Positions 1 through 64,000 of a DNA stretch of 64,000 nt are shown here, in pieces. Numbering within the stretch: the first letter of the stretch is position 1; every line of letters starts with the position of its first letter. The notes below the pieces were generated by a model. That model ran no database searches and was not told where the DNA came from. It saw nothing but the letters and a program-made list of their open reading frames with translations. The DNA is taken from NCBI GenBank assembly GCA_012295275.1, contig CM022665.1, positions 124,001-188,000 of the forward strand, given 5' to 3'. A program made the position numbers and the translations under genes. Origin of the DNA: Chrysomallon squamiferum (lineage: Eukaryota > Animalia > Mollusca).

Positions 1-1289
1 GATTACATTGAACTTTATTCCTATTACAGCTTTCTATTTCATTTTCTTTGAATACTCTTCATTTTAAAACGCGGTCAACATGGAATTTTTCGAATTTTCT
101 TGAACACTGCCCATAAAAGCAACTCTGACACGAATAAAACTGATCTAAATGGTAGCACAATAACTGATTCTGCATAATATTCTCAATACACAGCGTCCAC
201 TTGATTAGACTCTGAACTGTTTGTGTTGTGTTACCTGCACTTAGAAAAATAACACAGGTTTCTTATAAAAAGAAGGAAAAAATATGAGAAAAGTTTCATA
301 ACTTAGGCGCAAACATTATTTATTTATTTATATTTTATTTTATTTTTATTTTTATTAAATACAGAAAAAGATGAACTTATTCTCTTATTTACATTAGTAA
401 CATTTCTAAATTGACTTTTGACTGAAAACTTCATTTCATCTAAATTTTCTAAGTTACAGACTGGTACCGCGTACAGACTCATTTTTTTTTTTATTGTTGT
501 CTGTTTTCCTTTTACTTATTTAACAAAGAATTAATAATAATAAGTTATTAAATTTCCACTCTCCTTAACCTTTTTTAAATTGACTAAAGTTTAAATTTAA
601 AAGTATAACCGAGAGGATTAAGTGATAACTATTTTCTCTTACACTTTTTGTACATCAGATTGTTAGATAATAAGTCTAGTATAGCTTTTTTTTTCAAGTT
701 TTTATTGTTATTGAGTTTCCTTTTCCTTTTCTTCTTCTTCCTTTTTTATTTTTTTATTTTTTATTTTGTTTTCATTTTAGAAGATTAGAATTCACTTTTC
801 TAAATAGATTCTAACTTAATAAACAATGCGAATTTATGATTACACATTGTTTACCCATGGGCTGTGGACCAAGCTACAAACAACCTAAAGTGAAACTGTG
901 CAAAAATCATACTGGAAATCATAACTCATCAACAAAGAACATGCAATTTGACCTTATTTAGCTCGGTGATATGTATTTTAATATTATCAGCTATTTTGAT
1001 GTTAATAACTTATCTGATCTACCATGATATAAATAAATAAATAAATAAATTTCCAGTAGTATTTTCATCCGTACAAGTTTCAGTTTCACAAAAGATCGAA
1101 ACAACACGGAATATTTTATAACTTTAGCAACAGAAAGCTAGTAACTTTAAATATTTGTTTTACCACTTATTTTATACACTCATAACTATTATTAAAAACG
1201 ATACTGAATAAGTGCGGAGACACAAAATTGTCGACATTTGTTACTTTTACGTTGTCGCTCGTAATAAATGTAAAAGAAGGTTGTTTTAT

Positions 1290-1489
1290 NNNNNNNNNNN
1301 NNNNNNNNNNNNNNNNNNNNNNNNNNNNNNNNNNNNNNNNNNNNNNNNNNNNNNNNNNNNNNNNNNNNNNNNNNNNNNNNNNNNNNNNNNNNNNNNNNNN
1401 NNNNNNNNNNNNNNNNNNNNNNNNNNNNNNNNNNNNNNNNNNNNNNNNNNNNNNNNNNNNNNNNNNNNNNNNNNNNNNNNNNNNNNNNN
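1290..1489. other. Assembly gap (200 N)
   Basis: Run of exactly 200 N. Confidence 0.99.
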
Positions 1490-4400
1490 CAGAAGAATTT
1501 GACGATTTTCTCGAATGCATCATGATCTAAATGTTAGCACAACAACAACGACAGATTCTGCATAACATTCTGAATATGGAGAGTCCAACTGCAAAACTGT
1601 TAAGTGTTCATACTGTGTCTAACAGCAACTTTTTGATACCGCCCAGAAAAATATCATAATAAAAGACTTGAAAATGTTTATTCAAATCTGGGTACATTTA
1701 TTCCACGCATATGAAAATAATATACAAGAAAGTTTGTCATTTACATGAAGTACTTAGTTGTAATTTAAATTTTAAAAAATGCATGTTTTTAGTATAAGAA
1801 ATATAATTCATATAAATAAACAAAATTAAATAAAATAACTAATTAAATAAAAATTTAATTAAAAATCAAATAAGACGTATTTTAAATATATATATATATT
1901 TATAAAAAATAATAAATAAAATAAAATAAAAGTAAAAATTACCAAATGTTTTCAACATTTTTAACTTAATTCTTGTCAGGCATATCAGAGGTTTCTGTAT
2001 TACAAAAAATAAATAAATATTTTATAATATTAGTAACAAAAGGTAATAATTTTAAATATTTGTCTTAACACTTACTCTGTACCTCCTAACTATTATTGAA
2101 AACGATACTCAAAAGTGGGCGACACAAACAGGTCAATATTTATGAAATTTTCGTTGTCGCTCCTAACAAATACAAACGAATATCGTTTTCTGTATTATCT
2201 GAAGATAGTTAAAATTTAATGTGTTAAAATGCTGGTCTTGTTTTAAACTTTTTGTTATTATATTTGTTTTTAACTAAATCCAAGATCAACGCATGTTTTA
2301 TGTCAGTCATTGAATCGAATAAAATCGCCTAGAAAAGCTTCATTAGTAGCTGTAAAAATTTACACAACGTAAAACAAGGAAGTAAAGTTAAAATCGGTTT
2401 CATATGTTTTAAAAATATTATATATAAAGTCATGAATATCTGATTACTGGATAGAGAAAACTGTTATTTAATAATCTCTAAACTTATCTAAATTCCTAAT
2501 AACATTATTTCTATAAAGAACAACTCAAACACATTGATATATTAAAAAAAGACAACAAAACTTACGTTTCCGAAGTGTCTTTCAGTAATCGATAACGAAT
2601 GTCTTGAGGTCTGTTTATTAATATCACTTACGTGACTACGGCTACACTGTATTAACAACAAGTCCAAACCAATGTTGACACGCACTGCGCATGCCCTTGT
2701 CTAACAGGAATGTGTTAGTTTATCAATACAGTTCTGATTAGTAATGTCTGAGATCTTTTCGTCTTTTGTGAACAATACAAGTTTCGGTTTCAGAAAAGAA
2801 AGAAATAACACTGAAATATTTTATAAAGTTAGCAACATAAATCTAATAATTTTAAATATTTATTTTAGCACTTTGTCTATAAACTCTAACTATTAGCAAA
2901 ATCGATATTCAAATAGTCTAGGGACAGAAATGGTTCTTTGTTTGCGACCGTCTGGTTGTCGTTTGTAAGAAATACAGAAAAAGGTAGTTTTCTCTACTAT
3001 CTGAATATAATAAAATGTGTTAAAACGTAATTATTATTTCAAAGACTGATCATGTTAGTAAACTCTTTAGCTAAATTCAAGGTCTACGTGTTTTTTTACG
3101 TGATTGTTTGAATCGAATAAAATCGACGAGAGAAATTTTCGTTATTAGCTGTGAAAACTTACACAGTGTAAACAAGTAAGTAATGTGAAAATCAGTTTCA
3201 TATATTTAAAGAATATAAATATTTATTTACGGACATAAATTGCTAGAAAACTGTTATTAAAATGTTTAGCAACTTCTTAATCATATTATTTCTGTAAAAA
3301 ACAGACAACAAAACATTTACTGGTTATCTCTACATTATATCGATCACTTGACTCAAATTACGTGTACAAAAGTGATATAAATAAACTTGGTAACCTTCAG
3401 AAATCTATTGAGAATAATATCATAACTTAAGCTATAACCATTTTTTATTTTATTTTATTTTGTTTCATTTTATATTATTTATTTATTTGTTTGTTCTTTT
3501 ATGTTTTATTTCATTTTCTTTTCTTTTCTTTCTTTTCTTTTATTTGTTTCGTTGTTGCTTTATGTGTATATTTTATTTATTTGTTTATGTATTTTTTTTT
3601 TTCCTTTATGTGTTTTATTTCATTTATTTTGTGTGCATTTTTATATGTTTATTTATTTATTTATTATTTTATTTATTTTGCAGAGTACAATATATTCTAT
3701 TGTCAATGTGCAGTGATAATCCTAAACTAGAATACTTTTTTAATAAGTCGGATTTAATTATTTGCAAACATTATGCTGCAGTGCAAAGTTAACATTATAC
3801 TGAGTAGTAAATAATTATATGCAGTGTTCTCAAACGTTCAGAAAATATTTTCGTCCGCAAACGTTTGAATATCACAAAAAAAAAAAAAAAAAAAAACAAA
3901 CTGAAACGCGGAAATATTTTATAATTTTAGCTACACAAAGCTAATAATTTTAAATATTTGTAACCTTTTCATTGTCGCTCCTAACAATTAGAAAAGAAGT
4001 TCGTTTCCTCTCTTTTCTGACGATAGCAACAATTTAATGTGTAAAAATACTGGCTTATTATTGAACCTTTTAAAATTAAATCCAGTGTCTACGCATCTTT
4101 TACGTGACTCACTGGATCGAACAAAATGGACGAGAAAAATTTCGTTATTAGCTGTGGACATTTACACAACGTAAACAAAGGAAGTAATGTTAAAATCAGT
4201 TTCATACATTTAAAAAGTATAAATATCTCTGCACACTTAAATATATATTTATACACATAAATGACTAGATACAGAAAACTGTTGTTAAAATATTTATAAA
4301 CTTACTTAAATTCCTATTAACATTGTTTCTGTAAAGAGCAGCTCAAACTCTTCGATATATTAAAATAGACAACACAATATATACGGGTTGTCTCGACCTC

Positions 4401-7400
4401 GTAACGATCACGTTCTCGAATTACGTGTACAAAAGTGATATAAATACACGTGTTAACATTCCAGAAATCTAACTGCTATTGAGAATAATCTCATAACTTA
4501 CTAGGTACATAAAACCGTTATTAATTTTTTTGTAAACTTACCTAAATTCCGAATCAAATTATTTCCGTAAGAACAGCTCAGACACCTCGATGCGTTAGAT
4601 GGGTCGTTTCTATGTCGTAACGATCACGTGACTGAAATTACATGTAAAAAGTGATATAAATAAACTTGGCGACTTTGAATCGCTAATAAGAAAAATATAA
4701 TCGAGTTAACAAACATTATTTAATTTCATTTAACTTAACTAAACTTCACTTATTCATTTATTTATTTATTTATTTAGTTAGTTAGTTGTTGATTTTTTTT
4801 TGTTTCCATGTTTATTGATTTATTTATAATCTGTTGAAAACATTGTATTTTATTCTAGTAAAAGTTAACTAAATATTATTCATATTACAACTAGGTATAT
4901 TGTTTACACTGCAAACTTTCTCTCATAGTAACTTCCTTTGTCTTATGTCTTATTAAGACCAACTCAGTTTATTTTCTTTGAATACTCTTGCTATAAAACA
5001 GCGGTCAATTTGATATGTTTGGATCTTCCTGTACATTGTCCACAAAACCAACTCTGACATAAATAGAACTGATCTAACTGGTAGCACACTGACAATAACT
5101 GACTCTGTGTAATATTCTAATACACAGAGCCGACTTCCAAAACACTAAACTGTTTATATTGTGTGTAACAGCACTTTTTGTTACCGCACTATGAAAACTG
5201 GTGTAAAGTTTCAACGATACCCTCTGATAAATAAATAAAAGAAAAGACATATTTAAATTGTAAGATACCAGAAGAATTTGACGATTTTCTCGAATGCATC
5301 ATGATCTAAATGTTAGCACAACAACAACGACAGATTCTGCATAACATTCTGAATATGGAGAGTCCAACTGCAAAACTGTTAAGTGTTCATACTGTGTCTA
5401 ACAGCAACTTTTGATACCGCCCAGCAGAAATAATATCATAATAAAAAGACTTAGAAATGTTTATTCAAATCTGGGTACATTTTATTCACGCATATAGGAA
5501 AATAATATACAAGAACGTTTGTCATGTACATGAAGTACTTAGTTGTTATTTAAATTTAGAAAAATGGATGTTTTAGTATAAGAAATATAATTCATATAAA
5601 TAAACAAAACTAAATAAAATAACTAATTAAATAAAATTTAATTAAAAAATCAAATAAGACATGTATTTTATATATATATATATACTTAATAAAAAATAAA
5701 ATAAAAAATAAGATAAAAGTAAAAATTACCAAACGTTTTCTACATTTTTAACTTAAATCTTGTCAGGCATATTAGAGGTTTCTGTAGTTCAAAAAATAAA
5801 TAAATATTTTATAATATTAGTAACAAAAGGTAATAGTTTTAGATATTTGTCTTAACACTTACTCTGTACACTCCTAACTATTATTAAAAACGATACTCAA
5901 GAAATGAACGACGCAATCGGGTCAATATTTGTGACCTTTTCATTGTCGCTCCTAACAAATACAAAAGAATGTCGTTTTCTGTATTATCTGAAGATAGTTA
6001 AAATTTAATGTGTTAAAATGCTGGTCTTGTTTTAAACTTTTTGTTATTATATTTGTTTTTAACTAAATCCAAGATCAACGCATGTTTTATGTCAGTCATT
6101 GAATCGAATAAAATCGCCTAGAAAAGCTTCATTAGTAGCTGTAAAAATTTACACAACGTAAAACAAGGAAGTAAAGTTAAAATCGGTTTCATATGTTTTA
6201 AAAATATTATATATAAAGTCATGAATATCTGATTACTGGATAGAGAAAACTGTTATTTAAACGTCTCTAAACTTATCTAAATTCCTAATAACATTATTTC
6301 TATAAAGAACAACTCAAACACATTGATATATTTAAAAAAAAGACAACAAAACTTACGTTCCCGAAGTGTCTTTCAGTAATCGATAACGAATGTCTCGAAG
6401 GTCTGTTTATTAATATCACTTACGTGACTACGACTATACTGTATTAACAACAAGTCCAAACCAATGATGACACGCACTGCGCATGTCCTTGTCTAACAGG
6501 GCTGTGTTAGTTTATCAGTACAGTTCTGATTAATAATGTCTGAGATCTTTTCGTCTTTTGTGAACAATACAAGTTTCGGTTTCAGAAAAGAAAGAAATGA
6601 CACGGAAATATTTTATAATGTTAGCAATATAAATCTATTAATTTTAAATATTTATTTTAGAACTTTGTCTATAAACTCCTAACTATTAGCAAAATCGATA
6701 TTCAAATAGTCTAGGGACAGAAATGGTTCTTTGTTTGCGACCGTCTGGTTGTCGTTTGTAACAAATACAAAACAAGGTAGTTTTCTCTACTATCTGAATA
6801 TAATAAAATGTGTTAAAACGTAATTATTATTTCAAACACTGATCATGTTAGTAAACTCTTTAGCTAAATTCAAGGTCTACGTGTTTTTTACTTGAATGTT
6901 TGAATCGAATAAAATCGACGAGAGAAATTTTCGTTATTAGCTGTGAAAACTTACACAATGTAAACAAGTAATGTGAAAATCAGGTTCATACATTTAAAAA
7001 GTATAGATATATATGCAGACATAAATATTTATTTACGGACATAAACTTCTAGATACAGAAAACTGTTATTAAAATGTTTATCAACTTCTTAATCATATTA
7101 TTTCTGTAAAGAAACAGACAACAAAACATTTACTGGTTATCTCGACATTATAATGATCACGTGACTCAAATTACGTGTACAAAAGTGATATAAATAAACT
7201 TGGTAACCTTCCAGAAATCTAACTGCTATTGAGAATAATCTCATTACTTAGGCTATAACCATTTTTTATTTTATTTTATTTTGTTTCATTTTATATTATT
7301 TATTTATTTGTTTCTTCTTTTATGTTTTCTTTTCTTTTCTTTTCTTTTATTTGTTTCGTTATTGCTTTATGTGTATATTTTATTTATTTTTTTATGTATT

Positions 7401-8540
7401 TTCTCCTTTATGTGTTTTATTCCTTTATTTTTTCTGCATTTTTATTTATTTATTTATTTATTATTTAATTTATTTTGCAGAGTACAATATATTCTATTGT
7501 CAATGTGCAGTGATAATCCTAAACTAGAATACTTTTTTAATAAGTCGGATTTAATTATTTGCAAACATTATGCTGCAGTGCAAAGTTAACATTATACTGA
7601 GTAGTAAATAATTATATGCACTGTTCTCAAACGTTCCAGAAAATATTTTCGTCCGCAAACGTTTGAATTTCACAAAAAAACAAACAAAAAAAAAACAAAA
7701 AAAACTGAAACGCGGAAATATTTTATAATTTTAGCTACACAAAGCTAATAATTTTAAATATTTGTAACCTTTTCATTGTCGCTCCTAACAATTAGAAAAG
7801 AAGTTCGTTTCCTCTCTTTTCTGACGATAGCAACAATTTAATGTGTAAAAATACTGGCTTATTATTGAACCTTTTAAAATTAAATCCAGTGTCTACGCAT
7901 CTTTTACGTGACTCACTGGATCGAACAAAATGGACGAGAAAAATTTCGTTATTAGCTGTGGACATTTACACAACGTAAACAAGGAAGTAATGTTAAAATC
8001 AGTTTCATACATTTAAAAAGTATAAATATCTCTGCACACTTAAATATATATTTATACACATAAATGACTAGATACAGAAAACTGTTGTTAAAATATTTAT
8101 AAACTTACTTAAATTCCTATTAACATTGTTTCTGTAAAGAGCAGCTCAAACTCTTCGATATATTAAAAATAGACAACACAATATATACGGGTTGTCTCGA
8201 CCTCGTAACGATCACGTTCTCGAATTACTTGTACAAAAGTGATATAAATAAACTTGTTAACATTCCAGAAATCTAACTGCTATTGAGAATAATCTCATAA
8301 CTTACTAGATACATAAAACCGTTATTAATTTTTTTGTAAACTTACCTAAATTCCGAATCAAATTATTTCCGTAAAGAACAGCTCAGACACCTCGATGTCG
8401 TAACGATCACGTGACTGAAATTACATGTAAAAAGTGATATAAATAAACTTGGCGACTTTGAATCGCTAATAAGAAAAATATAATCGAGTTAACAAACATT
8501 ATTTAATTTCATTTAACTTAACTAAACTTCACTTATTCAT

Positions 8541-8583
<43 letters not shown>

Positions 8584-11500
8584 GTTAGTTAGTTAGTTGT
8601 TGATTTTTTTTTGTTTCCATGTTTATTGATTTATTTATAATCTGTTGAAAACATTGTATTTTATTCTAGTAAAAGTTAACTAAATATTATTCCTATTACA
8701 ACTAGGTATATTGTTTACACTGCAAACTTTCTCTTATAGTAACTTCCTTTGTCTTGTGCCTTATTAAGACCAACTCAGTTCATTTTCTTTGAATACTCTT
8801 GCTATAAAACAGCGGTCAATTTGATATGTTTGGATCTTCCTGTACATTGTCCACAAAACCAACTCTGACATAAATAGAACTGATCTAACTGGTAGCACAC
8901 TGACAATAACTGACTCTGTGTAATATTCTAATACACAGAGCCGACTTCCAAAACACTATACTGTTTATATTGTGTGTAACAGCACTTTTTGTTACCGCAC
9001 TATGAAAACTGGTGTAAAGTTTCAACGATACCCTCTGATAAATAAATAAAAGAAAAGACATATTTAAATTGTAAGATACCAGAAGAATTTGACGATTTTC
9101 TCGAATGCATCATGATCTAAATGTTATCACAACAACAACGACAGATTCTGCATAATATTCTGAATATAGAGACTCCAACTGCAAAACTGTTAAGTGTTCA
9201 TACTGTGTCTAACAGCAACTTTTGATACCGCCCAGTAGAAATAATATCATAATAAAAAGACTTACAAATGTTTATTCAAACCTGGGTACATTTTATTCAC
9301 GCATATAGGAAAATAATATACAAGAACGTTTGTCATGTACATGAAGTACTTAGTTGTTATTTAAATTTTAAAAAAATGCATGTTTTAGTATAAAAAATAT
9401 AATTCATATAAATAAGCAAACAAAACTAAATCAAATAACTAATTAAATCAAATTTAATTAAAGAATCAAATAAAACATGTATTTTATATAATATATTTAT
9501 ATATTTATCTGTTCGTAATAAAAAAAAGCTAATAAATAAAATAAAATAAAAGTAAAAATTACCAAATGTTTTCTACATTTTTATCTTTAATCTTGTCAGG
9601 CATATTAGAGGTTTCTGTATTACAAAAAATAAATAAATATTTTATAATATTAGTAACAAAAAGGTAATAATTTTAAATATTTTTCTTAACACTTACTCTG
9701 TACACTCCTAACTATTATTTTAAAAAATGCTCAAGAAGTCGACGACACAAACGGGTCAATATTTATGACCTTTTCGTTGTCGCTCCTAACAAATACAAAC
9801 GAATGTCGTTTTCTGTATTATCTGAAGATAGTTAAAATTTAATGTGTTAAAATACTGGTCTTGTTTTAAACTTTTTTTTTATTATTATTAGTTTTTAACT
9901 AAATCCAAGATCAACGCATGTTTTATGTCAGTCATTGAATCGAATAAAATCGCCTAGAAAAGCTTCATTACCAGCTGTGAAAATTTACACAACGTAAAAC
10001 AAGGAAGTAAAGTTAAAATCGGTTTCATATGTTTTAAAAAATATTACATATATAGACATGAATACTGGATAGAGAAAACTGTTATTTAATCATCTCTAAA
10101 CTTATCTAAATTCCTAATAACATTATTTCTATAAAGAACAACTCAAACACATTGTTTTATTAAAAAAAAAAAAGACAACAAAACTTACGTTTCCGAAGTG
10201 TCTTTCAGTAATCGATAACGACTGTCTCGAAGGTCTGTTTATTAATATCACTTACGTGACTACGACTACACTGTATTAACTACAAGTCCAAACCAATGTT
10301 GACACGCACTGCGCATGTCCTTGTCTAACAGGGCTGTGTTAGTTTATCAGTACAGTTCTGATTAATAATGTCTGAGATCTTTTCGTCTTTTGTGAACAAT
10401 ACAAGTTTCGGTTTCAGAAAAGAAAGAAAAGACACGGAAATATTTTATAATGTTAGCAACATAAATCTAATAATTTTAAATATTTATTTTAGCACTTTGT
10501 CTATAAACTCCTAACTATTATCAAAAACGATATTCAAAAAGTCTAGGGAGAGAAATGGTTCTTTGTTTGCGACCGTCTGGTTGTCGTTTGTAACAAATAC
10601 AAAACAACGTAGTTTTCTCTACTATCTGAATATAATAAAATGTGTTAAAACGTAATTATTATTTCAAACACTGATCATGTTAGTAAACTCTTTAGCTAAA
10701 TTCAAGGTCTACGTGTTTTTTACGTGAATGTTTCAGTCGAATAAAATCGACGAGAGAAATTTTCGTTATTAGCTGTGAAAACTTACACAGTGTAAACAAC
10801 GAAGTAATGTTGAAAATCAGTCATACATTTAAAAAGTATAAATATATCTATAGACATACATGTACATTTACAGACATAAATTACTAGATATACAAAACTG
10901 TTATTAAAATGTTTATGAACTTACCTAAATTCTTAATCACGTTATTTCTGTAAAGATAGGCTCGAACTCAAAGATATATTAACAACAGACAACAAAACGT
11001 ATCCGGGTCGTCATTAGGTCGTAACGATCACGTGACTCAACTTACGCGTACAAAGAAACATAAACATGGCGACTTTCCATTGAACCGCTGCTGAGGAAAA
11101 ATCTCATAATCTAGGGAGCAAATATGATCTTATTTATTTATTTATTTATTTATATTTTGCTGAATACATCATATTTTATTCTAGTACAAGTTAACTAAAT
11201 ATTAATAGTATCACAAATAGGTATACTGTTTACATCATAAACGATCTAGTGCCTTAATAAGACGAACCCAGATTTAAAAAAAAGAAAAAAAAAAAGATTT
11301 TCTAAATGTTGTTATTATAATATAATTCCATTTTTATTACTTTAACTCACTCTTGATAAATCTAGAAAGATTTTCTGAGACACAAATATAGATATTTGTA
11401 ATATTTTCATGTACATTATACTCAATGGATTAAAAAATAACGATGTTAAAAAATATCATATATTTTCATTAGAGTAAGATTACATTGAACTTTATTTCTA

Positions 11501-14500
11501 TTACAGCTTTCTATTTCAAGTTCCTTGAATACTCTTCGTTTTAATGTTTGGATTTTCTTGAACACTGTCCATAAAACCAACTCTGACACGAATAAAACTG
11601 ATCTAAATGGTAGCACAATAACTGATTCTGCTTAATATTCTCAATACACAGCGTCCACTTGATTAGACTCTGAACTGTTTATGTTGTGTTACCTGCACTT
11701 AGAAAAATAACACAGGTTTCTTATAAAAAGAAAGAAAAAAATATGAGAAAAGTTTCATAACTTAGGCGCAAACATTATTTATTTATTTATATTTTATTTT
11801 ATTTTTATTTTTCTTAAATACAGAAAAAGATGAACTTATTCTCTTATTTACATTATTAACATTTCTAAATTGACTTTTGACTGAAAACTTCATTGAACCT
11901 AAATTTTCTAAGTTACAGACTGGTACCGCGTACAGTAATTTTTTTTATTGGTTTCTTTTTTCCTTTTACTTATTTAACTAAGAATTAATAATAATAAGTT
12001 ATTAAATTTCCACTCTCCTTAACCTTTTTTAAATTAACTAAAGTTTAAATTTAAAAGTATAAACGAGAGGATCAAGTGATAACAATTTTCTGTTACACTT
12101 TTTGTACATCAGATTGTTAGATAATAAGTCTAGTAGGGCTTTTTTTTTTTAAGTTTTTATTGTTACTGAGTTTCCTTTTTCTTTTCTTCTTCTTCCTTTT
12201 TTTTTTTTTTTTTTTTTTATTTTTTTTTTTATTTTTTATTTTTTATTTTTTTTCATTTTAGAAGATTAAAATTCACTTTTCTAAATAGATTCTAACTTAA
12301 TAAACACTGTGAATTTATGATTACACATTGTTTACCCCTGGGCTGTGGACCAAGCTACAAACAACCTAAAGTGAAACTGTGCAAAAATCATACTGGAAAT
12401 CATAACTCACCAAGAAAGAACACGCAATTTGACCTTATTTAGCTCGGTGATATGTATTTTAATATTATCAGCTATTTTGATGTTAATAACTTATCTGATC
12501 TACCATGATATAAATAAATAAATAAATAAATTTCCTGTAGTATTTTCGTCCGTAAAAGTTTCAGTTTCACAAAAGATCGAAACAACACGGAATATTTTAT
12601 AACTTTAGCAACAGAAAGCTAGTAACTTTAAATATTTGTTTTACCACTTTTTTATACACTCATAACTATTATAAAAAACGATACTGAAGAAGTGTGGAGA
12701 CACAAAATTGTCGACATTTGTTACTTTTACGTTGTCGCTCGTAATAAATATAAAAGAAGGTTGTTTTATGTATTATCTGAAGATAGAAGAACTATTTAAA
12801 AGCTAATTACTATTTCAAAAATCGCCGAGAGAAATTTCGTTATTATCTTCGAAAATTTGCACAACGTAAACAAGGAAGTAATATTCAAATCCCTTTCGTA
12901 CATTATTATTTTTTTTATTAACTTAACTAATCGAAATATTTCCGTAAAGAACGACTCAAACACATCGATATATTAAAAATAGACAAAAACAAAACGTTTC
13001 AAGGTCGTCACTGTATTGTAACGATCACGTGACTCAAGTAACGTTGTAAAAAGGGTTATAAATAAACTGGGCGACTTTCTGCTGAACCGCTAACCAGACA
13101 AAGATCATAATACAGGCAACACACATTATGTTATTTATTTATTTATTTATTAAACTATTAATTTATCTATAGTTTGCTGAATAGACAAATATAAATATTT
13201 TATTATTTTCATTTACAGCATACTCATTTGCCGTGTATAAAATATAATAATATTAAAATATATTACTTTAATTACAATAAACATACACTAATCTTTATTT
13301 TTATTACAGCTATTGCAGTTTGTTTTCTTTGAATATTCAGTTTCGAATCTTTGAAATTTCCTGTACATTGTCCATAAAACCAATTCTGACAGGAATACAA
13401 CTGATCACAATAACAAGAAGAGATTATGTATGCTATTCTGAATATACAGAGCCTACCTGCAAAATTGTAAACTGTTTATATTGTGTCTAACAGCAGCTTT
13501 TCTCACCGCCCAATAAGAAAACGTCATAATAAAAAGACTTAAAAAATGTTTATTGAAATCTGAATACGTTTTATTCGAGCATATAGGAAAATTAAATACA
13601 AGAACTTTTGTCATGTAAATGATGTACTTAGTCGTAATTTAAATAAAATATGTGCATTTTTTTTGTAGAATAAAATATAATTTATTTAGAAAGATACATA
13701 TAAACAAAACTAGATAAAATAATTAATTAAATATACTTTAATTTTAAAAAATTATCAAATGCTTTCTACACTGTTAACTTAAATCTTGTTAGGCATAATA
13801 CAGGTTTCAGTTTCACAAAAGAAAAGAATAACACGGCAATATTTTATAATTTTAGTAACAAAAAGCTAAATATTTGAAATATTTGTCTTAGTACTTACTC
13901 TATACACTCCTAAGTTACCGAGAAAAATATTCAAGAAGTGGGTGGCACAAACTGGTCAATAGTTGTGACCTTTTCGTTGTCGCTCCTAACAAATACAAAA
14001 GAATGTCGATTTGAAGATAGTCAAATGTGTAATTATTATCTCATATATTGGTCCTGTTATTCATCTCCTTCAACTAAATCCAATGTGCTTTTTACGTAAG
14101 TGTTTGTATTGAATGAAATCGACTAGAAAAGCTTCGATATGTGCTATGAAACTTGGAAGAAAAATTAAAATTAGTTTCATTAATATCTCTTTACTGGATG
14201 AAGAAGACTTATTAAAATGTTTATTAACTTACCTAAATTCCTAATCAGATGACTTATGTAACTGACAGCTCAAACACACTGATAAACACATCGATTTTTT
14301 CCTTTGATTTTTCTCGTATAATTATGTACTCTGTTCTCGAACGTTACCGGAAATATTTTAGTCCATTGTAAAAATAGAGGTTTCGGTTTCAGAAAAAAGA
14401 AAAAAAAAGAACACGGAAATATTTCCTAATGTTAATATAATAAAGCTGATAATTTTAAATGTTTGTCTGAACACTCACTCTATGCACGATAGTGAAGAAG

Positions 14501-16657
14501 GGTGATAATGAGATACTTTAGTACTTACAAAAAACAGTTGTTTTCTCTGTTATCTGAATATAATGAAATATGTTAGTAAATATTTCAAACACTGGTCATG
14601 TTATTAAACTCTTTTCACTAAATTAAATCGAATGTCTAAATTAAATCGTTATTAACTGTGAAAATTTACACAGTGTAAACAAGGAAGTAATGTTAAAATC
14701 AGTTTCATACATTTAAAAAATACAAATATATCTACAGACATACATGCATATTTACAGACATAAATTACTAGATAGAGAAAACTGTTATTAAAATGTTCAT
14801 AAACTTCTAAAAATTCCAGATCAAATTATTTCTGTAAAGAACACTCAAGTTCATCGGTGAATTAAAAACTGACAACAAAATGTTTATGGATGGTCACTAC
14901 GTCGTAACGATATAAATAAACTTAGCAAACCATTGAACTGCTCATAATCTTAGCCACAGATCTTTTCATTTTTTATTTGTTTGCTTGTTTAAATATTTCA
15001 TTTCATTTATAAAATGCATTTTTTTTCTTGTAGTAAAAGTAAACAAAATATTACTAGGTACATTGTTTACACGACAAACTTTCCCATATAACAACTTCCT
15101 ATGCCTTATGCCTTAATAAGACCAACTAAGATTTGAATAAACAATTTCTAAATATTGTTATTTTTAAATTAGTTCCATTTTATTACTTTAACTTACTTTT
15201 CATAAATCTAGAAATATTTTCTGATAGACAGATACAAACAATTATAATATTTTCATGTACTCAGTAGACTAAAATAATAATATTAAAATATATTTCTTTC
15301 ACTACTGTACAAATACACTAATATTTATTAATATTAGAGTATACTATTTTTTTTATTTTTTTTGAATATTCTTGTTATTAAACAGCAGTCAATTTGGAAT
15401 CTTTGGATTTTCCTATATATTATACATAAAACCAACTCTGACAGAAATAAAACTGATCTAAATGGTGGCACATAATCAAAACTGATTCTGTATAATATTC
15501 TGAATATACAGAGTCGACTTGCAAAACTGTAAACTTTTCATTTTGTGTCTAACAGTAACTTTTGTTATCGCCCTGTGAAAACTGGTGAAAAGCTTTCCTC
15601 ATAAATAAATAAAGATATCAGTAGAATTTCGACATATTCGTAGGTATATTTTATTTTATTTTATTTTTGTTTGTTTATTTGTTTTTACATTTTATTCTTA
15701 ACTGATTTGTCTTGTATATTTTACTGTATATAATAATAATAATAGTATTAGTAGTAAAAATAAATTAAAAAATGTCCAAATGTTATTGTTTTTTGACATT
15801 TTGAAATGAAATATTGTCAGGAATAGTAGATCTTCAATTCGAAAAATAGAGCTTTCAGTTTCACGAAGGAGAGAAAGATAAAACAAATACTTTATAATGT
15901 TAGCAACGTAAATCTAATAATTTTAAATATTTGTCTTAACACTTACTTACTCTGTACACGTCTAACAGTTATTTAGAACCATATTCAAGAAGTGGGAGAC
16001 ACAAATCTTTGTGACCTTCTCGTTGTCGCTCGTAACAAATACAAAAGAAAGTCGTTTTTCTCTGTTACATGAATATAGTAAAACAGGATAAAACGTAACC
16101 ATTATTTAAAATACTAGTTTTATTATTAAACCTTTCTTAAAACTAAATCCAAGGTCTATGCATGTTTCACATGAGCCAATGAATTTAATAAAATCGACGA
16201 GAAAAGCTTCGTTATTAGCTGTGAAAATGTTAACAATGTTAAACAAAAAAGTAAAGTTATAAACTGAATAATAATAATAATAATAATAATATGCAAAAAA
16301 GGCTGTGCAGTCATGTCGGGATTCTTACGAAGGTGTGCTTTTATTTTAAACTTGATGATCACAAATAACAGTTTTGACAGTGGTTCACAATAGTGTCACA
16401 ACCTATCACAGATTCCTTTTGTGTCAGGATTAAAGTTTGATCAAACTTTTGACCTGTACGTACTAACGGCGCACTGACACAGCTATTATGTCGGCTTGCT
16501 TTTATCGGCGTGTTTTTGTAGGTGTGCCTTTTACTGCATTTTTAACCTTGTCACAAATAACAGAGGTTTCAGTTTCACAAAAGAAAAGAAGTACACGGAA
16601 ATATTTTATAAAGTTAACAACGTAAAACTAATAATTTTAGACATGTATTTTTGATAT

Positions 16658-16795
16658 TGTGTGTGTGTGTGTGTGTGTGCGTGTGTGTGTCTGTGTGTGG
16701 GCGTGTGTGTGTTTGTGTGTGTCTGTGTGTGTGCGTGTGTGTGTGTGTGTGTGTGCGTGTGTGTGTCTGTGTGTGTGCGTGTGTGTGTCTGTGTT
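16658..16795. repeat. (GT)n compound microsatellite
   Basis: Direct reading. Confidence 0.95.
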
Positions 16796-17126
16796 TGTTT
16801 TATAATAATATGCATACTTTGCTTCACCTAACTTTTGAAACAAATGGTTTGTAGAATTTCATAAAAATAACTTTTACATCGTTGTATGAATTTAACAATA
16901 ATAACTGCAATAACATCAACAACAATAACAGTAATAATAACAATAATAATAACAGTAATGGCAGCATCAATAATATAACAGTAACTACAACACAATAATA
17001 ATAATAATAATAACGAAAACAATAGTAAACAAAATTATAGCATAAGAAAAAAGAAGAAGACGAAGAAAGGAAAACTAACTAACGAGATAAATAAATCAAG
17101 TACAATGAAATAAATCTACAATATAC

Positions 17127-17345
17127 CTACAGTTGCACATTCTGTGTTTCTTGTTGTTTCACTTAGAACGCAACTCCGTACTTCAGATTTGTGAATAAAT
17201 AAGATTTTTGTAAATTTTAATTCTGATGACACGAACTCATTTAAAATATCATTTTCTGGGACGTAAAATTCTTCAAAATTTCTATCTGCAAATTTGTTTG
17301 TGATATTCCGATATTGGGCGATGTGTCTAATGTTTTTTGGTAAAC
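17127..17345 (-). CDS. Orphan 219-nt phase 1-1 exon paralogous to the IAP linker exons
   Basis: gtgtag| (G)LPKNIRHIAQYRNITNKFADRNFEEFYVPENDILNEFVSSELKFTKILFIHKSEVRSCVLSETTRNTECATV |gtatat; 72 open codons; 3' end resembles SEEKSGTFSETRNTEHGTE. Confidence 0.55.
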
Positions 17346-18094
17346 CTACACTTTTCTAATAACGTAACGTGACATCTTCTATTTTCATTAAGATCAGTAT
17401 CTCTGTCATAGAAGTTTAATATGTTAAAACGTAATTATTATTTCAAATACTGGTCAAGTTATTAAACTCTGTAACTAAATCCAATGTCTAAGTATGTTTT
17501 ACATGACTCACTGAATCCAACAAAATGGACGAGAAAAATTTAGTTAATAGCTGAGAAATTTTATACAACGTAAACAAGGAAGTAATGTTAAATTAGTGTC
17601 ATACATTTAAAAAATATAAATATATCTGCAGAGATAAATGTATATTTATAGACATAAATAACTAGATAGAGAAAACTGTTAATATTTTTTTTGTAAACTT
17701 ACTTAAATTCCTAGTAACACTGTTTCTATAAAGAACAGCTCAAACTCTTCGATATATTGAAAACAGAAAATAAAACGTATACGGGCTGTTTCGACCTCGT
17801 AATGATTACGTGTCTGAATTTACGTGTACAAAATCAACTTGGTAACATTCCAGAACTCTAACTGCTGTTTAGAATAATCTCATAACTTAGGCTACAACCA
17901 TTTTTCATTTTATTACTTTTTTATTTATTTATTTATGTGTTTTTTTGAAAACATTCTATTTTGTTCTAGTAAAAGTTGACTAAATATTATTCATCAGAAA
18001 AATTTGATACTCTAGACAACAAACATTTATTTTATTTTATTTCTTTGTTTATATATTTCATTTCATTATTTATTTAAGTATTTTATTTATTAAC

Positions 18095-18133
<39 letters not shown>

Positions 18134-19727
18134 TTCTACTTAACTAAATATTAATCGTACTACAACCAGCTTTATTGTTTAAATGGTGAACTTTTTTTGC
18201 CTTAATGAATTTTTTTATTATAATATTACTTATATTTGTATTACTTTAACTTTCTCTTCATAAATGTAGAAAGGTTTTCTGACAGACAAATATAAATATT
18301 TGTGATATTTTCATGTATTTCATACTCAGAGGACTAATTTGACACGTACAAAATATAATAATATGTTACTTTCATTACAGTAAATACACTTATCTTTACT
18401 TATATTACAGAATTGCAGTTTCTTTTCTTTAAATACACTTGCTATTCAACAGCGATTAAATCTTCGGATTTTCTTATATGTTATACATAATGCCAACCGC
18501 GACAGGAATAAAACTGATCTAAATGGTAGAACAATAACAAGAACAGATTATGTATGATAGTCTGAATATATAGAGCCCAGTTGCAAAGCATTAAACTGTT
18601 TGTATTGTGTCCCATCAATAAAATATACATAAAATGTACATGTCTATACATTATAATAAACCATTACATATATAATTCTAATAATTTAAATTTCTCGTAT
18701 AAGTATGTACTATGTTCTCGAACGTTACAGGAAATATTTTCGTCATAAATGAAAGTTTCGGTTTCAGAAACGAAAGAAATAACACGGAAATATTTTATAA
18801 AGTTAGCAACATAAATCTAATAATATTAAATATTTATTTTAGCATTTACGCTATAAACAAATGATATTCAAAAGTCTAGGGACAGAAACGGGTCAACATT
18901 TATGACCTTTGGGTGCCGTGTGTAACAAATTATCTGAATATAATAATATATGTTAAAACCTAATTATTATTTCAAACACAGGTCATTTTATTAAATCCAA
19001 GGTCTACGTGCCTATTACCTATACAATCGAATGTTTTACGTCACTCATTGAATCGAATAAAATCGACGAGAAAAGCTTCGTTATTAGCTGTGAACATTTA
19101 CACAACATAAAAAATCAGTTTCATACATTTCCAAAAAACATAAATCTATCTACCGAAATAAATATATATTTACAGGCATAAATTACTAGATACAGAAAAC
19201 AGTTGTTAAAATATTTATAAACTTTTTTAAATTCCTAGTAACATTGTTTCTGTAAAGAACAGCTCAAACTCTTCGATATATTAAAACATACACAACACAA
19301 TGTATACGGGTTTTCTCGACCTCGTAACGATCACGTTCTCAAACTACGTGTACAAAAGTGATATAAATAAACTTGTTAACATTCCAGATATCTAACTGCT
19401 ATTGAGAATAATCTCATAACTTACTAGGTACATAAAACCGTTATTAAATTTTTTGTAAACTTACCTAAATTCCGAATCAAATTATTTCCGTAAAGAACAG
19501 CTCAGACACATCGATGAGTTAGATGGGTCGTTTCTATGTGTGTGGGACGTTTCTATGTCGTAACGACCACGTGACTGAAATTACGTGTACAAAGTGATAT
19601 AAATAAACTTGGCGACTTTGAACCGCTAATAAGAAAAATATCATAATCGAGTTAACAAACATTATTTAATTTAATTTAACTTAACTTAACTTAACTTAAC
19701 TTAACTTAACTTCAATTATTCATTCAC

Positions 19728-19758
<31 letters not shown>

Positions 19759-22700
19759 GTTTTTGATTAATTTGTTTCCATGTTTATTGATTTATTTATA
19801 ATCTGTTGAAGACATTGTATTTTATTCTAGTAAAAGTTAACTAAATTTTATTCATATTACAACTAGGTATATTGTTTACACTGCAAACGTTCTCTTATAG
19901 TAACTTCCTTTGTCTTATGTCTTATTAAGACCAACTCAGTTTGTTTTATTTGAATACTCTTGCTATTAAACAGCGGTCAATTTGGAACGTTTGGATTTTC
20001 CTGTACATTGTCCACAAAACCAACTCTGACATAAATAGAACTGATCTAACTGGTAGCACACTGACAATAACTGACTCTGTATAATATTCTAATACACAGA
20101 GCCGACTTCCAAACCAGTAAACTCTTTATATTGTGTCTGACAGCACCTTTTGTTACCGCACTATGAAAACTGGTGTAAAGTTTCAACGATACCCTCTGAT
20201 AAAGAAATAAAAGAAAAGACATATTTAAATTGTAAGATATCAGAAGAATTTGACGATTTTCTCGAATGCATCATGATCTAAATGTTATCACAACAACAAC
20301 GACAGATTCTGCATAATATTCTGAATAAACAGAGTGCAACTGCAAAACTGTTAAGTGTTCATACAGTGTCTAACAGCAACTTTTCACACCGCCAAGCAGA
20401 AAAAATATCATAATAAAAAGACTTAGAAATGTTTATTCAAATCTGAGTACATTTTATTCACGCATATAGGAAAATAATATACAAAAACGTTTGTCATGTA
20501 CATGAAGTACTTAGTTGTTATTTAAATAAAAAATATGCATATTTTAGTAGAAGAAATATAATTCATATAAATAAACAAAACTAAATAAAATAACTAATTA
20601 AATCAAATTTAATTAAAGAATCAAATAAAACACGTATTTTATATAATATATTTATAAAAAAAAACACTAATAAATAAAATAAAATAAACGTACAAATTAC
20701 CCAATGTTTTCTACATTTTTAACTTAAATCTTGTCAGGCATATTAGAGGTTTCTGTATTACAAAAAATAAATAAATATTTTATAATATTAGTAACAAAAA
20801 GGTAATAATTTTAAATATTTGTCTTAACACTTACTCTGTACACTCCTAACTATTATTTAAAAAAATGCTCAAGAAGTGGACGACACAAACGGGTCAATAT
20901 TTATGACCTTTTCGTTGTCGCTCCTAAGAAATACAAAAGAATTTCGTTTTCTGTATTATCTGAAGATAATTAAAATTTAATGTGTTAAAATACTGGTCTT
21001 GTTTTAAACTTTTTGTTATTATTATTAGTTTTTAACTAAATCCAAGATCAACGCATGTTTTACGTCAGTCATTGAATCGAATAAAATCGCCTAGAAAAGC
21101 TTCATTATTAGCTGTGAAAATTTACACAACGTAAAACAAGGAAGTAAAGTTAAAATCGGTTTCATATGTTTTAAAAAATATTATATATACAGACATGAAT
21201 ACTGGATAGAGAAAACTGTTATTTAATCATCTCTAAACTTATCTAAATTCCTAATAACATTATTTCTATAAAGAACAACTCAAACACATTGATATATTAA
21301 AAAAAAAAAAAAAAACAAAACTTACGTTTCCGAAGTGTCTTTCAGTAATCGATAACGACTGTCTCGAAGGTCTGTTTATTAATATCACTTACGTGACTAC
21401 GACTACACTGTATTAACTACAAGTCCAAACCAATGATGACACGCACTGCGCATGTCCTTGTCTAATAGGGCTGTGTTAGTTTATCAATACAGTTCTGATT
21501 AATAATGTCTGAGATCCTTTCGTCTTTTGTGAACAATACAAGTTTCGGTTTCAGAAAAGAAAGAAAAGACACGGAAATATTTTATAATGTTAGCAACATA
21601 AATCTTATAATTTTAAATATTTATTCTAGCACTTTGTCTATAAACTCCTAACTATTATCAAAAACGATATTCAAATAATCTAGGGACAGAAATCGGTCTT
21701 GCGACCGTCTGGTTGTCGTTTGTAACAAATACAAAACAATGTAGTTTTCTCTACTATCTGAATATAATAAAATGTGTTAAAACGCAATTATTATTTCAAA
21801 GACTGATCATGTTATTAAAGTCTTTAGCTAAATTCAAAGTCTACGTGTTTTTTACGTGAATGTTTCAGTCGAATAAAATCGACGAGCGAAATTTTCGTTA
21901 TTAGCTGTGAAAACTTACACAGTGTAAACAACGAAGTAATGTTGAAAATCAGTCATACATTTAAAAAGTATAAATATATCTATAGACATACATGTATATT
22001 TACAGACATAAATTACTAGATATACAAAACTGTTATTAAAATGTTTATCAACTTACCTAAATTCTTAATCACGTTATTTCTCTAAAGAACGGCTCGAACA
22101 CATAGATATATTAACAACAGACAACAAAACGTATCTGGGTAGACATTAGGTCGTAACGATCACGTGACTCAACTTACGCGTACAAAGAAACATAAACATG
22201 GCGACTTTTCATTGAACCGCTCCTGAGGAAAAATCTCATAATCTAGGGAGCAAATATTATCTTATTTATTTATTTATTTATTTATTTATATTTTGCTGAA
22301 TACATCATATTTTATTCTAGTACAAGTTAACTAAATATTAATAGTATCACAAATAGGTATACTGTTTACATCATAAACGATCTAGTGCCTTAATAAGACG
22401 AACCCAGATTTAAAAAATAAAGAAAAAAAGATTTTCTAAATGTTGTTATTATAATATAATTCCATTTTTATTACTTTAACTCACTCTTGATAAATCTAGA
22501 AAGATTTTCTGAGACACAAATATAGATATTTGTAATATTTTCATGTACATTATACTCAATGGATTAAAAAATAACGATGTTAAAAAATATCATATATTTT
22601 CATTAGAGTAAGATTACATTGAACTTTATTTCTATTACAGCTTTCTATTTCATTTTCTTTGAATACTCTTCGTTTTAATGTTTGGATTTTCTTGAACACT

Positions 22701-23969
22701 GTCCATAAAACCAACTCTGACACGAATAAAACTGATCTAAATGGTAGCACAATAACTGATTCTGCTTAATATTCTCAATTAACAGCGTCCACTTGATTAG
22801 ACTCTGAACTGTTTGTGTTGTGTTACCTGCACTTAGAAAAATAACACAGGTTTCTTATAAAAAGAAAGAAAAAAATATGAGAAAAGTTTCATAACTTAGG
22901 CGCAAACATTATTTATTTATTTATATTGTGTTTTTTTCTTTTTCTCAAATACAGAAAAAGAAAAATGCTCTTATTTACATTATTAACATTTCTAAATTGA
23001 CTTTTGATTGAAAACTTCATTTCATCTAAATTTTCTAAGTTACAGACTGGTACCGCGTACAGACTCATTATTTTTTTTTTTATTGTTTTCTTTTTTCCTT
23101 TTACTTATTTAACAAAAAATTAATAATAATAAGTTATTAAATTTCCACTCGCCTTAACCTTTTTTAAATTGACTTAAGTTTAAATTTAGAAGGATAACCG
23201 AGAGGATCAAGTGATAAATATTTTCTGTTACTCTTTTTGTACATCAGATAATAAGTCTAGTATAGCTTTTTTAAAAGTTCTTTTTTATTGTTACTGTTAT
23301 TCCTTTTTCTTTTCTTCTTCTTCCTTTTTTATTTTTTATTTTATTTTAGAAGATTAGAATACACTTTTCTAAATAGATCTTTTAATTTTTTGTTGTGATT
23401 TGAGATGGTTTATAGGAAAGTAAATTTGTATAGCTAGTATCAAATTAAAATCGTCACATATCATACATTATTTTGTTGAATTGTTCAGTATTGTCTAAAA
23501 TATGTAAAAAGAAAGTTTGTTTAAATTAGAACTACATATATTCGCAATCGTATTCTGTCCTTATTATATGTATTTCAATTTTAACTTGTTTTAAAAACAT
23601 TGGTTAATTATTTTTCATTTCGACATTTCCTCCAACGAAAGAAATTTAAAAAGGAAGACGAAGAACATAAAATAAATACGTTTCTTGTCCAAGTAATAAT
23701 AATAATAATAATAATAAATCAAAAGAGTAAATAAAAAAAAAAAAAATAAAGTAATTAATACGAAACATTTTTAGGGCAGCAAGGAAGTAAAAAAAAAATA
23801 TAATAAGAAAAACAACAAACAAATTGACTTTTTGGTCAAAGGGCCCGGTTTCCTTTCCTCATAACATTTGCAATGTATAAAATAAACGGTTTTGATTGTA
23901 ATTGTAAAACACTTAAAATAAACAAACAAATATATAAAGCTATCTGGCTTGGTCATATAATTTAGAATA

Positions 23970-24469
23970 TTACATACATACGACATAAACACATACATTG
24001 AAATACATACATAAATACATACATATATACACACTCACACATACATACATAGGTACATATACATGCACATATATACACACGTACGTACATACATTCATAC
24101 ATACAAACACACACACAAAGGCCAAAATATACATACACATACATAAACAGGTACATACATATGTACGTACATTCATACATAGGTACATACATTTGTACGT
24201 GCATTCATACATAGACACACATACATATATACAAACATACATACTCACACACACAAACAAATACATACATATAAATATGTATACATTCACACATAAGCAC
24301 GCATGCACACACGCAAGCTCATACATACATACATACAAACAAAAAATACTCAGTAATGTATGTAAGGTAGCTTGACGGGTGGGGTCCAAAGATCATTTTC
24401 TACTGAACTCCACTGGTATTTCTGAGCTGATTTTATGTAGTTATCTGATCTTAACATGAGAGAAATTCA

Positions 24470-24522
<53 letters not shown>

Positions 24523-24575
24523 TAATAATAATAACAACAACAACAACAACAACAACAAAACAATAATAATAATTA
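23970..24575. repeat. (TACA/CA)n low-complexity tract followed by (AAT)n/(AAC)n
   Basis: Direct reading; explains the overlapping spurious ORFs. Confidence 0.92.
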
Positions 24576-25034
24576 TGGTGGAAATGACATACAAATATAT
24601 CATTCTACTGAACACGACATTTTTATTTTTTCAAAGTAGTTGCCTTTGTTATTGTTCTGAATACACTGCTGTATATATTTATAACCTATTACGTTAAAGT
24701 AGACGTCTACTGATTTGAGAAATATACATTTCAATGGGTCATGAATGCTTTGTACTGTGGGGTCTCGCATGTGAATCTGCATTCATTTCTCATAAATGTT
24801 TGTATGCTGTTAAAGAGGGCCGGTGTTTTAACGGATACTTATATTACTCTATAATTATGTACATCGTAGAGTTACAAGTAATGATTTTACTAGAGTGAAC
24901 GCATGACAATGCAGACCAAAAGCTTTAATAATAAAATATGATAACAGCAAAACATATCCAGGTTATTCGAAGGAAGTTAAATCTTATACAGAAATGTAAA
25001 ACACTACTACTGCTACTACTACTACTACTACCAC

Positions 25035-25086
<52 letters not shown>

Positions 25087-26729
25087 TTAAATAAATAAAT
25101 AAATAAGTACATATCACAATATCCTGATAACAGTAAAGGTATGTTTTAAAATTACATTTTTATACAGCTACAATACTGTACTGACAACGTCACCACCCAC
25201 AACAACAGCAGCAGAGAAATAAGAAACTTTAATTAATTAAATAATAAAAACAAATTAGCATTTTGCTACAGATATTTGAAAGTAATTACATTTGATTAAT
25301 TAAAGGATATTGCTGGCAACATTTTCATTTGTTTTTACTTTTCTAATAGAAGCAACACCAAGTTTTAATACAGAAATCTAAACCAAAAGTTACATTTAGA
25401 ATTATCGGAAATTTTCTATCACGGTGAATGGACGGACAACACTGGATGAAAACTGGTGCAGAATTTTCTTCTGATGACTAGATATCTATTTTTAAAATTG
25501 TATACATTTGCAGACATGTATACATAGGTGTGAACATTTAATGTTTTTCTTAAAACAGTGTGTGTTATGGGTGTATCTCAGTGAATGTGTGTGTATGTTT
25601 GTATGTATGTGTGTGTCACAGGGCCCAGCCATAAGAGGTGTTAACTTTCAAGCGCTAACGACTCTATTAAAATATGACTCGTTTCTTCTCCAGGGTTTGC
25701 GTCTTTTGTGGACCCACTGACTGTGCAATTAAGAAACTGTGACAATTGATTATAATAGATACATGTATTTGCATATACTGCAGATATAAACTATATATAA
25801 TATCAAGTATCTACTATGAACACCAAAACAAAACACAGTATGTATATCACACAGATAATTATTTATTTTACACATGTATACTTATCATTTAGTGGTTGAG
25901 GACGTGGGAGTTGGCGTTAAATGAAATACTGTAATTTTTAATTTTTCTAACAGTAACAGGTTTTGTTAGAAATATTCATAATTCAACTCTCTATGGAGCA
26001 TATACAGGTTACATCAAATTGATCAACAAATCAAACAGAGCATACAGAAACAAGATAACCATTTGTCCTTGCTTCCGACTTAAACAAAGACAACGCAAAA
26101 TATAGTTACCAATATAATTGTCTAATAATGGCCGCCAACTTTTTGTTCTCTGTGGTCTCTTGTGATCTCTGGGCTCTTCTGTCTTTTACTTAAATAAACA
26201 CGTCGCGGACTTCCATGAAGTCAGCAGAACGTAGCTGACACAAATTCCTTTTGCCTCTCGTTAATGATCGTTAATTGTTAGGTGATTTCAGGAACAGGAT
26301 TACTGTTAACCAACAGTAGATATTTAATTAATACACACTGTTAGGAATATTTGCAGAAATGAATGGTTAACAAATTTACTTACTTTAATGATGCATACAG
26401 GTTAATTACGAGATGTTAAAAGTGTATTAAAGTAAGCTATTTAGGTAAATAGTTAATATGTTACCGGCATTTTCAAAAAATTACCCAGAAAACAGTACAT
26501 CTGAATATCGCTGAGAAAACTTTCCACAGCTTGAACGAGGCCCTATTAGGGTGTAGCTAAGGGCCCTACTACATAAGGTTAAAAAAACGGATTACCGTCA
26601 TAGTGCGTGTGTGTGTCTCCGTGTATAGTTAATTTAAAGTAAAATATTTATTAAACAGTTTCAGTTTGTAGTTTTAGTGTCCCGCTATAAATAACAGATT
26701 AAATACTTATTTACAGTGATATGCAGTAT

Positions 26730-26880
26730 ATGTACACACACAATCACAAACACATACACATACACAAAAACACACACACACATACATACACACACATACA
26801 CACACACACACAAACACATACACACACAAACACACACACACATACATACACACACACACACAAAAACACACACACACACA
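26730..26880. repeat. (CA)n microsatellite
   Basis: Direct reading. Confidence 0.95.
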
Positions 26881-27715
26881 TAGAAATATGGTTATATCTG
26901 AATGTTTGTCAGTATGTATATCTTTGTACTATATATATTTTTATATAGACATATATATGTACATATAGGTACATATAGATGAATGTATGAATATCTATAT
27001 ATCTATAATCTATATATATCTATACCTGTATAGCTATTGCTGACATTGAATGATTTGACGTTGAATTCACAAACTGTGTTATTTTTCATATTCATATTCA
27101 GTGTTATCAAAGTCTTGATTTACTGATGGATTGTAGTTCTGATTATTTTCGAATACAAGTTTTGTGCCATCTTCGAAAAGCCCTGTCCTCTCGACATCTT
27201 CCATAGCACTGACCAAAAGTTCACCTGATCAGATGTTGAAGGCACTGTTTCCCCCATAAAATGTATACTGCTGCCACTACGTCTGTTACTACCCCTACTA
27301 CCATTACTACTACTATCACATCTGCTGCTGCAGCTACTTCTACTACTACTGCTGCTGCTGATGCTACTAGAAGGTATTAGTATATAGATCCATGACAAAT
27401 TAGTATTTCCAAGACATTAAGAACAATAGCATGAAATTATATTAAAGCTTATGTATTTCTTCTTGTTATCAGAAGCTGGCTTTAATAAAACAGTCACAAG
27501 TAAATTTACATTATATCGATATCTATATTCATCCTGTAATCACTATAAATAGTGGTAAGATATGATGACTAGATAAATTTCTATTTTCGCTAACTGACTA
27601 ATGATACAGGTTTTTGGAACGGAAATGTATTTGCTTTGATACATTACTTGTTGTACACGAAAACACACACACACACATTCGTTTTCCTTATTATTATTTT
27701 GTTTTTTTTACACTT

Positions 27716-27746
<31 letters not shown>

Positions 27747-27828
27747 CAAACTGGTCACACCACAGTGATTTGATCAGTTTCAACGTTCTCAGTGGTTGTA
27801 TCCAAGCTGTCAATCATTGTTTCCTTTA

Positions 27829-28006
27829 GCTCCGCCTCCTGTGGGTGGCGAGATTTCACGTGACGTTCAAGATCTCGTCTTCTCATGAGAACCTTGCCGC
27901 AGTAAAAACTATTAAACACAGAATGGCAGGATAGATGTACGAGGTTTCCTAACAGAGAATTAAAAAAAACATGACCGCAGGAATGTTACTCAGTACTATG
28001 GTAAAA
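27829..28006 (+). promoter_or_regulatory. Possible promoter (GC box plus E-box/CRE) with a short ATG exon
   Basis: gctccgcctc at 27829-27838, tcacgtgacgt at 27856-27866, ATG at 27971 reading MTAGMLLSTM then GTAAAA; no downstream exon identified. Confidence 0.3.
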
Positions 28007-29830
28007 GAAACATTGGCGTATTTTTGGGGAGTCTCTGTCTTTCCTTACTATCCATCTATCCATCCATCTCTGTAGCATCCATTATTCATCCGTCTGTCCA
28101 TCGGTTTAATCATCTGTCAATACATCCTTCTATTCATCCATATATTTATGTATCTTTGTCTATCTGTTCATCGATCTATCTATGAATCTGCTATTTTTAA
28201 ACAGTTCGAATTTATAATTTGTCCTTTTAAATAATAAAATTAAACATACAATATTTTATTTTTTATCATATATTTCTTTAAATATATATATACACACACA
28301 CACACATACCTACACAGATGGATAGATAGATAATTAGATATAGATATGCAAGTATGTAGTTTTAGGATTTTGAATATTCTCTGTTTTATGTACATGTGAT
28401 TAGACTGCGCACAGACAATATTCGTTGGCGCAGGAGGACAAAGTCCAGTAACGACCTTACATACCTGTCGGATGCCGCTGAGGAGACTCAAACTATTTTA
28501 TTTCTTGTTAAAGATTTCTACAATGAACAACACTAAAACAATATTATGTACAATTTATCATTCTGAAAACAAATAGGTTTTAAAAACGACCAAACCATTG
28601 AATGAAACAACTTACAAAAGTCGTTATGTAAAACACGGTAGCTTATCATAAAACTGTTCAAGAATTAATTCTACCAGTCAACAAACACTTCACTAACTAA
28701 TAAATATACTACTATATAATTATGTACATCATACATTTACAAGAGGCTATCTTACTAGAGCGAACTCATGGCAGTGCAAACCAAATGCTTTAATATATTC
28801 TATTTGCCATGAAAATATGTAATTAAAAAATGTGTCGACATGATTGTTACTTAATCTCATTCTTTGTTAATAATAAAATACGATAACGGTAAAATAACTC
28901 CAGGTTATTTGAAGGACGTTAAATCTTATACAGAGAAATAGAGAAAGATAAAAAGGTTGTTAACAGGAGACATTTTCAGGGCAGAAAGGAAGTAGAAAGG
29001 AAATATAATAAGGAAAACAACAAGTCAATTTGTTGGTCAAAGGTCCCGCTTTCCCAAACAACAAACAAACAAATATATAAATAGTTACCTAGCGATTTGA
29101 ATTTCCCGCTCGCTTAGATGGTAATATAATTTAGAATTTCACATACATATCGACATACATACATACATACATACATACATTCATACATGCATATATAGAT
29201 ATGTATGTATGTATGAATGTCGACAAAAACACACATACAAACATTAATAATAAAAATAATAATACTAATAATAATAACACAAATATGATTTGATCAATAA
29301 CAACAGAACACATCATATATATATATATATATATATTTTTAATTACATACACATACATATATATAGATGGATAGACAGATAATAGATAAATCTAAATTTA
29401 GAGATATGCAGATATAGATACATATATAGACATACATATGTATTACAACACAGAAAAATCTTTTATATGTTCTGTGATTAGTTTTCTAATGATGCGAGGG
29501 CCAAAATGCATATTGCATTGTATTTACCTTTGGGGTTGTATATTTTTGCCGTTTGGTATTCGACATTGTTTACACATTATATATAGCGTATATTTTTCAT
29601 AAACTAAATAACTGCATGACACCTCACTCAGATTCATGTACATTATAAAACAGTCACACCAAATAATTCAGACACTTTATCTAAAGTAACAGTAATAAAT
29701 CATATTTCTAAAATTGTTAGTGCGAAACTGTAAAAAAAAAAATCTGCAAATACTCATGTTTATTCTTTTCTTAGGTGAATTAAAATTTATCAGATCGTCA
29801 AAAAAAAACAAAAAAACAACAACAACAAAA

Positions 29831-30033
29831 TTATAATAAAAATGTGCAGAAACAGATTAACAAGACAGCTCTCACAGTGGCTTGGATTATCTCTCTACAA
29901 ATTGGACATCTTTGCAATCTGGGCGCACAATCTTCACAGCAACAAAGACGACCGCAAGGCAGGAAAACTATTCTGACCTTGTTTTCAAGACAAACTTTGC
30001 AGATGATTTCCTCATTATCATCCGGCAAGGAAT
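29831..30033 (-). CDS. IAP terminal exon: RING finger
   Basis: Acceptor ttaacag| then (D)SLPDDNEEIICKVCLENKVRIVFLPCGRLCCCEDCAPRLQRCPICREIIQATVRAVLLICFCTFLL*. Matches the IAP RING pattern CKVC...vvFLPCGH...C..CA..L..CPICR, with H replaced by R. Confidence 0.93.
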
Positions 30034-30347
30034 CTGTTAAATACCAGATAATGTAATAAAAATAATATAATTCTTGTACGTTAAGTAATGTGTATATTTT
30101 GTAACAAAGACCAGTTTGAAATAAATCAAATAACTTGTGTATTTTATTACACATAACATTTGAAACAAATTTTTTGTAGATTTTGTCACAAAATAACTTG
30201 ACTCTTCACTAGGCTTTACGAATATACAAAAATGTTTTCTGTATTTCTTTCCCTCTTAAAGATATCAACTATCAATAATAATAATAATAATAATAACTGC
30301 CTTAGCATTAACATCAATGACAACTATAACAATAATAATATCAAAAA

Positions 30348-30378
<31 letters not shown>

Positions 30379-30521
30379 AAGATAAATAGATAAATAATAA
30401 ACAAATAAAAAGTAATACTAGTAATATTAATAATAATAGTAACAATATCAGCGATAGAAGAAAAATTTGAGAAATAATAAACCAAATAAATAAAATGTAG
30501 TGAAATAAAACTACAATATAC

Positions 30522-30596
30522 CTTCAGTTCCATGTTCTGTATTTCTTGTTTCACTAAATGTGCCACTCTTTTCTTCAGATAGAAAGAATTTATCAA
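30522..30596 (-). CDS. 75-nt phase 1-1 linker exon of the IAP gene
   Basis: ttttgtacag| (V)DKFFLSEEKSGTFSETRNTEHGTE |gtatat; open, length divisible by 3, paralogous to 31413-31481. Confidence 0.6.
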
Positions 30597-30813
30597 CTGT
30601 ACAAAATGAATGAAATAAAATATTTATAATACTAGTTCTATTGCTGTGATCTCATTCAAAATCCTGTTTTGTGGGATGTAAAACATTTAATACTTTTATA
30701 CTGCAAGTATATTTTAAAACAAATGAATAAAACAACAGTTTTAAAAAATTGAACAGTTTGTATAAAAGATGAATACTTCGTAGCGTATAAACTTTGATGC
30801 GAGAAAAAAAAAA

Positions 30814-30849
<36 letters not shown>

Positions 30850-31093
30850 TTGTATCATTTGTAAAACAAACCTTTGAAAGAATTAGTTCTTTGTGTATAT
30901 CTATCTATCTATAGATAGATAAATAGATAGATAGATACATATATAGATAGACAAACATATAGATAGATACACATATAGATAAGAAAAACATTCATAAAAG
31001 TAACCATGTTTTATGTATTTAATAAAATGTTGTTCCTTTCTTTCTTCCTTAAATTATTTCTTTATCAACCAAATGTATCAGGTAACAACAATG

Positions 31094-31128
<35 letters not shown>

Positions 31129-31412
31129 CATAATCATAATCACAATAATACCAATACCATTAACAATACAAACAGATAAATAAACAAAAATGAATATAAA
31201 TAAATAAATAATAAGAATAGAAAGTAAATGAATAAAATGTAATAATAGTTGTAATAATAATAATAATAACGATGACAACACGAACTAATACAGCAATAAT
31301 GATAACAATTATAACAGCAATAACAGTAAAAACAAGATCAATAAATAAATACATAAACAAATAAACAAACAAACAAATAAATAAAGTGAAGTCAAATAAA
31401 ACTGCAATATAC

Positions 31413-31481
31413 CTCCAGCTGCAAGTTTTGTATTTCTTTTTATTTCACTGAGTTCGCCACTCCTTTCTTCAGATTCATCAA
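31413..31481 (-). CDS. 69-nt phase 1-1 linker exon of the IAP gene
   Basis: tcgtatag| (V)DESEERSGELSEIKRNTKLAAG |gtatat; open, length divisible by 3. A third, dead copy (stop codon, donor GT->TT) lies at about 31595-31659. Confidence 0.6.
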
Positions 31482-31842
31482 CTATACGAACCAAATCAAA
31501 TAAAATATTCATAATACTAATTCTACTGAATGTATCAGGTATCAGTAATAATAATAATAATAATAAAATATAGTGAAATAAAACTACAATATAACTTCAG
31601 GTGCATGTTCTGTGTTACTTTTCTGTTTTACTTTTCTTCTGAAACAACGAATTCATTAACTATATGAACAAAATGAAATAAAATATTTATAATATTAGTT
31701 CTACTGATGTGATCTCATTTAAAATGATACTTTTGTGGGATGTAAACTATTAAATAGTTTTATCTTGACATTAATTGGTGACACTGTGCAATCTATAGAA
31801 TCTTGCTGGTAAATCTAGAATTTTGTTAAAGTTAAAACTTAC

Positions 31843-31921
31843 CTTGACGTGTTTTAATTCCAAGACGTTCAACTGTAGGTCGACAGTCATTTAAAATATC
31901 CATCACTTGGTCATAGTTAAT
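31843..31921 (-). CDS. 79-nt phase 0-1 exon after BIR2
   Basis: ttattttag| INYDQVMDILNDCRPTVERLGIKTRQ |gtaagt; phases fit both neighbours. Confidence 0.8.
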
Positions 31922-31956
31922 CTAAAATAAATTTTAAAATATTAATGACATATTTT

Positions 31957-31998
<42 letters not shown>

Positions 31999-32018
31999 CA
32001 AAAGGATTTCAAACTAAT

Positions 32019-32054
<36 letters not shown>

Positions 32055-32167
32055 AAACAAACAATAAAAACAGTAATAAACAGAGAGAGAAAAGATTAGA
32101 AAATGTAAATTAAATTTAAGAAAAGTTTAATAATTTCATGGTAAAGCTAAACATTTCAGCTAGTTAC

Positions 32168-32346
32168 CTCCACTTCATTTTCATTCATTTCTTGGACCAA
32201 ATCAACAAAATTGTCTCCCTTCACCTGTCTGATGAAATCGCATTGTGAAAACCATCTGGCGTGTTCCACGTAAGGGTTATCTCCCTGCATCTAATTTCTA
32301 AGTCCTCCACCGCAGTAAAAGCAGGACGTGCTATCACGTGAATTAC
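32168..32346 (-). CDS. C-terminal half of second BIR domain, with in-frame TAG at the conserved Trp
   Basis: cacag| (G)NSRDSTSCFYCGGGLRN*MQGDNPYVEHARWFSQCDFIRQVKGDNFVDLVQEMNENEVE |gtaact; CxxC...H...C zinc ligands are intact. Confidence 0.92.
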
Positions 32347-32719
32347 CTGTGTATACATCAATGTGCTTGTTCATAATTGTACACATTTTATCTGACAACC
32401 CCCCCCTTACATACACAGTATTTTCATTAATAAAATATGAAAATTAGCTTTGAGTAAAATTTGAAATTGTTATATAAAATAACAACAAAATGAAATAATA
32501 CACCAAAGAAATTATGGTTGTGTGACTATATTTTGTGTTTTATCTTTTAGTTCTTAATATTTTTTTTCTTTTTGTTTTTCTTCTGTCTGAAATATGTACC
32601 TTAATTTATTTATTTATTTTATTTTATTTCATTTCATTACATTATTTGGTTTCTTTTATGTTTTTGTTTTTTGTATGATATTTCGCTTGCTTCTCAAATG
32701 TATTTCATGCTGTAAGAAT

Positions 32720-33125
32720 TAAAAATATCAAGCAATTTCAAAAGACTGTTAAACATTCAAGATCTTCACATGATTATTTAACTGTCAAAAACGTCAAATG
32801 ATTATTAAAATACTGAAGTTTTCAAATGTCTAATAAAAAAAAATAAAGATTAGCAATAAAGATTAAATTCTGAAAATTTAATTTCAGTCTTAAAATGTCA
32901 AACATTCTATATGATTATTAAAATATCAAACATTTTTTAATGTCTACTGAAACGTCGAAGACATCAAGTGACTATAAAATGTCAAAGGTTTAGATATAAT
33001 TATTAAAATATCAAAGATTTCAAATGACTATTAAAATGTCAAAAAATTCCAGTGACTATTGAAATGTCAAGGTTTTAAGTTACCATTGAAATTCACATTG
33101 TCATTAAAATGTTAAGATTTCTAAT
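32720..33125. repeat. Degenerate ~29-bp intronic minisatellite
   Basis: Recurrent tgactattaaaatgtcaaagatttcaaa-like unit. Confidence 0.7.
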
Positions 33126-33145
33126 TAAGCAGCAGTAACACTAAC

Positions 33146-36141
33146 CAGAGAAGAAAAAATCGGCTTCTGCCAGTTCTCTCAGAGACTGGTTGTCAGGATG
33201 TGGCCATTGTTGTTCAAAAGACGAAATACGTCTTTGTACGTCGACGTAGTCGCTGTGACGTGCTGCATGCAATGTTGGGGCTGATGTAGAGAAGCTTCCA
33301 GACAGAAAACCGGACAGCTGAAGGATTGGTAAATTACTGAGACTGAGCTGTGAAGAACTTTGATGAGAATCATTAGAGGCAACAGCACCACCACTGACAG
33401 AACTCTCACCGGTAAAAGAAGGAACTGCAGAATTATCAGGAAGTGAAACAGTAGTTGTAGCCATATCACTGGTACTAACAGTAGATGTAGATGTAACAGT
33501 GCTTGAGGGCATACTACAAATATTACCAGTAAATGTACGCATACAGCTGGTATTAGTAGCTGATACCTCAGTACCAGTCAAACTAACAGCAGATATGTCA
33601 ATATTTTCATGACCAACAGAGGTAACGATGTCATCGACATTATTTCTTAGAGACTCCAAACAGTTCATTTTCACTAACTGAACTTTCAGACTCGCTCCGA
33701 TTACGAAGTGTTTCACTTTGAATAGCAGAAAATTCCGATACTGGTACTGTTAATCTGCCCAGGAATTCTTGTAGTCTCTGCTCAGCATTCTCACTTACCC
33801 GAATCGGTTTACTTTCTTCCTCTCCCAGGACAAATCTGCAGCTTGGAGAGGTTTGTCTGTGAATTTCCATTGGGTTATCTGCAGGTCTCCAGTGATCATA
33901 GCTCTGACCACAGCTGAAGCAGACAACGAGATCACCAGTCCCAGTGAAGTAGAATCCAGCAGCTGCAAGACGACTTGGCCAAGCTGAGTTTAGAGGACAT
34001 CGTAAGTAAGACGCATATCGGTCCCACTCCCTCCTGTATCTGACACTGTCTGAAGGTTCTGTCCATAATTCATCACTTCTCAGCTGTTCTGTCTCTTCAC
34101 TTCTCAGCTGTTCTCTCTCTTCACTTCTCAGCTCTTCTGTCTTATCACTCAACTGTTCTGTCTCATCACTTCTCAGCTGTTCTGTCTCTTCACTTCTCAG
34201 CTGTTCTATCTCTTCACTTCTCAGCTGTTCTCTCTCTTCACTTCTCAGCTCTTCTGTCTTATCACTTCTCAGCTGTTCTGTCTCTTCACTCAACTGTTCT
34301 GTCTCATCACTTCTCAGCTGTTCTGTCTCTTCACTCAACTGTTCTGTCTCATCACTTCTCAGCTGTTCTGTCTCTTCACTTCTCAGCTGTTCTGTCTTAT
34401 CACTCCTCAGCTGTTCTGTCTCTTCACTCAACTGTTCTGTCTCATCACTTCTCAACTGTTCTGTCTCTTCACTTCTCAGCTGTTCCCTCTCTTCACTTCT
34501 CAGCTGTTCTATCTCTTCACTTCTCAGCTGTTCTATCTCATCACTTCTCAGCTGTTCTGTCTTATCACTTCTCAACTGTTCTGTCTTACCACTTCTCAGC
34601 TGTTCTGTCTCTTCACTTCTCAGCTGTTCTGTCTCACCACTTTTCAGCTGTTCTGTCTCTTCACTTAACTGTTCTGTCTCATCACTTCTCAACTCTTCTC
34701 TCTCATCACTTCTCACCTGTACTGTCTCTTCACTTCTCAGCTGTTTTGTCTCATCACTTCTCAGCTGTTCTGTCTCTTCACTTCTCAGTTGTTTTCTCTC
34801 TTCACTTAACTGTTCTGTCTCATAACTTCTCAACTGTTCTGTCTCTTCACTCAGCTGTTGTGTCTCTTTAATCAACTGTTCTCTCTCATCACTTCTCAAC
34901 TGTTCTCTCTCTTCACTCAGCTGTTCTGTCTCATCACTTCTCAGCTGTTCTGTCTCTTCACTCAGCTGTTCTGTCTCATCACTTCTCAACTGTTTGTCTC
35001 TTCACTCAGCTGTTCTGTCTCTTCACTCAACTGTTCTGTCTCTTCGCTCAACTGTTCTGTCTCATCACTTCTCAACTGTTCTGTCTCATCACTTCTCACC
35101 TGTTATGTCTCTTCACTCAACTGTTGTGTCACTTCACTCAGCTGTTCTGTCTCTTCAGACAACTGTTCTGTCTCTTCACTCAACTGTTCTGTCTCGTTAC
35201 TTCTCAGCTGTTCTGTCTCATCACTTCTAAACTGTTCTGTCTCATCACTTCTAAACTGTTCTGTCTCTTCACTCAACTGTTCTGTCTCATCACTTCTAAA
35301 CTGTTCTGTCTCTTCACTCAACTGTTCTGTCTCATAACTTCTAAACTGTTCTCTCTCATCACTTCTCAGCTGTTCTGTCTCATCATTTCTCAGCTGTTCT
35401 GTCTCATCACTTCTCAACTGTTTGTCTCTTCACTCAGCTGTTCTGTCTCTTCACTCAACTGTTCTGTCTCTTCGCTCAACTGTTCTGTCTCTTCGCTCAA
35501 CTGTTCTGTCTCATCACTTCTCAACTGTTCTGTCTCATCACTTCTCACCTGTTCTGTCTCTTCACTCAACTGTTGTGTCACTTCACTCAGCTGTTCTGTC
35601 TCGTTACTTCTCAGCTGTTCTGTCTCATCACTTCTAAACTGTTCTGTCTCATCACTTCTAAACTGTTCTGTCTCATCACTTCTAAACTGTTCTGTCTCTT
35701 CACTCAACTGTTCTGTCTCATCACTTCTAAACTGTTCTCTCTCATCACTTCTCAGCTGTTCTGTCTCATCATTTCTCAGCTGTTCTGTCTCATCACTTCT
35801 CAGCTGTTCTGTCTCATCACTTCTCAGCTGTTCTGTCTCTTCACTTCTCAACTGTTCTTTCTCATCACTTCTCAGTTGTTCTGTCTCATCACTTCTCAGC
35901 TGTTCTGTCTCATCACTTCTCAGCTGTTCTGTCTCATCACTTCTCAACTGTTCTCTCTCATCACTTCTCAACTGTTCTGTCTCTTCACTCAGCTGTTCTG
36001 TCTCTTCACTCAGCTGTTCTGTCTCTTCACTCAACTGTTCTGTCTCTTCACTCAGCTGTTCTGTCTCTTCACACAACTGTTCTGTCTCATTACTTCTCAG
36101 TTCTTCTCTCTCATGACTTCTTAATGATCGTTTTTCCGTAA
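33146..36141 (-). CDS. Large exon: acidic repeat, BIR1, Ser/Thr-rich linker and N-half of BIR2 (frameshifted)
   Basis: Acceptor atctgcag| (V)TEKRSLRSHEREELRS...; BIR1 LAAAGFYFTGTGDLVVCFSCGQSYDHWRPADNPMEIHRQTSPSCRFV; BIR2 start YVDVQRRISSFEQQWPHPDNQSLRELAEADFFFS |gttagt. Length 2996 nt is not a multiple of 3. Confidence 0.88.
34072..36120 (-). repeat. Coding minisatellite of interspersed 24-nt (LRSDETEQ) and 21-nt (LSEETEQ) units
   Basis: Plus-strand units ctgttctgtctcatcacttctcag and ctgttctgtctcttcactcaa repeated over ~2 kb. Confidence 0.97.
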
Positions 36142-36870
36142 CTGCAGATAATTATCAGAAACAGTACTTACGAATTAAAACAAATTCACTCAAACACGGT
36201 TCATTTGAACAAAACTTTAACAGTAAATAAATAAATAAATAAGTACAGAATTAGGGAAAATATAACATTTAATTTCAGTAAATATGAAATTAAAACAAAC
36301 ATTTTAAAATTAACATCAGTGGACGCCTGTTTAGCATTGAACTACTGAGATTTTATAGTTGTAAATATTATTCACAAATTTTCTGTTTGAGATCTTGAAT
36401 CTGATAAAACGTAAAAGATATTCAAATGAATACAGATTTATATGACTCGTCTTTCTTTCTTTATGGGAGAATGTCACTGACAAGGTTAGAAAATTCTCGC
36501 AGGAGCCAATGGGTTCCTTTCAAATGAATTAAATATGTGGTGAATTATAAGAAATTCGCTAAACACGGTTCATTTGAACAAAACTTTAACAGTAAATAAA
36601 TATATAAATAAATAAACAAACAAATAAAGAAAGACTTAATTGTAAAATATTAAATTGTAAATCCCCTAATATATTGTTGTAAAGTGGGACTATCAAAATT
36701 GGGTTCTTATAAACAAAATAATAATAATAATAATAATAATAAAACAAAATAAAAAATAACGTGCTACCTAAAGTAAGAAATTAAACTAACAAGCTTTCAT
36801 CCAGTAATAACATATTTAACGTCTTCCTGTGATCTGTTATGATCTTTTCAATACTGTTAAATTTAAAATG

Positions 36871-36929
<59 letters not shown>

Positions 36930-36934
36930 CATAC

Positions 36935-37021
36935 CTGGTTTAATCATCATAAGAACTCTATACAATGCATAACAAATAATCAGTATTGCAGAGGTCAAGT
37001 CTTTCACTTCCATCACTAGGT
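36935..37021 (-). CDS. 87-nt phase 1-1 exon with hydrophobic segment
   Basis: aataacag| LVMEVKDLTSAILIICYALYRVLMMIKP |gtatgt; only the phase-1 frame is open. Confidence 0.6.
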
Positions 37022-37538
37022 CTGTTATTTCAGAAAAATATAAAGAAAAAAATGTATTTAAAATTTAAGAATTAACATCAATTTTCGATTATAAGAAAAT
37101 TATTATGTTTTCATCTTATTTTCTCATGTGATAGTTATTCAGATTAGTAGAATGCACAGTCACAGACAGACAAACGTTCTGACAAAGAAACCAGGACATT
37201 AACGAAGTTCTGAGATTACTGTTTATGACAAGTTTTGATACAGGTCAGTATAATCAAACTTACAGCATTCCAATGTTACTAAAGTCGTTGATACATGTGC
37301 ACTAGTTAAATACGTTATAGATGTTGATGTTTGTATATTTATTGAAAGATACACGTGGTGGGGTCCTTTGAGCTAATCAGATTACAAAACATGAATATTT
37401 TATGGCCGAACTCCTTTTAGAAGCAGATATTGGCTATTATATAGTCAAATGCAACATTAAAATGGAAACTGAGACCCTGTATTTAAGCATTCTTTAAAAA
37501 CACACTTGCTGCTGGTAAAACAACAAACCAAAAATAAA

Positions 37539-37569
<31 letters not shown>

Positions 37570-37655
37570 TAATAAATCGTAACAATCTATTTATTACCTT
37601 TAGTAAAATCACATTGTTTAATCACAGACAGAAAAGAAAGTTTACAAATAATTAC

Positions 37656-37718
37656 ATCTTTCTGATTCTGTACAACGGTTCAGCGTGAACCGATTCTTCA
37701 CTAACTCATCTGTTAGAT
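37656..37718 (-). CDS. 63-nt phase 1-1 exon at the type-B cassette position
   Basis: aaattgcag| (D)LTDELVKNRFTLNRCTESER |gtaatt; flanks resemble those of the 63-nt exons at 53.9-59.5 kb. Confidence 0.6.
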
Positions 37719-39094
37719 CTGCAATTTTCAGTAACATAAATACAGATAAACATTTCTGCTGCTGTCGAGTAATATTTCTGGCGTTTTACGGCACTAAAAA
37801 CTATTTACAAATTTTCACTAAAAAAGTCACTAAAATTAATATGAAAGCAGATAATTGTATCGGTTGATTTTCTTGTCTTGTCTTAACATCAGTGGAGTGT
37901 GGGTGACCCTCTTTCCAGGAAGCTGTTTAGCATTGTAAAAAATACTACTGACATTTTATAACAGCAAATATTTATTCACAAATTTTCCATTTGATATCTT
38001 GAATCTGATAAACTATACAAGATATTAAAATTAATACGTATCCATATTTTATGAATCAAATTTATATCACTCGATTTTCTGTTTCATATCTTGAATCTGA
38101 TAAAATATAAAAGATATTAAAATTAATACAAATTTATATGACTCGTCTTTCTTTCATTATCACAAAATCACTATGTTTTTGGTGACTAGAGAAATCAGAA
38201 AACGACGTTGTAACAAAAGGATACTTTTATACATTTATTAGAAGTATCTACCTAACGTATTTCCTAACTACTCAAACACAAGAGTGTTCTATAGATTAAA
38301 AACTAATCACATGAATACATTTTTATATTATCAAAAAATTAAAGAAACGCAAGGAGGCTGATTCTTACAAGATTTCGTGTTAAGTATTACTTGCCTGACA
38401 TGTTTCTTTGCTTCAAAACAAGTGAACAATTTCTCAGTTCACAGTTTGTCACTATGTCATTTCTGTCTGCAGTGATGTAATTAAAAATTAATTCTAGTGT
38501 AACCTGAAAGCGTGCTTTGTTATAATTGTATACTGGAAACCTGTTTTGAACATGTGCGTAATATTATTAATGTAAATTACGATTGTCATCAATTAGCACC
38601 AATCTAGAAAATTCTGATACCAGTATTTGCTGTTTGACAGCCATGTTCACATGTCATTGCTGACTTACTAAAACTCTTAGATAAACATGTACTGTACATT
38701 TCAATACATGTGAATGTATAATTAAGATACATTCAAAGTCTCTGAAATATTTACTAATCTTATTTTAAATATGTTGATACTGTTTTGATTTTATTAAGTT
38801 ATTTATAACTTGGCAAAATATGTTGAATATTTGTATTAAATTTCAAAGTAAGAACATTGATGTTCAAACGAATCTGTTCACAGATGAAAATTTATTGTTT
38901 ATGCGTTGCATGATGTTTTTACGACAGTAAAATAGAAAACGTATTTCTCGTAACTTACCGCTGAAATTACTAAACTAAGTCAGTTTATCATGATTACATT
39001 CAGTTTATAAATTACAACTTATCAAACAAAAATATTCCGTTCTTTCATCATAGTCACGAATTTAGTTAAACTAACAAAGTTTATAATTATGTAC

Positions 39095-39301
39095 CTGAAT
39101 TACTCCTGTATATTACTTGTTCTTCATGAAACGCCTGTTGATTGATCATCCATTTCATTTCCTGATGCTCATCCCTTAGATTAGCAATTTCATTAACCGT
39201 TTTAAAAATAATATCAGTGGAGTGTAGATCATCTGGGCGAGTTCTAGCATTGTCAAATAATAACACTGACCTTACATTTTGGTCAGTTTGATATCCTGGA
39301 T
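39095..39301 (-). CDS. 207-nt phase 1-1 exon
   Basis: ttttttag| (D)PGYQTDQNVRSVLLFDNARTRPDDLHSTDIIFKTVNEIANLRDEHQEMKWMINQQAFHEEQVIYRSNS |gtacat; open; ends in RSNS like the type-B exons. Confidence 0.75.
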
Positions 39302-40060
39302 CTAAAAAACAATAAAAGAAATTAGAATTATTCAAAAATGTGATATAATACCACTGACTTTTTATAGCTGTAAAAATTATTCACAAATATATATATATTA
39401 ACTATAGATAACTTTATTGCTTTAATAATTGTATATGTATATGAAGTTCAGATTGTCTAGTCTCTGTTAATAAAATAGAATAAACTATAAACGATAAACA
39501 AATTCTGAAAATATGTATTAATGGTGTTAATAATTAATTTTGACTAATATATGTAAATAATTAGATTTGTGTTTAGAAACAACAAAGTGGCACCCATGCA
39601 CAAGAAGGTATAGCTAGAAAAGAATGTTAAGAAATAAGTATGTACGTCACAACGCACCATTTTAAGTGTTAGATGTGTAATTTCAGCAATATAAATAAAG
39701 ATAAATATTTCTCGCATTGTCGAGTATTATCACCGTTTTTTTATGACAGAAAAATGATTTACAACTTTCTTTTCACTAATATAAATCAGTAAAATTAATA
39801 CAAATGCTCATATTTGTTTTCGATGATTTTCATTGTTCGCTGGATATTGTCACTTTCACTAACTAAAAAACATTTTCTGAGAAAAAACTGAACACAAACA
39901 GAGTTTTAAAACTAAATGTTTCACAAAAAAGTGAGATCACAACTTTAAAAAAAAAATGTTTAAACGTTTAACCTGAAGTATCTGCCAAGCACATGTAGTA
40001 ACTACTCATACCTAGTCTATTTTAATACGTAAAATCCAAACACAAAAACAAAAGACGTAC

Positions 40061-40070
40061 CATCAGACAT
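40061..40070 (-). CDS. Candidate start-codon exon end (ATG TCT GAT G|gtacgt, MSD)
   Basis: ATG followed 10 nt later by a phase-1 GT donor compatible with all downstream phase-1 exons; an intact copy also lies at 58532-58541. Confidence 0.45.
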
Positions 40071-40702
40071 GGAAGTAAAGTAACAACAATTTATAGGTTA
40101 ATTATTATATACTTGTTGAAATATATTGCTTGTAAATCATATAGATAAGAATTATCAGTGTGTTCACAGTATCTCACCATGACATCTCTGGTTGCAATGT
40201 CGTAATGTAAATCAAACTTAATTCTAGTGTAGCCTGACTGTGCGTTCTCCTAAATTTTAAACTACAAAGCTGTATTGAAAGTTTGTATATTGTTATTGAT
40301 GTAAATGAATTTTGTCAAAAAAATATCAACTATTCAAAGGTGATATTCAGTGCTGAAATTAAGCAGCTACATCCACATGTCACTGCTGAATAAACAAAAA
40401 CTGTACGATTTACATTTACTATAAATTTAGTAACATGTGTGTATAATTAAGATACATTTAAGGTAGCAGAGATTAGCTGAAAAAAAAATAGACAATTAAA
40501 AAGAAATTTTCAAAACTCCTCAAGTGAGACATCATTCCAAAGCACGAATTAGACAGTTATGATCTTGTTGAAAAGTTAATAGCTGCTCAATTTACTGAAC
40601 TAACAGTTTGTTCTGATATCATCAGTTTATAAATTACAACTTGTCAACAAAATTCTGTGTACTTTCATTACAGGTGAGAAATCATAAAAATAACAAATTT
40701 AC

Positions 40703-40783
40703 CTAATCGTCTTCTTATGTTAATTCTTGATGATGTTTCAGAGGAGTCAGATAGCAAGTCCCCCAGTTCAAAAAAATATCTTC
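40703..40783 (-). CDS. 81-nt type-A variable exon
   Basis: catattacag| (G)RYFFELGDLLSDSSETSSRINIRRRL |gtaaat; same flanks as 61160-61228 and 62919-62996. Confidence 0.7.
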
Positions 40784-41851
40784 CTGTAATATGAAATTAA
40801 CAAAAACATTTTAAACTTAACATCAGTCCAGTGTGCGTGCACCTCCTTCCATGAAGACTCTTTACCAATGTAACATAATATCACTGACATTTTATAGCTG
40901 TAAGTATTTTTCATAAATTTTCTGTTCGATATCTTGAATTTGATAAAATATAAAATGTATTAAAATTAATACAAATTTATATGACTTGTCTTTCTTTCTT
41001 TATCGGAGAAAGTCACTGACTAGTTTACTTCATTCCTCAAGGAAACAATGGAGTCCTTTGATATGAATTAATCCTGTGCAAAATAATTAAATACACTGTG
41101 ATCTACCTTTTCAGGAAATATTTTAGTCCGTTGTTTGAAGTAGAAGTTTCGGTTAATCAAACAGAGAAAGTATAAACCAAAGAATAATACTAAAAATATG
41201 TATTACTGGTATTAGTAATTAATTAAATACTCTTGGAATGCTGATGCAAGTAAATAATGAAAATTAAAATATGAAAGTAACAACCGTTCATCAGTTTAAC
41301 AGAAACTACGTTGATTCATGATAACTGCAAAAGACATTCAGGAAATAATTACGTATCTAAAGCCCAGCATCCTTTGCTCTCCTGGAGAAATTTCTCTTCT
41401 GATGGAAATCCTAGAGACGTAGTTTCAGTAACGTAAATAAATATAAACATTTCTACCATTGTCAAGTATTACCAATGCCTTTATATGCCAGTAAAATGTA
41501 CTTACAACTTTTCAGTAATATAATCACTAAAACTAATACGAATGCTCATATTTGTTTTGGTTGATTTTCTTTCTTTACTTCAAGTTTTCACTTTGACAAA
41601 CTGATAAACATTTGTTGAGAAGACAATGAATACAACCGTATATGAGACTTAAAACTGCTGTTTTTAAAAGTCTTTGTGTTGTTAAGCAATGCATGTGTAA
41701 ACTGTTTCAACGAAAAGGTGAGAAAACCATTTTATACGAATGCTATACTTCTAAATGTTTTTTAGAACTTTGTCCATAACCTATTTTGTAACTACTCATA
41801 CATAGTCGTATTTTAATACGTAAAATCCAAACACAAAAACAAAAGACGTAC

Positions 41852-42017
41852 CATCAGATGATCTTTCAGAGGAGTCAGATAGCAAGTTCATCAGTGCAAA
41901 ATTTCTTTCTCTAATATGAAATTTAAAAAAATATATTTTAAACTTAACATCAGTGCAGTGTGCGTGCACCTCCTTCCATGAAGACTCTTTACCACTGTAA
42001 CATAATATCACTGACAT
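41852..42017 (-). CDS. Candidate first coding exon (chimeric type-A / MSD-donor exon)
   Basis: MSVILCYSGKESSWKEVHAHCTDVKFKIYFFKFHIRERNFALMNLLSDSSERSSD |gtacgt; acceptor cttacag about 7 nt upstream of the ATG; shares LLSDSSE with 40703-40783. Confidence 0.45.
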
Positions 42018-42239
42018 TTTATAGCTGTAAGTATGTTTCATAAATTTTCTGTTCGATATCTTGAATTTGATAAAATATAAAATATATTAAAATTAATACA
42101 AATTTATATGACTTGTCTTTCTTTCTTTATCGGTTAAAGTCACTGACAAGGTTACTCAATTCCACAAGGAGCCAACGAATTCTTTGATATGAATTAATCA
42201 TGTGCAAAATAATTCAATACACTGTGATCTAGCTTTCCA

Positions 42240-45171
42240 GGAAATATTTTAGTCGGTTGTTTGAAACAGAAGTTTCGGTTTCAGAAAAGAACGAAATAAC
42301 AAGGAAATATTTTATCATGTAAATCTAATAATTTTCAATGTTTGTCACAAAAGTTACTCTACAAACTATTCTGTAATATATTTTAAAAAAAGACAACAAA
42401 ACGTACGTTCCCAAAGTGTCTTTCAGTAACCGATAACGACTGTCTTGAGGTCTGTTTATTAATATCACTTACGTGACTACGACTACACTGTATTAAGTAC
42501 AAGTCCAAACCAATGATGACACGCACTGCGCATGTCCTTGTCTAACAGGAATGTGTTAGTTTATCAGTACAGTTCTGATTAATAATATCCGAGATCCTTT
42601 CGTCTTTTGTGAACAATACAAGTTTCGGTTTCAGAAAAGAAAGAAATAACACGGAAATATTTTATAATGTTAGCAACATAAATCTAATAATTTTAAATAT
42701 TAATTTTAGCACTTAGTCTATAAACTCCTAACTATTATCAAAAACGATATTCAAATAGTCTAGGGACAGAAATGGTTCTTTGCGACCGTCTGGTTGTCGT
42801 ATGTAACAAATACAAAACAATGTAGTTTTCTCCACTATCTGAATATAATAAAATGTGTTAAAACGTAATTATTATTTAAAAGACTGATCATGTTATTAAA
42901 CTCTTTAGCTAATTCAAGGTCTACGCGTATTTTACGTGAATGTTTGAATCGAATAAAATCGACGAGAGAAATTTTCATTATTAGCTGTGAACACTTACAC
43001 AGTGTAAACAAGTAAGTAATGTGAAAATCAGTTTCATACATTTAAAAAGTATAGATATAACTACAGACATAAATATTTATTTATGGACATAAACTGCTAG
43101 ATACAGAAAACTGTTATTAAAATGTTTATCAACTTACCTAAATTCTTAATCACATTATTTCTGTAAAGAACAGCTCGAACTCATAGATATATTAACAACA
43201 GACAACAAAACGTATCCGGGTCGTCATTAGGTCGTAACGATCACGTGACTCAACTTACGCGTACAAAGAAACATAAACATGGCGACTTTCCATTGAACCG
43301 CTGCTAAGGAAAAATCTCATAATCTAGGGAGCAAATATTATCTTATTTATTTATTTATTTATTTATATTTTGCTGAATACATTACATTTTATTCTAGTAC
43401 AATTTAACTAAATATTAATAGTATCACAAATAGGTATACTGTTTACATCATAAACTTTCTAGTGCGTTAATACAGATTTTCTGAATGTTGTTATTATAAT
43501 ATAATTCCATTTTTATTACTTTAACTCACTCTTGATAAATCTAGAAAGATTTTCTGGTAGAGAAACAAATATTTTTAATATTTTCATGTACATTATACTC
43601 AGTGGATTAATTTGCCACGTATAAAAAATAACGATGTAAAAATATAACATATATTTTCATTAGAGTAAGGTTACATTGAACTGCATTTCTATTACAGCTT
43701 TCTATTTCATGTTCTTTGAATACTCTTCATTTTAAACGGCGGTCAACATGGAATTTTTTGATTTTCTTGAACATTGTCCATAAAACCAGCTCTGACACGA
43801 ATAAAACTGATATAAATGGTAGCACAATAACTGATTCTGCTTAATATTCTCAATACACAGTGTGCACTTGATTAGACTCTGAACTGTTTATGTTGTGTTA
43901 CCTGCACTTAGAAAAATAACAGAAAAGCTTCGCTAGTTGCTATGAAACTTACAGAAATTTAAACAAGGAAGTAAGTTAAAATCGGTTTAATATGTTTGAT
44001 AAAATATCAGAATATTCAGTGACAAAAATATATGATTACTAGATGAACAACTGTTATTAAAATGTCTGTAATATTATCTAAATTCCTAATCACATTATTT
44101 CTGTAAAGAACAGTTCAGACACATCGATATTTCGTTTGATTTTCTCGAAAAATTATGTTCTCTGTTATCAAACATTACAGGAAGTAGTTTAGCCCGTTTT
44201 AAAAATAGAAGTTTCGTTTGCAAAAGAAAGAAACCACACACAAATATTCTATATTAGCAGCATAGATCTAAAATTATTTGATATTTGTCTTAAAACTTAC
44301 TCGATACATTTCTATCATTAAAAACAGTATTGAGGAAGGGTGTGGACACAAATCGGGTTTTTATTTATTTATTTATAATTTGTTCAATAGATTATATTTT
44401 ATTCTAGTAATGTTAACTAAATATTATTAACTTTGCAACTAGGTACATTGTTTAAACATTAATTTTTTTATAAACTTACCTAAATTCCTAGTAACATTAT
44501 TTCTGTAATGAACAGCTCTGTTTCTGTTATATTAGAAATAGACAACAAAATGTACGAGTTGTCTCTGTGTCGTAACGATCACGTGACTCAAACTGCGTTT
44601 ACAAAGTTCTATAAACTTGTAACCTTCAAGAAATAATCTCATAGGCTACAACCATTTTTTATTTTATTTATTTATTAGTTTGTTTGTTTGCTTGCGTGTT
44701 TCTTTGTTGCGTTGTTGTTTCTGCTGATTTAATTATAATTAATTTTCTTGAACACACTATATTTTATTCTAGTAAAAGTTATCTAGGTACATTGTTTACA
44801 CAACACTTTCTCGTATAGTAACTTCCTACGTCTTGTGACTTACTGAGACCAACTCAGATTTGAATAAACAGTTTTATTACTTTAACTCATTCTTCATAAA
44901 TCTAGAGAGATTTTCTGATACACAAATATTAATATTTGTAATAGATTCAACTATGTTATATTCAATAGACTAATATGCCACGTATAAAATATGTTAAACA
45001 GTATTATTTTTATTACAGTAAAATTAAATTGAACTTTATTTTTGTTACAGGTATTTTCTTCGAATACTCTTGCTATTAAACAGCGGTTAATTTGTAATCT
45101 TTGGACTTTCCTGTACATTGTCCTTAAAACCAATGGTTGCACAATAACAGCAACTGATTCTGTATAATATC
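42240..45171. repeat. Further copy of the 1-23.4 kb repeat family, 5' of the IAP gene
   Basis: 42390-43920 aligns by eye with about 10170-11710 and 21310-22850. Confidence 0.93.
42401..42540 (-). promoter_or_regulatory. Putative promoter and non-coding first exon of the IAP gene
   Basis: CpG-enriched patch with TGCGCATG (NRF1-like, 42527-42534), CCAAT, TTACGTGA and a minus-strand donor GTACGT (GTAAGT in the other four copies), directly upstream of the first candidate coding exon. Confidence 0.45.
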
Positions 45172-46210
45172 CTAAACAGACAGCGGGATGTATATACCAA
45201 CAGTACCCTGAAGTGCTCTATGCCAGCCCTCCATCAAGTAGTTTGTACTAGGTAGTCCTTGTACAACTCTGTCATGGATGAACCAAAGAGTGAAAACAAA
45301 CACCAGATCACTTCTCTGTCCTCGTCTGCCTGGTTGACCAATCAAAGTGTCTTCAAAATAGTTGAACAGACCGGTCATGTTATCCGGAATGTCATCCTGA
45401 ATGGTTTCAAAGACTTGAATAATGTTTTCAGCAGGTACAAAGGCTAAGGCCTCAGCTTCTTACACTTAAGACGTACCTGCTCATTATCACGATAGGCTTC
45501 AAGCAGATTCTCTCTCTGAATTTTTCTCCAAATACACTGGCCCAAAAGAAATAAGAACCCAGCAAGATGAACTTGTAGACAAAACACCTCTTGCACTGCG
45601 TTGTGAAAAGCCTTCTCAAAATCACACGTGACAGAAGTTGGTTGCATATTTTCTTTCATTGCATAAATAGCTTCAAAAGCTCTTCTATACACGGCCTGTG
45701 TTTTTCCTTGGAGGAAGATGTACAGCACTGGTAACACAGTCCCACTTTTCTTTGTACAAATTGTTGTTAACTGACAGAAGCAACAAGATGCAATTTTGAA
45801 AGTTCCATCAGCAAACCAGTCACCATTAGTAGCCAAGTATTCGAGATTTTTTTTTGTGTTCCAAAGATGAAGAATCTTTCAGGGTCATGTGCACCAGAGT
45901 CATGTAGCAGAAATTTGTCTCCTCTCATAGTTTTTTTTTTTTTTTCAGCATTTCTGGAATGTTAATTTCACTGACAGTTCTTGGAATTGGCACAGGTTCA
46001 CCATCCAACTTCCTTTTCCTCTCAATCATTCTTTCAATGGATGTATATTTTGGAAGTTGAGCAACAGCTTGCCGTTGCTGAATCAAAAGTCACGGTGTAT
46101 CTTGAGAAGTTGCAGATCTCTGCTGAATTGTAGACACTGCTTCACTTCAGTTTCCGCCACCTTTGGTACAATGACTGTGCACAGTAGCATCTCTGTTATG
46201 AACTCTACAA
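45172..46210 (-). mobile_element. Decayed Mutator/MULE (DDE) transposase fragment
   Basis: WFADGTFK...LPVLYIFLQGKTQAVYRRAF...CDFEKAFHNAVQEVF...GQCIWRKIQ and LPSTNYLMEGWHRAL are typical MULE motifs; broken by stops and frameshifts; the CxxH motif is degenerate; no TIR or TSD seen. Confidence 0.88.
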
Positions 46211-47099
46211 CTTAAACCAAAAAAGGAGTTTTATTAAAATGTAGCCAAAAATTAAAATAATACTTAAAAAAATACATAAATAATGCCCTGTTTATTTATT
46301 ATATATTTTGTGTAAATATTTATATTATTAAATTAAAAAAGAAATTAACAAAAACAAAAATAAAAAATGTATTAAGTGTGGATAATCTGTGGTTTCACGT
46401 TGAAGTTTCTTTCTGCTTCAATCTTCAACAGTTGAAAGACTGAGACATATGTGCCTAGAGTTTTGTTTGGAAGCAGCATGTAAACAAGTGTACATGATGC
46501 CATGGACTTCTGCATGAAGAGTGTAAAACCAATGTTTCATTTCACTGACTCTTCACACATGCCACAGTGTGACCTGATGAATTACCTCCTTTTTTTTTCT
46601 TAGTTCACCTGTCTGGTCACCATGGAGATTGTACCTGTCAGATATGGAACAACTACCTGCACAAGATATTCATAATCTTGAAATAATTTACAATTTATCA
46701 ATTCATAAAAAAAAAAAAAAAAAAATTATAAATTAAAGATTAAAGAAAAGAAAAAAGAAAAAATATTATATTGATAACAATATTAATACATGATAGGTTC
46801 TTTGATTTTGCTTCTAGAGCGAAATACTGCATCAGTATAAAACAGTTCATTCACTGAAGACAAGTTTGCATTTGTATGGTTATTAAAACAACATAATGAA
46901 AGCATTCAGTAATTTTACAAGGTAATTTTTAATCATGATTTTAAGTCATAAGCTTTTATATCATTTTATTTACATTGTTCAAAATTATAGTAAAAAAAAA
47001 AAATTTTAAATTATTTTTAATTAAAACATTAAAACTTTAATTCCTGATTAAATGATATATCATTCCCTCAAAGAGAGGTAATGCAGGGAACTATAATTA

Positions 47100-50000
47100 A
47101 TTTTGCTGCAGAATTACAAACACCATGACAACATTTCTAGGAAATCCACCAACATTTCCATTAATGAGGCCAGAGATCTTTCTGTGACATCTTTGAAAAG
47201 ACTAAAGAGGGTTTCCAGGGACATCCAAATTTTTTTTTAAAAATGAAGAAATTCATTTGCCTAACTTCTAAGTTCCTACAGATGAAAAAAAAAGAATTAA
47301 AATATTAAGAATAATAACAAATTCAGTAATAACATGGAAATATTTTAATGGGGAAACAGATTAGCTTCTCCAACATGAAATTAATTTAAACCATTTGAAA
47401 CCCTGTCTTGTTTGCTTGTTCCTCAGTCATGATTATTATTTTATTTCTAACCCCTCTCTACCCTCCCTATCCCCCAATATATAATATTATTGAAATATAT
47501 TAATTCAGCTTCTATAAATATTAAAAACAAATTTTTAAATAATTATCAGATTATTGAATTTTGTAGTCTGTTAAAATATTATTATTTTTAATATTTATTT
47601 ATTAGTTTGTTTGTTTGTTTATTATTTGAATATATTAATTTACACTTACTTTTTTCTTACATTTAAAAGATAACTGAAAGTTAAATAGTTGGCCTTGAGT
47701 GAGTGTGTGTTTTAGTATGCGTGTGAGTTCTTGTTTTATAACGAAAGCTACATTATTTTTATTTATTTTTTTATTTAATATTGAGTGATAATTAATAGCC
47801 TGACTTGAAATTAAAATTGAGGAGTAAATTGCAGATATATAATCATAAAGTTACAAAGGAAAAAAAAACAACAAAAGACAACACAACCTAAAAACCTCTC
47901 CAGTTTTATAAATACTTTAATCCAAGGAATCAAAGAACTTAAAAAAAGATAGCCATTGACACAGAAAGATTAAATATAAAAAGTATTGTAAGACTGGCAT
48001 TTCCAAAGAGGACAAACTGACCCAGGTTTATGGCAACAACACTAATGACCCTGAATAAACCATCGGTTACATTAAATAAATACAAATTGTAACAAACATA
48101 TTAGTTCTCGGTTTTCAATAAAATCAAAACTGGAATGAATTTCAAAGTTGAAGTTACAAACTTAAACCTTTTTAGCAGTAAACCAACTTATTTCAAACTT
48201 ACCATGGCAAAACTGTTGCCAGTCCATAATCTGCACCAGACCAGTGAACACTCTGGATTCAGCAATGTCTGACTGTGTACAGCTAAAACCTGCGAGAGAA
48301 AAAATCTCAAAGTAAGGGAAGTAATAATTACAACTTTACAATACTAATATTTGTAAAAAAAAAAAAAAAAAAAAAATCCGTATTTTAATTTTAAATACCA
48401 TATTTAAAAACATATTGCATAATGTGCAAATATAAATATTTAAATCATATCAATAAATACTGAATGTTAACTAAAAATTAAAAATTAATTCCTATCAGTA
48501 AGTATTAAATTAATAAACATTACCAAAAATTCAAATTTATGATTGTAATAAGAAATCTTACACTGAAAATGTATTCACAAATAAATAATGATTATATACT
48601 GAATACTTCTAAATGTTAAAAATATCATATCGTAGTCACAGTTGCCTATCTAAAACAATGGAAATCAAATATGAATATTCATTATTAAATATTAATCAGT
48701 TATAAAAAGGGAGTACAAGGGAGGACTTACAGGGTCTGGAGATTCACAAACTGCTAATGGCTGCCTATCTGTTCACCTTTCACTGGATTCATCATCATCA
48801 TCATCATCAACACTGTCTGTAACTTTAATCATTCTGTGATGCACACATTGTTGATGTTGCAGAACATAAAAACATGTTTGTAAATCTTCTCAAACAGCTC
48901 ACAGCACTACCTGCAGTGTAATGTTTATTTTTTTACTGTTAGTTAGAATAGTCTTTCTGTTTGTTTGTAATACCTAAACCATTTTCTCATTCAATAAATG
49001 TGTATCCTGAGAAAAACTAAAAATTTTAAAATATACTGATGCAATGTTACAATTACACACTTTCTGCTATCTCAGCTATTCCAATATCACTGCTAATACT
49101 GTTCTATAGTAGCAGCAGATGGGGACAGGACCATCAGAAAATGGCCTGCTGACAGCCTATAAATAGATTTCTGAGCATAAATCTTTTTTGATGATGTTCT
49201 GTAAACATTTCTATGTATCCTTGCTTTTGAAAATTTAATTTCTATTAAGTAATTAACCATAAGCATCTCCAATATTCTTGTGAAAAAAGTTTAAAATTTG
49301 CCTTACAAAGTCATCCAAGTAGGCTTAGCAGGTGAATGATTTTTTTAATAAAAATATAAGCAAATTGGTACATTTTTCAGCATCTGAAATTGCCATAACT
49401 CCTTCAATTTTCCAAGATATTTAAAAAAATGTCAATTTTGGGTCTCATGTTTTTAGATTCTTAAGGCTCTAACCAATGAAACAGAACATTTTCTGGTATA
49501 TTGGAACCAATTTTTTTTGTAACATACTTATAATCTTGTGCTTTAAATGAGTTTAAAGAAAACATTTTTTTATTTTATTTAATTTTTTTATATCAGATAC
49601 TAAAAAAAAAATAATAAATGCTTCTATTTCAACCTTCAGTTTTGATAACATTAGAACATGAAACTAAGTCATAAGTTTAATAAATTAAGATAGCTCAATT
49701 ACCCAAATCCCTGCCCATGACACAAACATCCTGTCCATGGATACCAAGTTCTCGGGGTAACCAGCTTTCACCTTTTTTTACCTGAAAACTGTCATAATCT
49801 GTAACAGACAGAAATACAATTTTATTATTCAGGTATTAATTAACTGGGTATTTTATAATATTAATTACTTGTACAAGACATGCTGCTTGTCTAGATTAAA
49901 AGATGTTAAAGTTGTCTCTTAAACCAGACTTGTATTCAGTAACTGTTAGGTTTTTTTACAGTTTAAAAAATAAATAATAATAATGTCAGTTTTCAAACCT

Positions 50001-51666
50001 TGACACACAACTGCAGATGGTACACAACTGATTCTAATATTCACATTCAATTCATACATATACTTCTTTTCCTACATTTTTGTTTACTTTCAAAACAATG
50101 CTTCATGGCAAAAAGTATAAATAAACCTAATGATTGTAATTATTACAAACATTTTAAAAACAAATATGTTGTTCAGCTTTATTCTGAAAACACAGACCAT
50201 GAAATATAATTTAGAACCTGAAAGTTTATAAATAAAAATGGTTTTAAATGTATTTTCTTTTCACTGTTACCAAGTAACACATCATCAAATAGTGATCAAG
50301 ATTAGAACTATTAATAAAGTTCCAGTGTCACTTCTTGGGATATAGAAATGTTCGAAACACATATTTAAATAATCAAAACTTTTATTTTTATCCCTTTCAA
50401 TGTAACATTCTTATTATTTTTTTAAATAAAATTTTTGTAGGGTTTATTTCAAGATTACCATTAAAAAATTAAAATAATAAAACATCAAAAGCAATAACCG
50501 TTTAATACATATCTGGTTCTCCTGTTTAAAACTGAAACAATAAAATAACATTTTGTTTAAAAGTGAAAAAATAAATAGAAATTTTGTTTAATATTTTAAA
50601 GGATATTGCTACTTTTGTATATAAAACATGTTACAGTTTGGTAAATGCTGCAAACTAATAGTATTAGTAGTATCATTAGAAAACTGATTATGGTATACAA
50701 TTTCTGTCAGTTCTGATTTCTTGTTTATTTATATATATGACACACTTACCTCACTGTCCAGGGAAACATGGTTATATTTTTTCACCCTGAAATGATTTTC
50801 TACCTGGAACACCAGGAGTTCCTGGAAAACCATTATCAGCAGGATGGCCATGAATGATGGTTCAGTTTAAATACAGGTGACATCATATCACCAGCAGCAA
50901 ATAAAAATAAAAATGTTGAAGAAAGATTTCCACTTTCAGCAACAACAGTCAGTTTCTGAAATACTGAACACAGAAAAAACTGAGATGTTTAAACTGAGAT
51001 ATATATATATATATAAATAAAAAACACAAACACATAGTATAAAATATGAAACATAATGTAGATGAACATTAAAAGGAAACATTTTAACAGCTGTGAAATA
51101 TTAATGATTAAACCTGAAAAAATAAAACATGGAAACGACTCAGTTGAATACCAGTATACCGTGTAACATAGAGTTACATTTAAAAAACTTGTTACAGTTA
51201 AAATGAAATATGAAAATTACAAATTTAAAATTGTATCATCTCAGCATTATGAAGAAATATGTAACAGCTAATGTCATAAAATATTAAAAGTTATCAAAAG
51301 ATGTAATTAGTTACATGTTCTGACTGAAATATTTAAACAGTTATAAAATAACAATTTATATTACAAAAACAGATTTCTTAACAGATAATATGCAGGATTT
51401 GAAATAGCCAGTCGCCAGGTTTCCAAATTTCCGTTTAAGGCGACTGGGATGTTAAAAATAATTATGGGTTAATCGCCCAAAAAATATTATTTTGGGTGAC
51501 CTCTTTTTTTCTACAAGTTATAACACAGTAGCCACTATTAATAATTTTATCGCAAATATTTATTTCATGTAAAAGGTTTGCTTATAGCTCGATAAGTTTG
51601 CTTACCTTTAATTTGCCAACATCTGAAATAAAGGCAGCGAACAATTCCAGCCGCTGTGAAATCCAT
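47100..51666 (-). pseudogene. Decayed multi-exon gene with collagen-like Gly-X-Y remnants
   Basis: NGFPGTPGVP at about 50804-50834; 49703-49781 reads KKGESWLPRELGIHGQD, with every third codon Gly or one change from Gly; GEK...FPGQ at 50750-50786; exon-like blocks with good splice signals at 51606-51666 (ATG...|gtaagc), 48731-48910 and 48203-48289. Confidence 0.45.
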
Positions 51667-52516
51667 GAACAGAAACTCCAGCGAACAGTTTATCGCACGT
51701 CAGTTCTTTCAAACAAATAGTTCGCAATTTCAATAATTGTTTATACTTCTAAGGTATAAAATATATTCATTTTATTATAAAATAAAGTATATGGGTTTCA
51801 GAACTATAGCAAAAATAAAATTTCAGATATATAATGCAATTTATTTAATAAATATGATGTTTGTTATATATTATTCCGCATCGGACATATTGTTCGGTAG
51901 CTCAGTAGATGCCTTTCAGGAAAATCAAATTTATAATATCTGTTTATTCTATTCTGAAAATTTAATAAACAAAAAAAAAAAAATAAAAATAAAAATAAAA
52001 TAAAATAATACATTCAGCGTATCAGATTCCAGTCGTTCCTTTTCAAGAATGGTTGTTAAAAGCAGTATGAACCAATGAACTTTTTAAAATAAAAATAGGA
52101 AAATCATTGTTTGCATGCATAATAGTACAGGTTTTAGAAAATGAATGCTTTTTTCATTTTTATTTTTTTTAAGGAAAAAAGAGCGAAACATTAATTTTAA
52201 CTAATTTTGTTTTAGTTTTTGTTCTAAAAGTGGTATCAAGCATTATAATGTAGGTATCAATGCAATCATTCAAATAACACGTGATCAATTTGCTTTTAAC
52301 ATTTATATCTACTAAATACGACCTTTAATGTATTTTCTCAAGTTTCGTTATCATTTTACAGTAACTGATTGTACCTCTCTCTTTGAATGAGTACATTCTG
52401 CACTGATTTAATTTTGATAAATGAAATGCATTTTGTTGTTTGATTATAAAGACAGGGTGTTTAGATTTCTCATACTGTAATTTTTATTTATTTATTTATT
52501 TTTGTGCATTTCACAT

Positions 52517-52588
52517 TAACCTGAGTAACAATCGGATACTGATTATTGCATCGGATGCCTTCTCAGGTCTGCATTCATTGAGGACTTT
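52517..52588 (+). pseudogene. Single 72-nt leucine-rich-repeat exon with mutated acceptor
   Basis: NLSNNRILIIASDAFSGLHSLRT(L) |gtaagt fits the LxLxxNxIxxIxxxAFxGLxxLxxL consensus; 72 nt and phase 2-2 as in one-LRR-per-exon genes; the acceptor position reads CAT, not CAG. Confidence 0.8.
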
Positions 52589-52805
52589 GTAAGTGATAAC
52601 CTATTTATTTATTTAAACTTCCTTCTTATTTAGTAAAAGCTAGTGTTACAGGAAATGTATGCATACATTTAAGAGTGTCATTTACTTGAAAACCTGATTA
52701 AATACAGATACTAAAATGTTTGTTTCAGACTTCTCAAAGTTTAATAATAAAATACACATATAAAAATGTTTGCAAAATTTGGAAAGTTTAATAAATAAAA
52801 TACAG

Positions 52806-53005
52806 NNNNNNNNNNNNNNNNNNNNNNNNNNNNNNNNNNNNNNNNNNNNNNNNNNNNNNNNNNNNNNNNNNNNNNNNNNNNNNNNNNNNNNNNNNNNNNN
52901 NNNNNNNNNNNNNNNNNNNNNNNNNNNNNNNNNNNNNNNNNNNNNNNNNNNNNNNNNNNNNNNNNNNNNNNNNNNNNNNNNNNNNNNNNNNNNNNNNNNN
53001 NNNNN
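52806..53005. other. Assembly gap (200 N)
   Basis: Run of exactly 200 N. Confidence 0.99.
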
Positions 53006-53925
53006 AGTCAATATTAATACGTAAAATCAAACATCAGACACTGAAGTAAAAGTAACAACAATTTATAGGTTAATTATTACACACTTGGATAAATATATTC
53101 GTTTGCAAATCATGTAGATAAGAATTATCTGTTCTGACTGTCACTGTGACACCTCTGTTTGCAATGTTGTAATGGAAATCAAAGTTAATTCTAGCGTAGT
53201 CTGACTGCGCGTTCTGCTAAATTGTAAACTACAAAGCTGTACTGAAAGTTTGTATGTTATTACTCATGTAAATGAAGCTTCTCATAAATATCAACAATTC
53301 AAAGGCGATATTCAGTCCTGACATTAAGCAGCTACATCCACATGTCACTGCTGAATTAAAAACACTGTAAGATATACATTTTCTATAAATTTCGAAAGAT
53401 GTGAATGTATAATTAAGGTAATTTTAGGTATCAGAGTTGACTTGAAAAGAAAATAGACAATGAAAAAGAAACCCTTAAGACTCCTCAAGTGAGACATCGT
53501 TCCAAAGCCCGATTTAGACAGTTGTGTTCTTCTTAAAAAGCTTAATTGCTGCTGAATTTACTGAGCTAGCAGTTTGATGTGATATCCTTCTGTTTATAAA
53601 TTACAACTTATCAAACAAAATTTTGTGTTCTTTCATTACATCTGAGAAATCTTTAAACTAGGCATATTAACTAAAGACAACCTTATGCTTTTTATAATTT
53701 TATATGTATACAAAGTTCAGATTGTCTTCTCTACTAAAAACATAGAATAAACTATAAACGAAAGCCAAATGCTAAACATATGCATTAATGGTGTTAATAA
53801 TTAATTTTGACTAATATATGCAAATAATTAGATTTCTGTTTAAAGACAACAAAGTGGCACCCATACACAAGAATGTAATTTGCTTTATCATAGCTAGAGA
53901 AGAAAGTTAACAAATAATTATGTAC

Positions 53926-53988
53926 CTGAATTAGACCTCTGTTCCGCTCTTTCTGATTTGGAAATGGCTGTCGACTGTAGTTGTACTT
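53926..53988 (-). CDS. Type-B 63-nt exon, copy 5
   Basis: aattacag| (E)VQLQSTAISKSERAEQRSNS |gtacat. Confidence 0.7.
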
Positions 53989-55281
53989 CTGTAATTTAAG
54001 TAACGTAAATAAAGTTAAATATTTCTAGCATAGCTGAGTAGTATCAATGGCTATTTATGCCAGTAAACATTATATACCACTTTTCACTAATATAAATCAC
54101 TAAACTAATACGAATTTTTCATATTTGTTTTGCTTGTTTCTCTTTCTTAGCTGGATGTTTTCACTTCGACAACCTCATAAACATTTCCTGGGAAGACAGT
54201 GAATACTAACCCATGTGAGACTGTAAAAACTGCTGTCTTTAAAAGTTTTTGTGTTGTTAGTTACAGCTTACTAAATGTTTCACCGAAAAAGTGCGAAAAC
54301 CACTTTGTAACAAAGATATACTTCTAAACGTTTTCTAGAAGTATTTAGTAACTACTCATAAGTAGTCAATATTAATACGTAAAATCAAACATCAGACACT
54401 GAAGTAAAGTAACAACAATTTATAGGTTAATTATTACACACTTGGATAAATATATTCGTTGCAAATCATGTAGATAAGAATTATCTGTTCTGACTGTCAC
54501 TGTGACACCTCTGTTTGCAATGTTGTAATGGAAATCAAAGTTAATTCTAGCGTAGTCTGACTGCGCGTTCTGCTAAATTGTAAACTACAAAGCTGTACTG
54601 AAAGTTTGTATGTTATTACTCATGTAAATGAAGCTTCTCATAAATATCAACAATTCAAAGGCGATATTCAGTCCTGACATTAAGCAGCTACATCCACATG
54701 TCACTGCTGAATTAAAAACACTGTAAGATATACATTTTCTATAAATTTCGAAAGATGTGAATGTATAATTAAGGTAATTTTAGGTATCAGAGTTGACTTG
54801 AAAACAAAATAGACAATGAAAAAGAAACCCTTAAGACTCCTCAAGTGAGACATCGTTCCAAAGCCCGATTTAGACAGTTGTGTTCTTCTTAAAAAGCTTA
54901 ATTGCTGCTGAATTTACTGAGCTAGCAGTTTGATGTGATATCCTTCTGTTTATAAATTACAACTTATCAAACAAAATTTTGTGTTCTTTCATTACATCTG
55001 AGAAATCTTTAAACTAGGCATATTTACTAAAGACAACCTTATGCTTTTTATAATTTTATATGTATACAAAGTTCAGATTGTCTTCTCTACTAAAAACATA
55101 GAATAAACTATAAACGAAAGCCAAATGCTAAACATATGCATTAATGGTGTTAATAATTAATTTTGACTAATATATGCAAATAATTAGATTTCTGTTTAAA
55201 GACAACAAAGTGGCACCCATACACAAGAATGTAATTTGCTTTATCATAGCTAGAGAAGAAAGTTAACAAATAATTATGTAC

Positions 55282-55344
55282 CTGAATTAGACCTCTGTTC
55301 CACTCTTTCTGATTTGGAAATGGCTGTCGACTGTAGTTGTACTT
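55282..55344 (-). CDS. Type-B 63-nt exon, copy 4
   Basis: aattacag| (E)VQLQSTAISKSERVEQRSNS |gtacat. Confidence 0.7.
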
Positions 55345-56654
55345 CTGTAATTTAAGTAACGTAAATAAAGTTAAATATTTCTAGCATACCTGAGTAGTAT
55401 CAATGGCTATTTATGCCAGTAAACATTATATACCACTTTTCACTAATATAAATCACTAAACTAATACGAATTTTCATATTTGTTTTGCTTGTTTCTCTTT
55501 CTTAGCTGGATGTTTTCACTTCGACAACCTCATAAACATTTCCTGGGAAGACAGTGAATACTAACCCATGTGAGACTGTAAAAACTGCTGTCTTTAAAAG
55601 TTTTTGTGTTGTTAGTTACAGCTTACTAAATGTTTCACCGAAAAAGTGCGAAAACAACTTTGTAACAAAGATATACTTCTAAACGTTTTCTAGAAGTATG
55701 TACCTAACTAGAAGTATTTAGTAACTACTAATACATAGTCAATATTAATACGTAAAATCAAACATCAGACATGGAAGTAAAGTAACAACAATTTATAGGT
55801 TAATTATTACACAGTTGGATAAATATATTCGTTGCAAATCATGTAGATAAGAATTATCTGTTCTGATTGTCACTGTGACACCTCTGTTTGCAATGTTGTA
55901 ATGGAAATCAAAGTTAATTCTAGCGTAGTCTGACTGCGCGTTCTGCTAAATTGTAAACTACAAGGCTGTACTCAAAGATTTTATATTATTACTCATGTAA
56001 ATGAAGCTTCTCATAAATATCAACAATTCAAAGGCGATATTCAGTGCTGACATTAAGCAGCTACATCCACATGTCACTGCTGAATTAAAAACACTGTAAG
56101 ATATACATTTTCTATAAATTTCGAAAGACGTGAATGTATAATTAAGGTAATTTTAGGTATCAGAGTTGACTTGAAAACAAAATAGAAAGTGAAAAAGAAA
56201 CCCTTAAGACTCCTCAAGTGAGACATCGTTCCAAAGCCCGATTTAGACAGTTGTGTTCTTCTTAAAAAGCTTAATTGCTGCTGAATTTACTGAGCTAGCA
56301 GTTTGATGTGATGTCCTTCTGTTTATAAATTACAACTTATCAAAAAAAAATTTGTGTTCTTTCATTACATCTGAGAAATCTTTAAACTAGGCATATTAAC
56401 TAAAGACAACCTTATGTTTTTCATAATTTTATATGTATACAAAGTTCAGATTGTCTTCTCTACTAAAAACATAGAATAAACTATAAACGAAAGCCAAATG
56501 CTAAACATATGTATTAATGGTGTTAATAATTAATTTTCACTAATGTAAGTAAATAATTAGATTTCTGTTTAAAGACAACAAAGTGGCACCCATACACAAG
56601 AATGTAATTTGCTTTATCATAGCTAGAGAAGAAAGTTAACAAATAATTATGTAC

Positions 56655-56717
56655 CTGAATTAGACCTCTGTTCCACTCTTTCTGATTTGGAAATGGCTGT
56701 CGACTGTAGTTGTACTT
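56655..56717 (-). CDS. Type-B 63-nt exon, copy 3
   Basis: aattacag| (E)VQLQSTAISKSERVEQRSNS |gtacat. Confidence 0.7.
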
Positions 56718-58027
56718 CTGTAATTTAAGTAACGGAAATAAAGTTAAATATTTCTAGCATAGCTGAGTAGTATCAATGGCTATTTATGCCAGTAAACATT
56801 ATATACCACTTTTCACTAATATAAATCACTAAACTAATACGAATTTTCATATTTGTTTTGCTTGTTTCTCTTTCTTAGCTGGATGTTTTCACTTCGACAA
56901 CCTCATAAACATTTCCTGGGAAGACAGTGAATACTAACCCATGTGAGACTGTAAAAACTGCTGTCTTTAAAAGTTTTTGTGTTGTTAGTTACAGCTTACT
57001 AAATGTTTCACCGAAAAAGTGCGAAAACCACTTTGTAACAAAGATATACTTCTAAACGTTTTCTAGAAGTATCTACCTAACTAGAAGTATTTACTAACTA
57101 CTCATACGTAGTCAATATTAATACGTAATATCAAACATCAGTCATGGAAGTAAAGTAACAACAATTTATAGGTTAATTATTACACACTTGGATAAATACA
57201 TTCGTTGCAAATCATGTAGATAAGAATTATCTGTTCTGACTGTCACTGTGACACCTCTGTTTGCAATGTTGTAATGGAAATCAAAGTTAATTCTAGCGTA
57301 GTCTGACTGCTCGTTCTGCTAAATTGTAAACTACAAAGCTGTACTGAAAGTTTGTATATTATTACTCATGTAAATGAAGCTTCTCATAAATATCAACAAT
57401 TGAAAGGCGATATTCAGTGCTGACATTAAGCAGCTACATCCACATGTCACTGCTGAATTAAAAAAAACTGTAAGATATACATTTACTATAAATTTCGAAA
57501 CATGTGAATGTATAATTAAGGTAATTTTAGGTATCAGAGTTGACTTGAAAACAAAATAGAAAGTGAAAAAGAAACCCTTAAGACTCCTCAAGTGAGACAT
57601 CGTTCCAAAGCCCGATTTAGACAGTTATGTTCTTCTTAAAAAGTTAATTGCTGCTGAATTTACTGAGCTAGCAGTTTGATCTGACATCCTTCACTTAGAA
57701 AATTACAACTTATCAAACAAAATTTTGTGTTCTTTCATTACATTTCAGAAACTTTAAACTAAGTATATTAACTAACGATAGTATTATGCCTTTAATAACT
57801 TTATATGTATATAAAGTTCAGATTCTCTTGTCTCTATTAATAAAATATAATAAACTATAAACGAAAGCCAAATGCTAAACATATATGTTAATCGGGTTAA
57901 TAATTAATTTTCACTAATGTAAGTAAATAATTAGATTTCTGTTTAAAACAACAAAGTGACACCCATGCACAAGAATGTAATTTCCTTTATCGTAGCTAGA
58001 GAAGAAAGTTAACAAATAATTCTGTAC

Positions 58028-58090
58028 CTGAATTATACCTCTGTTCCACTGTTTCTGATTTGAAAATGGCTGTCGGCTGTCGTTGTACAT
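58028..58090 (-). CDS. Type-B 63-nt exon, copy 2
   Basis: aattacag| (D)VQRQPTAIFKSETVEQRYNS |gtacag. Confidence 0.7.
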
Positions 58091-59422
58091 CTGTAATTTC
58101 AGTAACGTAGATAAAGATAAACATTTCTCGCATTGTCGAGTATTATCACTGGTTTTTTATGCCAGTAAAAATTATGTACAAGGTTTCACTAATATAAATC
58201 ACTAAAACTAACAGGAATGTTCACATTTGTTTTGCTTCATTTTCTTTCTTAGCTGGATGTTATCACTTTGACAGTCTGATAACCATTTCGTGAGAAGACA
58301 ATGACTACTACCCCATATGAGACTTTAAAAACTGCTGTCTTTAAAAGAATTTGTGCTGTTAGTTACAGCTTACTAAATGTTTCAGCGAAAAAGTGAGAAA
58401 ACCTCTTTGTAACAAAGATATACTTCTAAACGTTTTCTAGAAGTATCTAACTGACCAGAAGTATGTAGTAACTACTCATACATAGTCTATATTAATATAT
58501 AAAATCGAAACACAAAAATAAAACGTCGTACCATCAGACATGGAAGTAAAGTAACAACAATTTATGGGTTAATTATTATACAGTTGGATAAATATATTCG
58601 TTGGAAATCACGTAGATAAGAATTATCTGTTCAGTCTGTCACTATGACCTCTGTTTTTGCAATGTCGTAATGTAAATCAAAGTTAATTCTAGTGTAGTCT
58701 GACTGCTCGTTCTGCTAAATTTTTAACTAAAAAGCTGTACTGAAAGTTTGTATGTTGTTATTGATGTAAATGAAGTTTGTCATAAATATCAACAATTCAA
58801 AGGCGATATTCAGTGCTGACATTAAGCAGCTACATCCACATGTCAATGCTGAATTAATAAAACTGTAAGATATACATTTCCAATAAACTTCGAAATATGT
58901 GAATGTATAATTAACATACGTAAAGGTATCAGAGTTGACTTGAAAACAAAATAGACAATGAAAAAGAAATCTTTAAAACTCCTCATGTGAGACATCGTTC
59001 CAAAGCACGAATTAGTCAGTTATGTTCTTCTTAAAAAGTTAACTGCTGCTGAATTTACTGAGCTAGCAGTTTGATCTGACATCCTTCACTTAAAAAATTA
59101 CAACTTATCAAACAAAATTTTGTGTTCTTTCATTACATTTCAGAAACTTTAAACTAAGTATATTAACTAACGATAGTATTATGCCTTTAATAACTTTATA
59201 TGCATATAAAGTTCAGATTCTCTTGTCTCTATTAATAAAATAGAATAAAGTATAAACGAAAGCTAGATGCTAAACATATATGTTAATCGGGTTAATAATT
59301 AATTTTCACTAATGTAAGTAAATAATTAGATTTCTGTTTAAAACAACAAAGTGGCACCCATGCACAAGAATGTAATTTGCTTTATCATAGCTAGAAAAGA
59401 AAGTTAACAAATAATTACGTAC

Positions 59423-59485
59423 CTGAATTATACCTCTGTTCCACTCTTTCTGATTTGGAAATGGCTGTCAGCTGTCGTTGTACAT
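59423..59485 (-). CDS. Type-B 63-nt exon, copy 1
   Basis: aattacag| (D)VQRQLTAISKSERVEQRYNS |gtacgt. Confidence 0.7.
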
Positions 59486-59728
59486 CTGTAATTTCAGTAA
59501 CGTAGATAAAGATAAACAATTCTAGCATAGTTGAGTATATCACTGGTTTTTTATGCCAGTAAAAATTATATACAACTTTTCATTAATATAAATCAATAAA
59601 CTAATAAGAATTTTCATATACTGAACTAACAGTTTGTTCTGAGATCATCAGTTTATAGATTACAACTTATCAACAAAATGCTGTGTACTTTCATTACAGC
59701 TGAGAAATCATAAAACCAACAATTTTAT

Positions 59729-59806
59729 CTGAATGACCTCCGAAGATAATTCCTTGGCCATTTCTATAGATGTCATGGATCGGGACCATCTGTTTGAATC
59801 TTTTTG
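59729..59806 (-). pseudogene. 78-nt type-A variable exon with donor GT->AT
   Basis: catcttacag| (A)KRFKQMVPIHDIYRNGQGIIFGGHS |ataaaa; the frame is open but the donor is non-canonical. Confidence 0.6.
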
Positions 59807-61159
59807 CTGTAAGATGAACTTAAAAAAAAACATTTTAGTTTAACATCAATCCAGTGTGTGTGCACCTACTTCCAGGAAGTCTCTTTACCAATGTAACATA
59901 ATACCACTAACATTTTATAGTTGTAAGTATTTTTCATAAATTTTTTGTTCGATATATTGAATTTGATAAAATATAAAAGATATTAAAATTAATACAAATT
60001 TATATGACTTAAAAGACATTCAGGAAATAATTACGTATCTAAAGCCCAGCATCCTTTGCTCTCCTTGAGAAATTTCTCTTGTGATGGAAGTCCTACAGAT
60101 GTAGTTTCAATAACGTAAATAAAGATAAACATTTCTAGCATTGACAAAGTGTTACCAATGCCTTTATATGCCAGTAAAATTTACTTACAACTTTTCAGTA
60201 ATATAAATCACTAAAACTAATACGAATGCTCCTATATATTTTGGTTGATTTTGTTTCTTTACTGCAAGTTTTCACTTTGACAAACTAATAAACATTTTTT
60301 GAGAAGACAATGAATACAACCGAATATGAAACTTTTAAAACTGCTGTGTTTAAAAGTCTTTGTGTTGTTAGTGATGGCCAACTGTTTCAACGAGAAGGTG
60401 AGAAAACCATTTTATAAAAATTATATACTTCTAAATCTTGTTTAGAACTTTGTCCGTAACATATTTTGTAACTACTCATACGTACTCGTATTTTAATATC
60501 TAAAATCAAAACAGAAACATAAACTCATACCTTCAGTCGTGAAAATAAAGTAAGAGCAATTTATATATGCTAATTATTACATACTTGGATAAATATATTG
60601 TTTGCAAATCATGTAGATAAGAATTATCACTGTGATTACAGCATGTTACCATGACATCTCTGGCTGCAATATCGTAATGCAAATCAAACTTAATTCTAGT
60701 GTAGCCTGACTGTTCGTTCCTCTGAAGTTTAAACTACAAAGCTGTATTGAAAGTTTGTATGTTGTTATTGATGTAAATGAAGCTTGTCATAAATATCAAG
60801 AATTCGCAGGCGATATTCAGTGCTGACATTAAGGAGCTACATCCACATGTCACTGCTGTATTAATAAAACTGTAAGATATACATTTCCTATAAATTTAAT
60901 AATTAAGATACATTTAAAGCTGCAGACATTAGTTGAAAACAAAACAAACAATTAAAAAGAAATCTTTAAAACTCCTCAAGTGAGACATCGTTCCAAAGCA
61001 CGAATTTAGACAGTTGTGTTCTTCTTGAAAAGTTAATTGCTACTGAATTTACTGAACTAACAGTTTGTTCTGATATCATCAGTTTATAGATTACAACTTA
61101 TCAACAAAATGCTGTGTACTTTCATTACAGCTGAGAAATCATAAAACCAACAAATTTAC

Positions 61160-61228
61160 CTGAATAACGTGGGATGTCAATTTCTTCATAGATGCTATTC
61201 AACCAGTGCACTTGTTTTAATGGTATTA
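61160..61228 (-). CDS. 69-nt type-A variable exon
   Basis: catattacag| (V)IPLKQVHWLNSIYEEIDIPRYS |gtaaat. Confidence 0.75.
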
Positions 61229-62918
61229 CTGTAATATGAAATTAAAAAAAACATTTTAGTTTAACATCTGTACAGTGTGTGTGCACCTACTTCCAGGAAG
61301 ACTCTTTGCCAATGTAACATAATACCACTAACATTTTATAGATGTAAGTATTTTTCATAAATTTTTTGTTCGATATATTGAATTTGATAAAATATAAAAG
61401 ATATTAAAATTAATACAAATTTATATGACTTGTCTTTCTTTCTTTATCGGAGAAAGTCACTGACAAAGTTACTCAGTTCCTGAAGGAGATAACGAATTCC
61501 CTTAATATGAATTAATCCTGTGCAAAATAATTAAATACACTGTTGTCCAGCTTTCCAGGAAATATTTTAGTCGGTTGTTTGAAGTAGAAGTTTCGGTTAA
61601 TCAAACAGAGAAAGTGTAAACCAAAGACTAACACAAAAAATATATATTACTGGTATTAGTAATTAATTAAAAACTCTTTAAATGCCGATGCGAGTAAATA
61701 ATTGTTGTTTAGCTTAAAATATCAAAGTAACACCCGTTCATCAGAAACTACTTTGATTCATCAGAACTGCAAAAGACATTCAGGAAATAATTACGTATCT
61801 AAAGCCCAGCATCTTTTGCTCTCCTTGAGAAATTTCTCTTCTGATGGAAGTCCTACAGATGTAGTTTCAATAACGTAAATAAAGATAAACATTTCTAGCA
61901 TTGTCAAGTATTACCAATGCCTTTATATGCCAGTAAAATTTATTTACAACTTTTCAGTAATATAAATCACTAAAACTAATACGAATGCTCCTATATATTT
62001 TGGTTGATTTTGTTTCTTTACTGCAAGTTTTCACTTTGACAAACTAATAAATATTTGTTGAGAAGACAATGAATACAACCGTATATGAAACTTTTAAAAC
62101 TGCTGTGTTTAAAAGTCTTTGTGTTGTTAGTGATGGCCAACTGTTTCAACGAGAAGGTGAGAAAACCATTTTATAAAAATGATATACTTCTAAACCTTGT
62201 TTAGAACTTTGTCCGTAACATATTTTGTAACTACTCATACGTACTCGTATTTTAATATCTAAAATCAAAACAGAAACATAAACTCATACCTTCAGTCGTG
62301 AAAATAAAGTAAGAGCAATTTATATATGCTAATTATTACATACTTGGATAAATATATTGTTTGCAAATCATGTAGATAAGAATTATCAGTGTGTTCACAC
62401 TATGTCACCATGACATCTCTGGTTGCAATGTCGTAATGTAAATCAAACTTAATTCTAGTGTAGCCTGACTGTTCGTTCCTCTAAATTTTAAACTACAAAG
62501 ATGTATTGAAAGTTTGTATGTTGTTATTGATGTAAATGAAGTTTGTCATAAATATCAACAATTCAAAGGCGACATTCAGTGCTGACATTAAGGAGCTACA
62601 TTCACATGTCACTGCTGTATTAATAAAACTGTAAGATATACATTTCCTATAAATTTAATAATTAAGATACATTTAAAGTTGTATACATTAGTTGAAAACA
62701 AAACAAACAATTAAAAAGAAATCTTTAAAACTCCTCAAGTGAGACATCGTTCCAAAGCACGAATTTAGACAGTTGTGTTCTTCTTGAAAAGTTAATTGCT
62801 GCTGAATTTACTGAACTAACAGTTTGATCTGAGATCATCAGTTTACAGATTACAACTTATCAACAAAATGCTGTGTACTTTCATTACAGCTGAGAAATCA
62901 TAAAACCAACAAATTTAC

Positions 62919-62996
62919 CTGAATCATGTAGGATGTTAATTTCTGATGCTCTTGCATAGGGGTTATTGAACAGGAACCTCTGTGTTAGTGTTTCTG
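62919..62996 (-). CDS. 78-nt type-A variable exon
   Basis: catattacag| (A)ETLTQRFLFNNPYARASEINILHDS |gtaaat. Confidence 0.75.
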
Positions 62997-64000
62997 CTGT
63001 AATATGAAATTAAAAAAAAAATTTTAGTTTAACATCAGTCCAGTGTGCGTGCACCTACTTCCAGGAAGATTCTTTACCACTGTAACATAATACCACTAAC
63101 ATTTTATAGTTGTAAGTATTTTTCATAAATTTTTTGTTCGATATATTGAATTTGATAAAATATAAAATATATTAAAATTAATACAAATTTATATGACTTG
63201 TCTTTCTTTCTTTATCGGAGAAAGTCACTGACAAAGTTACTCAGTTCCTGAAGGAGACAATGAATTCCTTTGATATGAATTAATCCTGTGCAAAATAATT
63301 AAATACACTGTTGTCCAGGTTTCCACGAAATATTTTAGTCGGTTGTTTGAAGTAGAAGTTTCGGTTAATCAAACAGAGAAAGTGTAAACCAAAGACTATC
63401 ACAAAAAATATATATTACTGGTAATAGTAATTAATTAAAAACACTTTAAATGCCGATGCGAGTAAATAATTGTTGTTTAGCTTAAAATATCAAAGTAACA
63501 CCCGTTCATCAGAAACTACTTTGATTCATCTGAACTGCAAAAGACATTCAGGAAATAATTACGTATCTAAAGCCCAGCAGCCTTTGCTCTCCTTGAGAAA
63601 TTTCTCTTCTGATGGAAGTCCTACAGATGTAGTTTCAATAACGTAAATAAAGATAAACATTTCTAGCATTGTCAAGTATTACCAATGCCTTTATATGCCA
63701 GTAAAATTTATTTACAACTTTTCAGTAATATAAATCACTAAAACTAATACGAATGCTCCTATATATTTTGGTTGATTTTGTTTCTTTACTGCAAGTTTTC
63801 ACTTTGACAAACTAATAAATATTTGTTGAGAAGACAATGAATACAACCGTATATGAAACTTTTAAAACTGCTGTGTTTAAAAGTCTTTGTGTTGTTAGTG
63901 ATGGCCAACTGTTTCAACGAGAAGGTGAGAAAACCATTTTATAAAAATTATATACTTCTAAACCTTGTTTAGAACTTTGTCCGTAACATATTTTGTAACT

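Follow-up and report, generated by a model that had tools for sequence, protein, structure and literature searches.

Dscam is a surface protein in which tandemly duplicated exons encode mutually exclusive parts of Ig domains. The locus described here lies in a window of 64,000 nucleotides of Chrysomallon squamiferum DNA (the whole stretch that was analyzed) and also contains tandemly duplicated exons; however, neighboring exons are included together here, and no known domain matches the peptides they encode.

In the SmPoMuc genes of Schistosoma mansoni, a small exon and its flanking introns form tandem repeats of about 1 kb, which are more than 93% identical and undergo concerted evolution. 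According to the available part of the source, SmPoMuc has exon variants and pseudogene members and is placed at the host-parasite interface, and it has only a small set of exon types, which purifying selection is said to maintain (PMC2576457). The present locus resembles this arrangement in that exon and introns are found in tandem repeats above 93% identity (96.4% here). In contrast to SmPoMuc, as far as described there, every copy of the variable exon differs, dN is above dS, and a transmembrane-like exon and an IAP gene follow; the likeness of the two systems is one of described architecture.

The micro-exon genes (MEGs) of schistosomes contain very small symmetric exons, show a high dN/dS in the mature part, and encode secreted or membrane-anchored products. 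In the accessible part of the source, they are described as restricted to platyhelminths, as all having a signal peptide and as diversifying via alternative splicing, and a dN/dS of about 1.1 is quoted (PMC4350168). The same part proposes VAL-6 as a MEG-VAL composite (PMC4350168), and this offers a precedent for joining micro-exons to an established domain. Very small symmetric exons and a high dN/dS are shared with the locus in the window. Unlike the MEGs of that description, dN/dS is 2.5-5.6 here, alternative splicing was not seen in the contigs, and the adjacent gene has its nearest protein matches in gastropods. Finally, in snake venom PLA2 and related toxin genes, introns are far more conserved than coding exons, with KA near or above KS (PMC7285919, as excerpted). 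These are whole-gene paralogues of secreted folded toxins, whereas the present locus consists of exon modules within a tandem array, and its variable peptides lack a toxin-like fold or Cys pattern.

Tandem units and hypervariable micro-exons

All exons and units described below are on the minus strand. Tandem exon-intron units occupy positions 60011..64000 and extend past the window end. Their period is 1760-1768 nt, and outside a short micro-exon patch they are about 96% identical; the comparison of 64000-61771 with 62232-60011 yielded 79 mismatches in 2221 aligned bases (96.4% identity). The unit length of about 1.76 kb given by the first-pass annotation holds for the first exon spacing (1768 nt), but not for the second, which a loss of about 340 nt from the third unit (60011/60010 junction) has shortened to 1422 nt.

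The patches are four micro-exons termed Y1 (62919..62996, 78 nt), Y2 (61160..61228, 69 nt), Y3 (59729..59806, 78 nt) and Y5 (40703..40783, 81 nt). As had been proposed, all four follow ttacag, have phase 1-1, are open and encode the peptides originally quoted. A gtaaat donor had been claimed for every patch as well, but Y3 (59806-59729) reads CAG/ATAAAA instead, and from this AT donor it is probably a silenced exon. No splice joint and no RNA depth were found for its bin in 3/3 RNA runs, although this absence is weak and no proof of silence. Y3 is hypervariable despite its dead donor. A further copy, Y4 (41852..41908, 57 nt), is derived from Y5, is open from a weak GAG acceptor, and was joined to a different donor by a deletion. 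It differs from Y5 by 6 nonsynonymous and 1 synonymous changes, and no splice was found for it in the RNA contigs.

The hand counts of the first-pass annotation were exact: Y1 and Y2 show 22 mismatches over 69 nt and one 9-nt gap, and the 78 nt beyond their donors contain one mismatch. Between units, identity of the Y patches is 56-68%, and the copies have 3-8 of 22-25 residues in common. The difference between exon and flank divergence is significant in 6/6 pairs (Fisher, p 1e-9 to 1e-13). Between the Y1 and Y2 units, divergence is restricted to the exon, with 22 mismatches per 78 nt in the exon window and 9 in the next-worst window. This exclusivity fades in comparisons with the 40-42 kb unit, which is 12.5% diverged: the exon window remains the most divergent at 23-26 per 78, with intron windows not far behind (19-23). 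The open frames are weak evidence, as random mutation of a copy at 15-29 sites leaves its frame open in 30-49% of cases. In a second repeat family, at 1-23 kb and 42-45 kb, all four scanned pairs lacked a comparable hypervariable exon. An Rfam search at gathering thresholds gave 0 matches, and a snoRNA- or miRNA-host explanation of the intron conservation is therefore unsupported. A metagenome scan with a flank motif found no locus.

The units contain a second exon slot; neither this slot nor the transmembrane-like exon described below figures in the first-pass annotation. The copy Xd1 of the second slot (63567..63620, 54 nt) is open, has an AT donor, and shares 94-96% identity with its counterparts at 61852-61799, 60092-60039 and 41410-41357. 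In each of five related units of about 1.37 kb (53926..59485), this slot holds a 63-nt phase 1-1 exon with a GT donor (at 59485, 58090, 56717, 55344 and 53988). These five exons are Ser/Thr-rich and 89-100% identical to one another, which would suit a stalk. They are live and not hypervariable. A scaffold gap of N (52806..53005) separates this distal array (53-64 kb) from the IAP-proximal locus.

Selection and splicing of the Y exons

Pairwise dN/dS between the paralogous Y exons is 2.5-5.6, with pS of 0.11-0.17 and pN of 0.36-0.46. Third codon positions hold only 3/29, 2/21 and 3/24 of the differences (10-13%). A codon-model test gave an LRT of 12.75 (p=3.6e-4). These estimates rest on few sequences and short alignments. 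Taken by itself, the Y1-Y2 pair falls short of significance in the Fisher test (p=0.12), and the ML estimate of omega varies between runs (16 or 150) and is unstable. The run with genome base frequencies (omega 150, kappa 24) was implausible and was not relied on. The donor-dead second slot served as an internal control, and within the same units it is 94-96% identical, like the introns. Together, the nonsynonymous excess, the pairwise ratios and the codon model bear out the earlier suggestion of diversifying selection. The homogenization of introns, offered along with it, is insufficient by itself to produce the pattern, because exon pS is far below pN.

Splicing was assessed in RNA contigs from four runs of one study; the key joints were seen in 1/3 runs for the 59-64 kb array and in 1/4 for the locus at 40783. 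One X2 contig joins the Y1 donor (62919) to the Y2 acceptor (61228), using the predicted GT-AG sites and skipping the second-slot copy at 61852. X2 record 10 has 0 differences over 60977-61228 and then continues into the intron, and X2 record 11 joins the Y5 donor (40703) to an acceptor at 39301 with 0 differences. Each key joint is represented by one low-depth contig (3.97 and 5.95) of the single run X2; both key contigs retain an intron, and 2/3 joints are flagged 'between: not known'. The predicted AG and GT sites are thus used for Y1, Y2 and Y5, whereas no joint was found for Y3. RNA editing that would restore the AT donors was rejected, as no joint uses them. The proposed mutually exclusive use was not borne out: the sole Y-to-Y joint has both neighbors in succession, and none of the joints listed skips a live exon, in contigs that drop rare forms.

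Further unlike Y-slot sequences are present in X1, X4 and X5 as loose ends and unaligned stretches. Loose ends that join one second-slot exon to another were read by hand in X1 and X4, and one of them was mapped. In X2, one second-slot exon is followed by 255+ letters that were not found in the window.

Exons toward the IAP gene

Downstream of Y5, a 207-nt phase 1-1 exon (39095..39301) has joints at both sides in X2. An AlphaFold single-sequence model contains a helix at residues 26-68, in the second half, with pLDDT above 90 over residues 31-60. A word-based protein search revealed no homologue of this exon, and the Atlas gave no usable match. An open 72-nt phase 1-1 candidate exon (38395..38466) with a GC donor is joined at its donor end in X4 (38395-37718). 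The 207-nt exon is joined in X2 (37021/39095) to an 87-nt phase 1-1 exon (36935..37021) that encodes a transmembrane-like helix, judged by hydropathy alone: the 19-residue value is 2.04, with one internal Arg, and basic residues follow. This combination would fit an N-out topology. The upstream exons found, which cover part of the coding region, are all symmetric with phase 1-1 and have lengths of 57-87 nt, with one of 207. No start or signal-peptide exon was found within the window, past whose end the array continues; a candidate ATG exon (51666-51606) is not signal-like.

The transmembrane-like exon ends in a good donor (CAG/GTATGT), which is in phase with an acceptor 793 nt further on. This acceptor, at 36141, opens a frame of 245 codons in phase with the exon end (phase 1). 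It begins a large IAP exon (33146..36141) with an acidic 24-nt repeat, BIR1 (PF00653, E=2.4e-18) and the first half of BIR2. The second half of BIR2 is in 32168..32346 and a RING exon in 29861..30033 (PF13920, E=8.9e-13); within the IAP, too, phase 1-1 exons are duplicated, in the linker between BIR2 and RING. As assembled, the BIR-BIR-RING reading frame is broken in at least 5 places, by at least 3 frame changes (near 35425, 34995 and 33650) and 2 stops (35105 and 32293). The first-pass annotation had attached the array to an IAP-type locus. Such a gene indeed lies downstream on the same strand, but the N gap lies between it and the 59-64 kb array, for which the attachment was not confirmed. 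Exon order and phase suggest that micro-exons and IAP domains belonged to one gene; no contig joins them, and the X2 contig enters the intron past the transmembrane-like exon (comparison down to 36930).

The closest IAPs are three proteins of Gigantopelta aegis (XP_041379548.1, XP_041354958.1 and XP_041350670.1), a species in which IAPs are listed as expanded (PMC7895826). Identity is 55-59% for BIR1 (P0034, P0049), 73-75% for the second half of BIR2 and 67% for RING. A low-complexity repeat before BIR1 is common to all four; the window copy is broken. The G. aegis proteins have N-terminal extensions of 64-196 residues with N-glycosylation sequons, which differ by block indels (one of 27 residues); a comparable hydrophobic segment is present in only 1/3 (2.22, 1.42, 0.36). 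The upstream exons of the window gave no sequence match to these N-termini, and in comparisons of exon peptides with seven IAP N-termini, 2/70 reached a shuffle p of 0.025-0.03, which is chance level. A hydrophobic 19-mer ahead of the first BIR is carried by 10/150 BIR matches. A word-based search with BIR1 (E<=1e-10, longer proteins only) gave no match, and a metagenome scan with BIR1 found no locus. No transmembrane IAP was found in the published literature searched, and the terms 'transmembrane' and 'signal peptide' have 0 occurrences in the main text of two IAP surveys (PMC13159474, PMC8917759).

A proposed membrane-anchored protein and its alternatives

We propose, with a probability of about one half, that the tandem modules encode the positively selected, variable, outward-facing N-terminus of a membrane-anchored protein, the ancestral cytoplasmic part of which was probably a BIR-BIR-RING IAP. 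In this reading, tandem duplication produced the exon-intron modules, each with a symmetric phase 1-1 micro-exon; neighbors are spliced in series, and positive selection diversifies the amino acids, while the introns remain about 96% identical. The units, their divergence, the splices from Y1 to Y2 and from Y5 through the 207-nt exon to the transmembrane-like exon, and a dN above dS are observed features. Unequal crossing-over and some conversion may add or remove whole modules, and phase symmetry would preserve the frame at any module number. Silencing of modules appears to act through a G-to-A change at donor +1, present in 5 copies and two slots, and not through frameshifts. The order of variable segments, Ser/Thr-rich repeats, helix, hydrophobic helix, basic residues, acidic repeat and BIRs could represent tip, stalk, membrane and cytoplasm. 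As the BIR part is broken in the assembly, this copy may now yield only the anchored front half. As for the 53-64 kb array, it is likely part of a paralogue with its 3' exons in the gap or elsewhere.

Alternatively, the micro-exons could form a gene of their own, for a small MEG- or mucin-like protein that is secreted or at the surface; this gene would end at the hydrophobic exon or shortly beyond it, with the IAP pseudogene as a mere neighbor or long-lost tail. We consider this unlikely, though more probable than the other alternatives. X2 record 11 does continue beyond the 36935 donor, where read-through would add a longer hydrophobic tail up to a stop near 36840. However, the same record also retains its 5' intron and so resembles a nascent transcript, the donor is good and in phase with the 36141 acceptor, and the intron contains one ATTAAA and no AATAAA. 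The broken IAP, the missing micro-exon-to-BIR contig and the gap that cuts off the distal array agree with a separate gene, whereas the long N-terminal extensions of the G. aegis relatives argue against it. It is less probable still that the variable segments are an intracellular IAP N-terminus in an arms race with viral or microbial antagonists or partners, with the helix as an organelle anchor or outside membranes altogether. The failure to find a signal peptide, the Arg within the helix, the silence of both surveys on transmembrane IAPs and the absence of a hydrophobic segment from P0034 would fit. Hydropathy with the following basic residues, the sequons in the G. aegis N-termini and the strongest selection on the most distal modules favor the outside of the cell.

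Two further explanations concern the exons themselves. Old exons, neutrally diverged or non-coding, that stayed distinct as gene conversion homogenized the introns, or a local mutation hotspot, could account for an exon pS above the flank divergence of 0.04. This excess reaches significance only in the Y1-Y2 pair (p=0.02, against 0.15 in Y1-Y3), and the data set is small. Age or a hotspot would, however, load third codon positions at least equally; these hold 10-13% of the differences, and together with the codon-model result and the in-frame splicing this largely refutes a neutral origin, which we regard as very improbable. Hardly tenable is a Dscam-like cassette with one Y exon per transcript: tandem homologous symmetric exons with near-identical flanks are what it would predict, but Y1 is joined directly to Y2, and second-slot exons are joined to each other in the loose ends.

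For the proposed anchored protein, selection would likely come from a pathogenic or symbiotic microbe or from a self/non-self partner. A dN/dS of 2.5-5.6 in modules set among introns of 96% identity is the mark of a molecular arms race and directs attention to a recognized or recognizing surface. Tentatively, and at lower confidence than the anchored protein itself, we suggest a gastropod receptor family with a hypervariable, copy-number-variable micro-exon ectodomain, one transmembrane helix and a BIR-BIR-RING ubiquitin ligase, in which the IAP itself would serve as recognition receptor and decide whether the cell survives when it meets a microbe or symbiont. If the link to BIR-BIR-RING is true, this is an IAP architecture not found in the literature searched, and it would give a testable reason for the expansion of IAPs in these snails. 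Even without the IAP link, the locus would be a mollusc counterpart to the micro-exon and SmPoMuc genes of schistosomes, of a kind that homology annotation would miss.

Divergence of the Y exons and of their repeat background

Alignment of 64000-61771 with 62232-60011 (minus strand) revealed 79 mismatches over 2221 aligned bases. The worst 78-nt window, with 22 mismatches versus 9 in the runner-up, was the hypervariable micro-exon (Y exon), in agreement with the first-pass annotation, which had described an identity dip confined to this patch in near-identical units. All four patches that it had reported were confirmed at their positions on the minus strand and as open in phase 1-1: Y1 (62996-62919), Y2 (61228-61160), Y3 (59806-59729) and Y5 (40783-40703). 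The claimed exact gtaaat boundary failed for one of the four, Y3, which has AT in place of the donor GT. A fifth copy, Y4 (41908-41852, minus strand), is deletion-derived. The mutual identity of the four patches was 56-68%, compared with 91-97% for their flanks, a contrast significant in all 6 pairs (Fisher p between 1e-9 and 1e-13). It narrowed in comparisons with the 40-42 kb unit, which is more distant (23-26 mismatches per 78 nt in the exon versus 19-23 in other windows).

Every unit also has a second slot that resembles an exon. Where the unit bears a Y exon, this slot has a dead AT donor and its copies are 94-96% identical, similar to the introns, so that it serves as a control against a regional effect. 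Two observations count against a simple selection story: the five live copies of the second slot (53.9-59.5 kb) are 89-100% alike, and Y3 is variable despite its dead donor. The second-slot classes differ from one another by 33-47%, compared with 15-30% upstream, indicating that the same process acted on this slot earlier. A third class lies at 37718-37656 (minus strand), and its acceptor is used in RNA run X4. Read by eye, a shifted donor would make it a symmetric exon of 63 nt; read-through hits a stop and would yield a form without the hydrophobic exon.

Nei-Gojobori dN/dS values were 0.49/0.20 (Y1-Y2), 0.73/0.13 (Y1-Y3) and 0.64/0.12 (Y2-Y3), with one-sided Fisher p values for excess amino-acid change of 0.12, 0.008 and 0.048 for these three mutually dependent pairs. 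Third codon positions contributed 2/21, 3/29 and 3/24 of the differences (binomial p 0.013, 0.004 and 0.020). A codon model on Y1-Y3 rejected omega=1 (LRT 12.75, p=3.6e-4), the point estimate of omega being unstable. With dN above dS in all three pairs, the proposed diversifying selection was upheld. Homogenization of the introns by conversion, the alternative offered earlier, is a possible helper and insufficient alone, because synonymous divergence of the exons only modestly exceeds the 4% of the introns (p=0.02 and 0.15); selection is needed.

Splicing of the micro-exons in assembled RNA contigs

Part of the BIR exon of the neighboring minus-strand BIR-BIR-RING gene (IAP) was found in five runs (four RNA runs from one study, X1-X4, and X5, of unknown kind). 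The low word shares, 0.14-0.30, suggest that the BIR sequences being expressed come from diverged alleles or paralogues. All five runs consist of contigs; those compared with 59400-64000 came from X1, X2, X4 and X5, and those compared with 36930-42400 from X1-X4.

Splicing at the predicted AG/GT sites was seen in one low-depth X2 contig at each of two loci. The Y1-Y2 joint (62919-61228) was present in 1/3 RNA runs and absent from X5. Its contig (354 nt, depth 3.97) has GT..AG ends and a short side of 81 letters, matches 60977-61228 without differences, and then continues into the intron. The dead second slot was skipped and both neighboring Y exons were kept, which argues against mutually exclusive exons, one of the options in the first-pass annotation. 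The second contig (628 nt, depth 5.95, 1/4 runs) joins Y5 to 39301-39095 and the latter to 37021; its two listed pieces are without differences, and it extends to the end of the compared stretch, 5 bases into the intron that follows. Intron coverage was frequent in these runs, and both contigs retain an intron and thus appear to be nascent transcripts. The splice joints themselves cannot be explained by DNA. In addition, a GC-AG intron between 38395 and 37718 is spliced out in a contig from X4. X4 also has a contig in which 12 different nucleotides stand in place of 90 nt within the 207-nt exon (39121-39212), so that 78 nt are lost and the frame is kept.

Among the loose ends listed, three at the borders of Y exons (61165 in X1; 61224 and 40784 in X4) lead into further sequences that were open in phase 1 by hand translation; those at X1 61165 and X4 61224 had no match within the window. 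An X5 contig holds about 79 unaligned letters (by subtraction) between conserved Y flanks. These unlike sequences indicate a repertoire larger than the window's copies, in which alleles and paralogues are indistinguishable. Other listed loose ends in X1 and X4 pass by eye from one second-slot exon to another, and one of them was mapped.

The transmembrane-like exon, the IAP and the surrounding window

The 207-nt exon (39301-39095), for which protein searches returned no homologue, is predicted to form a long helix. The following 87-nt exon has a 19-residue hydropathy of 2.04, and its phase-1 donor matches the acceptor at 36141, where an acidic repeat begins with basic residues; BIR1, BIR2 and RING follow in that order. 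The acidic repeat, immediately before BIR1, is encoded by a 2 kb tandem repeat (34070-36121; periods 24 and 93). In the assembly, the reading frame of the IAP shifts near 35425, 34995 and 33650 and is interrupted by stop codons at 35105 and 32293. The two deletions in the repeat region lie in the same context, suggesting a real lesion multiplied by repeat expansion. The BIR2-RING linker (31659-30522, minus strand) contains three related exon-like copies: two of them, 31481-31413 (69 nt) and 30596-30522 (75 nt), have a GT donor and an open phase 1-1 frame, and the third, 31659-31595, contains a stop and lacks the GT.

The 53-64 kb array is separated from the IAP side by an N gap plus 10 kb with a broken MULE transposase (45175-46200, minus strand; PF10551, E=1.2e-10), which lies between the two arrays. 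One second-slot exon continues in X2 into 255+ letters missing from the window, so the 53-64 kb array is probably part of a paralogue. Both scaffold gaps (1290-1489 and 52806-53005, 200 N each) lie in or border repeat arrays, and copy numbers are therefore lower bounds.

A second nested repeat family (1-23400 and 42300-45100; blocks 94-97% alike) has short segments in common with the array family. Seven 23-nt AG..GT/AT exon-like slots were listed in it (2 GT, 5 AT), and the G-to-A donor change recurs there. By eye, the sequence shows several small exon-like segments in 48203-51700 (minus strand), with strong donors near 51606, 50750, 49781, 48731 and 48203. An open phase 1-1 frame spans 48289-48203, and the segment 51666-51606 contains a frame with an ATG that ends in phase 1. 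A weak C2H2 zinc-finger-like frame (27758-27985, minus strand; E=0.005) is under the Pfam cut-off.

The best single-domain scores among 150 BIR matches belonged to two Gigantopelta aegis proteins (BIR1 identity 59% and 55%), which points to a related gastropod as the probable origin of the window. A third G. aegis IAP paralogue was also found; all are automatic gene models. Like the IAP of the window they carry a low-complexity repeat ahead of BIR1, but their Ser/Asp repeat is unrelated to the acidic repeat. Their N-terminal extensions vary by blocks and bear sequons, a strong hydrophobic segment is present in 1/3 paralogues, and the window's upstream exons had no sequence match to these N-termini. 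IAPs are listed among the expanded families of G. aegis in PMC7895826.

Interpretation of the array

The tandem exon-intron array is real and consists of spliced, positively selected micro-exons; modules, divergence, serial splicing and excess amino-acid change were observed directly. We give a probability of about 0.5 to the whole of our best reading, in which the selected modules form the variable front of a membrane-anchored protein with an IAP as its ancestral tail. Modules would be gained and lost by unequal crossing-over and silenced through donor loss, the topology would be N-out, and a microbe or a self/non-self partner may drive diversification. That the array marks a receptor-type IAP is put forward tentatively. 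No receptor-like or transmembrane IAP was found in the literature searched, which includes few subscription papers; "transmembrane" and "signal peptide" are absent from the main text of two IAP surveys (PMC13159474, PMC8917759), whose supplementary architecture lists may include a case.

A separate micro-exon gene (MEG) or mucin-like gene is rather unlikely. Comparable systems in the literature are the MEGs (PMC4350168), the tandem repeats of the schistosome polymorphic mucins SmPoMuc (PMC2576457) and venom-gene introns and exons (PMC7285919). Variable segments belonging to an intracellular IAP are improbable. Absence of selection on the Y exons is very improbable, given the rejection of omega=1 and the few third positions among the differences. 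A Dscam-like switch between Y exons deserves the least credence, as Y1 is joined directly to Y2.
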